In this document: positions 1 through 36,584 of the stretch, piece after piece
How positions within the stretch are numbered: the stretch's first letter is position 1
How the letters are laid out: each line of letters starts with the position of its first letter
Source: an uncultured bacterium
Lineage (GTDB): Bacteria; Patescibacteriota; Patescibacteriia; Patescibacteriales; UBA12465
Reading direction: 5' to 3'
Assembly (NCBI GenBank): GCA_942492765.1
Contig: OW818634.1
Coordinates: 859,159-895,742 of the forward strand
Length of the DNA: 36,584 nucleotides
Notes under the pieces: model-generated
Database searches by the model: none
What the model saw: the letters and a program-made list of their open reading frames with translations, nothing else
Told to the model about the DNA's origin: nothing
Made by a program: the position numbers and the translations under genes

Positions 1-621
1 GGCCAGCCATTCGCCAGCCACCCGCTCGCTGTCGCCGAGAAAGTCATGGAACTGAGCGATAATCCGGAACTGGTCGCCGCTGCCCTGATTCATGACGGCG
101 TCGAAGATCAGCCTGACCGGATCTTTGTCGAGCGGCTTAACCGGAAATATCCGGATCGCGATTTCATCCACCTCGATATCGATGACCGGATCAAGGAGAA
201 GCATCGGGATGTCTTCAAGCGTTGGAGCTTCCGGGAGATTAAGGACCGCTTCGGCGATAAGATCGAGCATTACGTCGATCATATGACTAATCATGATTTT
301 AATTCCTTGGCCGAAGATTACGGCCTGACGGGCGAGAAGAAGCAGGACTTTATTAATCGGATGTATGCCGAGCATGTCGAAGAGATCATGAGCGACCCGG
401 AATTATTTACCCTCAAGCTCGCCGACCTGTCCGTCAATATTGATCTGCATTCGCTTGATCCTAAGAGCGAGAAATATCAGAAGCTGAAGCGGAAATATAA
501 GTCAGTCATCGAAGCGGTTCTCGAAAAGCTCAAGAGCCTCGAACCGGGCCATCCGATTTTCGAGAAGAAAGACGCCGTCGCCGCCGAACTCGCGGCCATC
601 TATCAAGAGCAATATGAATAA
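1..621 (+). CDS. RelA/SpoT-type HD-domain protein (small alarmone hydrolase/Mesh1-like), 5'-truncated by the window edge
   Basis: Frame +1 is open from base 1 and reads GQPFASHPLAVAEKVMEL..., like the SpoT GEPYxxHPxAVA motif. It also carries AAALIHDGVED (HDxxED) and LKLAD motifs. The ORF-track start at 46 is therefore probably internal. Confidence 0.75.
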   Translation, partial: GQPFASHPLAVAEKVMELSDNPELVAAALIHDGVEDQPDRIFVERLNRKYPDRDFIHLDIDDRIKEKHRDVFKRWSFREIKDRFGDKIEHYVDHMTNHDFNSLAEDYGLTGEKKQDFINRMYAEHVEEIMSDPELFTLKLADLSVNIDLHSLDPKSEKYQKLKRKYKSVIEAVLEKLKSLEPGHPIFEKKDAVAAELAAIYQEQYE

Positions 622-922
622 TCTGGAAATATCTGATCAATCGCTTTATATCCTAGTTTCGCTCTTAGCGATCAATCTGCTCGCGTTCCTGATCATGCTG
701 GCTGACAAAGTCAGTTCGGCGAATTCTGACGCAAGGCGGATCTCCGAGGGTAAGATGTTCTTTTTGGCAGCCATTGGTGGCAGCTTGGGCGTTTATTTAG
801 GCATGTTCGCTTTTCGTCATAAGACCCAGAAATGGTATTTTCTCATCGGCATTCCGCTGCTCATGATTCAGAACGCGTCTCTCGCTTATCTGATTTATCT
901 TTTCTTGGTCGGTTCGGCTTGA
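614..922 (+). CDS. DUF1294 family small membrane protein
   Basis: Contains LINLLAFLIMLADK..., RRISE..F.LA.IGGSLG..LGM..FRHKTQK..F, the typical DUF1294 pattern. The start overlaps the upstream stop. Confidence 0.85.
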   Translation: MNNLEISDQSLYILVSLLAINLLAFLIMLADKVSSANSDARRISEGKMFFLAAIGGSLGVYLGMFAFRHKTQKWYFLIGIPLLMIQNASLAYLIYLFLVGSA

Positions 923-991
923 GGCTTTAAGCCCTGTAGCCTTTTCATTTACAGGGAATCGAGATAATGGTAAAATTATTATCATAATTAT

Positions 992-1234
992 ATGAAAGCT
1001 GAAAAAATTTCAAAATCCGTGGTCGACAAGACCCCGAAGAACTTAGCGGCCTGCGCTTGCGCGCATTGCCCTAGTTATAACGATTGCTCCCGAGGAAAAG
1101 AGGAGCTTTTATTTTGTTCGGATGCGATCGGCAAGAGCACTTGCGCTTATAAGATGAACGGCTGCCTCTGCGGCCCCTGTCCAGTGCATCAGGAATACGC
1201 CTTGAAATCTGGTTATTATTGCATCAACGGCTAA
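992..1234 (+). CDS. Small Cys-rich protein, DUF2769-like (putative metal/Fe-S binding)
   Basis: 80 aa with 10 Cys: CxCxxCPSY...LFC...GKSxC...CLCxxCPV...YYC. Confidence 0.7.
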   Translation: MKAEKISKSVVDKTPKNLAACACAHCPSYNDCSRGKEELLFCSDAIGKSTCAYKMNGCLCGPCPVHQEYALKSGYYCING

Positions 1235-1235
1235 T

Positions 1236-2105
1236 ATGAAAACAATAGATAAGGACACCGCTCGCTTTGAAGCGATCCGGAAGAGTACGATCGCAGAAGC
1301 TAAGCGCCTCTTGAAAACTAAGAAAACTATCAAGGCCTTAGGCATTTCCGGTTCTAATCGGGACGAGTTCGATATGGCCGGCGAGAATAGTAACTCTGAG
1401 TTCTTATTGAAAGCCTGTCTGGCGGAATTGAAGCGCTTAGGCGCGGTTACGGAATTATTGCCGTTGCGCAAATATGATATCAAGCCTTGCAAGGCCTGTT
1501 ATTCGACCGCGAATAACCAGTGCCATTTTCCTTGTTCTTGTTATCAGAAGGGAACGCCTCTGGCTGATGATATGAGCAAGCTCATCTACGATAAAGTATT
1601 AGCAGCCGACATCATTATCTTCGCTACTCCGGTCAATAATTTCAAAATATCCTCTCTCATGGCTTTATTCATAGATCGCTGCATCTCTCTGGACGGGAGC
1701 TTAGCGCCGGCTGATCCCAAAGCTAAGAAGAATAAAGAATTAAATAAGAAGCACGCGCAGTTTGTTAGCGACCATTCTGATCCAAAGATTTTTGGCAGCG
1801 GCTTCCTGCGCCGCTTCGTCGGCAAGACCGCCGGCATCATCGTGACCGGCCACGAAGCTGGCGCCAGCCTGACCATTTCTTCGCTATTTATGACTTTGAA
1901 TAATTTCGGCATGGTCTTTCCGGCTTGGAGCACGATGTATGCTATGAATACCATTCTTGATCTGACTGGCGACGATAAGAAGAAGGTCACGGCTCAGCCG
2001 TATGTCGTTGACGCCAAGGACATCGCGAATAATACCTTTATCATGGCTAAGAAATTGAAAGAGCTGTCGAAGGATAAATGGCGCAATGATCCATCGAGAA
2101 ATTAA
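1236..2105 (+). CDS. Flavodoxin-fold NAD(P)H-dependent FMN reductase / iron-sulfur flavoprotein-like protein
   Basis: ALGISGSNR...NS (FMN phosphate loop), IKPCKACYST...CHFPCSC Cys cluster, and ADIIIFATPV..F..SS.M..FIDR. Confidence 0.8.
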   Translation: MKTIDKDTARFEAIRKSTIAEAKRLLKTKKTIKALGISGSNRDEFDMAGENSNSEFLLKACLAELKRLGAVTELLPLRKYDIKPCKACYSTANNQCHFPCSCYQKGTPLADDMSKLIYDKVLAADIIIFATPVNNFKISSLMALFIDRCISLDGSLAPADPKAKKNKELNKKHAQFVSDHSDPKIFGSGFLRRFVGKTAGIIVTGHEAGASLTISSLFMTLNNFGMVFPAWSTMYAMNTILDLTGDDKKKVTAQPYVVDAKDIANNTFIMAKKLKELSKDKWRNDPSRN

Positions 2106-2141
2106 TAAATTTATTTAGTTCATTCTAACTAACCAAACAAT

Positions 2142-2588
2142 ATGAAAAAAATCTTCAGCTTAGCGGCCCTGACCGCCATCGTTCTTGTCAGCGGCGGCTG
2201 CAGTCTGACTAAGACCGCTCCAGTCGATCAGTCCGCTCCAGTCGATCAGACTGTCCCGGTCGATCAGCCGGCGGCTGTCGATTCTGCGCCAGCGGATAAT
2301 TCCGCTGCCGCGTCCGCGCCGGTTTCTTTGCCTGTTGAAGTGCCTCTCGCGGCTAGTGTCGATATCAGCAGTTTTTCTTTTTCGCCCAGCCTCTTGAATA
2401 TCAAGCCGGGAACGACGGTTACCTGGACGAATAGTGATGCGGTTCCGCATACCGTTAAATTTGCGGATTTCCTCTCCGATGCCATGGAAGAAGGCCAGAG
2501 CTTCTCTTATACTTTCAATGATTCCGGCATCTTCGAATATAGCTGCTCTATTCATTCGTCGATGACCGGCAAGATAATCGTCCAATAA
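2142..2588 (+). CDS. Membrane-anchored cupredoxin (type-1 blue copper, amicyanin/plastocyanin-like) lipoprotein
   Basis: Signal peptide ending in SGGC, Pro/Ala-rich stalk, F.P..L.I..G.TVTWTN, and ligands H103, C135, H138, M141. Confidence 0.85.
   Translation: MKKIFSLAALTAIVLVSGGCSLTKTAPVDQSAPVDQTVPVDQPAAVDSAPADNSAAASAPVSLPVEVPLAASVDISSFSFSPSLLNIKPGTTVTWTNSDAVPHTVKFADFLSDAMEEGQSFSYTFNDSGIFEYSCSIHSSMTGKIIVQ
2215..2286 (+). repeat. 18-bp tandem repeat x4 (degenerate) encoding the APVDQS/T stalk of the cupredoxin
   Basis: ccgctccagtcgatcagt / ccgctccagtcgatcaga / ctgtcccggtcgatcagc / cggcggctgtcgattctg. Confidence 0.85.
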
Positions 2589-2589
2589 T

Positions 2590-2814
2590 ATGATCCATAA
2601 ATTCGCTTTGATCCTAGTTTGGGGCCGGCCGCTGTTCGCCTATTTCGGCCTATTGACCTTCTTGCTGATCTTGTCGGCTGCGACTGTCGGCCGCTTGAAT
2701 TTCAAAGGTAACTCGACTATCCCTTTCAAGTGGCATCCGCGCCTGGCCATAACTGCCATAATTATCGGCTCTATCCACATGTTTTTGGCGCTTTCTGTCT
2801 TTTTCGGCTACTAA
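2590..2814 (+). CDS. 74-aa two-TM membrane protein with His49/His63 pair (ferric-reductase-like TM fragment)
   Basis: Two hydrophobic helices; FKWHPRLAITAIIIGSIH. There is a 1-nt gap after the cupredoxin stop. Confidence 0.7.
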   Translation: MIHKFALILVWGRPLFAYFGLLTFLLILSAATVGRLNFKGNSTIPFKWHPRLAITAIIIGSIHMFLALSVFFGY

Positions 2815-2893
2815 GTCGGGAATCTTCTGTTTTTCCCGGAGATAAGCTATAATGATAATAGGTTATATTTAATCATTTTTTAGATAAAAAACT

Positions 2894-3283
2894 ATGAGAA
2901 TTTTAATCATTGATGACGACATCAGCGCCGCTACTACCCTCAAGGCCCTCTTGATGAGCCAGGAAAATTTTGATATCGATGTAGTCTATGCCGGCCGCGA
3001 AGGCTTAAATAAGATGATTGCCGAGCCGTCTTACGATCTGCTCATCCTCGATATCATGATGCCTGATTTTAGCGGCATCGAGGTCTGTCGCGCTATGGCC
3101 GCTAATGAGAAGTTGAAGCAGATTCCGGTCATGCTCGCTTCCGCTCTGCCGATCACTTCTAAAGAGCTGGGCGACCTGATGGCTGAATTCAAGGCCTTGA
3201 ATGTCGTCAAAGGCGTTTTAGAAAAGCCTTTCGTCGTTGAAGACCTGCTTACCGAAATCCATCGCATCGTCGATAAGAAATAA
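2894..3283 (+). CDS. Single-domain response regulator (receiver only)
   Basis: MRILIIDDD, LLILDIMMP (phospho-Asp), LASA, EKPF. Confidence 0.9.
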   Translation: MRILIIDDDISAATTLKALLMSQENFDIDVVYAGREGLNKMIAEPSYDLLILDIMMPDFSGIEVCRAMAANEKLKQIPVMLASALPITSKELGDLMAEFKALNVVKGVLEKPFVVEDLLTEIHRIVDKK

Positions 3284-3687
3284 TGCGGACTATGAAGATC
3301 CTTATCGTAGACAACGACGTCAGTACAGTCACTACTCTCAAAGCCTTGCTCTTGAGCCAGGCCTCTTTTGAGATTGATACGGCTTTCGGCGGACAGGAAG
3401 GGCTTGATAAGATGACGGCTCATCCTGATTATGACCTAGTGCTTTTAGATATTATGATGCCGACTGTCAGTGGCATGGACGTCTGTCAGGCCATGATGAA
3501 AAATTATCGTTTGCGGGAGATCCCGGTGCTCCTCATGTCTTCGGCTCTGCCTATCCCTCCGGGAGAATTCCACCAGTCGCTCGAAAGATTCAGCGCCCTG
3601 AGCGTTGTCAAAGGCGTGATTGAAAAGCCTTTCGTCATCGGCGATTTGTTAGCGGAGATAAATAAGACTGCTCGCCGCCCTCTATAA
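3283..3687 (+). CDS. Single-domain response regulator (receiver only), paralog of the upstream gene; start may be 3292
   Basis: MKILIVDND, LVLLDIMMP, LMSSA, EKPF. Confidence 0.9.
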   Translation: MRTMKILIVDNDVSTVTTLKALLLSQASFEIDTAFGGQEGLDKMTAHPDYDLVLLDIMMPTVSGMDVCQAMMKNYRLREIPVLLMSSALPIPPGEFHQSLERFSALSVVKGVIEKPFVIGDLLAEINKTARRPL

Positions 3688-3688
3688 T

Positions 3689-4933
3689 ATGATTTACGAC
3701 GTAGCGGTAATCGGCGGCGGCGCTTCCGGACTGATGGCTGCCGGCCGAGCCGGCGAACAGGGAGCCAAGGTTGTCCTGCTCGAGAAGAACGGGTCTGTCG
3801 GTCTCAAGCTGCTTATGACCGGCGGTACGCGTTGCAATCTGACTAATAATATTGCGGATTCTAAGATATTGGCGACTAATTTCGGCTCAGCGGGCCGTTT
3901 TTTAATTTCCGCTTTTTCCCGTTTCGGTCCGAAGGAAGTGATCGCTTTTTTCAATGGCCGCGGCGTAGCCACGAAGATTGAGAATAATAATCGTGTCTTT
4001 CCGGTGAGCGATAACGGCCGGGAAGTCTTGAAAGTTTTAGTCGATTACGCGCAGGCGGCCGGCGTCATGATTATGACTAACGCGGTCGTCAAGAACATAA
4101 TTCTCGAAAAAGGGAAGATAGCCGAGCTTGTCTTATCCGACGGGAAGAAGATAAAAGCTATAAATTATATCATCGCGACTGGCGGGCGCTCGTATCCCGT
4201 CACTGGCTCGAGCGGCGACGCTTATGACTGGCTGCGCCGTTTGGGGCATAATATAATAACGCCGTCTCCGGCTCTAGTTTCGATCCTAGTCGAGAATGAT
4301 TTTATCGCTGCGCTCGAAGGACTGAGCCGAGAAGAAGTGAGGCTGACCTTATGGCAAGACAAGAAAAAGATCGCGAGCGAGAACGGCGATATCCTTTTTA
4401 TGGCCGCTGGTCTTAGCGGCCCGGCCGCTTTGAATCTTAGCCGTTTCATCAGGCTGCCTTTGAGCGATAATCTGAGCTTGTCAATAGATTTTTTTCCTGA
4501 ATTCAAGATCGAAAGCCTAGATGAAGAGCTAAGGAAGATATTTTCCGGCAGCAATAAGGCGGTCAGGAATAGCTTGGCCGGAATCATCCCGCCCAAGCTT
4601 ATTCCCGTGATCGGCTCGTTAGCGCCGCTAGATATGGATAAGCTGGCTAATTCCGTCTCTAAGATAGAGCGCCAGCAGCTCGGCGGCTTGCTGAAGGATT
4701 TTCGTCTCGGCCTCAGAGGCCTAGGCGGATATGACAAGGCTATGATCACTGCGGGCGGCTTAGATCTGAAAGAAGTCGATCCCAAGACGCTGCGGTCGAA
4801 AATCATCCCTAATCTTTTCGTGGCCGGAGAAGTGCTTGATATCGCCGGACCGACCGGCGGTTTTAATCTCCAGGCTTGCTGGAGTACGGGCCGCATCGCC
4901 GGTGAAGCAGCGGCCCGGGTTAAAGCGGATTGA
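3689..4933 (+). CDS. HI0933/BaiN(YhiN)-family NAD(P)/FAD-dependent oxidoreductase
   Basis: VIGGGASGLMAA, KLLMTGGTRCNLTN, ATGGRSYPVTGSSGD, TAGG, AGEVLD..GPTGGFNLQ..WSTG. Confidence 0.92.
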   Translation: MIYDVAVIGGGASGLMAAGRAGEQGAKVVLLEKNGSVGLKLLMTGGTRCNLTNNIADSKILATNFGSAGRFLISAFSRFGPKEVIAFFNGRGVATKIENNNRVFPVSDNGREVLKVLVDYAQAAGVMIMTNAVVKNIILEKGKIAELVLSDGKKIKAINYIIATGGRSYPVTGSSGDAYDWLRRLGHNIITPSPALVSILVENDFIAALEGLSREEVRLTLWQDKKKIASENGDILFMAAGLSGPAALNLSRFIRLPLSDNLSLSIDFFPEFKIESLDEELRKIFSGSNKAVRNSLAGIIPPKLIPVIGSLAPLDMDKLANSVSKIERQQLGGLLKDFRLGLRGLGGYDKAMITAGGLDLKEVDPKTLRSKIIPNLFVAGEVLDIAGPTGGFNLQACWSTGRIAGEAAARVKAD

Positions 4934-4959
4934 AGAAATCGCCTCCAGCCGGCGTATTA
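4931..4959 (+). promoter_or_regulatory. Putative ECF sigma promoter, copy 1 (upstream of the sigma gene)
   Basis: tGAAGAAatcgcctccagcCGGCGTATTA. The same motif occurs at 6491 and 7395. The -10 CGTA resembles B. subtilis SigW promoters. Confidence 0.75.
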
Positions 4960-4990
4960 GCTTGACCGACAATATAATAATAACCCTAGC

Positions 4991-5575
4991 ATGATCGATA
5001 CTACTGGCGCGCAAAATTTAAGCGATGCGGAGCTTGTCAGTCTGACCCTGGAGAATCAGGATAATTTTTTATATCTAGTTGATCGGTATAAGGGCAAGCT
5101 GATGAATTATATCCGGCGCCTGACTAATATCAATGACGATGACGCTGAAGATATTCTTCAAGATGTCTTTATCAAGGTTTATCTGAATCTGAACGGCTTT
5201 GATACGGATTTGAAATTTTCTTCTTGGATATATCGGATCACGCATAATCAAGTCATCAGCCAGCACCGCAAGCTCAAGGCGCGGCCCGAGGGTTATGCCG
5301 TCAATATAGAAGATAAAGCTGCTTTAAGCTTGGCCGCGGATATTGATATAGAAGCCGGCGCCGACCTGAATATCATGAAGCATAATATCGCTAAGGTGCT
5401 CGGCGGCTTGGATCAGAAATATCGCGATATCCTGATCTTGAAGTTCTTGGAAGAGAAGAATTATCAGGAAATTTCCGATATTATCCGGAAACCGGCCGGC
5501 ACGGTCGCCTCGATGATCAATAAGGCTAAGAGCGAGTTTAAGAAAGAGCTCGTTAAGCAGAACATCATCTTATAA
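4991..5575 (+). CDS. ECF RNA polymerase sigma factor (SigW-like)
   Basis: Region 2: DAEDILQDVFIKVY...KFSSWIYRI.HN...RK. Region 4: L..KYR.ILILK..E...YQEISDI...P.GTV.S.IN.AK. Confidence 0.93.
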   Translation: MIDTTGAQNLSDAELVSLTLENQDNFLYLVDRYKGKLMNYIRRLTNINDDDAEDILQDVFIKVYLNLNGFDTDLKFSSWIYRITHNQVISQHRKLKARPEGYAVNIEDKAALSLAADIDIEAGADLNIMKHNIAKVLGGLDQKYRDILILKFLEEKNYQEISDIIRKPAGTVASMINKAKSEFKKELVKQNIIL

Positions 5576-5579
5576 ACAT

Positions 5580-6425
5580 ATGAACCATAATGAATTCGAC
5601 CAGAAATTGGTAGAAAAGATAAAAGAAGAGAAGATGGCGCCTAAGCCGCGCTGGCATTTTTTATTGAAGAACCAGGTAGTCTGGGTAGCTGGGACGCTGG
5701 CGCTTCTGATCGGAGCGGTGGCAGTTTCGGTCATGATCTATCTCTTGAAGAATAACGGTTGGGAATTGCAGGCGCAGACTAATAAGAGCATCCTGGAATT
5801 TTTCCTGCTGACTATGCCTTATTTCTGGATAATTTTTCTAGGGACATTCGTCTTCATTCTCTATTATAATGTTAAGCATACTGCCAAGGGTTATCGTTAT
5901 CCGGTCTGGATAATCGCTGTTTCTGGCGTCTTAGCTAGTTTCCTCTTAGGCAGCATCCTCTCCTTGTTTGGAGTGGGGCGGGCGATTGATAACGTCCTAG
6001 GGGAACGCGCCCCTTTATATGAGAAGGTTATCAATCGCCAGTTATCGTTTTGGTTTAATCCCGCTGAAGGGCGCCTAGCCGGGGTAATCGCCAGCGAAGT
6101 CGCGGACGGAAATTTTTATCTGGTCGATCCGGCCGGAGAAGCTTGGCAGATCACGAGCCAGAATCTGCGCGACGATGCGCCGATGGCTGATTTCCTGAAA
6201 GTCGGAGAACCGGTTAACCTGATCGGCAAAATCACGGAGGAAAATAGATTCCGCGCGGATTTCATCAGGCCGCTCGTTCCTGGACGCCGCTTTTTCGATC
6301 GTCCTAATATTCAAGAGCATCGCGGCCGCTGTCTGAAGGATAATTGCCTGAGACCGCTGCCGCCGCGGCCGATGCCGGAGAAGATGATGAGGCTAGACAT
6401 TATTCAAGAGCAGCCGGTCCGATAG
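5580..6425 (+). CDS. Multi-pass membrane protein, putative anti-sigma factor
   Basis: Starts 4 nt after the sigma stop. It has a short basic N-terminus, about 3-4 TM helices and a soluble C-terminal domain. Function is inferred from position only. Confidence 0.55.
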   Translation: MNHNEFDQKLVEKIKEEKMAPKPRWHFLLKNQVVWVAGTLALLIGAVAVSVMIYLLKNNGWELQAQTNKSILEFFLLTMPYFWIIFLGTFVFILYYNVKHTAKGYRYPVWIIAVSGVLASFLLGSILSLFGVGRAIDNVLGERAPLYEKVINRQLSFWFNPAEGRLAGVIASEVADGNFYLVDPAGEAWQITSQNLRDDAPMADFLKVGEPVNLIGKITEENRFRADFIRPLVPGRRFFDRPNIQEHRGRCLKDNCLRPLPPRPMPEKMMRLDIIQEQPVR

Positions 6426-6434
6426 GCTTTTACT

Positions 6435-6464
6435 AAAAATTTCCGCCAGCTGGCGGATTTTTTT
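6435..6464 (+). terminator. Intrinsic terminator
   Basis: tccgcc-agct-ggcgga stem followed by a T7 tract and preceded by an A5 tract. Confidence 0.8.
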
Positions 6465-6490
6465 GTAGCCTTTCAGCGATCGCCTTGACT

Positions 6491-6519
6491 CGAAGAAATA
6501 TTTTGGCATCGGCGTATTA
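6491..6519 (+). promoter_or_regulatory. Putative ECF sigma promoter, copy 2
   Basis: cGAAGAAatattttggcatCGGCGTATTA, with spacing identical to copy 1. Confidence 0.75.
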
Positions 6520-6600
6520 TCAAGTACGAAGGAAAACGAGGGCCCTCCTTTCCGCCAAAAGATTAATCATTAATCGACTTATTAACTAACTTATAAAAAT

Positions 6601-7083
6601 ATGAAACTGAATAACTTAACCAAAGGCGTCATCGCTTTTTCTACCCTCTCGATATTAGCGAGCGGAGCTTTGATGGCTAGCGCCGCGACTGATACGGCCG
6701 CTGCTAGTACGGCTAATGCGGTTGGAAACGGCCGTGGCCGCGGATTAGCGAAAGAAGCTCGAATTAGGCCGGAGAATATGACTGAGGCCCAGAAGGCAGC
6801 GGTTGAGGCTCGCCGGACGGAAATGGAAACAAAAATGACTGCAGTTAAAGCAGCTTTGACCGCCTCTGATTATAACGCTTGGGTGGCAGCGGAAAAAGCG
6901 ATCAATGAAGATTGCCCGATGCTGACTAAGGTAACTGCTGATAATTTCAGTAAGTATGCTGAGGCTATGAAGCTTCGCTTCCAGGCCGACACGATCATGA
7001 AGGACCTGGGAATCGATGGTCCGGGCATGGGTCTTGGTCTGGGCATGGGAATGGGCAGAGGTAATGGCCAAGCTCAGAAATAA
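6601..7083 (+). CDS. Secreted hypothetical protein with Gly/Arg- and Gly/Met-rich segments
   Basis: Signal peptide (..LMASA-A), GNGRGRG, helical core, C-terminal GPGMGLGLGMGMGRG. Confidence 0.75.
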   Translation: MKLNNLTKGVIAFSTLSILASGALMASAATDTAAASTANAVGNGRGRGLAKEARIRPENMTEAQKAAVEARRTEMETKMTAVKAALTASDYNAWVAAEKAINEDCPMLTKVTADNFSKYAEAMKLRFQADTIMKDLGIDGPGMGLGLGMGMGRGNGQAQK

Positions 7084-7115
7084 TAGCGGCTTAGGTTAAT
7101 TAACATAAATTTTTT

Positions 7116-7343
7116 ATGAAGAAGATGAAGGGTGTCTTGTTAGTTTCCATTTTTCTTCTGCTCCCGTTAGTATTCTTGACCGGATGCAGCAAAATCTCGC
7201 TGACCGGTTCGGCTACTGGCGTTCCAGCTGGTAATCAGATGGGAACTCCTCCTGAAGGCGGTATTCCTCCTGAAGGCGGAGCCGCGCCCATTGACGGAGA
7301 CATGCCTCCTGCAGGCGCTCCGAATGGCGCTCCAGCCAATTAA
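7116..7343 (+). CDS. Small lipoprotein with a Pro/Gly-rich disordered tail
   Basis: Lipobox FLTGC; the PPEGG repeat occurs twice (cctcctgaaggcgg x2). Confidence 0.7.
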   Translation: MKKMKGVLLVSIFLLLPLVFLTGCSKISLTGSATGVPAGNQMGTPPEGGIPPEGGAAPIDGDMPPAGAPNGAPAN

Positions 7344-7354
7344 AGGCGAATAAG

Positions 7355-7384
7355 AAAACAACCCGTTTCCGGCGGGTTGTTTTT
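7355..7384 (+). terminator. Intrinsic terminator
   Basis: aaaacaacccg-tttccgg-cgggttgtttt. Confidence 0.85.
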
Positions 7385-7394
7385 GCGTAATCAG

Positions 7395-7422
7395 CGAAGA
7401 ATTTTCTTTTGTCGGCGTATTA
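7395..7422 (+). promoter_or_regulatory. Putative ECF sigma promoter, copy 3 (upstream of the lipoprotein-MacAB-like operon)
   Basis: cGAAGAAttttcttttgtCGGCGTATTA, with a spacer 1 nt shorter than copies 1 and 2. Confidence 0.72.
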
Positions 7423-7474
7423 TTATTTATAGGCTTCAATGCTTGCCTATTATTGACATATTTTTAAAAAAATT

Positions 7475-8137
7475 ATGAAAAAAATTTTTCTCATCCCCGT
7501 TTCTTTTTTAGCCCTGCTTTTAGTACTGACTGGCTGTACTAAAGCTTCTCCGGCAACGGATAAGCAAGCTGAGCAGGATATTAATAAGCCTAGCCGAATG
7601 CGCCAGCCTGACTTCGGCCAGCCTGAGCGTACGCCTGATGTCCGAGGCATAGTCAAGAGCGTCGTCGGCAATGAAGTGACTATTCTAAAGATTGATCGTC
7701 AGCTGGGAAATCGCAATGCTAGCTCGACGACAGAGCAGGCTAATAATGGTTCGGCGACTAAGACTTCTGCCGTGAGTTTGACCGGGATTGCCGGCGGAGC
7801 CGGAGGAGGAGTTGGCGGTGGCCGGATGATGGGCGCCGGCGGACCAGGCGGTCCGGGAGAACAGACTTCTGAGACTAGGGCGCAGATGCTCGCGAAGCTT
7901 AAAGAAATGAGCACCGGCGAAGAGAAGATAATTATTCCAGTGGGTATCAGGATGCTGAAGATGGATACCAGTAATGATGCTAGAACCATGGTCGAAGCGA
8001 CGCTCGCTGATATCACGGCTGATAAGAATGTCGTCATCTGGATAAGCGCCCCGGCCGTGGCCGCTGAATCTGTCGCCGCTAGCAGCACTCCGGTCGCTAC
8101 TCCTAGCAAGATAGCGGAATTCGTTCTCATTAATTAA
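7475..8137 (+). CDS. Lipoprotein with a Gly-rich insert; possible DUF5666/OB-fold-like beta domain
   Basis: Lipobox VLTGC; GIVKSVVGNEVTI...IIIPVGIRM...ATLADI..DKNVVIW; GGAGGGVGGGRMMGAGGPGG. Confidence 0.6.
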   Translation: MKKIFLIPVSFLALLLVLTGCTKASPATDKQAEQDINKPSRMRQPDFGQPERTPDVRGIVKSVVGNEVTILKIDRQLGNRNASSTTEQANNGSATKTSAVSLTGIAGGAGGGVGGGRMMGAGGPGGPGEQTSETRAQMLAKLKEMSTGEEKIIIPVGIRMLKMDTSNDARTMVEATLADITADKNVVIWISAPAVAAESVAASSTPVATPSKIAEFVLIN

Positions 8138-8145
8138 CCAAATCT

Positions 8146-10008
8146 ATGGCTCAATCTATTCTCGAAGAAAGCAAGAAGGCTAAGCAAGGCATCTTTCATT
8201 TCGTCTTTAAGAAAAAATTTCTCATAATCTGCGGCGCTATCTTAATTATCGCCGGCGGATCGTATTATCTTTTCTTTTTTAATAAGCAGCAGTCAGCTGT
8301 CGCTGTCCAGCAGAAGCAGGTAACCGTCAAGAAAGCTGATTTGAAGATTTCCGTCAGTTCTAGCGGCAAGGTTGTCGCCAAAGACGGCGTAAAATTATCC
8401 TTTCCGGTCAGCGGCAATCTGGAGGTGAGTAATGTCTATGTCAAAGAAGGCGATAAGATCAAGAAAGGAGACAAGATCGCTTCCGTCAAGACAGAAACTT
8501 TGGAATTCGAATTGCGCAACGCTTATGCCAGCTACCAGTCAGCTTTAGCTAATTATAATGCTAAGGCCGATCCGGCCGCCAGTACGGTCAGCAAATCAAA
8601 AGCGTCCGTAGATCAAGCCCAAGTTTCCTTGGACCAGGCGAAGATTAGCTTGGAGCAGACTAAGATGACCACGGCGCAGAGCGTCGCCAATGCCGAGATG
8701 AGTGTCCAGACCGCGGCCAGTAACCTGAAGATGAATACTGATGTTAATGATAGCGAAATCGTGCGCAGCGCTTATTCCAGCCTCATCGCTTCCGTCAAAT
8801 CGATCAATATTTCCTTGCAGAAGATATTGCGTGATTCTGATAGCGTGCTCGGCGTGGATGATTCTATGATTAACGCTGATTTTAAATCCGTCTTAGGAGC
8901 CAGGGATTCGACTTCTTATGGCACGGCGAAAAATAGTTATAGTGCGGCTAAACAGGCGCGGACAGAATTGGATCTGCTTGCTAATTCCTTGTTTCTTTCA
9001 GATACGGCGGCTATAGACCGGGCGGCTGATAAGGCTGAAGACGTGCTAATAGTTTTCCAGAACCATTTATATGACATGCAGGCTCTCTTGGAAGCGACCA
9101 TCACTTCCGTCACTCTTTCGCAGTCTGAGCTGGATGGATTCAAATCGACAGTCAGCTCTGACCGGACGAACGTCAATTCCTCTATTTCCAGCCTGGATAA
9201 TTCCGTCCTTAGCGTCACTAACGCTAAGAGCAGCCTGGATCAATACGAATTAGCTTATGATAAGGCAGTCAATGATCTGGCCGTGGCCAAGAGCCAGGCC
9301 GAGCAGAACGTGAATAATTCGACTATTTCGGTCCATTCGCGCGAAATAGCGCTTGAGCAGGCCAAGAATGATTATAATATCTTAATTACGCCCTCTTCCG
9401 CGGACCTAGCTTCGGCTAGATCGCAGCTGACCTCGGCGGCCGTTTCCGTGGATCGAGCGAAATATAATGTCGAGCAAGCGACCCTAGTTTCTCCTATCGA
9501 CGGCGTAGTCGCGGCTCTTAATTATAAGACCGGAGACATCATCATGAGCGATGCGACCGATAAGACTATGGCTTCAATCATCAATAATGATACTCTGTTC
9601 ATCGAAGCGAACATCGAGGAGGCTGATATCAGCAAGCTCAAGGTCGGCGAGAAAGCGCAGGTGACTTTTGATGCTGTCGATGGAGTTGTCCTGACTGGCG
9701 AGGTGAGCTTCATCTCCCTGACTTCCGATACCAGCGCTAACGGCATCGTTACTTATCTTGTCCGCGTCATCCTAACTAATACCGCGGCCGCGCAGGTAAG
9801 GGAAGGCATGACCGCGGCGATCGAATTCGTCACGTCTGAAGCTCCCGGCGTCTTATCCATACCAGTCGCGGCTGTCCATAATATCGGTGGCAAGCCGGCG
9901 GTCGAGAAGCGAGACGGAACTGTCGCCAATGTTACGACCGGTTTCACCGACGGCAAGAATGTCGAAGTGATAAGCGGCCTGAGCGAAGGCGAGGTCATTG
10001 TTTACTAA
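8146..10008 (+). CDS. Efflux periplasmic adaptor subunit (MacA/YknX-like) with a greatly extended helical hairpin
   Basis: N-terminal TM anchor, lipoyl half V.V.EGDKIKKGD.IA, long coiled coil, second half L.SPIDGVV, beta-barrel I.EADI.KLKVG, membrane-proximal G..DGKNVEVISGL.EGE. Confidence 0.9.
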   Translation: MAQSILEESKKAKQGIFHFVFKKKFLIICGAILIIAGGSYYLFFFNKQQSAVAVQQKQVTVKKADLKISVSSSGKVVAKDGVKLSFPVSGNLEVSNVYVKEGDKIKKGDKIASVKTETLEFELRNAYASYQSALANYNAKADPAASTVSKSKASVDQAQVSLDQAKISLEQTKMTTAQSVANAEMSVQTAASNLKMNTDVNDSEIVRSAYSSLIASVKSINISLQKILRDSDSVLGVDDSMINADFKSVLGARDSTSYGTAKNSYSAAKQARTELDLLANSLFLSDTAAIDRAADKAEDVLIVFQNHLYDMQALLEATITSVTLSQSELDGFKSTVSSDRTNVNSSISSLDNSVLSVTNAKSSLDQYELAYDKAVNDLAVAKSQAEQNVNNSTISVHSREIALEQAKNDYNILITPSSADLASARSQLTSAAVSVDRAKYNVEQATLVSPIDGVVAALNYKTGDIIMSDATDKTMASIINNDTLFIEANIEEADISKLKVGEKAQVTFDAVDGVVLTGEVSFISLTSDTSANGIVTYLVRVILTNTAAAQVREGMTAAIEFVTSEAPGVLSIPVAAVHNIGGKPAVEKRDGTVANVTTGFTDGKNVEVISGLSEGEVIVY

Positions 10009-10026
10009 TAAGAGCAATCATCCGCT

Positions 10027-10737
10027 ATGTCTGGAAATATCGCTATAAAATTAGAGAATGCTCAGAAATCGTATTATCTGGGAAACGGCGAAGAGATCCC
10101 TGTCTTGAAGGGTATTAACCTGGAAATCAAGAAGGGTGAGTTCGTCGCGATCATGGGAGAATCCGGCGGCGGCAAGACTACGCTCTTGAATATCATCGGC
10201 TGCTTGCACCCGTTGACTAAAGGAAAATATTTTTTAGACGGAGAGAATATTGGAGAAGTGAAAGATGATTTTACGCTCGCTTTCATCCGCAATAAGAAGA
10301 TGGGCTTCGTCTTCCAGCAGTTCAATCTCTTCTCGCGTTTCTCCGCGCTGAAGAATGTCGCTCTGCCAGCTCTCTATGCCGGCATGCCGGCGGACGAACG
10401 CGAGAAAAAAGCGCAAGCCCTCCTTAAGTCAGTCGGCATGGGTGAGCGCGTCAATCATAAGCCGACGGAATTATCCGGCGGCCAGCAGCAGCGCGTCGCT
10501 ATCTGCCGCGCCTTGATAAACGATCCGGAAATAATCTTGGCGGACGAACCGACCGGCGCTCTGGATTCTAAATCCGGCTTAGAAGTCATGGATATTTTTA
10601 CGGAATTCAAGAAGCAGGGTCGGACCGTCGTTATGGTCACTCATACTGCCGAGGTCGCGAAGTATGCCGACCGGGTTATCTATTTGCGCGACGGTCAGGT
10701 ATTGAGTGATAATTATAAGCTGCATAGCGACTATTAA
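10027..10737 (+). CDS. ABC transporter ATP-binding protein (MacB/LolD family)
   Basis: Walker [38 protein letters not shown]. Confidence 0.95.
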
Positions 10738-10738
10738 T

Positions 10739-11935
10739 ATGAATCTGGAAATTATCAAAATGGCTTTTGAATCATTGCTGGCCAAGAAGACACGGACATT
10801 CTTGTCTATGCTCGGCATTATCATCGGCGTGGCTACGGTCATCGCCGTTTTTGCCGTCGGCCAAGGAGCACAGGAATCGGTTAATTCCCAGTTTCAGAAT
10901 TTGAGCGCCAATTCTATCCTGATCATGCCGAATCGCGGCCGCGGCTTCACCAGCAGTTCGAAATTGAAAACCGCCGACGCCCAATTATTATTAAGCGCCG
11001 ATCATATCGCTTCTGCTACCGGTGCTATCCAGGGAAACGCGACAGTCTCGTTCGGCTCGACCGATAAGAGTTATAGCGTCGTCGGCGTGGATCAGAACTT
11101 TATTTCTATTTCTAATCTCTCTATTGAGCAAGGACGCGGCATCGAGCAGGATGATATCGATAATAAGACGACAGTCGGCGTTATCGGCGCCACGGTCGTT
11201 TCCGATCTTTTTTCTGACGGTATCAGCCCCATCGGCCAAGAGATCACAGTCAGCGGTAAGAAGATCGAAATCGTGGGTGTTCTGAAAAAATTAGGTTCGC
11301 GCATCGGTATGATTTCTGTCGATTCGGCCGTTATCATTCCGAGCACGACCGCTGAGAAAAGCATCCTGGGCTCGAAAGGGCAAGTGATGATCACGACTGC
11401 GGTCGATAACGTCGATAATTCTGGTTTGGCGACTTCGAGCATTACCGCCTTGTTAAGAGAAGAGCATAAGCTGAAGGCTAGCCAGGAAAATGATTTTCAG
11501 ATCATGGATGCCGGCAGCATGGTCGCGGCCGCGCAAGCTTCGGCCAAGACCATGTCCGCTCTTCTGACCGCGATTGCCGCGATTACCTTATTGGTTTCCG
11601 GCATCGGCATCATGAATGTCATGTTCGTGACCGTAGCCGAAAGGACCAAAGAGATCGGCATCGCCAAGGCTATCGGCGGCAAGCGTTCCGATATCTTGAG
11701 TCAGTTCTTGTTGGAATCAGTTATCCTCTCGACGGTCGGCGGCGTGATTGGCATGATCATTGGCCAAGGGGCAATTCCGCTCATTTCCTATTTTGATATC
11801 ATCAGTATGGCCTCTTCTATAAATGGTCCGGTCATCGGCTTTACTTTTTCCGTCCTCGTCGGCGTCTTTTTTGGCTTTTATCCCGCCTTCCAGGCCAGCC
11901 GTCTCGATCCGGTTGACGCGCTGAGGAGCGAATAG
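10739..11935 (+). CDS. ABC transporter permease (MacB/FtsX family); start reassigned from 10706 to ATG 10739
   Basis: RTFLSMLGIIIGVA.V, large extracytoplasmic loop, GIGIMN.M.V.V.ERTKEIGI.KAIG, PA..A.RLDPVDALRSE. Confidence 0.93.
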   Translation: MNLEIIKMAFESLLAKKTRTFLSMLGIIIGVATVIAVFAVGQGAQESVNSQFQNLSANSILIMPNRGRGFTSSSKLKTADAQLLLSADHIASATGAIQGNATVSFGSTDKSYSVVGVDQNFISISNLSIEQGRGIEQDDIDNKTTVGVIGATVVSDLFSDGISPIGQEITVSGKKIEIVGVLKKLGSRIGMISVDSAVIIPSTTAEKSILGSKGQVMITTAVDNVDNSGLATSSITALLREEHKLKASQENDFQIMDAGSMVAAAQASAKTMSALLTAIAAITLLVSGIGIMNVMFVTVAERTKEIGIAKAIGGKRSDILSQFLLESVILSTVGGVIGMIIGQGAIPLISYFDIISMASSINGPVIGFTFSVLVGVFFGFYPAFQASRLDPVDALRSE

Positions 11936-11971
11936 GCCTGATCATGGCTCGAGCTTATTTTTATAGGGCAT

Positions 11972-11998
11972 AAAACTTCCTGCCTGGGAAGTTTTTTT
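11972..11998 (+). terminator. Intrinsic terminator
   Basis: aaaacttcc-tgcctg-ggaagtttt followed by a T tract. Confidence 0.8.
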
Positions 11999-12049
11999 AT
12001 TTTCGCGGGGATGATATCATATATCCATAATTAATATTAGGGGATCTAT

Positions 12050-12940
12050 ATGACGGACAATGTGATCATAGTTAATCCGGACAAGCTAGGGAAGATAAAA
12101 GAGAATATTAAGCAAGCCGGAGCGGAATCTGTCCATATATTATCTGATTTTGACCGTACCCTGACTTATCATTCTCAGGCCGGCCGCAAGAATTCCGCTC
12201 TGATTGCTGTCTTGCAGGACGGAGACTACTTGCCTCAGGAATATCGTAATCAGGTAGCCGCTTTATATCAGAAATATTATCCGATTGAATATGATCCCGA
12301 TATCCCTCTGCCGGAGAAAAAAGCGGCTATGGTCGAATGGTGGAATGAAGCTTTCGGATTATTGATAGCTTTCGGCCTAACCGAAGATATTGTCAGGCGC
12401 GCTGTAGCCGATAGCCGGATCAAGCTTAGGGACGGGGTAGAGGCTTGGCTGGATACGATCAAGGCTCTCGGCATTCCTCTGGTCATCTTTTCCGCATCGG
12501 CTTTTGGCAAGGAAGCGATCGATGTCTTCTTGGATAATCTTCAGCGCCATCTGCCTGATATTCATATCATGGCCAATTCTTTCATCTGGAACGAGGCCGG
12601 GAAGGCGGTCGGCATCCGTGAGCCAATCATCCATTCCTATAATAAAGACGAGACTTTGATTCAGGATTTTCCTTTCTTCCCGGAAATAAAAAATCGCCGC
12701 AATGTTATCTTGTTCGGCGATTCTTTAGGCGACGTCGGCATGGCCGAAGGCTTCGAGCACGATAATCTTCTAAAAATCGGCTTCCTGAATGAAGGAGCGG
12801 ATAATAATCTCCCTAGCTTCAAGCAGGCTTACGATGTCGTCATCATGGGCGACGCTTCTTTCGATTTCGTCAATTATTTATTTTCAGATCTTTTTCCGGC
12901 GCATCAGGAGAGTGTTGAGCACGACGCTGACCGAGGATAA
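12050..12940 (+). CDS. HAD-superfamily pyrimidine 5'-nucleotidase (UMPH-1/cN-III, NT5C3-like)
   Basis: SDFDRTLT (motif I), KxxxMVEWW, IPLVIFSA, ANSF, IIHSYNK, NVILFGDSLGDVGM, LKIGFLN, YDVVIMGD. Confidence 0.8.
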   Translation: MTDNVIIVNPDKLGKIKENIKQAGAESVHILSDFDRTLTYHSQAGRKNSALIAVLQDGDYLPQEYRNQVAALYQKYYPIEYDPDIPLPEKKAAMVEWWNEAFGLLIAFGLTEDIVRRAVADSRIKLRDGVEAWLDTIKALGIPLVIFSASAFGKEAIDVFLDNLQRHLPDIHIMANSFIWNEAGKAVGIREPIIHSYNKDETLIQDFPFFPEIKNRRNVILFGDSLGDVGMAEGFEHDNLLKIGFLNEGADNNLPSFKQAYDVVIMGDASFDFVNYLFSDLFPAHQESVEHDADRG

Positions 12941-15229
12941 GGACATAGCTCCGGCCGCGACGATCGGGCTGAGCAATAATCCATAGGCCGGATAAAAAGC
13001 GCCGCCAGCTAAGGGCAGGGCGACGATATTATAGAAGAAGGCCCAGAAGAGATTTTGCTTTATCTTCTTGATAGTGAGACGGGAGATCATGATTGCCTTG
13101 ATTATTTTGGAGAGATCGCCGTGAAGCACGGTGATGTCAGCCGACTCGATTGCGACGTCTGATCCGGTCGCCATCGCGATGCCGATATCAGAGGCAGTCA
13201 GCGCGACCGCATCGTTCACTCCATCTCCGACCATGGCGACCGCTAGGCCGCCTTTTTTTAATTCTTTAACCTTATCAGCTTTCTCTAGCGGAGAAATTTC
13301 GGCGATGACTTCATCGATGCCGGCCAGGTCGGCAATATGGCGGGCGGCTTCATAACGGTCGCCGCTCAGCATCACTGTCTTTAGGCCGAGGCGCTTCAAT
13401 TCTGAAATCGCGGCCGCGGCGCCTGGCTTGATGGTATCGGCGACAGCGATGATGCCTAAGATATTCTTTCCCTCGCTTAGGATCATAGAGGTCTGTCCTT
13501 CTTTTTCTAAGGCTGTAATCTTGTCCATCGGCAGGTCAGCGCCTAATGCCCGCAGCATCTTCACGTTGCCGAGATGATATTTCTGGCCGTCGATCAGGCC
13601 GCTGACGCCCTGGCCGCTGATAGCGGAGAATTCAGACGTCTCTAATAAAGGAATATTCTCTTGTCTAGCATGAGCTATGACTGCCTGCGCGAGCGGATGT
13701 TCGGAATTATTCTCTAGGGAAGCGGCGAGCGCGATAATCTTGGCAGGGGAGTTATTCTGATTAAGAGTGATGATTTCTGTGACTGCCGGCTGTCCGCTAG
13801 TGATAGTGCCGGTCTTATCAAGCGCGATGATTTTGACGCGGCCTAATCTTTCTAGGGCATCAGCATTCTTGATGAGCAGTCCGTTCTTGCTGGCTAGACC
13901 GAGGCCGACGATTATTCCGGTCGGCGTCGCGAGACCGAGGGCGCAAGGGCAGGCGATAGCAAGGACGCTGATGAAAGCGGTGAGACCTAAGCTGACTGAT
14001 TCGGCCCAGCCCAAGTAGCGCGGTCCGATTATTAGCCAGGCGCCCAAGGTCAGGACAGATAAAGCAAGGACTATCGGCACGAAGATGCCGGAAACTTCGT
14101 CAGCTAATTTTTGGATAGGCGCTTTGGAATTCTGGGCATCAGAGATCGCCTTGATTATATTAGCGATGACCGTGTCGGCTCCGACTTTATTTATTTTGAC
14201 TTTCAGGACGCCTTGCTTGTTCAAGGTCGAACCGATGACTTCATCGCCGTTACTCTTATCTACAGGCAAGGATTCTCCGGTGATGAGCGCTTCGTCTACG
14301 GCTGACAGGCCGCTGACGACGATGCCGTCAGCCGGAATCTTCATGCCCGGTTTGACGATGACGATATCCCCGACCCTTAATTCGCTGATCGGAGTTTCTT
14401 TCTCTTGCCCGTCGATTTCCACTAGCGCCGTTTTGCTCTGCAGGCTCATCAGCTTCTCGATCGTGTCATTAGTCCTGAGCTTGGCTTTGTTCTCTAGATA
14501 TTTTCCTAAGTAGACGAGCGTAATGACGACGATAGTGACATCGAAGAAATAATTTTCGCCTAATCCGAGCGCCTGTCTCAGAGCTGGGAAAAGATATATC
14601 AGGGTCGAATAGAAATACGCGGTGCCGGTGCCGATCCCGATGAGGGTATCCATATTAGCGCGGCCGTAGCGGAAGAAGCGGCCGGCGCCTTTTAAGAAAT
14701 CGCGGCCGAGCCAGAAGATGATGACGGTCGCAGTAATGAAGACGAGCGGCATGAATATCGTTCCCGGAATCAGTTCAGCTGGCGTAAATTTGAAATAACT
14801 GGCGGCGAGCGACCAGAAGACCGCTATCAGGATTAAGCTCATGAGCGGCAAGGCGATCTTTAATTTATTCTTTTGGCTCTCTAGCTCCGCCAGCTTAGCG
14901 GCTCTCATCGTCCGCAGATCGCCTCCGGCCGCCAGGCCGTGGTCCATATGATCATGATCCATGTTCATATGATCCATGTCCGCTTGGCCCGCGGGTTTTG
15001 CAGAAGATAAGCTATCTGGAAATTTTAAGCCATAGCCTAATTTTTCCAGATTCTTATTGGCCGAAGCCGGAGAGAAAGACTCGGCCTCGAATTCCAAGTT
15101 AGCCTCTTCGGTCAACGGGTTGACTTGGATGTTTTTTACTCCAGGCTCTTTCTTGAGCTCTTTCTCAACGATCTTGGCGCAGGAGGCGCAATGCAGGCCG
15201 CTGACGCCGATGCGAATTTTGTTTTCCAT
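12884..15229 (-). CDS. copA: Copper-translocating P1B-type ATPase
   Basis: HMA GLHCASC, His/Met linker, ANMDTL, TGES, ACPCALGLATP, DKTGT, SEHPLA, GDGVND, YN..ALP, MSLSSVSV. Confidence 0.95.
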   Translation of the reverse strand: MENKIRIGVSGLHCASCAKIVEKELKKEPGVKNIQVNPLTEEANLEFEAESFSPASANKNLEKLGYGLKFPDSLSSAKPAGQADMDHMNMDHDHMDHGLAAGGDLRTMRAAKLAELESQKNKLKIALPLMSLILIAVFWSLAASYFKFTPAELIPGTIFMPLVFITATVIIFWLGRDFLKGAGRFFRYGRANMDTLIGIGTGTAYFYSTLIYLFPALRQALGLGENYFFDVTIVVITLVYLGKYLENKAKLRTNDTIEKLMSLQSKTALVEIDGQEKETPISELRVGDIVIVKPGMKIPADGIVVSGLSAVDEALITGESLPVDKSNGDEVIGSTLNKQGVLKVKINKVGADTVIANIIKAISDAQNSKAPIQKLADEVSGIFVPIVLALSVLTLGAWLIIGPRYLGWAESVSLGLTAFISVLAIACPCALGLATPTGIIVGLGLASKNGLLIKNADALERLGRVKIIALDKTGTITSGQPAVTEIITLNQNNSPAKIIALAASLENNSEHPLAQAVIAHARQENIPLLETSEFSAISGQGVSGLIDGQKYHLGNVKMLRALGADLPMDKITALEKEGQTSMILSEGKNILGIIAVADTIKPGAAAAISELKRLGLKTVMLSGDRYEAARHIADLAGIDEVIAEISPLEKADKVKELKKGGLAVAMVGDGVNDAVALTASDIGIAMATGSDVAIESADITVLHGDLSKIIKAIMISRLTIKKIKQNLFWAFFYNIVALPLAGGAFYPAYGLLLSPIVAAGAMSLSSVSVVLNTLLMRRKKI

Positions 15230-15257
15230 ATGTTTGGCTTATTATTTTAAGCTTTAT

Positions 15258-16598
15258 TTATTTTTCAACGACCTGGAAGCTGCCGGTGTACATGCCCATA
15301 GAGCAGGAGAAGGGGATAGATCCGGTTTTAGTGGGCGTGAATTCAATGATATTCTCGCCGCGCTCCAATTGTTTTTGGATCCTGAGAGACGGGACGATCA
15401 AGGCGCTGGCGCAGGAATATGGCGCTTCGGCCGTAATTATCCAGCGGACCGGCTTGTCTTTGATGATCGTGAACTTATTCGGTAAATAGCCGCGGTTATT
15501 TTCCGTCATCCTGATGATTTGGATATCGTTATTTTCCCGATCAGTATTAGCGGCGGAATTATTTTTTTCTGCTTGTTCTTTTTTGACGCCTGTTTCTGCT
15601 GTGCCGGAAATCCTGAATAGCTTATAGCCGTTATTGAGATTGAATAGGCCGAAGATGACGATGATAATGCCAGCGGCTTTGAAGAAAGAAACATTTTTTC
15701 GGCCGCTTAATAACGAAGCTAGGCCGCCTATGCCCAGGAGTCCGGGCGCGGTGCCGAGCGCGAATAACCCCATGACGAGGCCGCCTTTCAGGAAACTTCC
15801 AGAATTCAGAGCATATAATTGCATCGCCTGCGTGAAGCCGCAGGGCATGAAGAAGGTTAGGGCGCCGAGGGCGAGCGGGTTATCTATCTTTAAGATTCTG
15901 CCCCAGCTCTTAGGCAAGGAAAAATCTAGGCGATTGATGAAAGGGAATATATCTAGCAGCTTTAATCCGAGAATCAGGATTATCAGGCCGACAAAGATGG
16001 TGATCAGACTGTTGGCGAGGGCAGAGAGCTTGAAGACGCCGCCGATGACGCCCAATATTCCTCCGAGCGCGAAGAAGCCGAGAACACGGCCGGCGTTGAA
16101 TAATAGATGGGGCCGGAATTTCTGGCGCGCGCTAGCTTCAGGATGGCTTTTGGCATAATTAGCCGCCAGGCCCATGACTAAGCCGCCGACCAGCGCTAGA
16201 CAGGTTGAAGCGCCGGCAATCAAGCCGACGATGACAGCCAGAGGCCAAGAAAAATCTCGGTTAAGCCAGCTGCTCGGATCTAGATTTATCTGGTTGAAGA
16301 CCCAAAAGATGATCAGGACGGAACTGACGAGCGTCACGCCTTGGCTGAAGCTGGCGCCGCGCTTGCGAGTATCATCAGGAAGCTTCTTTTCGCCCAATCC
16401 ATAGCCGGCCTCTTTCAAGCGATGCTCAATCTCTTTCAGGCTCGGCTCTTCGCCTTCATAAGATATTTCCGCTTCTTCCGCGCTGAGATCGACAGAGACA
16501 TCTTTGACGCCCCTGATTTCCTTAAGAGCGTCTTCAGTCAGGATGACGCAGGCCTTGCAGTGCAGCCCGGAGACTGGCACGCTTATCTTCTTGAGCAT
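15258..16598 (-). CDS. HMA domain + DsbD/CcdA(TauE-like) transmembrane domain + C-terminal cupredoxin-like domain fusion
   Basis: GLHCKAC; TM Cys pair in ASTCLALVGG and FMPCGFTQ; C-terminal YSCA and FSCSMGMYTG. Confidence 0.85.
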   Translation of the reverse strand: MLKKISVPVSGLHCKACVILTEDALKEIRGVKDVSVDLSAEEAEISYEGEEPSLKEIEHRLKEAGYGLGEKKLPDDTRKRGASFSQGVTLVSSVLIIFWVFNQINLDPSSWLNRDFSWPLAVIVGLIAGASTCLALVGGLVMGLAANYAKSHPEASARQKFRPHLLFNAGRVLGFFALGGILGVIGGVFKLSALANSLITIFVGLIILILGLKLLDIFPFINRLDFSLPKSWGRILKIDNPLALGALTFFMPCGFTQAMQLYALNSGSFLKGGLVMGLFALGTAPGLLGIGGLASLLSGRKNVSFFKAAGIIIVIFGLFNLNNGYKLFRISGTAETGVKKEQAEKNNSAANTDRENNDIQIIRMTENNRGYLPNKFTIIKDKPVRWIITAEAPYSCASALIVPSLRIQKQLERGENIIEFTPTKTGSIPFSCSMGMYTGSFQVVEK

Positions 16599-16624
16599 AT
16601 GTTTATGATTATTTGTTAAGCCGA

Positions 16625-16897
16625 TTATTTATTCGCTAGCTTGTTGACTTTCAAGATCTCGTCGACCATGCGCTGTTTCAGCTTCTCGTTCTTAGAGGCC
16701 ATGGCGTTCTTGAAGCAGCTATTGAGATGGCCGTCTAAAAGCATCTGGTGCGCAGACTTGAGCAGGCCGATGACGGCCAGATTCTGCTGCATGATATCGA
16801 TGCAATAATCGCCTTTCTCAGTCATAGTAATCAGCTTCTCGGTTAAGCTCTTCGCCTTCTTGAAATTTATTAGAATCTTCTTTCTGTCTTGAGACAT
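16625..16897 (-). CDS. csoR: CsoR/RcnR family metal-sensing transcriptional repressor
   Basis: YCIDIMQQ..AV..LL......L.GHLNSC (Cys-His-Cys ligand set); first gene of the copA operon. Confidence 0.88.
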   Translation of the reverse strand: MSQDRKKILINFKKAKSLTEKLITMTEKGDYCIDIMQQNLAVIGLLKSAHQMLLDGHLNSCFKNAMASKNEKLKQRMVDEILKVNKLANK

Positions 16898-16930
16898 ATT
16901 TTTTTTGAGGGTTAGATGATTTATTTCTTT

Positions 16931-16959
16931 AGATACCTATACCTGGGGTGTAGGTATCT
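16931..16959. promoter_or_regulatory. Putative CsoR operator
   Basis: Inverted repeat AGATACCTA-tacctggggtg-TAGGTATCT around a G tract. It lies immediately downstream of the csoR -10 box. Confidence 0.75.
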
Positions 16960-16961
16960 TA

Positions 16962-16990
16962 ATCATAGCTTTTTATCTTTTCAGGGTCAA
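16962..16990 (-). promoter_or_regulatory. Sigma70-type promoter of csoR-copA operon
   Basis: Minus strand TTGACC-N17-TATGAT. Confidence 0.7.
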
Positions 16991-17019
16991 GCCTGGCTGC
17001 CGCCGCGGCGGAAAAGGAT

Positions 17020-17048
17020 TTGCTTTTCGGCTATTTTCTTGGTATAAT
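17020..17048 (+). promoter_or_regulatory. Sigma70-type promoter of ZIP-RND operon
   Basis: TTGCTT-N17-TATAAT. Confidence 0.7.
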
Positions 17049-17113
17049 GAGGATTGCTTGATTTATGCGAGCATTGTTTGATTTATTTAATTTTGGCTCG
17101 TAATCTGCCTATT

Positions 17114-17863
17114 ATGACATTATATTTATATATCTTCGGCAGCGTTCTGCTGGTTTCTTTCCTGTCTCTCTTCGGAGTCTTTTTTTTGTCGTTCTCGCCG
17201 CGTTTCATGGAGAAGCTGACCTTATTCCTCGTCAGCCTTTCAGCCGGAACCTTGCTGGGCGACAGCTTCTTGCATCTTTTGCCCGAAGCGGCGGCTGATA
17301 ATGGCGCCAGCTTACGGATGTGGCTCTGGCTGATAATCGGATTAGTCTCTTTCTTCGTGCTCGAGAAGATAGTTCATTGGCGGCATTGCCATATCCAGAC
17401 CTGTCCGACGCATCCGCATCACCTAGGCATCATGAATCTTGTCGGCGATTGCCTGCATAATTTTTTTGACGGCGTCATCATCGCCGGCTCGTTCTTGGTC
17501 AGCCTGCCTCTGGGCCTGACTACCCTGATAGCGGTCATCGCTCATGAGATACCGCAGGAGATCGGTGATTTCGGAGTTTTGCTCTATGCGGGCTATTCGC
17601 GTCGCCGCGCCTTGTTCCTTAATTTCGTCACGGCGCTCACTGCCGTTTTTGGAGCGGTCATCGCGATAGTTCTTGGCGCGCGCATCAATAATTTTTCTGA
17701 TCTGATAATCCCGTTCACGGCCGGCGGCTTCATCTATATCGCGACCGCCGATTTGATTCCGGAATTGAAGAAAGAAACGGCCGCCCGTAAGTCCTTATAT
17801 CAATTGATCAGCATCATCGTCGGTATCGGCATCATGCTGGCCTTGAAAGTCATCTTCGAATAA
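17114..17863 (+). CDS. ZIP (ZupT-like) family divalent metal transporter; start reassigned from 17054 to ATG 17114
   Basis: LLGDSFLHLLPEA, His-rich loop HWRHCHIQTCPTHPHH, GDCLHNFFDG, HEIPQEIGDF. Confidence 0.92.
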   Translation: MTLYLYIFGSVLLVSFLSLFGVFFLSFSPRFMEKLTLFLVSLSAGTLLGDSFLHLLPEAAADNGASLRMWLWLIIGLVSFFVLEKIVHWRHCHIQTCPTHPHHLGIMNLVGDCLHNFFDGVIIAGSFLVSLPLGLTTLIAVIAHEIPQEIGDFGVLLYAGYSRRRALFLNFVTALTAVFGAVIAIVLGARINNFSDLIIPFTAGGFIYIATADLIPELKKETAARKSLYQLISIIVGIGIMLALKVIFE

Positions 17864-17881
17864 ATAATAAGAATCTTAAAT

Positions 17882-19789
17882 ATGAAAAAAAAGCAAATAT
17901 CAGTGATCGCTCTATTAATCTCCTTATCCCTCGCTCTTAGCGCTTGCGGCTCTAAGGTAGAAGCGCCGATATCAGAACCGACGCCAGTTGCCGTCAAAGG
18001 CCAGACCGTCGGCAACAGCCTGAGCGTCAGGCAGGGATTGTCTTATCCGGGAATGGTCGTAGCTGATAGCGAGGCCACGATAGTCGCCAAGGCTAGCGGC
18101 AATTTGACTGGAGCCAAATTCAAGGTCGGCGATACCGTCAGCCTCGGCCAGGAGCTTGCGAAGATTGACGATGTTAATTCTCCTGCTTTCAATGCTTCTA
18201 ATTTTAATACTAACCAGATCAAGCAGGCGAAGAATGCGGCGGCGAGCGCTGAAGCTGCCTATAGCTTAGCCAAAGACAGCTACAATAGCTTATTAGTTTC
18301 TTCGGTCAAGGATTTGCGCAGCGCCGAGATCGCCCGTGATCAGGCGGCTAAAGGCCAGAGCAATCTTGATATTACGACGGAAGAAAGTTTGAAGAGCGCG
18401 GAGCTCGCTTATGAAACGGCTAAGATAGCGACCGAGCAAGCTAGTTCGACTTTAGTTAATAGAGAAAAATTAGCCGTTCAGAGCGCTAAAGACACTCTGA
18501 CAAACGCTGATCTGACAGCTAGTTCAGTCGTCTCGACCGCCGGCGCCATTATCACTAATATCAATAACATCACGGCGTTCGATATCAACAATACCGTCTC
18601 CATCGATTATCGTTCCAATCTCGGCGCCCTTGATTCCAGCACTTACGATGTCGCTAAACAGGCTTATCAAGCCGCGAAGGACGCTTACGCCGCCTATCAG
18701 AAGAAGAAGCCGGCTAGCGTTTCCGAAGATGTCGATAACGTCATTATCGTCGCCGACGCAGTCAAGTCCTTGGTCGATGTTACCAAAGGCTTATTGGATA
18801 AGAGCATCTCTTCTTCCGCTTTGCCCGCTAGTTCCGTTTCCGGAGTTTCTTTGTCCGGATTGCAGTCGGCTGTTTCCGGTTATCAATCCCAGATCAACGC
18901 CGCCGCCGCTCAGATAAATGGGATGAAGCAGGCGCTAGTGAACGTCAATTTGAATAATACGACTTTGCTTGATAGCTTGCGCCAAGCCTATCAACTCGCC
19001 TCCCAGCAAGAAGCGATTGCCAAGCAGAATTTATCTAATTTGAAATCTGGCAATACTAGCCAGCAGAATCAGGCCGGGTATGTCGCTAACTTGGCGCAGA
19101 ATCAGTATGATAACGCGAAAGTGAAGATCGAATCTCAGATCAACGCCGCTAAGACTCAAGTCGAGACGGCAGAATTGCAATATAATAACGCGCTAGTCGC
19201 TCTGCAGAGCCTTTATGACGCCCACTCCGTTATCGCTCCGATAAACGGCACAGTCACTAAAGTCTTTGTCGCTGATGGCCAAGCAGTCGCTCAAGGCCAA
19301 GCGGTCGCGACTATTTCTCAAACGCAGAATATCAAGGTCCAATTCTTTATCGAAGCTGATAACTTGAAAGATATCATTTTGGGATTGCCAGTAGCAGTCG
19401 TCGATGATAATAATGTCTCACATCCAGGGCTCGTGGCCGCAGTTTCGCCGCAAGCGGATCTTATCACTCGCCGGTTCTTGGTCGAGGTGAAATTAGAAGA
19501 TTCGACCGGATTATTCCTGGGTACGGTCGTGACGGTTAAGCTTGAATTGGTCAAGACGGCGACGACGGCCGGCTCTATCATCCTGCCTTTAGCCGCTATC
19601 ACTGTCGGACAGAACGGAAATTATATCTTTATTGCGGAAGACGGGAGGGCGAAGAAGGCTAGCGTCGATATCCAAGAAGTCTTGGGAGAGTCGGCGCGCA
19701 TCAAAGTCGACCTGCCAGCGGAGACGATGATAATTACGGAAGGCAACCGTCTTTTAGAAGAAGGACAGAGCATAGTTTTCAATCAATAA
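17882..19789 (+). CDS. RND efflux periplasmic adaptor lipoprotein with an extended helical hairpin
   Basis: Lipobox LSAC, F.VGD.V..GQ.LA.ID, long Ala/Gln/Ser coiled coil, IAPINGTV..V.V..GQ.V..GQ, TRRF.VEV, IILP..AI. Confidence 0.9.
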   Translation: MKKKQISVIALLISLSLALSACGSKVEAPISEPTPVAVKGQTVGNSLSVRQGLSYPGMVVADSEATIVAKASGNLTGAKFKVGDTVSLGQELAKIDDVNSPAFNASNFNTNQIKQAKNAAASAEAAYSLAKDSYNSLLVSSVKDLRSAEIARDQAAKGQSNLDITTEESLKSAELAYETAKIATEQASSTLVNREKLAVQSAKDTLTNADLTASSVVSTAGAIITNINNITAFDINNTVSIDYRSNLGALDSSTYDVAKQAYQAAKDAYAAYQKKKPASVSEDVDNVIIVADAVKSLVDVTKGLLDKSISSSALPASSVSGVSLSGLQSAVSGYQSQINAAAAQINGMKQALVNVNLNNTTLLDSLRQAYQLASQQEAIAKQNLSNLKSGNTSQQNQAGYVANLAQNQYDNAKVKIESQINAAKTQVETAELQYNNALVALQSLYDAHSVIAPINGTVTKVFVADGQAVAQGQAVATISQTQNIKVQFFIEADNLKDIILGLPVAVVDDNNVSHPGLVAAVSPQADLITRRFLVEVKLEDSTGLFLGTVVTVKLELVKTATTAGSIILPLAAITVGQNGNYIFIAEDGRAKKASVDIQEVLGESARIKVDLPAETMIITEGNRLLEEGQSIVFNQ

Positions 19790-19811
19790 GCCAAGCAATC
19801 AATAAGCTCGT

Positions 19812-22800
19812 ATGGATATAAATATCAATCATAAGAATGATGGACTGAAAATGGGCGTCGCCGTCGATATTGATGAGCGCGCCGCCGCGGAATATTCCGG
19901 AGTCAAGACTTCGGATCATCTTTATCTGGAGAAATTGGAATTCAATCCGGAGCTGCGCAAGAGCTGGTTGAATTTTTTCATCGTCAATTTCCGCGTCGTC
20001 ATCCTGCTCATCATGCTCCTGACTGGGCTGGGCATCTATGCTTTCAGCGTCTTGCCGCGCGAATCGAATCCAGAAGTGAAAATTCCGATCGCTGTCGTAA
20101 TGACGATGTATCCTGGAGCTTCTCCGGCTGATATTGAGGAGCTAGTCTCTAAGAAGATCGAGACGGGAATCGCTGGAGTGAAGAATGTCGATAAGATAAC
20201 TTCTCAGTCATCCAACTCCATCTCCATGATCACGGTCGAATTCGATGCCAAGGCCGATCTCAATGATTCTATCAGAAGCCTGCGCGATGCGGTCTCGAAT
20301 GCCAAGTCGAAATTGCCGGCCGATGCCAATGATCCGATCGTGAAAGAGATATCCATGGATGATTCGCCGATAATGGTTATGTCCTTATCCGGGCCTTATG
20401 ACGGCTTTGTCCTGCGCGAAGCTGGCGATACGATCAAGGATGAACTGGAAAAGATTCCGGGCGTACGCGAAGTGAGTATTTCCGGCGGCGACGAGCGGGA
20501 ATTCACTGTCGAATATGATCCGCAGAAATTGGCTTTATATAACCTCTCCGCTATCCAGGCTAACGCCAAGATCCAGGGCGCTAACCTAGCTATTCCGGCC
20601 GGAACCTTTGAGGGCCAGGAATATTCTTATCCGGTGCGCGCTGACGGCCGCTTCTTTACCGCGTCTGTTCTGGCTGATACCCCGATCATCCATACTGATT
20701 CCGGCGCCATCATCTATCTTAAGGATATCGCGACCGTCAAAGACGCTTCGATCAAGAAGACCGTTTTCTCTCGCTTGTCGACCGGCGGCCAGAATGCTTC
20801 CAGCAACGTGACTCTGCAGATCATCAAGAAGACCGGCGGCAATGTCATCGAGACAGCCGGCAAAGTCAGGGAGACTTTTGATGCTGAGCTTAAGAAGATG
20901 CCGAGCGGCTTGCATTATGACGTGACTGTCGATATGTCCGAGGAAATCAACACCAGCTTCAATCAATTGACGCATGATTTCTTATTGACGATTATTCTCG
21001 TCTTCTTGATCCTGTTCCTGATTGTCGGCTTCAAGGAGGCGCTCGTCGCCGGCTTAGCCGTGCCGCTAGTATTTTTCGCGACCTTCGGCGTTATGCTCTG
21101 GACCGGCATCAGCCTTAATTTCTTATCCCTGTTCTCGCTTATCCTCGCGCTCGGCTTATTAGTCGATGACGCGATCGTGGTCGTTTCCGCGACCAAGCAA
21201 TATTTGCGCACCGGAAAATTTACGCCGGAAGAGGCGGTCTTGTTAGTCCTGAATGATTTCAAGGTCGTGCTGTTAACGACGACCTTGACGACGGTCTGGG
21301 CTTTCTTGCCGCTCCTCATGTCCACCGGCATCATGGGAGAATTCATAAAATCAATTCCGATCACGGTCTCGGTCACTCTGATTTCTTCGCTTGTCATCGC
21401 CCTCATCATCAATCATCCGCTCGCGGCCGTCCTTGAGCGCATCCGCCTGACGCGGAAATTATTCTCTTTCTTTTTTGCCGGCATCCTGATCCTAGCCATA
21501 GTCTTAGCGGTTTCAGCTGGCTTAGTCGGAATATTATTAGCCTTGATCCTTTTAGGCGTAGACGTCGCGTTGGCTTCCTGGTACATGAAGAAAGGGAAGG
21601 CCATGCTTATCGTCAATAGCGAATTGGTAGCGCGCGAATGGGCGAGCGATGAGCTTATCAAGCAGAAGCTGCGCGAACAAGGCAGCCATGATAATGATAA
21701 TTTTGGCAACCGCTTGATGCACGGAATCATCCGTTTCGACGTCTTTCTCCCTATCTATGAAAAATATCTGCGCCGCCTGATAACGACTAAGAAAGCGCGC
21801 TTCAAGACTTTGGCTTTTGTCGCCGGGCTGTTTATAGTCGCTGTCGCTTTGCCGGTGACCGGAATAGTTCAGAGCGAATTTTTTCCAGCCTCGGATTCGA
21901 CCCAGATAAATATTAGCCTAGAAGGTCCGATCGGACTCAATTTGGAAGAGACTGATAAGATCGCCCGCCGCGTCGAAGAGCGTTTATATAAATATCCGGA
22001 AATCGAGAACTTCACGACTATCGTCGGCCAGGGCGGATCTTCCGATAGCCTAGTCGCCGGAGGCAATTCTTCCCACTTAGCTTCTTTCACTTTAAAACTG
22101 ACGCCGACCGATGATCGCGATATCAAAGCCTATGAATTAGCTGATAAGATCAATGCTGATATCGCTGATATCAAGGAAGCGGTCATCAAGGCCGCTGCTC
22201 CTTCCGGCGGACCGCCTTCCGGCGCCGCCTTCCAGGCGAATATCGCTGGCGACGATCTCCAGGAGCTTGATAGAGTAGCTAAAGAATTGGAAATTCCTTT
22301 GAAGTCCCTGCCTGATGTCTCGAAGACTAATATTTCTCTGAAGGACTCCCCGGCTGATTATACTTTTACTCTTTCGCCGGCCCGCTTAGAGCTTTATGAC
22401 CTTAGCGCCGCTTATGTCGGCTCGGCTTTGCGCTTGGCTATCACCGGCACCGAAGTGACGACCGTCATCACTGGCGGCAAGGAGATCAAGGTGCTAGCCC
22501 GCTTCGCGCCTGATCGGATTCCTGACTTGGAAGCGATTCAGAACTTACAGATCTTAAATGCCAAGAATCAGCCCGTTTTCTTGAAAGACGTGGCGACTAT
22601 CGAGCTGAAGCCGTCAGTCGCTACTATCACTCGCATCAATCAGCGCCGAACCGTTCTCTTGACCGCGACCCTGAAAGGCGGCGCTAATTCGACGCTGGTC
22701 GTTTCTGAATTCCAGAAGAAGATAAAGGATTATAAGTTTCCGTCCGGCTATGAGATCACTTACGGCGGCGAGAGCGAACAGAATACCGAATCGGTCATGT

Positions 22801-23282
22801 CAATCCTGCGCGCGATGGTCGTCGCCTTCTTGCTTATCATTTCGACGCTCATCATCCAGTTCAATTCCTTCAAGAAAGCTGGCATCGTGCTAGTGACTAT
22901 CCCGCTCGCCCTCATCGGCGTTTTCTTCGGCCTAGCCATTTCTCGCTTGAACCTGTCTTTCCCGGGTCTTATCGGCATCCTGGCTCTCTGCGGCATCGTC
23001 GTCAAGAATGCGATTATCCTGATGGATAAGATAAATCTCAATCTTAATAGCGGCATCGAGTTCAACGACGCGATCGTCGACGCTGGCAAGTCGCGCTTAG
23101 AAGCGATTTTCATCACTTCGATCTGCACGATTCTCGGTATCTTGCCCATTACTCTTTCTAATGAGATGTGGCGCGCTCTCGGCGGCGCCGTCATCTTCGG
23201 CCTGATGCTCTCATCTTTCCTGACGCTTTTCATCGTTCCGGTCCTATTCAAGTCCTTCATCAAGCCGAAGAGGCATTTCTAG
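19812..23282 (+). CDS. RND efflux transporter permease (AcrB/AcrD/AcrF-like family)
   Basis: LPRE..PEV.IP, YPGASP.DIE..V...IE, GLLVDDAIVV (TM4 Asp pair), GIVVKNAII (TM10 Lys), RLEAIFITS, LTLFIVPV. Confidence 0.95.
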   Translation: MDININHKNDGLKMGVAVDIDERAAAEYSGVKTSDHLYLEKLEFNPELRKSWLNFFIVNFRVVILLIMLLTGLGIYAFSVLPRESNPEVKIPIAVVMTMYPGASPADIEELVSKKIETGIAGVKNVDKITSQSSNSISMITVEFDAKADLNDSIRSLRDAVSNAKSKLPADANDPIVKEISMDDSPIMVMSLSGPYDGFVLREAGDTIKDELEKIPGVREVSISGGDEREFTVEYDPQKLALYNLSAIQANAKIQGANLAIPAGTFEGQEYSYPVRADGRFFTASVLADTPIIHTDSGAIIYLKDIATVKDASIKKTVFSRLSTGGQNASSNVTLQIIKKTGGNVIETAGKVRETFDAELKKMPSGLHYDVTVDMSEEINTSFNQLTHDFLLTIILVFLILFLIVGFKEALVAGLAVPLVFFATFGVMLWTGISLNFLSLFSLILALGLLVDDAIVVVSATKQYLRTGKFTPEEAVLLVLNDFKVVLLTTTLTTVWAFLPLLMSTGIMGEFIKSIPITVSVTLISSLVIALIINHPLAAVLERIRLTRKLFSFFFAGILILAIVLAVSAGLVGILLALILLGVDVALASWYMKKGKAMLIVNSELVAREWASDELIKQKLREQGSHDNDNFGNRLMHGIIRFDVFLPIYEKYLRRLITTKKARFKTLAFVAGLFIVAVALPVTGIVQSEFFPASDSTQINISLEGPIGLNLEETDKIARRVEERLYKYPEIENFTTIVGQGGSSDSLVAGGNSSHLASFTLKLTPTDDRDIKAYELADKINADIADIKEAVIKAAAPSGGPPSGAAFQANIAGDDLQELDRVAKELEIPLKSLPDVSKTNISLKDSPADYTFTLSPARLELYDLSAAYVGSALRLAITGTEVTTVITGGKEIKVLARFAPDRIPDLEAIQNLQILNAKNQPVFLKDVATIELKPSVATITRINQRRTVLLTATLKGGANSTLVVSEFQKKIKDYKFPSGYEITYGGESEQNTESVMSILRAMVVAFLLIISTLIIQFNSFKKAGIVLVTIPLALIGVFFGLAISRLNLSFPGLIGILALCGIVVKNAIILMDKINLNLNSGIEFNDAIVDAGKSRLEAIFITSICTILGILPITLSNEMWRALGGAVIFGLMLSSFLTLFIVPVLFKSFIKPKRHF

Positions 23283-23321
23283 CCCTGATATTCCCGGCTA
23301 TCAAGCAGATAGGAAAAATAA

Positions 23322-23348
23322 AAAAGCCCTGTTTTTTTCAGGGCTTTT
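23322..23348. terminator. Bidirectional intrinsic terminator between convergent genes
   Basis: aaaagccctg-ttttttt-cagggctttt. Confidence 0.85.
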
Positions 23349-23363
23349 GTTTCGTAAGTTCTC

Positions 23364-23807
23364 TCAAGGCACGAATCTGAAGGCAAAGAAATAGAAGATC
23401 AATTCGAGCAAGGTCATGACCATCAAGATGATTAGAGCGGTGATGGCGGGCCACCCGAAGAGAGTCGGGAAAGGCCAAGAGAAGATCGCGAATAGATTAA
23501 AGATATATCCGGTGAGCAGAGCTATGGCGACGATGACGTTCGCCGCCAGAACATATTCGAAGACCTCGAAGTCCCTCTTACTGAATATCAGGATAGCACC
23601 GATAATCAGATAGGCAGCCAAGCCGGAAAAGAACCAGATTATGATCTTATCGCGACTGTTAATATTCATGGTATCGTCCAGCCAGAAGGCAATGAAAAAA
23701 AGAGCGGACAATCCTAGAGCTGTCTCGAAGATTAATCTTGATAGCGAAACCGGCTGTTGCATCGATATCGGATCAAGCTTGTGCTTTAGATTGATAACTG
23801 GTCTCAT
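23364..23807 (-). CDS. Hypothetical 4-TM membrane protein (paralog of 23837..24310)
   Basis: Hydrophobic helices; IWFFSG..Y and PTLFGWPAI motifs. Confidence 0.7.
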   Translation of the reverse strand: MRPVINLKHKLDPISMQQPVSLSRLIFETALGLSALFFIAFWLDDTMNINSRDKIIIWFFSGLAAYLIIGAILIFSKRDFEVFEYVLAANVIVAIALLTGYIFNLFAIFSWPFPTLFGWPAITALIILMVMTLLELIFYFFAFRFVP

Positions 23808-23836
23808 GTTTAGTGGTTTTTAATTTGGGTTCGGAT

Positions 23837-24310
23837 TTATTCGTAATCTTCTGTTGGTAAGATATCCTCTTTGATGGCGGCGAATCCTATTGTTAGAATA
23901 ATAAAGACTACGGCTCCGATTATCGACGGCCATCCGAGGATGGTTTGGATAGGCAGGGGCAGAAGAGAGAAGAATTCGAACCAGTGGAACAGATAAAAGA
24001 AAAAGTTGATAATCAGCCCGATAATCGACACGGAAATGAAAGTGATATTAATGAACCACAATCCATTCAGCCAGTATCTTACCGGACCCTTGATATTCTC
24101 GTCATTTGCTTCGAAAGTGATTCCGCCGCCGCCGATGATATAGATCAGGACGCCGGTGAAATACCAGATTTTCGCATTCCAGGCTATCGAATAATCGCTG
24201 CCGGTTAGGATATCAGCCATCCAGAGAAGGATAGTGATCGCAAAGAGAATCCAGAATATTTTTTTTATTATTCTTCTGGTCTCGTCAGAAAAGACTTGAT
24301 TTTTTGCCAT
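23837..24310 (-). CDS. Hypothetical 4-TM membrane protein (paralog of 23364..23807)
   Basis: IWYFTG..Y and QTILGWPSI motifs; a promoter lies upstream. Confidence 0.7.
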   Translation of the reverse strand: MAKNQVFSDETRRIIKKIFWILFAITILLWMADILTGSDYSIAWNAKIWYFTGVLIYIIGGGGITFEANDENIKGPVRYWLNGLWFINITFISVSIIGLIINFFFYLFHWFEFFSLLPLPIQTILGWPSIIGAVVFIILTIGFAAIKEDILPTEDYE

Positions 24311-24368
24311 GGCTTAAGATTTTTTTTGGGGTTTATACTTGATTTTGTTAACGTGCAATTATCAAGAG

Positions 24369-24397
24369 ATTATGGCATTATGCGCTTATTTTGTCAA
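24369..24397 (-). promoter_or_regulatory. Sigma70-type promoter for the two membrane-protein genes
   Basis: Minus strand TTGACA-N17-CATAAT. Confidence 0.75.
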
Positions 24398-24440
24398 TCT
24401 TCAATTTTTACCCCGAAAGAGCTAGAATAGAGATACTATT

Positions 24441-25616
24441 ATGATAAAAGATATTCCTTTGGCGACCTATTTCCGCCCTAAGACCCTGGTGGAATTCGTC
24501 GGTCAAGAAAAAATCATTAACGAGAAGAGCTGGCTCTATCAGGCGATCAAGAATGATAAGGTCCCGTCTCTTATTTTTTGGGGTCCTCCCGGGAGCGGTA
24601 AGACGACCCTGGCTTTTATAATCGCCAAGGAGACCAAGGCGGAATTCATAGAATTATCCGCGACTTCGAGTGGCGTCAAGGATCTGAAGGCGATCGTCGA
24701 GCGGGCCAAGGAAAGCAAGCGTTTGCAGATTAAGACCATCCTCTTTATTGATGAAATCCATCGCTGGAATAAGGCGCAGCAGGATGCTCTCCTGCCGCAA
24801 GTCGAGAACGGCACGATTGTGCTCATCGGCGCGACGACGGAAAATCCCAGCTTCGCCGTCAACGGCGCTTTGCTCTCGCGCTCTAAGGTCATAATTCTTG
24901 AAGCCCTAGCTGCCGATAATCTGGCTCTGATCATCACTCGCACCGCCAAAGAATTGAAAGCTAAGATAAATGCCGAGAGCGCGGCTCTCATCGCTAAATT
25001 CGCCAACGGCGACGCGCGCAAGGCCTTGAATATCCTGGAGAGCGCGATCGAGGCGGACGCGAAAATTACTCCGGCCCTAATTAAGGAAATAATCAATAAG
25101 CCGAACCTGCTTTATGACAAGAGCGGGGAAGAACATTATAATCTGATTTCCGCGCTGCATAAATCCATGCGGGGCGGCCACGCCGACGCCGCCTTGTATT
25201 ATATGGTGCGCATGATCGAAGCGGGGGAAGACCCTCTCTATATCGCGCGCCGCTTGATCCGTTTCGCTTCCGAAGATGTCGGCCTGGCGAATAATAGCGC
25301 GCTCATGCTCGCGACCGCGACCTATGAAGCCTGCCATAAGACCGGTCTGCCCGAATGCGGCGTGAATCTGGCGCATTGCGTCATCTATCTGGCTAAATCG
25401 CCCAAGAGCATCGCCGCTTATATGGGCTTCAATCGCGCTTTTCAGGAAGTGCGCGAATCAGGTAATCTGTCCGTGCCGCTGCATCTGCGCAACGCGCCGA
25501 CCAAGCTCATGAAAGATATCGGCTATGGTAAGGATTATAAATATACGCCGCTTGAAGACGATTCTAATCAGGAATATCTCCCTGAAAAGATAAAAGGAAA
25601 AAAGTTCATATTCTAA
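24441..25616 (+). CDS. rarA: Replication-associated recombination protein A (AAA+ ATPase, RarA/MgsA)
   Basis: WGPPGSGKTT, DEIHRWNKAQQDALLP, GATTENPSF, HYNLISALHKSMRG, RRLIRFASEDVG, VPLHLRNAPTKLMK. Confidence 0.96.
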   Translation: MIKDIPLATYFRPKTLVEFVGQEKIINEKSWLYQAIKNDKVPSLIFWGPPGSGKTTLAFIIAKETKAEFIELSATSSGVKDLKAIVERAKESKRLQIKTILFIDEIHRWNKAQQDALLPQVENGTIVLIGATTENPSFAVNGALLSRSKVIILEALAADNLALIITRTAKELKAKINAESAALIAKFANGDARKALNILESAIEADAKITPALIKEIINKPNLLYDKSGEEHYNLISALHKSMRGGHADAALYYMVRMIEAGEDPLYIARRLIRFASEDVGLANNSALMLATATYEACHKTGLPECGVNLAHCVIYLAKSPKSIAAYMGFNRAFQEVRESGNLSVPLHLRNAPTKLMKDIGYGKDYKYTPLEDDSNQEYLPEKIKGKKFIF

Positions 25617-25633
25617 GCAATATGAACTTTTTT
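25598..25633. terminator. 15-bp perfect AT-rich hairpin, probable bidirectional terminator; the rarA stop codon lies in the loop
   Basis: aaaaaagttcatatt-ctaagc-aatatgaactttttt. Confidence 0.7.
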
Positions 25634-25652
25634 TTAAAGAATGGTATTCGTT

Positions 25653-26339
25653 TTAGCGTGCGTTCAGCTTATTGAGGGAGAGCTTATAGCCGCGGCCGGT
25701 GAAAGTATGGATGAGGTTGCGGCGCCGTCCGCTATTCAATTTTCGGCGCAAGCTGGCGATATGCGTCTCGACAGAATTAGAGAAAGGATCGGCATTATAG
25801 TCCCAGACATGCTCGAGAATCTGGTTGCGCGAAACGATATTATTGCGGTTGATCATCAGATATTCGAGCAAGGCAAACTCGCGGCGCGTCAGGTATATTT
25901 CCTGGCTGCCGCGGCGGATTATCTTAGTCTGCGTATTCAGGGTCAGATTATCGACCTTGTATAAGCCGCTTTCGGCTTTAGCCGGCCGCTTCAAGATAGC
26001 GCGGACATGGAGCAGAAGCTCTTCAAACAGGAAAGGCTTAGTCAGATAATCATCAGCGCCGAGACGGAACAGCTCGTCCTTGTCTTTGAGCTCTGATTTG
26101 ATCGTCAGCATCAGGACCGGGACATGCTTGTTCTCTTGGCGTATCTCTTGCAATACCTCTGAACCGTTTAATTTCGGCAGCATGTAATCAAGAATAATCA
26201 GGTCGTAGGTCCCAGTCCGTCCCAAGAAAGCGCCGCGTTCGCCGTCGAGCGCGCTTTCGACGACATACATATTCGCTTCTAACCCGTCTTTTAGGAACTG
26301 GACGATGGCCGGCTCATCGTCGATGATAAGGATCTTCAT
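25653..26339 (-). CDS. OmpR/PhoB family DNA-binding response regulator (orphan)
   Basis: MKILIIDDE, ILDYMLP, DDYLTKPF, LTRREFALL, VETHIASLRRKL, GRGY. Confidence 0.94.
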   Translation of the reverse strand: MKILIIDDEPAIVQFLKDGLEANMYVVESALDGERGAFLGRTGTYDLIILDYMLPKLNGSEVLQEIRQENKHVPVLMLTIKSELKDKDELFRLGADDYLTKPFLFEELLLHVRAILKRPAKAESGLYKVDNLTLNTQTKIIRRGSQEIYLTRREFALLEYLMINRNNIVSRNQILEHVWDYNADPFSNSVETHIASLRRKLNSGRRRNLIHTFTGRGYKLSLNKLNAR

Positions 26340-26454
26340 AGGTTTTTATTAGTTAATAATGCCTTCATTATAAAAGGGCCGGGCTTAAGGATATCTAAAT
26401 TTTTAGTAAAGAGCGATTAAATATCTTTTTGGGCTAACCTTTAATATGCTCGGG

Positions 26455-26484
26455 TTGCCTGGTCGGGTTTATAAGTGTTATAAT
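26455..26484 (+). promoter_or_regulatory. Sigma70-type promoter (extended -10) of the large LRR gene
   Basis: TTGCCT-N18-TATAAT with TGn extension. Confidence 0.55.
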
Positions 26485-26527
26485 AATACAAAATGCTTTT
26501 TGTAAGTGTTTTGTTTAGGTTTATACT

Positions 26528-29500
26528 ATGAAAAAAATATTTTGGAATTTGGGATCTATAATTTTAGGGTTATTAATTTTTATATGGTCCGCCGTTGCTG
26601 TTCAAGCGGCTACGGAAGGGGACTATAATTATACCGTTGTCGGCGGCACTACCTCTCGGATTGATAGCTATATCGGCGCGGGCGGGGACATCACTATTCC
26701 CAGCACCTTGGGCGGGCTGCCCGTGACTAATATCGGAGAGAATGCGTTTATCAGTCAGTCCAGCCTAACCAGCGTGATTATTCCTACTAGCGTGACTACT
26801 ATAGGTAATGCCGCTTTTAAAAATTGTACTGGCTTATCTAGTATAATTATTCCTGATTCCGTGACCAGCTTGGGCGACTATGTTTTTCAGAATTGTTCTA
26901 GCTTAGTTAGCGCCACTATCGGCGCCAACGTTCCGACCTTAGCCGCTGGCGTATTTGTTAATTGTACGTCTTTGGCAAGCATAACTATTCCGGCCAGCGT
27001 CACTAGCATCGGTTCCGCGCCCTTCCAAGGCTGCTCCGCCCTGACTGAGATTATCGTGAGTGTCGGCAATACCGCTTATTCCAGCGAGAACGGAGTGCTC
27101 TTCAACTTAGATAAGACCTCTCTTATAAGATATCCGAGCGGCAAATCAGGAGCTTATGTGATTCCCGCTAGTGTCGTTACTATTGAGGCCTCTGCCTTCT
27201 ATAGCGCTGTTGATTTAACTGGAGTCACGATTCCCGTCGGTGTCACTAGTATCGGAAATTCCGCTTTTTATGGCTGTGTTGCTTTATCAGCAGTAACGAT
27301 TCCGACGACAGTCACCAGTCTCGGCAGCTATGCTTTCCAGAGCTGTTCTAGTTTATCCAGTATAGCTATCCCTAATAGCGTCACCACTATTGGCAACAAC
27401 GTATTTCAAGATTGTTCTAACTTAGCCAGCGCGACCATCGGGAGCGGCATTACTGGTATTCCGGTCAGCATGTTCTTGAATTGTTACAGCCTGACTAGCA
27501 TAACGATTCCCAGCGGCGTTACCAGCATCGGCGTCAGCGCGTTCCAGGGTTGCAGCGGCTTGACTAGCGTGACCATCGGCAGCAGCGTGGCTACTATCGG
27601 CAATAATGCTTTCTATAATTGCTCTAACTTAACTAGCGTGACTATTCCAGCTAGCGTCACCAGTATCGGCAATACGGCGTTCAGGAGTAATACGCGTTCG
27701 GTCGCCGCCTATTTTTTGGGCAATGCTCCGACTATGGGCACGACGGTTTTTCTCAGCAACGCTGCCGGCTTCAAGATATATTACATCAGCGGCGCGACCG
27801 GTTTCACTAATCCTTGGTATACCTATACGACCGTCGCGGCGGCCAGCCTCGATGCCGCTAAGGTCGCCGTTGATAAGAGCGTTCTCGTCGACAATTCTAT
27901 CAGAGGGACAAATACTAATCTGGCCAACGTAAAATTTCCGTTGACAGACCCCTTGCCATCGCTCGGGACGATTAACGGCTCGACTATCACTTGGGTTTCC
28001 AATACTCCGGCAGTGGTTTCTCATGATGGCCAGACTGTAGTCAGGCCGGCCTATGGTGAAAGTAATGCAACTGTCACCATGACTGCGACTATCACTCATG
28101 GCGCTGCCTCTGATACCAAGGCTTTTGTTTTGACAGTGTTAGCGGAAACTCTGGATTTTTCTTATACTATCGCTGACGGTGCGGCGCAAATCACAGGTTA
28201 CATAGGAACAGGCGGTGCGGCTACTATCCCGGCCACCCTAGAAGGAGTTCCGGTAACCAGTATCGCTAGCTATGCCTTATCCGGAGTTGATACAATAACT
28301 AGCATAATTATCCCTGATAGCGTCACCAGTATCGGCGAATATGCTTTTCAGAGCTCCGGATTGACCGATGTAACTTTTGGCAGCGGTGTGACCGAAATCG
28401 GCATCGGCGTATTCTCTAGCTGTGCGTCTTTAGCCAGCATAACTATTCCGGCCGGCGTGACCAGTATCGGCGATTACGCTTTTCAGAGTTCCGGACTGAC
28501 CAGCATAGTTATTCCCGACGGTGTCGTTTCTGTCGGCGCTTCCGCTTTTCAGGGCTGTTCCGGATTAGCCAGCGTAACTATCGGTAGCGGCATAACGGAT
28601 ATCAGCGCCAGCATGTTTGCCGACTGTTCATCCCTAACAAGTATAACTATCCCCTCCACCATTACTAGCCTTGGTAATTATGCTTTTCAGAATTCCGGAT
28701 TAACTAGCGTCAGTATCCCTGACAGCGTTTCTGCTATCGGCTCCTTTGTCTTTAATGGTTGTTCTGGGCTCACTGCCATTACGGTCGGCGCCGGTAATGC
28801 CAATTATTCCACTCAAAACGGAGTGCTGTTTAATAAGAATAAGACAACTCTTATCGTTTTTCCTGGCGGCAAGTCTGGAACCTATACGATTCTCGCCAGC
28901 GTGACCAGCATTGAGGCTTATGCTTTTGCCGGTTGCGCATTTTTAACTAGCGTGTCTATTGCTAATAGTGTGACGACCATCGGCGATTATGCCTTTCAGG
29001 GGGCTGGATTAAGCAGTGTGACTTTCGGGACCGGCTTAGGTTCAATTAGCCCGGGGATGTTTTCCAATTGTGCGTCTTTAACTAGCATCACTATCCCGGC
29101 TAGCGTGACCAGCATCAATGATTATGCCTTTCAGAACTCCGGCCTGACTAGCATCATTATTCCTAATACTGTCAGCTCTCTCGGTTATTATGTGTTTGAT
29201 GGCTGTTCTAATTTATCTAGTGTCACTATCGGTAGCGGCTTGCAGTATATTTATGATAATGTTTTTTCTAATACTGTTTCCTTGGCTAGCATAACTATCC
29301 CAGACAACATAATCAGTATCGGTTATCATACCTTTGAAAATTCCGGTCTGACTAGTATAACCATTCCTGGCAGTGTCGATAATATTGGAGAAGGCGCTTT
29401 CTATAACGCCGCTTCCTTGGCCGGAGCTTATTTTCTAGGCGATGCCGTCTCAGTCGGGGTTAGTGTATTTGATGGTTGCGCTGCAGAATTCACAATACAT

Positions 29501-31198
29501 CATTTTAGCGGCCAGGCCGGCTTTGCAGATGCCTGGAATACATATACTACTGATACGGTGATGTCGGATGCGACTATAGTTACCGCCGATAAGAGCAGTC
29601 TAGTCTCTGGCTCTATTCAAGGAACTAATTCCAGCCTCTCTAATATAACAGTCGCCCTGACGAACCCTTTACCGGCCTCTGGCGCGAACGGCTCGACTAT
29701 CACTTGGGTTTCCGATACTCCCGGGGTCGTTTCTCACGACGGCCAGACTGTGAACAGACCCGCTTATGGAGCAAGTAATGCGACTGTCACTATGACTGCG
29801 ACTATCACTCATGGCGCCGCCTCTGACACTAAGGCCTTTACGTTAACAGTCATCGCTCTGCCTAATCCTGATATCGCTTTTGTCGCTGCCGATAAGAGTA
29901 GTTTAGTGGCTAGCTCGATCCAGGGCGCTAACGCCGATCTTGCTAACGTCGTGGTTGCTTTGACCGACCCCCTGCCATCCCTGGGCGCCAATGGCTCAGC
30001 CATTACCTGGGTTTCTAATAGCCCGGCAGTCGTATCTCACGACGGTCAGACAGTCACGCGTCCGGCTTATGGGTCTAGCAGCGCGACCGTCATCATGACC
30101 GCGACGATTGCGAAGGGAGCTATCACTGATACAAAAGCCTTTACGTTAACAATCATCGCTCTGCCTAATCCTGATATCGCTTTTGTCGCTGCCGATAAGA
30201 GCAGTCTAGTCTCTGGCTCTATTCAAGGAACTAATTCCGGCCTCTCTAATATAACAGTCGCCCTGACGAACCCCTTACCGGCCTCTGGCGCGAACGGCTC
30301 GACTATCACTTGGGTTTCCGATACTCCCGGGGTCGTTTCTCACGACGGCCAGACAGTCACGCGTCCGACCCATGTAGCCGGGAACGCGTCCGTCATCATG
30401 ACCGCGACGATTGCGAAGGGGGCTATCACTGATACAAAAGCTTTTACGCTAACAGTTATCGCGATGCCGGCCGAAGATAGTAATTCCGGCAACGATAATA
30501 ATAGCAATGCTAATTCCGGCGGAGCGCCGATTTCATTGCCTGCTGTCGGACATGGCGCTAATACTGTCATTGTCAGCATGAATCAGTCCGGCAATATCGG
30601 CGCCGTTACTTCCCAGGGAACGAATCTCCTTACTTATATCAACGCCAACGCTAGCTTCAATATCCCCAGTATTGTTTCTGGCGGCTCGGAGACACATACT
30701 CTTTTTGTTAATGACCTTGATCTTTTCAATAATAATATCCAATTAACCATCCAGTCCGCTCCTCAGACTGTTAATCTCCAGCTAGGACAAGCCGCTCAGC
30801 TAGATCTCGATGGCGATAAGATTAAAGATATCGAGATTAAGTTCGCTGACCTTTGGGTGAACAGAGTCGAACTTACTGTCCGCGCCCTCTTGGGCATCGA
30901 GGAAGCGCAGGCTGAAGCGACCACGACCTCGACTCCTGTCGTTCAGATGGTTAAATACCTTTTCAAGCGCAATCTTTCTAGCGGTATGATCGGTCCAGAT
31001 GTTAAAGAGCTTCAGAAATATCTTAATGCCAATGGCTTCATAGTCGCCAAGGTCGGTGCCGGCTCTCCGAGGAAAGAGACTGCCTACTTCGGCGCTGCTA
31101 CCAGAGCGGCTCTCATTAGATTTCAGAAGGCTAACAAGATAACTCCAGCTGTCGGCTACTTCGGTCCGATAACGCGAAAGGCGCTAGGCTTAAAATAA
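26528..31198 (+). CDS. Large surface protein: signal peptide, two BspA-type LRR (LRR_5) blocks, four Ig-like repeats, a DxDGD-containing domain and a C-terminal peptidoglycan-binding domain
   Basis: AVQA-A signal; many LTSITIPxSVTSIGxxAFxxC repeats; 101-aa NGSTITWVS...RP...ATVTMTATI modules; LDLDGDKIKD; DVKELQKYLN...FGAATRAALIRFQ...GYFGPIT. Confidence 0.9.
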   Translation: MKKIFWNLGSIILGLLIFIWSAVAVQAATEGDYNYTVVGGTTSRIDSYIGAGGDITIPSTLGGLPVTNIGENAFISQSSLTSVIIPTSVTTIGNAAFKNCTGLSSIIIPDSVTSLGDYVFQNCSSLVSATIGANVPTLAAGVFVNCTSLASITIPASVTSIGSAPFQGCSALTEIIVSVGNTAYSSENGVLFNLDKTSLIRYPSGKSGAYVIPASVVTIEASAFYSAVDLTGVTIPVGVTSIGNSAFYGCVALSAVTIPTTVTSLGSYAFQSCSSLSSIAIPNSVTTIGNNVFQDCSNLASATIGSGITGIPVSMFLNCYSLTSITIPSGVTSIGVSAFQGCSGLTSVTIGSSVATIGNNAFYNCSNLTSVTIPASVTSIGNTAFRSNTRSVAAYFLGNAPTMGTTVFLSNAAGFKIYYISGATGFTNPWYTYTTVAAASLDAAKVAVDKSVLVDNSIRGTNTNLANVKFPLTDPLPSLGTINGSTITWVSNTPAVVSHDGQTVVRPAYGESNATVTMTATITHGAASDTKAFVLTVLAETLDFSYTIADGAAQITGYIGTGGAATIPATLEGVPVTSIASYALSGVDTITSIIIPDSVTSIGEYAFQSSGLTDVTFGSGVTEIGIGVFSSCASLASITIPAGVTSIGDYAFQSSGLTSIVIPDGVVSVGASAFQGCSGLASVTIGSGITDISASMFADCSSLTSITIPSTITSLGNYAFQNSGLTSVSIPDSVSAIGSFVFNGCSGLTAITVGAGNANYSTQNGVLFNKNKTTLIVFPGGKSGTYTILASVTSIEAYAFAGCAFLTSVSIANSVTTIGDYAFQGAGLSSVTFGTGLGSISPGMFSNCASLTSITIPASVTSINDYAFQNSGLTSIIIPNTVSSLGYYVFDGCSNLSSVTIGSGLQYIYDNVFSNTVSLASITIPDNIISIGYHTFENSGLTSITIPGSVDNIGEGAFYNAASLAGAYFLGDAVSVGVSVFDGCAAEFTIHHFSGQAGFADAWNTYTTDTVMSDATIVTADKSSLVSGSIQGTNSSLSNITVALTNPLPASGANGSTITWVSDTPGVVSHDGQTVNRPAYGASNATVTMTATITHGAASDTKAFTLTVIALPNPDIAFVAADKSSLVASSIQGANADLANVVVALTDPLPSLGANGSAITWVSNSPAVVSHDGQTVTRPAYGSSSATVIMTATIAKGAITDTKAFTLTIIALPNPDIAFVAADKSSLVSGSIQGTNSGLSNITVALTNPLPASGANGSTITWVSDTPGVVSHDGQTVTRPTHVAGNASVIMTATIAKGAITDTKAFTLTVIAMPAEDSNSGNDNNSNANSGGAPISLPAVGHGANTVIVSMNQSGNIGAVTSQGTNLLTYINANASFNIPSIVSGGSETHTLFVNDLDLFNNNIQLTIQSAPQTVNLQLGQAAQLDLDGDKIKDIEIKFADLWVNRVELTVRALLGIEEAQAEATTTSTPVVQMVKYLFKRNLSSGMIGPDVKELQKYLNANGFIVAKVGAGSPRKETAYFGAATRAALIRFQKANKITPAVGYFGPITRKALGLK
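27869..28144 (+). repeat. Ig-like module copy A (dispersed intragenic repeat)
   Basis: Shares exact blocks aacggctcgactatcacttgggtttcc and atgactgcgactatcactcatggcgc with the copy at 29585. Confidence 0.85.
29585..30469 (+). repeat. Three tandem 303-bp Ig-like modules (B, C, D)
   Basis: gccgataagag recurs at 29585, 29888 and 30191. 29585-29748 vs 30191-30354 differ at 2 of 164 nt. 29834-29898 vs 30137-30201 differ at 1 of 65 nt. Confidence 0.95.
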
Positions 31199-31336
31199 GG
31201 GGTATTGACAACTTTCTTTTCCACAGATAAGAGTTAATTTTAGTTTAAAAATACCTATTTCATGCTATAATATCTATAGGTATTTTATTTTATATATTTT
31301 TTAAAAAATTATTTAATTAATAACTTCATCAAACTT

Positions 31337-33406
31337 ATGAAGAGAGTCCTGAAAAACTCATTGGTAGCCGCCTTAGGGCTATTGATGTTCGTCCTGACTG
31401 CTGCAACTGTCAAGGCAGCAACCGAAGGTGATTTCGAGTATACGACTTTAAGCGATCAGACCGCTCAAGTTACCGGCTATATCGGTTCTGATTCAGCTAT
31501 TACTATCCCGGCCACATTAGGAGGCCTCCCCGTGAGCAGTATTGGCAATAGTGCATTTGCTAATCGCACTGGCTTGACTAGCGTGGTTATTCCCGAGGGT
31601 ATTAAGACTATCGGTGACGACGCCTTTAAAGGCTGCACGGGCTTATCTAGTATCGCGCTGCCTAGCACTTTGACCGGCATCGGCTACTCTCCTTTTCAAG
31701 GCTCTGGTATAACTCAGATTACCGTAGATAGCAATAATTCGAGCTATTCTAGTGAGAATGGCGTTTTGTTCAATAAAGACAAGACCGTCCTCGTCACTTA
31801 TCCCGGTGGAATCTCGGGAGCTTATACCGTTCCTAATAGCGTAACTCAAATTAGAAATAACGCTTTTGCGTATTGTACTGGCCTGACCAGCTTGAATCTC
31901 GGCGCTGGCGTAGCGAGCATCGGTGAAAGCGCTTTTAAGGGCTGCACCGGACTGGCGAGCATTACTTTTGGCCAGAGCGTCTCCACTATCGGAAACAACG
32001 CTTTTTACGGCTGCACTGGTTTGGCTGAAATTATCGTAGACAGCAATAATTCAACTTATGCCGGCGAGGATGGGGTTCTGTATAATAAAAGCAAGACCGC
32101 TATTTTAATATTTCCGAGCGGCAAGTCCGGTTCTTATGTAATACCAAATACCGTCACTAGCATCGGCGAAAGCGCTTTTAAGGGCTATACAGGATTGACT
32201 AGCGTCACTATCGGTAATGGCGTGACCAGTATCGGCGATTACGCTTTTTACGGTTGCACCGGCTTGACTAGTATAACTATCCCTAACGGCGTGGTTACTA
32301 TCGGGCAGTATGCTTTCCATGGCATCAATATTACCAGCCTAGATATTCCAGACAGCGTTACTAGTATTGGCAATTATGCGTTCGCTAATTGCGCGCAGTT
32401 AGCCAGCTTGACTCTCGGCAGCGGCTTGACTAGTATCGGCGCCGCCGCCTTTCGTGGCTGTACTGTTTTAGCTAGCGTAGTTATTCCTAACAGCGTCACT
32501 AGCATCGGCGAAAGCGCCTTTAAAAAATGCTCTAATTTGGCGAGTGTAACTTTGGGTACCGGCATAACTAATATCAGTAGCGCCACATTCTATGAATGTC
32601 CGAGATTAACAAGCGTGACTATCCCGAGCAATGTTACTAATATTGAGGTAGCTGCTTTTCAGAATTGTCGGACCTTGGCTGCGGCTAATTTTTCTGGCAA
32701 CGCCCCTACGATGGGCGCCGGTGTCTTTCAAGGCGCCGCTGGTAACTTTAAGGTATATTACTTTAGCGATAAGACCGGTTTTACCAACCCTTGGTATACA
32801 TATACGACCGTATCAGTGCCAGCTCCGGCGGCCGCCGCTCCCGCAGCAACTTCAGCGGCCCCAGTGGCTGCTACCGCCGCTGTCTCCTCTCTAGATACTA
32901 GCAGTAGCGTCCTGTCTGTTTCTAGTCCGAGCGTTGTCGCCTCCAGCACGAACGAGATATTGACGGCTTCCAGTACGAGTGCCATCCTAACTGCTTCTAG
33001 CACAGATCTCAAGGTTTCTGTTCTTAAAGTATCGGCCGCTACCACAACTCCGGTTGTAGCAGAAAGTGTAACCTCATCTGCTCCTGGAGCCGCTAACGGA
33101 TCTTCGTCGGGCTCAGGAATAAAGACAGCCGCTAATACCGCAGTGGCCGTCAGCCCCGAAGTAAAGGCCGTCTTAGTACGTAATTTGACCGTGGGCACGA
33201 CCGGATCAGACGTTAAGGAATTACAAAAATTCTTAAACTCTACTGGCTTCGCAGTTGCTGCGACCGGTTCAGGGGCGACTGGGCAAGAAACTACCTACTT
33301 CGGATCTTTAACTCGGAAAGCTCTCATTAAGTTTCAGGCCGCTAATAATCTTCCGGCTACAGGCTATTTCGGCCCGATGACAAAGAAAGTAATTAATTCA
33401 AACTAA
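31337..33406 (+). CDS. BspA-type LRR surface protein with a Ser/Thr/Ala-rich linker and C-terminal peptidoglycan-binding domain
   Basis: TVKA-ATEGDF N-terminus nearly matches the upstream gene; LRR_5 repeats; FTNPWYTYTTV cap; RNLTVG..GSDVKELQKFLN...GYFGPMT. Confidence 0.9.
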   Translation: MKRVLKNSLVAALGLLMFVLTAATVKAATEGDFEYTTLSDQTAQVTGYIGSDSAITIPATLGGLPVSSIGNSAFANRTGLTSVVIPEGIKTIGDDAFKGCTGLSSIALPSTLTGIGYSPFQGSGITQITVDSNNSSYSSENGVLFNKDKTVLVTYPGGISGAYTVPNSVTQIRNNAFAYCTGLTSLNLGAGVASIGESAFKGCTGLASITFGQSVSTIGNNAFYGCTGLAEIIVDSNNSTYAGEDGVLYNKSKTAILIFPSGKSGSYVIPNTVTSIGESAFKGYTGLTSVTIGNGVTSIGDYAFYGCTGLTSITIPNGVVTIGQYAFHGINITSLDIPDSVTSIGNYAFANCAQLASLTLGSGLTSIGAAAFRGCTVLASVVIPNSVTSIGESAFKKCSNLASVTLGTGITNISSATFYECPRLTSVTIPSNVTNIEVAAFQNCRTLAAANFSGNAPTMGAGVFQGAAGNFKVYYFSDKTGFTNPWYTYTTVSVPAPAAAAPAATSAAPVAATAAVSSLDTSSSVLSVSSPSVVASSTNEILTASSTSAILTASSTDLKVSVLKVSAATTTPVVAESVTSSAPGAANGSSSGSGIKTAANTAVAVSPEVKAVLVRNLTVGTTGSDVKELQKFLNSTGFAVAATGSGATGQETTYFGSLTRKALIKFQAANNLPATGYFGPMTKKVINSN

Positions 33407-33414
33407 AGCCAGTC

Positions 33415-34704
33415 ATGTATCAAAAACTATCCAACCAAGAACCTAAGGGAACGTCCGACTGGCTGCCGGAAGAGTTTCTGATACGGAAATATATCTTTGA
33501 CGCTTGGCGCCGCGTCTGTTTGCGCTACGGCTTCGAGGAGTACCTGACGCCATTAGTCGAAAGCGCGGAAATCTATCGCGCGAAATCAGGCGAGGATATC
33601 GGCGGGAAAGAGCTGGTGACCTTCCAGGACTTAGGCGGTCGGGAATTATCTATCCGTCCGGAGATGACGCCGTCGGTTACCCGCATGGTGACCAAAGTTT
33701 ACGCGTCTAGCCCTAAACCTTTGAAATATTTTTCGATTGCGAACTTCATGCGCAACGAGAAGCCGCAGCGCGGACGCAACCGTGAGTTCTGGCAATTGAA
33801 TTGCGACGTCTTCGGCAGCGATGTGCTTTCCGCCGATATCGAGATTGTGCAATTAGCCCTGGATATAATGTTAGAGTTCGATCCGCCCCAAGACTCTTTT
33901 GTCTTATCTCTTAATAACCGGAAGTTAATCGATGCGGTCCTCGATCTGAGCGGCGCTAATCAGTTATCAGCCGCCGACAAGACCGCTGTCGTCCGCACTT
34001 TAGATAAATGGGATAAGCTGGATAGGGCGGCAATCAAGGAACGCTTAGAAAAGGCTGGATTAGATAAGAAAGCGCAACTAGTCATTGAGAAGTTTATGGC
34101 TAGCCGAACGCTGGAAGAGCTGAGCAGTAATCTGCCGGGCGTCAGCGATAATATCGGCTTCAAGGAATTGGCTGAGACCATGCGGACTTTAGATGAATCT
34201 GGCTATGGCGAATTGATCGCCTTTAATCCGGCGGTCATCCGCGGCTTTGATTATTATGACGGTTTGGTATTTGAAGTTTTTGATAAGAACCCGGAAAATA
34301 ATCGCGCTATGTTCGGCGGCGGCCGCTATAATGGTCTAGCGGATATTTTCGGTGAGAAGAACTTTCCGGCCGTCGGCTTTGCTCCAGGCGATGAGACGAC
34401 CCGGCTGTTCTTGGAAAGCTGGCAATTGACCGAGGGTATCAGAGCCTCAGCTCCGGATAAGTATTATCTGCCCTTGCTCAAATCGTCCTTGGCGCCTGAA
34501 ACTAATCGCTTAGCTAAAGAGCTGCGCGGCCAAGGCAAGAACGTGCTTGTCGGTCTGGAAGAGCAGAAAGTCGGCAAGGCTCTGGAATTCGCCAATAAGA
34601 AGGGCATCTCTCGAGTCGCTATCATGGGAGAAGACGAGGCTGCGCGGGGAATGTATAAGATCAAGGATATGGCTGATGGAACAGAGAAAGAGTTTTCTCT
34701 TTAG
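33415..34704 (+). CDS. hisS: Histidine--tRNA ligase
   Basis: PKGTSDW, RPEMT, RNEKPQRGRNREFWQ, RGFDYYDG.VFE, GGGRY, AVGFAPG, C-terminal anticodon-binding domain. Confidence 0.95.
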   Translation: MYQKLSNQEPKGTSDWLPEEFLIRKYIFDAWRRVCLRYGFEEYLTPLVESAEIYRAKSGEDIGGKELVTFQDLGGRELSIRPEMTPSVTRMVTKVYASSPKPLKYFSIANFMRNEKPQRGRNREFWQLNCDVFGSDVLSADIEIVQLALDIMLEFDPPQDSFVLSLNNRKLIDAVLDLSGANQLSAADKTAVVRTLDKWDKLDRAAIKERLEKAGLDKKAQLVIEKFMASRTLEELSSNLPGVSDNIGFKELAETMRTLDESGYGELIAFNPAVIRGFDYYDGLVFEVFDKNPENNRAMFGGGRYNGLADIFGEKNFPAVGFAPGDETTRLFLESWQLTEGIRASAPDKYYLPLLKSSLAPETNRLAKELRGQGKNVLVGLEEQKVGKALEFANKKGISRVAIMGEDEAARGMYKIKDMADGTEKEFSL

Positions 34705-34738
34705 CAGCGCGCTTGATAAATGATAATTTCTTGAATTT

Positions 34739-34776
34739 AAAAAAAACAGCTGCCTGACAGGCGGCTGTTATTTTTT
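34739..34776. terminator. Bidirectional terminator between hisS and rnhB
   Basis: aacagctgcct-gac-aggcggctgtt flanked by A and T tracts. Confidence 0.75.
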
Positions 34777-35394
34777 ATTCGCCTCTTTGACCGGGGCGAA
34801 GCTGAAGCGGTGCAAGGGGCAGGGGCCGTGCTGCTTCAATAGATTCATGTGGTCTTTAGTGCCGTAGCCCTTATGCTTGGCGAATTGATATTGCGGATAT
34901 TCTTTGTCGATTTCCGTCATCATCCAGTCGCGGCTGACTTTCGCGATGATTGAAGCGGCGGCGATCGTCCAGACAGTCGCGTCTCCGCGGACGATAGCGC
35001 TTTGTGGCGTCTTCAGTTTTGGAATCTTGAAGCTGCCGTCAGTGATGATATAGTCGGGTTCGAGCGGTAATTTCTTAATAGCGCGGCGCATAGCTAGGAA
35101 AGACGCTTGGAGGATATTGATCTTATCGATCGTGCCGCTATTGACGACGCCGATCTCGACAGCCAAGGCTTTCTCCTTGATGACATGGAAAAGGTATTCG
35201 CGCTTCTTAGCAGTCAGCTTCTTCGAGTCGGCGATCAGCTCTAAGTCAGAGCTGTCAATCTGGAAATCAGGGCCGATGACGACGCAGGCAGCTACGACCG
35301 GTCCGGCCAAAGGGCCGCGGCCAGCCTCATCCACGCCGCCGATGAGCCGGAAGCCTTTATCGAAATATGATTTTTCAGTGCTGAGGTCGAGCAT
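34768..35394 (-). CDS. rnhB: Ribonuclease HII
   Basis: GVDEAGRGPLAGPVVAA, DSKKL, AAASIIAKVSRD, HKGYGT, HRFSF. Confidence 0.97.
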   Translation of the reverse strand: MLDLSTEKSYFDKGFRLIGGVDEAGRGPLAGPVVAACVVIGPDFQIDSSDLELIADSKKLTAKKREYLFHVIKEKALAVEIGVVNSGTIDKINILQASFLAMRRAIKKLPLEPDYIITDGSFKIPKLKTPQSAIVRGDATVWTIAAASIIAKVSRDWMMTEIDKEYPQYQFAKHKGYGTKDHMNLLKQHGPCPLHRFSFAPVKEANKK

Positions 35395-35418
35395 ATTTTT
35401 ATGGGTTCATTATAACAT

Positions 35419-35463
35419 AAAAAAACCGGGAAACAAGCGCTGGTAGCGGCTGTTTTCCCGGTT
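35419..35463 (-). terminator. Intrinsic terminator after the 35478..36455 gene
   Basis: aaccgggaaa...agcgct-ggt-agcg...ttttcccggtt imperfect hairpin with an A tract (T tract on the minus strand). Confidence 0.6.
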
Positions 35464-35477
35464 AAGGCAGAAATAGG

Positions 35478-36455
35478 TTAGAGGCTCAGTTCGGAAACGA
35501 CTATATTCCTTATGGCCTGCCAATCTCCTTTGACAGTGATCTTAGATTTATCCTTGCAGACCTTATAGTCGGCATCTCTGAGAGCTTCGGCGACCGCTTC
35601 AATCTTGTCCTTAAGGTCTTTGACCATCATTATTTCGGTCAGGTGATTTCCTTTGATATCCAAATATTGGATCATCGCGGGATTGAATTCGGATAATAGT
35701 TCTCCGAAAATCTTCTTACGATCGAAGATCCGCTTGTGCTGGATGATCAGACCGCAAGCCGGTGTTAATCTTAGGACGCGTTCATCTAGATTATCGACCA
35801 TGCTCTTATTCTCCTCCTTGATCTTTTGATGCATCTTCATTATCTTATCGATCCTTTCGCTGACGGAATCCGATAGCAGTTCGCTGAGCAGGTGTATCCT
35901 GGTATCAGCTGTCAGGTCATAGCTATTGTTGTATTGGGCCATGACTTCGGCGGCATAAGCGGCCTTCTGGAAACGGAGCGCCATAGCATTAGGGAAGGTC
36001 TTCTTATGGTTAGATAAAGCGTCCATAGTGATGAGCCAATCTTGCCTGATGTCGTTTATCCTGAAGACGTCTATCAAGAATTGAGTCAGGCACGGCTTGT
36101 TGCCGAAAGTGACGCTCAGATTCGGGCATTGCATGGCGGCGTCAGATAGGGCATGGTCAAGATTGGAGCAATTATTTACCCAGAAATAGATCTTTTCCCG
36201 GTGGGCATTCAGGAAGCTAGCGAGACGGGAGCTTCCGCAATTCTGCGGGCCGATGCCGAGAAGATAAATCTTCTTTATCTTCGAGCATATTTTTAGCTCG
36301 TCTATCTTATCGTTGCCCATGAAGATGACGGAAACATCCGTCCGATCGATGACGTTTATCATAAGAGCAGCCGCGATAATGCTGTCATTCATGTTCGGCA
36401 GGATGATCAGGATCTTATTGTCCGGATCGCGCAAATCTTGTTCACTTATTTTCAT
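35478..36455 (-). CDS. Hypothetical protein, possibly a degenerate DHH-phosphoesterase-like fold; start 36455 or 36491
   Basis: ILIILPNMNDSIIAAALM / IYLLGIG / YFWVNNC spacing resembles DHH motifs I-III, but the catalytic residues are missing. Confidence 0.6.
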   Translation of the reverse strand: MKISEQDLRDPDNKILIILPNMNDSIIAAALMINVIDRTDVSVIFMGNDKIDELKICSKIKKIYLLGIGPQNCGSSRLASFLNAHREKIYFWVNNCSNLDHALSDAAMQCPNLSVTFGNKPCLTQFLIDVFRINDIRQDWLITMDALSNHKKTFPNAMALRFQKAAYAAEVMAQYNNSYDLTADTRIHLLSELLSDSVSERIDKIMKMHQKIKEENKSMVDNLDERVLRLTPACGLIIQHKRIFDRKKIFGELLSEFNPAMIQYLDIKGNHLTEIMMVKDLKDKIEAVAEALRDADYKVCKDKSKITVKGDWQAIRNIVVSELSL

Positions 36456-36584
36456 TATTTTTGGGGTTTTTGATGTTAAGTTACGATACAATTCTAGTAA
36501 TATTAGAACTTTTATAAGAAAATGTCAAGGCTAGTTTACAAACTTAAAACTCTATGGCAAGCTATATAGGTAAATATTTTGCCC

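Follow-up and report, generated by a model that had tools for sequence, protein, structure and literature searches.

Organization of the gene cluster

The window analyzed here is a 36,584-nt stretch of DNA from an uncultured bacterium of the Patescibacteriota. Close to its beginning are four open reading frames, all on the + strand and separated by intergenic gaps of 1, 36 and 1 nt. This agrees with the co-oriented arrangement described in a first-pass annotation of the same DNA. The last gene encodes a 74-aa membrane protein designated TM74. The cluster and its flanking signals are listed below.

948-976, + strand: sigma-70-like promoter, TTTACA-17-TAAAAT with TG, 16 nt upstream of the DUF2769 gene (consensus match only)
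992-1234, + strand: DUF2769 gene, 80 aa
1236-2105, + strand: FMN_red flavoprotein gene, 289 aa
2142-2588, + strand: lipoprotein cupredoxin gene, 148 aa
2590-2814, + strand: TM74 gene, 74 aa
2801-2822, + strand: terminator-like hairpin, overlapping the TM74 stop codon, with a 9-pair stem followed by a T-rich tail

The candidate promoter matches the consensus at 10/12 positions, and the region has 9 such sites compared with 3.1 expected from shuffled sequences. The hairpin is also a consensus match only, and the count of such sites is not above that in shuffles. The three annotated genes, for the DUF2769 protein, the flavoprotein and the cupredoxin, all scored above curated thresholds. The gene set was found again on many unrelated contigs.

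The DUF2769 protein and the flavoprotein

The product of 992-1234 is a member of PF10967 (DUF2769; 1.4e-15, 58 bits against a gathering threshold of 22.8) and is without a signal peptide. Ten cysteines were read from the sequence (C21, 23, 26, 32, 42, 51, 58, 60, 63 and 77), nine of which are invariant across 13 homologues. Together with the Pfam match, they bear out the earlier description of a 10-Cys DUF2769-like protein. No relative was found in a PDB search, and the literature on DUF2769 consists of passing mentions only. The gene adjoins the flavoprotein gene in 23/36 loci anchored on the flavoprotein, and loci L006, L020 and L059 encode fusions of DUF2769 with a Glu_synthase FMN domain. 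The DUF2769 protein is a putative cytoplasmic metal or Fe-S carrier and a putative partner of an FMN domain.

The product of 1236-2105 belongs to PF03358 (FMN_red; 4.7e-18, 65.6 bits against a gathering threshold of 24), with a second Pfam match to PF02525 (7.4e-08). Its cysteine motif is C85-x2-C88-x7-C96-x3-C100-x-C102. The five motif cysteines and C149 are invariant in 7 homologues with 56–65% identity, a level of identity that spans Patescibacteria to Methanosarcinales. A flavodoxin-fold protein with this cysteine cluster had been proposed, and both the PF03358 match and the invariant cysteines are as expected of one.

Only distant relatives of the flavoprotein were found in the PDB, and at E<=0.1 nothing named iron-sulfur flavoprotein was returned. 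With the methanogen iron-sulfur flavoprotein (Isf), of the NADPH-dependent FMN reductase family, it shares a flavodoxin-like FMN_red fold and a compact cysteine cluster past the second strand. Like Isf it is present in anaerobes, and a link to oxidant stress is plausible. In contrast to Isf, the window protein has 289 aa with extensions at both the N- and C-termini and is genetically linked to DUF2769, TM74 and a cupredoxin. Its cysteine spacing also departs from the Isf motif, which we take to be C-x2-C-x2-C-x4-7-C holding a 4Fe-4S cluster. Membership in the classical Isf group was excluded by the differing cysteine motif and the PDB search. The flavoprotein is a putative FMN/Fe-S electron-input module.

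A lipoprotein cupredoxin

The product of 2142-2588 is a type-1 (blue) copper protein by its match to PF00127 (Copper-bind; 2.5e-11, 44.3 bits against a threshold of 21.2) and also matches PF13473 (Cupredoxin_1; 7.6e-07). The N-terminus has a signal peptide and a lipobox-like LVSGGC (Cys20), followed by a stalk rich in Pro, Ala, Val and Asp, as in an exported lipoprotein. The copper ligands H103, C135, H138 and M141 are kept in 72, 65, 66 and 65 of 72 related cupredoxins, respectively. Sequence and Pfam agree with the earlier view of a cupredoxin on a lipoprotein stalk with an intact copper site. Among the cupredoxin partners of TM74 in Methanomicrobiales, Asp replaces the copper-ligand Cys.

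Alignment with amicyanin 1sfd (1.6e-13) placed the ligands and the C-x2-H-x2-M loop in register, so the loop is amicyanin-like, as had been noted. Against the NCBIfam amicyanin equivalog TIGR02657 the protein scored 54.7 bits, below the cut-off of 110.2. It has the cupredoxin fold, the His/Cys/His/Met ligands and the short C-x2-H-x2-M loop of amicyanin- and plastocyanin-type proteins. Unlike amicyanin, it has a lipid anchor with a long stalk and a TM74 partner, and methylamine dehydrogenase genes are absent from its vicinity. Judged by its sequence, the cupredoxin is amicyanin-like in its loop and is not an amicyanin orthologue.

The TM74 family

The window TM74 matched no family in Pfam or NCBIfam. 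Its first transmembrane helix comprises residues 15-38 and carries G20-x13-G34. A conserved basic loop (35-51) leads into TM2, a predicted helix at 48-72 (AF2, pLDDT 98.3) that carries H49-x13-H63. Sequence and model both fit the original description of a 74-aa protein with two transmembrane helices and both histidines on one of them.

The family comprises about 361 clusters at E<=1e-3, and conservation was counted over 149 cluster representatives. Mean column identity is 44%, yet G20 is found in 148/149, H49 in 147/149 and H63 in 145/149. Among 17 close homologues the two histidines do not vary. The first-pass annotation had staked its proposal on their conservation, which the counts bear out. 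Position 34 is G in 87, A in 23 and P in 19 of the 149 representatives; its offset from G20 is 14 residues, as in the His pair. Members were found in Patescibacteria, DPANN archaea and methanogens in a survey that used alignment A1, since A2 was too divergent, and that is therefore skewed toward close relatives. The TM74 family is wider than Patescibacteria.

Tandem fusions of TM74, 128-133 aa in length, form at least 10 clusters. G-x13-G/A is retained in both repeats of all 10 fusions; the i+14 site of the two repeats is His/His in 2/10 and Met/His in 8/10. One fusion sits directly 3' of a cupredoxin gene. The idea that the 74-aa protein forms a homodimer is backed by these natural fusions.

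The single-sequence AF2 model of fused TM74 P0018 (pLDDT 58.5) was too poor for a fold search. A Foldseek search of the PDB with the monomer model of TM74 had no match below E=6, a bare helical hairpin being uninformative. A profile search of a 5.8-billion-protein set recovered TM74 family members only, nearly all of them labelled 'hypothetical', with no multidomain fusion among the best 120 matches. One member carries the JGI label 'cytochrome b561'. Literature searches found no published description of the small TM74 family.

Weak similarity of TM74 to ferric reductases, and comparison with b cytochromes

PF01794 (Ferric_reduct) is matched by 27/98 TM74 members in a single register, at about positions 1-60 of the 121 in the profile. 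Reversed TM74 sequences, in which composition and His spacing are kept, gave 1/98 matches. The best score in the family is 25.6 bits (1.4e-5) against a gathering threshold of 28, so no member passes, and the window TM74 has no match at E<=1. In the common register H49 and H63 fall at about profile positions 37 and 51, and H63 aligns with H91 of MsrQ. The spacing of the His pair had previously been likened to that of the heme ligands in ferric reductase, an analogy to which the comparison with reversed sequences lends independent support. Minor matches were to further di-heme b families, namely Ni_hydr_CYTB (5/98), DUF4405 (3/98) and Cytochrom_B561 (0.0069 on fused P0018). The TM74 family profile searched against the PDB at E<=10 gave chance matches only, with no FRD, NOX, STEAP or cytochrome b chain, and P0063, the best PF01794-matching member, returned nothing from the PDB when searched alone. 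Alignment of the family with single E. coli MsrQ or YodB sequences by hhalign was not significant; MsrQ is a poor comparator for TM74 because it is without the first His. At the level of sequence, the similarity of TM74 to the first half of the FRD heme domain is weak yet specific.

Several features of the FRD superfamily (NOX, FRE, STEAP, MsrQ/YedZ) recur in TM74. Both have a transmembrane His-x13-His helix after a basic loop that is cytoplasmic in FRD proteins and predicted to be so in TM74. A cytoplasmic flavoprotein as donor would be a second likeness, and an FNR-like protein, of the type that NOX and FRE contain as a fused part, neighbors TM74 at locus L028. A third would be an extracytoplasmic redox protein as acceptor, as in MsrQ to MsrP, the role being proposed for TM74. 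In contrast to FRD proteins, which have six helices, two of them His-bearing, each TM74 chain has two helices and a single His pair, and TM74 would have to dimerize for this reason. In the 128-133 aa fusions the second His-bearing helix would come from repeat two. The partner of TM74 also differs, being a cupredoxin, and flavin binding inside TM74 is not indicated. FRD has been judged anciently absent from archaea (PMC3591440), whereas TM74 is widespread in DPANN archaea and methanogens.

TM74 has a Gly on the helix before the His-bearing helix, as do four-helix di-heme b cytochromes. In those cytochromes both His pairs have a 14-residue offset, and G-x13-G with H-x13-H is the heme-packing pattern. 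The Gly residues that accommodate heme are on helices 1 and 3, and the His residues are at corresponding depths of helices 2 and 4 (PMC5600118). The group includes cytochrome b of bc1/b6f as well as the membrane anchors of two enzymes, fumarate reductase and formate dehydrogenase. One study treated cytochrome b6 as assembled from helical segments (PMC5730185). The bc1/b6f complexes resemble the proposed system further in that electrons reach a plastocyanin-type cupredoxin, there via other subunits. Unlike them, the TM74 system lacks a quinone site as well as a Rieske protein and cytochrome c1/f, and the four-helix bundle would arise by homodimerization of a 74-aa hairpin. Sequence homology to the four-helix cytochromes was not detectable beyond recurrent TM74 matches to Ni_hydr_CYTB (5/98) and Cytochrom_B561. 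Cytochrome b559 (PsbE/PsbF) holds heme at a subunit interface, with very small membrane subunits each giving a His; unlike TM74, each of those subunits contributes a single helix and a single His, and only one heme is bound. On these comparisons, TM74 looks like an undescribed half-size relative of the ferric-reductase/cytochrome b domains.

TM74 might instead be a cofactor-free anchor or assembly partner of exported redox proteins, its histidines serving in folding, pH sensing or binding of a non-heme metal, with no electrons crossing the membrane. Its cofactor role is deduced from sequence, which leaves room for such a protein. As the cupredoxin is itself anchored by a lipid, a partner with a structural task is conceivable, and the Asp at the copper-ligand Cys in Methanomicrobiales partners points the same way. 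To our knowledge the Methanomicrobiales are cytochrome-free, which counts against heme in TM74. Patescibacteria and DPANN have no heme biosynthesis genes (10.1101/2021.01.11.426183), which likewise counts against heme and favors a cofactor-free protein. Heme would have to be scavenged because the host lineages do not make it. A purely structural role, however, hardly explains two in-membrane His at exactly i/i+14 in 145–147 of 149 clusters, replaced only by Met, and it leaves both the similarity to half of the FRD domain and the cytoplasmic flavoprotein neighbors unexplained. We consider a cofactor-free TM74 very unlikely.

Conservation of the gene neighborhood

The cupredoxin and TM74 genes form a core pair in 26/34 TM74 loci with adequate flanks. 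The gap between them has a median of 2 nt and is <=15 nt in 50/54 pairs. This close coupling of the two genes is kept widely, in Patescibacteria, DPANN archaea and methanogens alike. The DUF2769/flavoprotein pair is present in about 15–20% of TM74-anchored loci. Co-occurrence of the genes in other genomes was the other result on which the first-pass annotation had rested its four-gene operon, and the genes do occur together elsewhere. The earlier view needs amending in one respect: the conserved unit is the cupredoxin/TM74 pair, and the DUF2769/flavoprotein pair is optional.

The partners of TM74 vary in kind. Cytochrome b5 lipoproteins with an HPGG motif stand in for the cupredoxin at L040 and L056, and the cupredoxin at L052 is of the CuA type. 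The FNR-like FAD/NAD(P) protein at L028 overlaps the TM74 start, and Gluconate_2-dh3 and a GMC dehydrogenase lie downstream at L027. An apparent cupredoxin-TM74 fusion at L043 was set aside as a likely frameshift, the copper loop being garbled just before the junction.

Among 36 metagenome loci anchored on the flavoprotein, 21 (58%) carry TM74 or cupredoxin, 11 of the 36 carry all four genes, and 15 have neither TM74 nor cupredoxin within 2.5 kb. No flavoprotein was found nearby in 29/34 TM74 loci, which counts against a scheme with the flavoprotein as donor. The 15/36 and 29/34 counts would fit two modules that share regulation only, the DUF2769/flavoprotein pair being a cytoplasmic reductase for oxidant or metal stress and the cupredoxin/TM74 pair working independently at the surface, with no passage of electrons between them. 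Iron-sulfur flavoproteins acting on O2 or H2O2 provide a model for such a reductase. Locus L005, which is syntenic with the window minus the DUF2769/flavoprotein pair, is consistent with separate modules, as is the 36-nt gap that splits the pairs in the window. Stress genes are also close by: Fe/Mn SOD at L032, L047, L098/99 and L140, and rubrerythrin with desulfoferrodoxin at L056. The two pairs nevertheless remain adjacent in at least 6 gene orders, including the interleaved CUP>DUF2769>FLAV>TM74 and a FLAV>TM74 order in which stop and start codons overlap. Moreover, other cytoplasmic flavoproteins occupy the TM74-adjacent spot, namely the FNR-like protein at L028 and the DUF2769-Glu_synthase proteins at L006, L020 and L059. 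Complete independence of the two pairs is in our judgment unlikely.

Copper genes near the cluster

A possibly linked copper operon, identified with Pfam, lies 10 kb from the cluster on the opposite strand.

12884-16897, - strand: copper operon
16625-16897, - strand: CsoR-type repressor
15258-16598, - strand: HMA-DsbD_2-cupredoxin-like membrane protein
12884-15229, - strand: Cu P1B-type ATPase

The HMA-DsbD_2-cupredoxin-like gene and a CPC-motif ATPase gene directly abut the cluster as a pair at L057, L135 and L140. A broader set of 14 loci with 'CopA' neighbors proved to contain P2-type cation pumps besides the copper P1B pumps, and only ~6 loci have the copper type. His and Met also serve as copper ligands, which counts against a heme reading.

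TM74 could accordingly function in copper handling, its His and Met binding or conducting copper so as to metallate the cupredoxin or aid resistance beside a CopA-type pump. The csoR/HMA-DsbD_2-cupredoxin-like/copA operon in the window, the loci at which the same pair abuts the cluster and the CPC-motif ATPases near ~6 loci are all consistent with this. The exchange of His for Met in the TM74 fusions also suits Cu(I) ligation, and the cupredoxin has a weak match to NCBIfam CopI (0.048). Part of the ATPase-neighbor signal, however, comes from P2-type, non-copper pumps, and a copper chaperone explains neither the cytochrome b5 lipoproteins at L040 and L056 nor the flavin dehydrogenase neighbors at L027 and L028. 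The similarity of TM74 favors heme b-cytochrome families, and CopD, CopC and Ctr are not among the 25 most-matched families. G-x13-G together with H-x13-H is, in addition, the pattern by which four-helix b cytochromes pack their hemes (PMC5600118). A copper-handling TM74 seems improbable to us. With copper-operon and SOD neighbors recurring, the cluster may instead serve in reduction of Cu or Fe or in defense against oxidants, the alternative roles named in the first-pass annotation.

A proposed transmembrane electron path

We lean toward a reading in which the four genes encode a small transmembrane electron path with TM74 as a homodimeric di-heme carrier. Two TM74 chains would assemble into a bundle of four helices holding two b-type hemes, with H49/H49' as ligands near the cytoplasmic face and H63/H63' toward the outer face. 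The basic loop 35-51 would be cytoplasmic and would dock the donor, the FMN/Fe-S flavoprotein. The Cys-rich DUF2769 protein would be the likely Fe-S go-between. Electrons from NAD(P)H or ferredoxin would pass to FMN, to Fe-S, to the inner heme, to the outer heme and then to the extracellular type-1 copper. Beyond the cupredoxin, the acceptor may be O2 or reactive oxygen species, Cu(II)/Fe(III) or the surface of a partner cell.

Significance

Patescibacteria and DPANN, which account for much of microbial diversity, have been described as without electron-transport chains (PMC7507113). Many of them nevertheless possess a plastocyanin-like protein for which no source of electrons is known, and a 2025 study postulated that an unidentified non-classical protein feeds this protein in Patescibacteria (PMC12931201). 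TM74, a two-helix, bis-His protein translationally coupled to a cupredoxin, is a concrete and cloneable candidate for the feeder. Conceivably, though we propose it tentatively, TM74 is a 'half cytochrome b' hairpin that homodimerizes around two scavenged hemes and is the missing feeder of the surface cupredoxin in Patescibacteria, DPANN and cytochrome-free methanogens.

If so, a minimal route would lead electrons outward, from a flavoprotein in the cytoplasm across the membrane to copper, in organisms that have been described as purely fermentative and free of heme, and these would rely on a host or the environment for heme. The two-helix ancestor of the ferric-reductase and cytochrome b domains might also find a candidate model in TM74. 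Should TM74 bind heme, these symbionts must import it, and they would possess an extracytoplasmic electron outlet with a bearing on how they tolerate oxygen, reduce copper or iron, or exchange redox equivalents with hosts. A homodimer of 74 residues would then suffice for a ferric-reductase/cytochrome b fold, which would bear on the evolution of membrane cytochromes and on the design of minimal electron wires.

A four-gene cluster with candidate redox functions

The ORF positions bear out a cluster of four co-oriented genes separated by gaps of 1, 36 and 1 nt, as the first-pass annotation had described it.

948-976, 5' of the cluster: promoter-like site (consensus match only)
992-1234, +: DUF2769 protein gene (Cys-rich; Pfam DUF2769, 1.4e-15)
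1236-2105, +: flavoprotein gene, FLAV (Pfam FMN_red, 4.7e-18)
2142-2588, +: lipoprotein cupredoxin gene, CUP (Pfam Copper-bind, 2.5e-11; Cupredoxin_1, 7.6e-07)
2590-2814, +: 74-aa protein gene, TM74 (ORF; no match in Pfam, no NCBIfam family)
2801-2822, 3' end of the cluster: terminator-like hairpin (consensus match only)

The protein features read from the DNA also held. The DUF2769 protein has 10 cysteines, and the flavoprotein cluster is C85-x2-C88-x7-C96-x3-C100-x-C102 plus C149, invariant across seven homologues. The cupredoxin retains ligands H103, C135, H138 and M141, and alignment to amicyanin structures (1.6e-13) agrees with an amicyanin-like C-x2-H-x2-M loop. Its signal peptide ends in LVSGGC followed by a Pro/Ala/Asp-rich stalk, as claimed for a lipoprotein. 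His49 and His63 of the 74-aa protein both lie in the second of two predicted helices (15-38 and 48-72; structure model, pLDDT 98.3).

TM74 is a large family with a conserved His pair

Word-indexed searching recovered 17 close homologues, nearly all of them 74 aa long and from Patescibacteria, in which H49 and H63 are invariant. A full profile search (50% identity level, E<=1e-3) extended the family to 361 clusters, almost all 70-75 aa. Conservation among 149 representatives is highest at G20 (148), H49 (147), H63 (145), G12 (135) and P14 (133), followed by A53 (127), A31 (114) and G40 (112). At position 34, 129/149 have Gly, Ala or Pro. TM1 thus carries G-x13-G, the same 14-residue offset as H-x13-H in TM2. 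Between the helices runs the best-conserved stretch, a loop (consensus LNxKGxxxIPFKWHxR) with most of the positive charges. The positive-inside rule would make this loop cytoplasmic, which would put H49 close to the inner face of the membrane and H63 on its outer side. Members are named "hypothetical protein" in their sources, the sole exception being one JGI record, "cytochrome b561". TM74 is a real, large, unnamed protein family.

TM74 resembles the start of the ferric reductase domain

When 98 diverse members were each scanned against Pfam, 27 matched Ferric_reduct (PF01794), the profile of the ferric reductase domain superfamily. Behind it came VKOR (7), Ni_hydr_CYTB (5) and DUF4405 (3). 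Reversing these 98 sequences, which preserves composition, hydrophobicity and His spacing, served as the control. Ferric_reduct was then matched by 1/98 (0.041), and every family four times or fewer. All inspected matches align residues ~19-72 with profile positions ~1-60 of 121, the helix, loop and bis-His helix at the start of the domain; E. coli MsrQ residues 47-161 cover positions 1-120. An hhalign alignment paired H63 with MsrQ H91, the alignment itself giving no support for homology.

At the sequence level the similarity is weak and sub-threshold (best match 1.4e-5, 25.6 bits; gathering score 28), yet specific. Homology was unsupported by the family profile against PDB sequences, by hhalign against single sequences of MsrQ and YodB, and by Foldseek with the monomer model. 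Because of these results, and because the matches fall below the gathering score, TM74 was not accepted as a PF01794 member and is treated as working like half a ferric-reductase/cytochrome b bundle, possibly with distant kinship. Its closest functional analogues are the ferric reductase domain (NOX, FRE, STEAP, MsrQ) and the four-helix di-heme b cytochromes. In the latter, glycines that make room for heme sit on helices 1 and 3 and the histidines on helices 2 and 4 (PMC5600118), a layout that TM74 would mirror with one hairpin used twice. A cytochrome b origin and an ancient absence from archaea have been suggested for the ferric reductase domain (PMC3591440). The literature searched, Pfam and NCBIfam yielded no description of a half-size family that is common in DPANN and methanogens.

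Tandem fusions

Natural fusions count as evidence for a TM74 dimer. At least 10 clusters (128-133 aa) are tandem TM74 fusions, in which each repeat keeps G-x13-G/A. Two keep all four histidines. In eight others (P0169, P0171, P0173, P0205, P0215, P0217, P0257 and P0141) Met takes the place of the second His of repeat 1 (i+14 from the first), and the matching site of repeat 2 remains His. These two residues are the ones that classically ligate heme iron axially, although each can bind Cu(I) too. Such asymmetric replacement is possible only once two halves are fused. Fusion P0018 lies 20 nt 3' of a cupredoxin gene on a 164-kb archaeal contig. P0141 is found on many contigs, where the gene before it is SnoaL-like and not a cupredoxin gene. 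An apparent cupredoxin-TM74 fusion (L043:4332-5219, from a long-read MAG labelled Actinomycetota) was rejected as probably a frameshift error, since its copper-loop sequence is garbled immediately ahead of the junction. P0124 also appears frameshifted.

Gene linkage and partner swaps

Scanning one genome per GTDB species with sequence patterns yielded 55 TM74 loci, a lower bound on spread because the patterns favour close relatives. Hosts include many classes of Patescibacteria, DPANN archaea (Iainarchaeota, Woesearchaeota, Nanoarchaeota, Aenigmatarchaeota and Altiarchaeota) and methanogens (Methanoregula, other Methanomicrobiales and Methanosarcinales). Where at least 1.5 kb was available on both sides (n=34), TM74 adjoined a cupredoxin gene in 26 loci; the flavoprotein gene was present in 5 and the DUF2769 gene in 7. 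The gap from cupredoxin to TM74 has a median of 2 nt and is at most 15 nt in 50/54 same-strand pairs, which indicates that the two are translationally coupled and that they probably form a stoichiometric complex. Locus L005, syntenic with the window, has this pair without the DUF2769 and flavoprotein genes. Four Methanomicrobiales cupredoxins 5' of TM74 (L036, L037, L041, L042) have Asp for the ligand Cys (motif D-M-x-H), which rules out a classical type-1 site.

Scanning metagenomes with the alignment of the flavoprotein found 323 relatives, of which 80, 56-80% identical to the window protein, were kept. Among 36 loci with adequate flanks, DUF2769 was present in 23 and TM74 or cupredoxin lay within 2.5 kb in 21. 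The expectation that the four genes co-occur elsewhere was borne out: all four recur together in 11/36. Neither TM74 nor cupredoxin is present in 15/36. Observed orders include DUF2769>FLAV>CUP>TM74 (as in the window), DUF2769>FLAV>TM74, CUP>DUF2769>FLAV>TM74, CUP>TM74>DUF2769>FLAV and CUP>FLAV>TM74; divergent arrangements also occur. In L031 (Methanosarcinales), an archaeal example, a flavoprotein gene (61% identical protein) overlaps TM74. Because adjacency survives repeated rearrangement and the divide between bacteria and archaea, there is good evidence that FLAV/DUF2769 and CUP/TM74 are functionally coupled, though not obligatorily. Four loci (L081, L082, L112, L113) have a cupredoxin gene directly 5' of the flavoprotein gene and no TM74 within 4 kb. 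Some flavoprotein homologues (L015:5492-6475, L017:1254-2234) carry an extra N-terminal CxxC...CxxC zinc-ribbon-like extension.

The partners of TM74 are also exchanged. In L040 (Woesearchaeota) and L056 the place of the cupredoxin 5' of TM74 is taken by lipoproteins that have a cytochrome b5 domain (PF00173, about 1e-21) with the HPGG motif and second His, and a CuA-type (COX2-like) cupredoxin is the partner in L052. In L028 the stop of an FNR-like FAD/NAD(P)-binding protein gene overlaps the TM74 start; NOX and FRE carry a dehydrogenase of this type fused to their heme domain. Gluconate_2-dh3 and GMC oxidoreductase genes lie shortly 3' of TM74 in L027. In three loci (L006:6233-7039, L020:1896-3374, L059:960-2435) the gene directly after TM74 encodes a fusion of an N-terminal DUF2769 with a glutamate-synthase-type FMN domain; L020 has a free DUF2769 protein as well. 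Swapping of outside one-electron carriers and inside flavoproteins is a prediction of a transmembrane electron conduit, whereas a copper-specific chaperone role does not predict it.

Copper and stress genes in the neighbourhood

Further genes in the window are as follows.

2894-4933, +: two tandem stand-alone response-regulator receiver domains, then an HI0933-like flavoprotein, directly after the cluster
12050-12940, +: eukaryote-type pyrimidine 5'-nucleotidase (UMPH-1 family, 4.2e-63)
12884-15229, -: Cu P1B ATPase, copper operon (12884-16897)
15258-16598, -: HMA-DsbD_2-cupredoxin-like membrane protein, 446 aa, copper operon
16625-16897, -: CsoR-type metal-sensing repressor, copper operon
17054-23282, +: ZIP metal transporter, CusB-like membrane-fusion protein, then RND pump, beyond the copper operon
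26528-33406, +: two very large surface proteins (1556 and 689 aa) with BspA-type leucine-rich repeats

The copper operon, 10 kb downstream of the cluster, and the ZIP/CusBA-like genes together make the window a metal-homeostasis island. Its RND pump (1156 aa) has an HMA-like insertion. In the 446-aa protein HMA is joined to a membrane domain for thiol transfer (DsbD_2) and, at the C-terminus, to a cupredoxin-like domain that lacks the type-1 His ligands; the protein is possibly a second transmembrane redox or metal device. Such a protein and a CPC-motif ATPase directly adjoin the cluster in L057, L135 and L140. Fe/Mn superoxide dismutase lies beside the cupredoxin in two loci (L032, L047) and close to the cluster in others (L098/99, L140), and in L056 TM74 is followed by rubrerythrin and desulfoferrodoxin. 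A physiological context of copper supply or stress and of exposure to oxidants is suggested by these genes, which do not single out an electron acceptor.

The receiver/receiver/HI0933-like trio is syntenic in L005, and 8 loci have receiver genes in the vicinity of the cluster. A protein near TM74 (L056:2013-2969) resembles the pyrimidine 5'-nucleotidase, a likeness judged by eye only. Both surface proteins have a C-terminal peptidoglycan-binding domain, the larger also atrophied Ig domains, and are candidate host-attachment proteins of an episymbiont.

A putative electron path to the cupredoxin

TM74 is a putative bis-His transmembrane electron carrier. A homodimer would bind two b hemes, its predicted cytoplasmic loop would dock the electron donor, and electrons would run outward from FMN/Fe-S to type-1 copper. 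This is the thermodynamically natural direction at typical potentials. Candidates for the ultimate donor are NAD(P)H and ferredoxin, and DUF2769 may bind Fe-S or Zn. Our confidence in this mechanism as a whole, a heme-binding TM74 path to the cupredoxin, is moderate. Patescibacteria and DPANN have no heme biosynthesis genes (10.1101/2021.01.11.426183), which is a real problem for a heme-bearing TM74. Heme handling by at least some of these organisms is nevertheless suggested by the b5-type partners seen in L040 and L056. A survey of Patescibacteria noted a plastocyanin-like protein without complex III and postulated an unidentified protein that supplies its electrons (PMC12931201). TM74 is a concrete candidate for that supplier.

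Follow-up and report, generated by a model that had tools for sequence, protein, structure and literature searches.

An autoregulated ECF sigma factor that drives an exporter is a textbook type of circuit. Butcher and Helmann reportedly found in 2006 that yknWXYZ depends on sigma-W. The CPR/Patescibacteria have very small genomes, and nearly all of them are uncultured; to our knowledge, their gene regulation is essentially unmapped. In sigma-W promoters, selectivity for sigma-W lies in the CGTA -10, and the -35 is typically followed by a T-tract (PMC5758882). The ECF classification of Casas-Pastor et al. (2021) comprises ECF groups with predicted autoregulatory promoters, and CPR or Parcubacteria are absent from its main text (PMC7826278). 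The original prediction for the present locus was that of a self-contained ECF regulon of a kind not known to have been described in CPR bacteria. Our full-text literature search, together with the main text of the ECF classification, yielded no regulon of this kind in CPR/Patescibacteria.

Motif copies and transcription units

The window, i.e. the whole 36.6-kb stretch of DNA that was analysed, contained exactly three matches to GAAGAA-N11/12-CGGCGTATTA, each of them on the + strand, whereas 100 dinucleotide-preserving shuffles yielded none. The copies had been placed at 4931, 6491 and 7395; the number stood, and each start was one base too low (true starts 4932, 6492 and 7396). A copy lies 5' of each of three terminator-bounded units, which encode the sigma factor and a membrane protein, a secreted protein and a lipoprotein, and a lipoprotein and an exporter. 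Copper and zinc genes surround the locus. The features are as follows.

4932-4959, +: candidate promoter 1 (autoregulatory), exact motif; -35 GAAGAAA at 4932-4938, -10 GCGTATTA at 4952-4959, CGTA at 4953
4991-5575, +: ECF (group IV) sigma factor, SigW-like, 194 aa; Pfam, NCBIfam and PDB 5wuq matches
5580-6425, +: candidate anti-sigma or sensor, 281 aa, starting 4 nt after the sigma stop; linkage and AlphaFold2 model
6442-6464, +: intrinsic terminator, end of unit 1; 6-bp GC-rich hairpin, then U7
6492-6519, +: candidate promoter 2, exact motif; -35 GAAGAAA at 6492-6498, -10 GCGTATTA at 6512-6519, CGTA at 6513
6601-7083, +: secreted helical protein, 160 aa; translation and family alignment
7116-7343, +: small lipoprotein, 75 aa; lipobox LTGC and Pro/Gly-rich tail in the translation
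7354-7385, +: intrinsic terminator, end of unit 2; hairpin CAACCCG...CGGGUUG, then a U-run
7396-7422, +: candidate promoter 3, exact motif; -35 GAAGAAT at 7396-7402, -10 GCGTATTA at 7415-7422, CGTA at 7416
7475-8137, +: lipoprotein, 220 aa, gene 1 of the exporter operon; lipobox LTGC, syntenic in relatives
8146-10008, +: membrane-fusion protein of HlyD/MacA/YknX type, 620 aa, with N-terminal membrane anchor; Pfam and TIGR01730
10027-10737, +: ABC ATPase of MacB/LolD/YknY type; Pfam ABC_tran 1.3e-32
10739-11935, +: MacB-type permease, 398 aa; Pfam MacB_PCD 1.5e-36, FtsX 5.7e-19
11972-12002, +: intrinsic terminator, end of unit 3; 10-bp hairpin, then U7

Promoter 1 overlaps the TGA stop codon (4931-4933) of a flavoprotein gene that lies upstream. 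The distances from the ends of promoters 1, 2 and 3 to the ATGs at 4991 (sigma), 6601 and 7475 are 31, 81 and 52 nt, respectively. All copies are on the coding strand, 31-81 nt 5' of the starts, in agreement with the predicted intergenic or gene-boundary location and orientation. Copies 2 and 3 had also been said to follow terminators directly, and a hairpin with a U-run precedes them at 6442-6464 and ~7354-7385; the 52-nt segment 7344-7395, which holds the second terminator, has a folding energy of -18.1 kcal/mol. Because these terminators insulate the units, each unit would depend on its own promoter.

The boxes required some redefinition. The CG of the proposed extended -10, CGGCGTATTA, is not conserved, and the conserved -10 box is GCGTATTA; all 22 of the 22 training sites have CGTA unchanged. 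The -35 is indeed a variant one, better given as GAAGAAA than as GAAGAA, and equals GAAAGAAA minus one A. It has G where GAAC has C, giving GAAG(AAA). With GAAG aligned to the usual ECF GAAC, the distance to CGTA is 16/17 nt, as in an ECF-type promoter (GAAC-type -35 and CGT-type -10, ~16-17 nt apart). The spacer of promoter 3 is 1 nt shorter than those of promoters 1 and 2; the spacing of GAAGAAA-type sites is itself 1 nt shorter than in relatives, and the spacers at sites 2 and 3 are T-rich. Between promoter 1 and the ATG of sigma lies a conserved TATAAT box, which points to an additional, housekeeping input to the sigma gene.

A position matrix was built from orthologous sites. On both strands of the 36.6 kb, it scored promoters 1, 2 and 3 at 31.8, 34.7 and 30.9 bits, against 15.2 bits for the runner-up at 10090, within the ATPase gene. 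The scan had been conceived for the whole genome; the separation of the three copies held in the part covered, 36.6 kb of the 895-kb contig (~4%). No longer repeat was found around the copies (copies 2 and 3 share only 12 nt), and no Rfam family overlapped them.

The sigma factor, its partner and the target genes

The 194-aa protein matched Pfam Sigma70_r2 (2.5e-15) and Sigma70_r4_2 (9.4e-09), Pfam found no sigma-3 domain, and the score against TIGR02937 (sigma70-ECF) was 91.5 bits (cutoff 42.9). This is the make-up of an ECF (group IV) factor (sigma-2 and sigma-4 without sigma-3, ~170-200 aa), as originally called. The nearest solved structure was B. subtilis SigW (5wuq, E = 3.6e-23), with all others at least ten orders worse. 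Since SigW was the best match, yet the protein fell below both SigW orthologue cutoffs (100.5 vs 209 bits for NF007223 and 89.3 vs 243 bits for TIGR02948), we refer to it as SigW-like only. At E ≤ 1e-10, there are 2157 homologues; of the 120 matches listed, those with a name were Patescibacteria.

In the 281-aa partner, a short conserved helix at the N-terminus (~25 residues) is followed by three membrane helices and, at the C-terminus, by an OB-fold domain, which is predicted to lie outside the membrane. With the AlphaFold2 model (pLDDT 80.9), Foldseek returned OB folds only (CcmE, RPA32, RMI; best E = 1.9e-3). Searches of Pfam, NCBIfam and PDB found no relatives and no anti-sigma family, and none of the known anti-sigma domains (class I ASD, zf-HC2, RskA etc.) was present. 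Of the proposed sigma/anti-sigma pair, the sigma factor therefore holds, whereas the second member, with no anti-sigma domain recognisable, is an anti-sigma candidate. A homologue lies 3' of sigma in 65 of 87 loci, and in one locus (L038) the two proteins are fused in frame; linkage and fusion support a functional link between sigma and the membrane protein, and only that. Our tentative and rather doubtful proposal is that the protein represents an undescribed structural class of anti-sigma, in which the N-terminal helix would hold sigma and the OB fold would sense an external signal. Given the copper and zinc genes around the locus, that signal may be linked to metals. If a new anti-sigma class is involved, the sigma/sensor/exporter circuit would count among the few circuits for stress response that Patescibacteria have in common.

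The 160-aa protein of unit 2 carries a signal peptide and an LTxxQ-like motif, together with a DYxAW...NFxxYV core and a tail rich in Gly and Met; its model reached a pLDDT of 66.9 overall, with a confident core at 60-140. It matched Pfam Metal_resist at 18.5 bits (cutoff 29.2), and LTXXQ was also under its cutoff. Among its homologues, 4/15 gave weak Metal_resist matches and 1/15 an LTXXQ match, and two bear the JGI label 'Spy/CpxP'. No match to Spy, CpxP, ZraP or CnrX was obtained in a PDB profile search or with Foldseek (best E = 6.3). The protein thus has neither a Pfam match at the gathering cutoff nor a fold match to Spy/CpxP/ZraP, and a Spy/CpxP-type identity is a lead only. The 75-aa and 220-aa lipoproteins had no Pfam match.

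In unit 3, the membrane-fusion protein matched Pfam HlyD_D23 (3.4e-17), HlyD_3 and Biotin_lipoyl_2, as well as TIGR01730 (125 bits), and its homologues match PF25990 Beta-barrel_YknX. The ATPase and the permease matched the N-terminal and the other half of MacB at 1.6e-77 and 1.6e-65, respectively. The permease likely starts at ATG 10739, giving 398 aa as in relatives, and not at GTG 10706. A permease with MacB_PCD and FtsX, an ATPase and an adjacent HlyD-family adaptor together form a MacB-type (type VII) exporter. It is not a four-component YknWXYZ system, which has a Yip1-family YknW gene in the operon, whereas gene 1 here (7475-8137) encodes a lipobox protein. The target units had therefore been read correctly: they encode a signal-peptide protein, two lipobox proteins and a MacB-type exporter of membrane-fusion protein, ATPase and permease.

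Conservation of the motif and alternative readings

Both boxes recur at the three gene positions in L001-L008, where sigma is 68-96% identical, as well as in species representatives that are independent of these (down to ~49%). The 27/28-nt frame was retained, whereas spacers and flanks had diverged completely. Phylogenetic footprinting, suggested along with the original prediction, thus spoke for it over sigma identities of 49-96%. The promoter 1 boxes are kept 5' of sigma in 16 loci with differing upstream genes, the promoter 2 site 5' of the secreted-protein gene in 18 loci, and the promoter 3 site 5' of the lipoprotein/membrane-fusion-protein operon in relatives, also in L141, L144 and L157. 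The motif follows the genes when they are moved. In L030, the secreted-protein gene is 5 kb from sigma and retains its site; in L157, the site lies directly between the membrane-protein gene and the membrane-fusion-protein gene; and L008 retains sites 1 and 2, with the exporter operon missing nearby.

An independent matrix test covered 79 species loci (1.08 Mb), all outside the training set. At a threshold of at least 20 bits, it gave 18 matches on the sigma strand and none on the opposite strand, against a mean of 0.25 in shuffles (both strands pooled). Upstream of sigma, the GAAGAA class occurs in 16 loci (sigma 49-100% identical), and in more distant relatives the GAAAGAAA and GAAATAA classes occur in 13 loci each. 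The canonical GAAAC-N16/17-CGTA precedes sigma in six loci, mainly Acidobacteria (sigma 31-49% identical). The sigma operon is thus preceded by its own motif, as expected for autoregulation, in the 16 GAAGAA-class loci and in 32 with variant boxes; simple patterns found none 5' of sigma in the other 39/87 loci, which are mostly distant.

Residue 174 of sigma, in the region 4.2 helix GTVA[S], is the column that best tracks the -35 class, a correlation confounded by phylogeny. It is S in 16/16 GAAGAA loci and T in 13/13 GAAAGAAA loci; the GAAATAA loci have T, I or V, and of the six GAAAC loci, five have N and one has T. In SigW of B. subtilis, T occupies the matching position. The series from GAAAC through GAAAG/GAAAT to GAAGA, which tracks this residue (mostly N, T and S), offers a natural experiment on the evolution of -35 specificity.

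In our view, the three copies very probably serve as promoters for RNA polymerase that contains the ECF sigma of 4991-5575. The footprinting, the strand-specific excess in independent loci and the graded series to TGAAAC-N16/17-CGTA all argue for the promoter and regulon reading first put forward. Points against it are the missing C of GAAC and the 1-nt shorter spacing, the TATAAT box, the partner's lack of a known anti-sigma domain, and the 39/87 loci in which simple patterns gave no motif 5' of sigma. The motif might instead be read by another sigma, either an ECF paralogue elsewhere or a housekeeping-type sigma with unusual lineage specificity. Among ECF sigmas that use CGTA/CGTC -10 boxes, the sets of recognised promoters can overlap (PMC5758882), the scanned window is 4% of the contig, and in L012 another ECF sigma lies at a distance of 8 kb and has a weak motif copy (17.6 bits). 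Nevertheless, the motif stands immediately 5' of this particular sigma gene in 16 loci, varies in step with its sequence, and occurs neither in the window's other intergenic regions nor in 1.08 Mb of flanking DNA from relatives, housekeeping genes included, which makes such a reading improbable.

Boxes that are unlike each other, form neither a palindrome nor a direct repeat, keep a fixed 27/28-nt frame around a spacer of variable sequence and are directed at the gene in every case also make it very improbable that the motif is a transcription factor site, e.g. for a nearby-encoded response regulator. Conserved upstream boxes by themselves do fit operators as well as promoters, and candidates exist in two single-domain receiver proteins just upstream (2894-3687) and an OmpR-type regulator (25653-26339). 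However, the receiver proteins lack a DNA-binding domain, and many motif-bearing loci do not encode them; moreover, CGTA, the second box, is the hallmark of ECF promoters, and TGAAAC-N16/17-CGTA occupies the corresponding place in distant homologues. Chance, or a neutral repeat left behind, for instance, by a small sequence that was duplicated or mobile, is effectively excluded by the comparative data: short AT-rich intergenic regions may have words in common, and exact matches in a metagenome scan were mostly chance ones, in unrelated organisms and coding regions, but none of the 100 shuffles gave a match, no extended repeat surrounds the copies, and the boxes are kept with diverged flanks across dozens of species.

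With the copies taken as promoters of this sigma, the circuit might work as follows. At rest, the co-transcribed three-helix/OB-fold protein would retain sigma at the membrane until a signal outside the membrane released it. Free sigma would then amplify its own operon via promoter 1, and would direct synthesis of the secreted helical protein and small lipoprotein from promoter 2 and of the lipoprotein and YknXYZ/MacAB-like exporter from promoter 3. Transcription starts are predicted ~6-9 nt downstream of CGTA. From the products of the target genes, we infer a role in envelope stress. The locus gives Patescibacteria a concrete, testable circuit in which one sigma and one defined promoter sequence are linked to three operons as targets; sigma has 2157 homologues, and the motif is traceable across dozens of species. 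ECF sigmas usually function in heterologous hosts; therefore, both the sigma/promoter pairing and the candidate anti-sigma role are testable without culturing.

Comparison with known systems

The sigma-W system of B. subtilis resembles the present one in that SigW is the closest solved structure to this sigma, and in its autoregulatory promoters with a CGTA -10, a GAA-rich -35 and a T-rich spacer (PMC5758882). It differs in the promoter, TGAAAC-N16-CGTA there and a GAAGAAA -35 with 1 nt shorter spacing here, and in the partner, the zinc anti-sigma RsiW there and a three-helix/OB-fold protein here. Furthermore, our sigma lies under the NCBIfam SigW equivalog cutoff (100.5 bits vs 209), and the host is a Patescibacteria genome of ~0.9 Mb. 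The target operon shares the YknXYZ architecture of a membrane-anchored membrane-fusion protein, a separate ATPase and a MacB-like permease (PMC4887032), with a lipoprotein in place of YknW (Yip1).

The points in common with Spy/CpxP/ZraP-type proteins are the weak Metal_resist/LTXXQ matches of the secreted protein, two 'Spy/CpxP' JGI labels among its homologues, and a neighbourhood of copper and zinc genes; on the other side, all its Pfam matches are under cutoff, and it has no PDB or Foldseek match to these proteins or CnrX. The CnrH/CnrY/CnrX system of Cupriavidus likewise combines an ECF sigma, a short non-canonical membrane anti-sigma (a candidate here) and a secreted helical partner; in our locus, the secreted protein belongs to a separate transcription unit and is not encoded between the sigma and anti-sigma genes. 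As in the described ECF groups, a sigma and a neighbouring membrane protein occur in conserved context, with a group-specific bipartite motif 5' of sigma (PMC7826278). Judged from its sequence, the circuit belongs to the sigma-W type of B. subtilis, in a version specific to this lineage and conserved across many Patescibacteria.

The probable promoter motif and the units it precedes

The bipartite motif GAAGAA-N11/12-CGGCGTATTA was matched exactly three times in the window, at 4932-4959, 6492-6519 and 7396-7422, always on the + strand, and none of 100 dinucleotide-preserving shuffles contained any match. The original prediction, which had read three copies, was right about the sites and gave coordinates one base too low. 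The exact -10 half occurred in the window only within these copies; with up to two mismatches, the -10 half alone gave 51 matches vs. 37.6 expected, which is not unusual. The flanks of the three copies were unrelated outside the boxes, no longer repeat underlay them as a source of the motif, and no known RNA family (Rfam) was found anywhere in the window. Housekeeping sigma-70 promoters showed no excess in 4500-12500 (10 found, 10.0 expected). The asymmetry of the boxes and the lack of DNA-binding domains in the nearby receiver proteins speak against an operator for a response regulator, and this reading was rejected.

Every gene between 3689 and 12940 lies on the + strand, and the features around the motif copies are listed below.

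Features of the sigma-exporter region (coordinates, strand, feature)
4991-5575, +, ECF sigma factor with Sigma70_r2 and r4_2 (TIGR02937, 91.5 bits vs. a cutoff of 42.9)
5580-6425, +, membrane protein of 281 aa (the partner), beginning 4 nt past the sigma stop
6442-6464, terminator 1, hairpin with U7, followed by motif copy 2
6601-7083, +, signal-peptide (secreted) protein of 160 aa
7116-7343, +, lipoprotein of 75 aa
about 7354-7385, terminator 2, followed by motif copy 3
7475-11935, +, exporter operon: 220-aa lipoprotein, 620-aa membrane-fusion protein, ABC ATPase and MacB_PCD/FtsX permease, in this order
11972-12002, terminator 3, closing the exporter unit

With these terminators and one motif copy before each gene group, the region comprises three insulated transcription units, the same layout of units and motif copies that had been proposed from the sequence alone. 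The distances from the end of the -10 box to the start codon were 31, 81 and 52 nt for copies 1, 2 and 3, respectively. The best named relative of the sigma factor was SigW, yet the score fell under the equivalog cutoff; among solved structures, B. subtilis SigW matched with E = 3.6e-23, and the runner-up with 4.6e-13. In the exporter operon, the membrane-fusion protein is of the HlyD/MacA/YknX type with an N-terminal anchor. The permease ORF called mechanically from GTG 10706 overlapped the ATPase gene by 32 nt; gene calls in relatives, together with the sequence, point to ATG 10739 as the start (398 aa).

We also observed two features of the leaders. A TATAAT at 4973-4978 separates promoter 1 from the sigma start codon (ATG, 4991), and a similar hexamer was present 3-13 nt 5' of the sigma start in most close relatives (loci L001, L003-L006, L008, L009, L011 and L016). 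One possibility is an additional -10 box of the housekeeping type, from which a basal sigma transcript with almost no leader would start; another is that the hexamer is just AT-rich leader sequence. The leader of the secreted-protein gene contains a small hairpin/palindrome, GGAAAACGAGGGCCCTCCTTTCC (about 6529-6551), which begins about 10 nt past the -10 box of promoter 2. Most relatives have a hairpin of different sequence at the same place, often centred on a palindromic tetranucleotide (GGCC, AGCT, GATC). The folding z-scores of the promoter-2 leaders were weak (-0.2 to -3.2), yet more negative than those of the promoter 1 and 3 leaders, and the hairpin could act as an operator or as a stem-loop that stabilises the 5' end.

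Conservation of the motif and the -35 classes

The search for sigma homologues gave 2157 at E <= 1e-10, of which the best 120 were 68-100% identical to the window sigma; the named ones among these 120 came from Patescibacteria / Candidatus Falkowbacteria metagenome-assembled genomes, which supports placing the window in the CPR. We compared the contigs of seven homologues (68-96% identical; loci L001-L008) and 80 further loci, drawn from one-genome-per-species representatives with a sigma-alignment query (31-74% identical; L009-L088). Several Patescibacteria-type loci (L009, L010, L012, L016, L027, L028 and others) carry the record titles 'uncultured Gammaproteobacteria bacterium' or 'uncultured Candidatus Saccharibacteria', which look unreliable as taxonomy.

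Gene order (sigma, membrane protein, secreted protein, (lipoprotein), exporter) was kept in L001-L008, and the motif recurred there at the same three positions. When the sites were aligned class by class, GAAGAAA and GCGTATTA were constant in a 27/28-nt frame, while spacer and flanking sequences varied, as did even the preceding gene. The phylogenetic footprinting that the original prediction had called for therefore bears it out, the boxes being kept at the same positions in diverged surroundings. The -10 box had to be shortened: the 'CG' of CGGCGTATTA is not conserved (C in 12/22 and G in 14/22 sites), and G-C-G-T-A is invariant in all 22 sites used to train the motif matrix. This matrix scored the window copies at 30.9-34.7 bits and the next best window site at 15.2. 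In the 79 non-training loci (1.08 Mb), all 18 matches of at least 20 bits were on the sigma strand, compared with 0.25 on both strands together in shuffles of these loci; most of the 18 were directly 5' of sigma or of a secreted-protein homologue, and the few remaining ones lay before neighbouring genes. Moreover, the motif travels with its genes when gene order changes: a site is retained where the secreted-protein gene is 5 kb away from sigma (L030), a site lies between the membrane-protein gene and a directly following exporter operon (L157), and sites 1 and 2 are retained where the adjacent exporter is absent (L008).

The -35 box 5' of sigma shifted in step with sigma divergence, as listed below.

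Classes of -35 box (box, number of loci, identity of their sigma to the window sigma)
GAAGAA, 16 loci, 49-100%
GAAAGAAA, 13 loci, 37-56%
GAAATAA, 13 loci, 33-54%
GAAAC-N16/17-CGTA, 6 loci (mainly Acidobacteria), 31-49%

Counted from the G of GAA, CGTA lay 20/21 nt away in the GAAGAA class, one nucleotide closer than in the other classes (21/22 nt); the corresponding distance in TGAAAC-N16-CGTA, the sigW consensus of B. subtilis, is 21 nt. The -35 box of the window can therefore be read as GAAAGAAA lacking one A. The CGTA -10 is the sequence giving selective recognition by sigma-W, whose -35 box is TGAAAC, typically with a T-tract right after it (PMC5758882). Like those of sigma-W, the spacers of window sites 2 and 3 and of many relatives are T-rich.

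Among the columns of the sigma alignment, mutual information with the -35 class peaked at residue 174 (window about 5510-5512), where the recognition helix of region 4.2 begins (GTVA-S-MINKAK). This residue was Ser in all 16 GAAGAA loci and Thr in all 13 GAAAGAAA loci; Thr, Ile or Val occurred with GAAATAA, and the six GAAAC loci had Asn except for one with Thr. B. subtilis SigW has Thr at the aligned position, which corresponds to a -35-contacting serine of E. coli sigma-E. Residue 174 may track -35 specificity, a hypothesis rather than proof because the correlation is confounded by phylogeny.

The partner membrane protein and the predicted target genes

The partner beside sigma, an uncharacterised protein, is the most novel element of the system. 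It had no relatives in Pfam, NCBIfam or the PDB, and its database names were all 'hypothetical protein' or evident mis-annotations. Common to the family are a short helix at the N-terminus (xxLxKIKxxxIxPxPRWxFLLK), three membrane helices in which the motifs PYFW and HTKxGYRY are conserved, and a beta-barrel at the C-terminus. A Foldseek search with the AlphaFold2 model (pLDDT 80.9) returned only OB folds (CcmE, RPA32, RMI; best E 1.9e-3) and no anti-sigma structure. A cytoplasmic N-terminus followed by three membrane passes would place the OB domain on the outer side.

In the original prediction, the "sigma/anti-sigma pair" is the weakest part: the partner is tightly linked to sigma, and no anti-sigma family or fold was recognised in it. 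Sigma was followed by a partner homologue at 65 of 87 loci, with gaps mostly between -26 and +20 nt. This genomic evidence supports a functional link between the two proteins, and it is plausible that the partner is an anti-sigma factor or sensor of an undescribed type. We must also note that L038:768-1997 encodes sigma and a three-helix membrane protein in one continuous 409-aa frame, which may be a natural fusion or, on a 2.2-kb contig with Ns, possibly an assembly error.

The exporter has the YknXYZ/MacAB layout, in which the membrane-fusion protein is anchored, the ATPase is a protein of its own and the permease resembles MacB (compare PMC4887032); unlike in YknWXYZ, a YknW homologue is absent. 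Sequences of the secreted 160-aa family combine a motif resembling LTxxQ with the core DYxAW...NFxxYVxAxxLRxQA and a tail rich in Gly, Met and His. Assignment as a Spy/CpxP/ZraP-like chaperone was rejected: in its favour were only sub-threshold matches to Pfam Metal_resist and LTXXQ and a JGI 'Spy/CpxP' label on two of 56 homologues, and neither the PDB profile search nor Foldseek with the confident-core model gave a match. In the Gly/Met-rich tail of the secreted protein of the window (7017-7049), a GPGMG-type unit is tandemly repeated in frame, and in the tail of the 75-aa lipoprotein (7242-7277) an 18-nt unit encoding a PPEGG-type stretch is present twice, in tandem and in frame.

Genomic neighbourhood, extent of the proposed regulon and known systems

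Genes for copper and zinc homeostasis surround the proposed regulon.

Metal-homeostasis genes (coordinates, strand, feature)
2142-2588, cupredoxin
12884-15229, -, copper-type P-type ATPase
15258-16598, -, HMA-DsbD_2-cupredoxin protein
16625-16897, -, CsoR-family repressor
17054-23282, ZIP transporter, second membrane-fusion protein and RND pump

Among loci at least 12 kb long, metal genes lay within 9 kb of sigma at 11 of the 19 with a sigma identity to the window of 50% or more and at 5 of the 36 below 50%. A metal-related inducing signal is a lead only, because this neighbourhood partly reflects shared ancestry. Further along the window, two adjacent large proteins (26528-31198 and 31337-33406) combine BspA-type leucine-rich repeats with a C-terminal peptidoglycan-binding domain, the first (1556 aa) having four 'atrophied bacterial Ig' domains besides; they are probable cell-surface proteins, possibly serving attachment to a host cell.

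In relatives, extra motif-like sites (17-28 bits) preceded other genes, which are candidate accessory members: a 115-aa secreted-protein paralogue just 5' of sigma (L006:9498, L011:8480), a Cys/His/Met-rich membrane protein (L012:11090), a SHOCT-domain protein (L007:936), a Cys-rich membrane protein (L040:4742) and, with a weak site, a second ECF sigma (L012:17307). A metagenome scan for distant members with the pattern GAAGAAAN{10,11}CGGCGTATTA matched at least 120 stretches. Among the matches listed, 12 were at sigma, secreted-protein or exporter loci and correctly oriented, and the remainder had no sigma, membrane-protein or secreted-protein homologue nearby. The match at L098, in a duplicated coding segment, was attributed to chance, as was that at L206, within a reading frame of 190 aa, probably nadD, that runs on the opposite strand. 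Chance matches dominate, and no remote regulon member was established among those listed.

Taken together, the promoter and regulon interpretation is supported, subject to corrections on three points: the extent of the -10 box, the naming of the partner as anti-sigma and the description as 'self-contained'. No description of such a circuit in CPR bacteria was found in the searchable literature, and the main text of the ECF classification paper by Casas-Pastor et al. (2021, PMC7826278) has no CPR entry. The proposed circuit belongs, as a lineage-specific version, to the well-known class of autoregulated ECF sigma regulons, and its logic is closest to that of sigma-W with yknXYZ.

Follow-up and report, generated by a model that had tools for sequence, protein, structure and literature searches.

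Two efflux pumps of a Patescibacteria genome share greatly elongated adaptors that may form a self-contained exit duct

Results

Two pumps encoded in one 36,584-nucleotide stretch of Patescibacteria (CPR) DNA (the window, that is, the whole stretch analyzed) carry adaptors whose arms are predicted to reach roughly three times the normal length and to end in a common, conserved four-helix tip. The arm may serve as the pump's own exit tube and, by comparison with characterized adaptors, a self-contained duct operating without an outer-membrane factor is plausible. The absence of a classical outer membrane in CPR bacteria, assumed in the original prediction, agrees with the literature, which treats Patescibacteria as monoderms bearing a surface layer (PMC11665869, PMC7906910).

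The two pump operons

The reading frames of 620 and 635 aa attributed to the adaptors were confirmed. Each adaptor gene lies directly 5' of the genes of its own pump:

7396..7422, + strand, ECF-sigma-type promoter-like motif GAAGAA-N14-CGTATTA, read from the sequence ahead of the adaptor A operon
7475..8137, + strand, lipoprotein of 220 aa with lipobox LTGC and a Gly-rich linker, first gene of the ABC pump operon
8146..10008, + strand, adaptor A, periplasmic adaptor of 620 aa, partner of a MacB-type ABC pump
10027..10737, + strand, ABC ATPase of the MacB type (Pfam ABC_tran, E = 1.3e-32)
10706..11935, + strand, MacB-type permease (Pfam MacB_PCD, E = 1.5e-36; FtsX, E = 5.7e-19)
17882..19789, + strand, adaptor B, lipoprotein adaptor of 635 aa (Cys22), partner of an RND pump
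19812..23282, + strand, RND permease of 1156 aa, multidrug (HAE-1-like) (Pfam ACR_tran, E = 4.4e-183)

Both adaptors are membrane-fusion proteins and were recognized by the adaptor model TIGR01730 (125 bits each, cut-off 94.9) and by Pfam HlyD_D23 and HlyD_3, together with Biotin_lipoyl_2 in adaptor A. The latter has an N-terminal membrane anchor (residues 24–45), and Cys22 of adaptor B is invariant in its family. The ATPase matched the N-terminal half of MacB in NCBIfam (E = 1.6e-77), and the top NCBIfam match of the RND permease was RND_permease_2 (E = 1.6e-156, under the family cut-off). The MacB-type permease adjoined the adaptor in 67 of 69 related loci, and the lipoprotein gene was found immediately 5' of the adaptor in 51 of them. 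This lipoprotein gave no match in Pfam, NCBIfam or PDB, and is 51 % identical to its counterpart in a complete Falkowbacteria genome. The promoter-like motif, kept in about 14 of 17 related loci, is located just 3' of a hairpin and T-run terminator (approximately 7361–7385), and a SigW-like ECF sigma gene (4991–5575) is a conserved upstream neighbor of pump A.

The adaptors are homologous and the long module is widespread

It had been proposed that two unrelated pumps share an inserted domain. The pumps are indeed unrelated, but the adaptors themselves proved to be homologous from end to end: composition-adjusted BLASTP aligned them with E = 1e-10 over 450 columns, and profile-profile comparison with a probability of 99.7 % and E = 2.7e-25 over 509 columns. 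The distal bundle is where the two resemble each other most, and their pump-contacting cores differ in subtype, being MacA-like in A and TriAB/MexJ-like in B. The closest solved relative of adaptor A by family profile was MacA (E = 7.5e-23), and those of adaptor B were the TriA-TriB fusion (6vej_P, E = 5.3e-28) and MexJ (E = 1.8e-15).

The similarity of the inserts withstood composition correction, not only in BLASTP but also against shuffled sequences. A profile built only from the family A insert scored all 33 family B inserts at 18.5–50.4 bits (maximum of 990 residue shuffles, 11.2), and the reverse test gave 14.0–43.8 bits (shuffle maximum, 7.0). The region is compositionally biased, and the profiles also gave weak secondary matches to helical stretches elsewhere in these proteins, as would be expected if the likeness merely reflected an Ala/Ser/Gln-rich coiled-coil composition. 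This reading can practically be dismissed: real inserts reached 14–50 bits against no more than 11 bits in about 1900 residue shuffles, loops and helices follow in the same order and at the same position in both adaptors, and non-helical invariants (D, LG, Y) are common to the two. Furthermore, a profile of the module retrieved at least 672 protein clusters; among the best 150 listed, most were 580–690 aa long with the module at around residues 170–370.

The original prediction had proposed a profile search as a test of taxonomic restriction, and every named module-bearing example belonged to Patescibacteria (CPR). Family A comprised 486 homologs; the 120 listed were mostly of 620–624 aa, and every named one among them was from Patescibacteria. 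Of the 159 family B homologs, the 120 listed were mostly of 631–660 aa. In the listed homologs of both families, these lengths were held down to about 46–56 % identity.

A hairpin insertion ends in a predicted four-helix bundle

The unusual length of the adaptors had been noted in the original prediction, and in adaptor A it could be traced to a true insertion in the hairpin. A short ortholog of 343 aa (L065:2608-3639) is encoded in an operon with the same gene order (lipoprotein-adaptor-ABC-MacB), and only residues 21–171 and 425–612 of adaptor A aligned to it by BLASTP; therefore, some 253 aa have been inserted within the hairpin of A. The features of the helical region are as follows:

8494..9477, + strand, alpha-helical domain of A, residues 117–444 (AlphaFold2 secondary structure)
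8659..9417, + strand, inserted segment of about 253 aa, residues 172–424 of A, missing from the 343-aa ortholog
8755..9216, + strand, predicted distal four-helix bundle of A (H1 204–235, H2 255–280, H3 287–316, H4 326–357)
8851..8907, + strand, distal rim loop 1 of A, residues 236–254, GVDDSMINADFKSVLGARD (from the translation)
8908..9093, + strand, fold-back hairpin H2-H3 of A, residues 255–316, with a variable turn at 281–286
9094..9120, + strand, distal rim loop 2 of A, residues 317–325, followed by the invariant Q326, L329 and D330
18449..18997, + strand, bundle-equivalent module of B, residues 190–372, aligned column for column by hhalign to residues 197–365 of A
18821..18865, + strand, rim loop 2 of B, within this module and longer than that of A, LPASSVSGVSLSGLQ

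In the AlphaFold2 model of adaptor A (pLDDT above 90 across most of residues 150–410), the main hairpin is formed by an ascending arm (117–235) and a descending arm (326–444) of about 119 residues each, with a predicted length of around 175 Å. Residues 197–365 modeled separately gave a pLDDT of 91.9 and a pTM of 0.87. Searched with Foldseek, the bundle matched single-chain four-helix bundles at the top of the list, although weakly (E ≥ 0.012).

Additionally, mean-field covariation was analyzed in 370 long adaptors (Neff 252). Of the 100 top pairs, 29 fell in the antiparallel register i+j = 552–576, where 5 were expected and shifted bands contained 1–4. In the top 300, contacts exceeded expectation for H2xH3 (8 vs. 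1.0), H1xH4 (9 vs. 1.3), H1xH3 parallel (7 vs. 1.1) and H3xH4 antiparallel (5 vs. 1.0), and the strongest pair overall was 264–310, between H2 and H3 of A. Antiparallel H3-H4 and parallel H1-H3 contacts are possible only if H2-H3 folds back, and thus covariation backs the fold-back. Moreover, the homolog P0112 carries matching 7-residue insertions in both arms, in paired register. AlphaFold2 and covariation therefore concur in predicting a long main hairpin with an added hairpin that folds back on its far end to give a four-helix bundle. By its homology to A and from the pooled alignment, the module of B would have the same topology. The bundle could alternatively close or plug a tube, or have another role.

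The shared motif maps to a conserved distal rim

Translation confirmed the motif that had drawn attention to the inserts, FKSVLGARDSTSYGTAKNSYSAAK in A (8881–8952, residues 246–269) and YRSNLGALDSSTYDVAKQAYQAAK in B (18608–18679, residues 243–266, within the module), and the two were aligned to each other by BLASTP. Its description as mid-hairpin holds in the sequence but not in space, since the motif is located in the distal tip and rim loops; its first nine residues (246–254) overlap rim loop 1 of A. The similar segment reported to follow it (LL..(T/S)I.S..L...) does align, but only with a 5-residue gap, B having LPxSSxxGxSLSGLQ and A having LSQxxLDGFKS.

Mean column identity in the helical domain of A was 0.66–0.75 in the main arms, 0.70–0.71 in the rim loops and 0.49–0.57 in H2-H3, its most variable part. 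Residues D232, G236, D238, N243, L250 and G251 are invariant in family A, and N228, D234, Y243, L247, G248, Y262, L314, P315, L324 and Q328 in family B; D238, L250, G251 and Y265 (A numbering) are invariant in both families alike.

No outer-membrane factor accompanies the pumps

As originally stated, neither operon contains an outer-membrane factor: none was found among the open reading frames of at least 400 aa in the window, nor among the conserved neighbors in the 69 related loci. The TolC-docking RLS motif, searched at any position, was present in at most one of 31 family A and one of 33 family B sequences. The insert itself showed no likeness to TolC in sequence or fold, nor any beta-barrel, and hence is not a TolC homolog. 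The alpha-barrel of TolC is about 100 Å long. In a purely functional comparison, the predicted 175 Å arm of A would equal approximately the MacA hairpin (about 63 Å) plus this barrel.

Comparison with known adaptors

MacA of the E. coli MacAB-TolC pump (PDB 5NIK, 3FPP) resembles adaptor A in domain order, MacB-type partner and ring residues. Its hexamer-ring residues E231/Y276/T293 (PMC8277102) correspond in the alignment to E492, Y537 (or the adjacent L538) and T556 of A, all four of which are invariant in family A. By contrast, each arm of its hairpin spans about 42 residues by alignment (about 119 in A) and its RLS tip docks TolC, whereas A lacks both RLS and a nearby outer-membrane factor and falls far short of the equivalog model NF008606 (84 vs. 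342 bits).

Spr0693 of S. pneumoniae and YknX of Bacillus also serve MacB-type pumps in monoderms without an outer-membrane factor, and for them a hexameric "nanotube" carrying substrate across the inner wall zone has been proposed (PMC5768738, PMC8277102). Nevertheless, the alpha-barrels of both are short (a 56 Å stretch was traced in Spr0693), a distal four-helix bundle and a conserved rim motif are missing, and the sequence similarity of Spr0693 to A is low (E = 3.7e-5). The yknWXYZ operon is regulated by SigW, and pump A similarly has a SigW-like ECF promoter motif upstream.

TriA/TriB and MexJ of P. aeruginosa (PDB 6VEJ) share RND partners and core sequence with adaptor B, but they match only its N- and C-terminal parts, their hairpins are of normal length and they depend on an outer-membrane factor. 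EmrA and HlyD/LipC have extended helical domains, as A and B do. These domains measure about 115–127 Å, and HlyD-type adaptors possess a third helix. Hairpin extensions have been noted to resemble the barrel helices of TolC (review PMC4446572). The HlyD type I model TIGR01843 matched residues 256–564 of A weakly (69.6 bits, cut-off 208.65). Unlike A and B, EmrA and HlyD/LipC are shorter, TolC-dependent and tipped with RLS/RLT (PMC3391258), and lack a fold-back hairpin carrying the rim loops. The helical hairpin of CusB likewise doubles back to form a four-helix bundle (PMC4446572); there, however, the fold-back shortens the whole hairpin, whereas in A an extra hairpin is added onto a very long one, and CusB is a metal pump adaptor working with CusC.

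Discussion

Taken as a whole, a long hexameric adaptor tube exporting without a TolC-like factor is the best explanation, which we regard as somewhat on the probable side. Each adaptor keeps the standard membrane-proximal, beta-barrel and lipoyl domains that ring the transporter, and the arms of the alpha-hairpin have lengthened from about 40 residues to a predicted 119 or so (around 175 Å), with an added helical hairpin folding back at the far end to build the four-helix bundle, so that two conserved loops form a distal rim. Six adaptors would assemble like MacA, YknX and Spr0693 into a long alpha-helical tube atop the pump, which would conduct substrates from the membrane surface past the wall zone and as far as the outermost layer, with no TolC-like factor involved. 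The conserved rim might control the opening of the tube or fix the tube to the outer wall or surface layer. Hexamer formation, an open lumen, the ångström values for length and the function of the rim are our inferences.

Pumps of three parts, in which the rim docks an outer partner in the role of TolC (a protein of the surface layer, one bound to the wall or, in pump A, the lipoprotein encoded with it), are possible, though unlikely. Such docking would suit rim loops better conserved than the fold-back hairpin (0.70–0.71 against 0.49–0.57) and holding the cross-family invariants D238, L250, G251 and Y265, reminiscent of the RLS docking tip (PMC3391258), and CPR-sized cells do bear a periodic surface layer (PMC7906910). 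The lipoprotein is retained in the pump A operon (51 of 69 loci), but it has no known fold relative and the pump B operon has no such gene. Moreover, the short adaptor of L065 is preceded at the same position by a 173-aa open reading frame whose N-terminal stretch is similar by eye, and hence the lipoprotein there is not tied to a long hairpin. No other conserved neighbor in the 69 loci is a channel candidate.

It is rather improbable that the arm is no conduit but a rigid spacer, scaffold, sensor or chaperone cage, and that substrate leaves the pump at the membrane surface. Such an arm might align the pump with the wall, link it to envelope stress or retain peptide substrates. In favor of this reading, what adaptor hairpins do in monoderms is regarded as an open question, for which a "foldase cage" has been proposed (PMC4446572), pump A is apparently under an ECF (SigW-like) envelope-stress promoter, and the lumen is one that we infer. 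However, all solved MacA-type adaptors, including those of Gram-positives, are hexameric tubes (PMC8277102, PMC5768738), and the MacA ring residues are conserved in A. The strictly conserved length, and the occurrence of one module on two types of pump, suit a common geometry spanning the envelope better than a cage made for particular substrates. A tube reaching a host cell, delivering or taking up molecules at the contact, is very improbable. CPR bacteria frequently live as episymbionts in tight contact with other cells (PMC7906910), and a tube some 27 nm long would stick out beyond a thin envelope; nonetheless, this length about equals that of an ordinary tripartite pump and does not exceed it, both partners are exporters of ordinary kinds (a MacB-type and a multidrug RND-type pump), and the neighborhood gives no hint of effectors or host-targeting functions.

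The self-contained duct is thus upheld in part: the hairpin insertion, the homology, the lack of RLS and the lack of a nearby outer-membrane factor agree with it, but the insert that was to replace TolC is unlike TolC. An adaptor tube free of an outer-membrane factor in monoderms is an idea already put forward for Spr0693 (PMC5768738). The long arm, the predicted distal four-helix bundle and the conserved rim set the adaptors of these Patescibacteria apart from Spr0693 and YknX.

Two Long Adaptors Beside Their Own Transporters

The products of the ORFs at 8146-10008 (adaptor A, 620 aa) and 17882-19789 (adaptor B, 635 aa) belong to the periplasmic adaptor or membrane-fusion protein superfamily. 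Their hairpin is about three times the usual length and ends in a conserved four-helix bundle, a variant common to the ABC and RND pumps of Patescibacteria (CPR). In the family model search, TIGR01730 (RND_mfp) scored 125.4 bits on A and 125.0 bits on B (cut-off 94.9), in each case as two stretches split by an unmatched middle, the insert. The domain order typical of adaptors was present, with a lipoyl domain split by the alpha-hairpin and followed by the beta-barrel and membrane-proximal domains. In adaptor A, Pfam placed Biotin_lipoyl_2 at residues 82-114 and HlyD_3/HlyD_D23 at residues 405-557, and its alignment with MacA extended to the C terminus; its secondary structure was taken from AlphaFold2. 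The MacA equivalog NF008606 was not reached by A (84.1 bits vs. a cut-off of 342).

Both adaptors adjoin their own transporter: A is followed by an ABC ATPase and a MacB permease, and B by an RND permease of the multidrug type (1156 aa). Adaptor B is itself a lipoprotein (Cys22), and the gene of a 220-aa lipoprotein directly precedes adaptor A. The arrangement of the pump-A genes was kept in 66-68 of the 69 related loci, every named relative of adaptor A was labeled Patescibacteria group or Candidatus Falkowbacteria, and adaptor length was near-constant across hundreds of sequences. At its listed GTG start, the MacB permease gene begins 32 nt before the ATPase gene ends (10706-10737); tblastn searches of many related loci covered about 398-401 of its 409 residues, and the true start may lie some 10 codons downstream.

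Topology of the Insert

The short adaptor ortholog (343 aa) of L065, a related locus with the same operon gene order, aligned with A at residues 21-171 and again at 425-612, leaving the stretch between them unmatched. Therefore, about 253 residues are inserted within the alpha-hairpin of an ordinary MacA/YknX-type adaptor. The AlphaFold2 model of A, built on a 31-sequence alignment, had a pLDDT above 90 for most of residues 150-410. It predicted three helices (117-141, 145-196, and 204-235) and a loop (236-254), then helix 255-280, loop 281-286, helix 287-316 and loop 317-325, and lastly two helices (326-414 and 418-444).

Two topologies match this helix pattern: a single two-helix hairpin of about 240 Å with the conserved loops in mid-shaft, or a hairpin of about 175 Å whose tip carries a fold-back hairpin. 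They were compared by mean-field covariation analysis of 370 long adaptors (Neff 252), in which the register of the main hairpin was recovered by 29 of the 100 top covarying pairs, vs. an expectation of 5 and counts of 1-4 for shifted bands. The distal helices are called here H1 (204-235), H2 (255-280), H3 (287-316), and H4 (326-357). Among the top 300 pairs, antiparallel H3-H4 contacts accounted for 5 (1.0 expected) and parallel H1-H3 contacts for 7 (1.1 expected), two of which rank second and fourth among all pairs; H2-H3 contributed 8 (1.0 expected) and H1-H4 9 (1.3 expected), and no H2-H4 signal was detected in the 370 long adaptors. Since antiparallel H3-H4 and parallel H1-H3 contacts are possible with the fold-back alone, this topology was preferred. 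The isolated 169-residue piece was modeled by AlphaFold2 with a pLDDT of 91.9 and a pTM of 0.87, and its best Foldseek matches in the PDB, although weak (E ≥ 0.012, TM up to 0.46), were single-chain four-helix bundles. On the covariation and these fold matches, the super-long hairpin was rejected.

Adaptor A would then have arms of about 119 residues each, carrying a distal four-helix bundle (residues 197-365). One family-A homolog, P0112, carries a 7-residue insertion in each arm of the hairpin, up and down, at the paired register (alignment A1, columns 195-201 and 387-393). Matching insertions in both arms are the classic route of length change in such hairpins, and those of P0112 are a natural lengthening of the tube by one heptad.

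The Distal Bundle Is Common to Both Adaptors

The original prediction had paired two 24-residue motifs, at 8881-8952 and 18608-18679, and their coordinates proved exact and the motifs align with each other; a second segment proposed as shared also aligns between A and B, but only with a 5-residue gap. This likeness goes beyond composition. Composition-adjusted BLASTP gave E = 1e-10, and the profile-profile and shuffle tests agreed. The homolog sets of the two adaptors (families A and B) matched each other over 509 columns with a probability of 99.7 % and E = 2.7e-25. When only the middle region was used, the family-A profile scored all family-B sequences at 18.5-50.4 bits and 990 shuffles at no more than 11.2 bits; in the reverse test the values were 14.0-43.8 bits vs. 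at most 7.0. The shuffle tests thus rule out a chance or compositional similarity of the inserts.

Region-by-region profile scores identified the bundle as the part best shared by both families (32 bits in one direction and 31 in the other), compared with 8 and 22 bits for the C-terminal core (176 aa) and 7 and 12 bits for the N-terminal lipoyl part. Among solved structures, the closest relative of A by family profile was MacA (7.5e-23), with MexJ reaching merely 2e-3, and those of B were the TriA-TriB fusion (5.3e-28) and then MexJ (1.8e-15). Because the best solved relatives differ and the bundle scores highest, the cores are of subtypes fitting their respective pumps, with the distal module in common. 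A recent whole-gene duplication is unlikely as the sole explanation, given core scores of 8-22 bits vs. 31-32 for the bundle and the different solved relatives. The module was either exchanged between adaptors or kept by an old duplicate while the core diverged.

The Conserved Rim and the TolC Question

The motif had been placed in mid-hairpin. That position has to be revised: as the fold-back topology is favored over mid-shaft loops by the covariation and the fold matches, the motif lies in space at the distal rim, formed by loops 236-254 and 317-325. In or at these loops, D232, G236, D238, N243, L250, G251, Q326, L329, and D330 are invariant in family A, and D238, L250, G251, Y265, and L329, also at the rim loops, are invariant across both families. 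The fold-back hairpin is the most variable helical part.

In TolC-dependent adaptors, the RLS motif at the hairpin tip serves for TolC docking (PMC3391258). When 31 family-A and 33 family-B sequences were examined for its pattern, RxxxLxxxxxx(S/T), no aligned position showed it in more than one sequence of either family. The absence of an outer-membrane factor from both operons, already pointed out from the sequence, holds for the ORFs of 400 aa or more in the window, and no such factor was among the conserved neighbors within 10 kb in the 69 loci. The insert does not resemble TolC itself: no Pfam family, PF02321 included, matched residues 125-400, and the 50 best PDB structures that Foldseek matched to the model of the insert included no outer-membrane factor. 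Patescibacteria have been described as a monoderm phylum (PMC11665869), and CPR-sized cells have been seen to possess a surface layer and to lack an outer membrane (PMC11665869; PMC7906910; 10.1101/2021.05.31.446380). The MacA ring residues E231, Y276, and T293 (PMC8277102) align to E492, Y537 (or L538), and T556 of A, which are invariant in family A; family B has E491, F532, and T548 at positions that look comparable by eye.

The 119-residue arm would measure about 175 Å, and the A-MacA alignment gives about 63 Å for the MacA hairpin. The TolC barrel is about 100 Å long. Added to the base of about 98 Å implied by the Spr0693 model (PMC5768738), the arm would place the rim some 27 nm above the membrane. 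Adaptor tubes working without an outer-membrane factor have already been proposed in monoderms for Spr0693 and YknX (PMC5768738; PMC8277102). Adaptor A, though not B, shares with that type a MacB-type partner, the lack of an outer-membrane factor gene nearby and a phylum described as monoderm, but differs in its ~119-residue arms and distal four-helix bundle from their simple two-helix hairpin of about 56-70 Å, which the short L065 ortholog does fit. The TolC-replacing exit duct of the original prediction is plausible, although unproven.

Control of the Pump-A Operon

The following features precede or open the pump-A operon (lipoprotein, adaptor, ABC ATPase, MacB permease):

Features at the start of the pump-A operon
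4991-5575, SigW-like ECF sigma gene, upstream of the operon
5580-6425, 281-aa membrane protein, possible anti-sigma factor, upstream of the operon
6601-7083, 160-aa secreted protein, upstream of the operon
7361-7385, terminator preceding the operon
7396-7422, ECF-type promoter-like motif GAAGAA-N14-CGTATTA ahead of the operon; roughly 14 of 17 related loci share it
7475-8137, 220-aa lipoprotein with a Gly-rich linker, first gene of the operon in 51 of 69 loci

The sigma factor, the 281-aa membrane protein and the 160-aa secreted protein were found upstream in 31-37 of the 69 loci. This conserved set and the promoter-like motif suggest that pump A belongs to an envelope-stress regulon. The yknWXYZ operon of Bacillus is likewise controlled by envelope stress. 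The 220-aa lipoprotein, for which searches of Pfam, NCBIfam, and the PDB gave nothing, may be a fourth pump component; in L065, a 173-aa ORF with an N-terminal stretch alike by eye occupies its position ahead of the short adaptor. Just before the terminator, at 7117-7343, there is also a lipoprotein-like ORF of about 75 aa with the lipobox LTGC and Pro/Gly-rich PPEGG repeats.

Other Genes in the Window

Further genes of the window
2142-2588, plastocyanin-like protein
2894-3283 (129 aa) and 3283-3687 (134 aa), adjacent stand-alone response-regulator receiver proteins without an output domain
12884-15229, minus strand, HMA-domain P-type ATPase
15258-16598, minus strand, DsbD_2 protein fused to HMA and cupredoxin domains
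17054-17863, ZIP transporter, directly upstream of adaptor B
26528-31198, BspA-type leucine-rich-repeat protein, 1556 aa, with a PG_binding_1 end and aBig_2 domains
31337-33406, BspA-type leucine-rich-repeat protein, 689 aa, with a PG_binding_1 end

The genes of the plastocyanin-like protein, the P-type ATPase, the DsbD_2 fusion and the ZIP transporter handle metals, and they surround and separate the two pumps; several of the related loci likewise have ZIP genes close to the pump. Both BspA-type products, which are very large, are probably peptidoglycan-anchored surface proteins, consistent with a wall-bearing monoderm envelope. The ORF at 12050-12940 strongly matched the UMPH-1 pyrimidine 5′-nucleotidases (PF05822, E = 4e-63), a family known mainly from eukaryotes, and may bear on nucleotide salvage in this CPR genome.

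Distribution of the Module

Among representatives at 50 % identity, the insert profile matched 672 clusters at E ≤ 1e-3, of which 309 passed E ≤ 1e-10; the best 150 of the 672 were mostly of 580-690 aa, with the module at about 170-370. The 69 loci come from scanning a single genome of each species, and 62 of them have a bundle match. These 62 belong to Falkowbacteria, Parcubacteria/Paceibacterota, and Nealsonbacteria, with remoter members in Gracilibacteria, Peribacteria, and Altimarinota; the titles of some records are uninformative or doubtful. In the wider 672-cluster set, the one organism name retrieved was Patescibacteria. Taxonomic restriction, for which the original prediction had called for a profile of the insert, is consequently to CPR; it is well supported for families A and B, and only weakly for the rest. 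Several loci (L010, L013, L014, L020, L022, L025, and others) come from third-party MAG records titled "uncultured Gammaproteobacteria" with an operon 57-65 % identical; these records, carrying a CPR-type operon, are probably mislabelled.

Additional long adaptors (577-637 aa) matching the bundle profile occur elsewhere in some loci:

Additional long adaptors in related loci
L019, 14984-16774, 596 aa, bundle profile 99.9 bits
L043, 19964-21697, minus strand, 577 aa, bundle profile 37.7 bits
L003, 14706-16619, 637 aa, bundle profile 25.9 bits

Another RND gene, only about 34 % identical to that of the window, lies nearby in both L019 and L043. Since these proteins match the bundle and two of them stand near a divergent RND gene, a third adaptor type carrying the same module seems likely.

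Proposed Mechanism and Significance

To our knowledge, the transport of molecules across the unusual envelope of CPR bacteria is poorly understood, and no paper on long CPR adaptors was found in the literature search. The role of adaptor hairpins in bacteria without an outer membrane is considered an open question (PMC4446572). As the most likely mechanism, held at somewhat better than even confidence, the adaptors would form a self-contained hexameric exit duct whose mouth is gated or anchored by the conserved rim. The main rival has the same rim docking an outer partner, and we judge it rather improbable. Should the tube idea fail, the conserved rim would still point to a site of interaction within a cell wall about which little is understood.

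A broader and distinctly more tentative proposal is that of a portable "exit-duct cassette": a helical extension of about 250 aa with a conserved, possibly gated, Asp/Gly-rich rim, fitted onto at least two adaptor subtypes (MacA-like and TriAB/MexJ-like), and probably also a third, in several CPR classes. It would convert two-component pumps into complete machines that span the envelope and combine the tasks of adaptor and TolC where an outer membrane is lacking.

These proteins constitute a large, length-conserved, CPR-restricted set of adaptors whose arm approximates an adaptor hairpin plus a TolC barrel in length. The same distal module on ABC and RND pumps, together with such an arm length, opens the exit-duct idea to direct tests on recombinant adaptor in soluble form. 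The module is a case of a structural module shared across adaptor subtypes, and it could serve as a molecular ruler of CPR envelope thickness.
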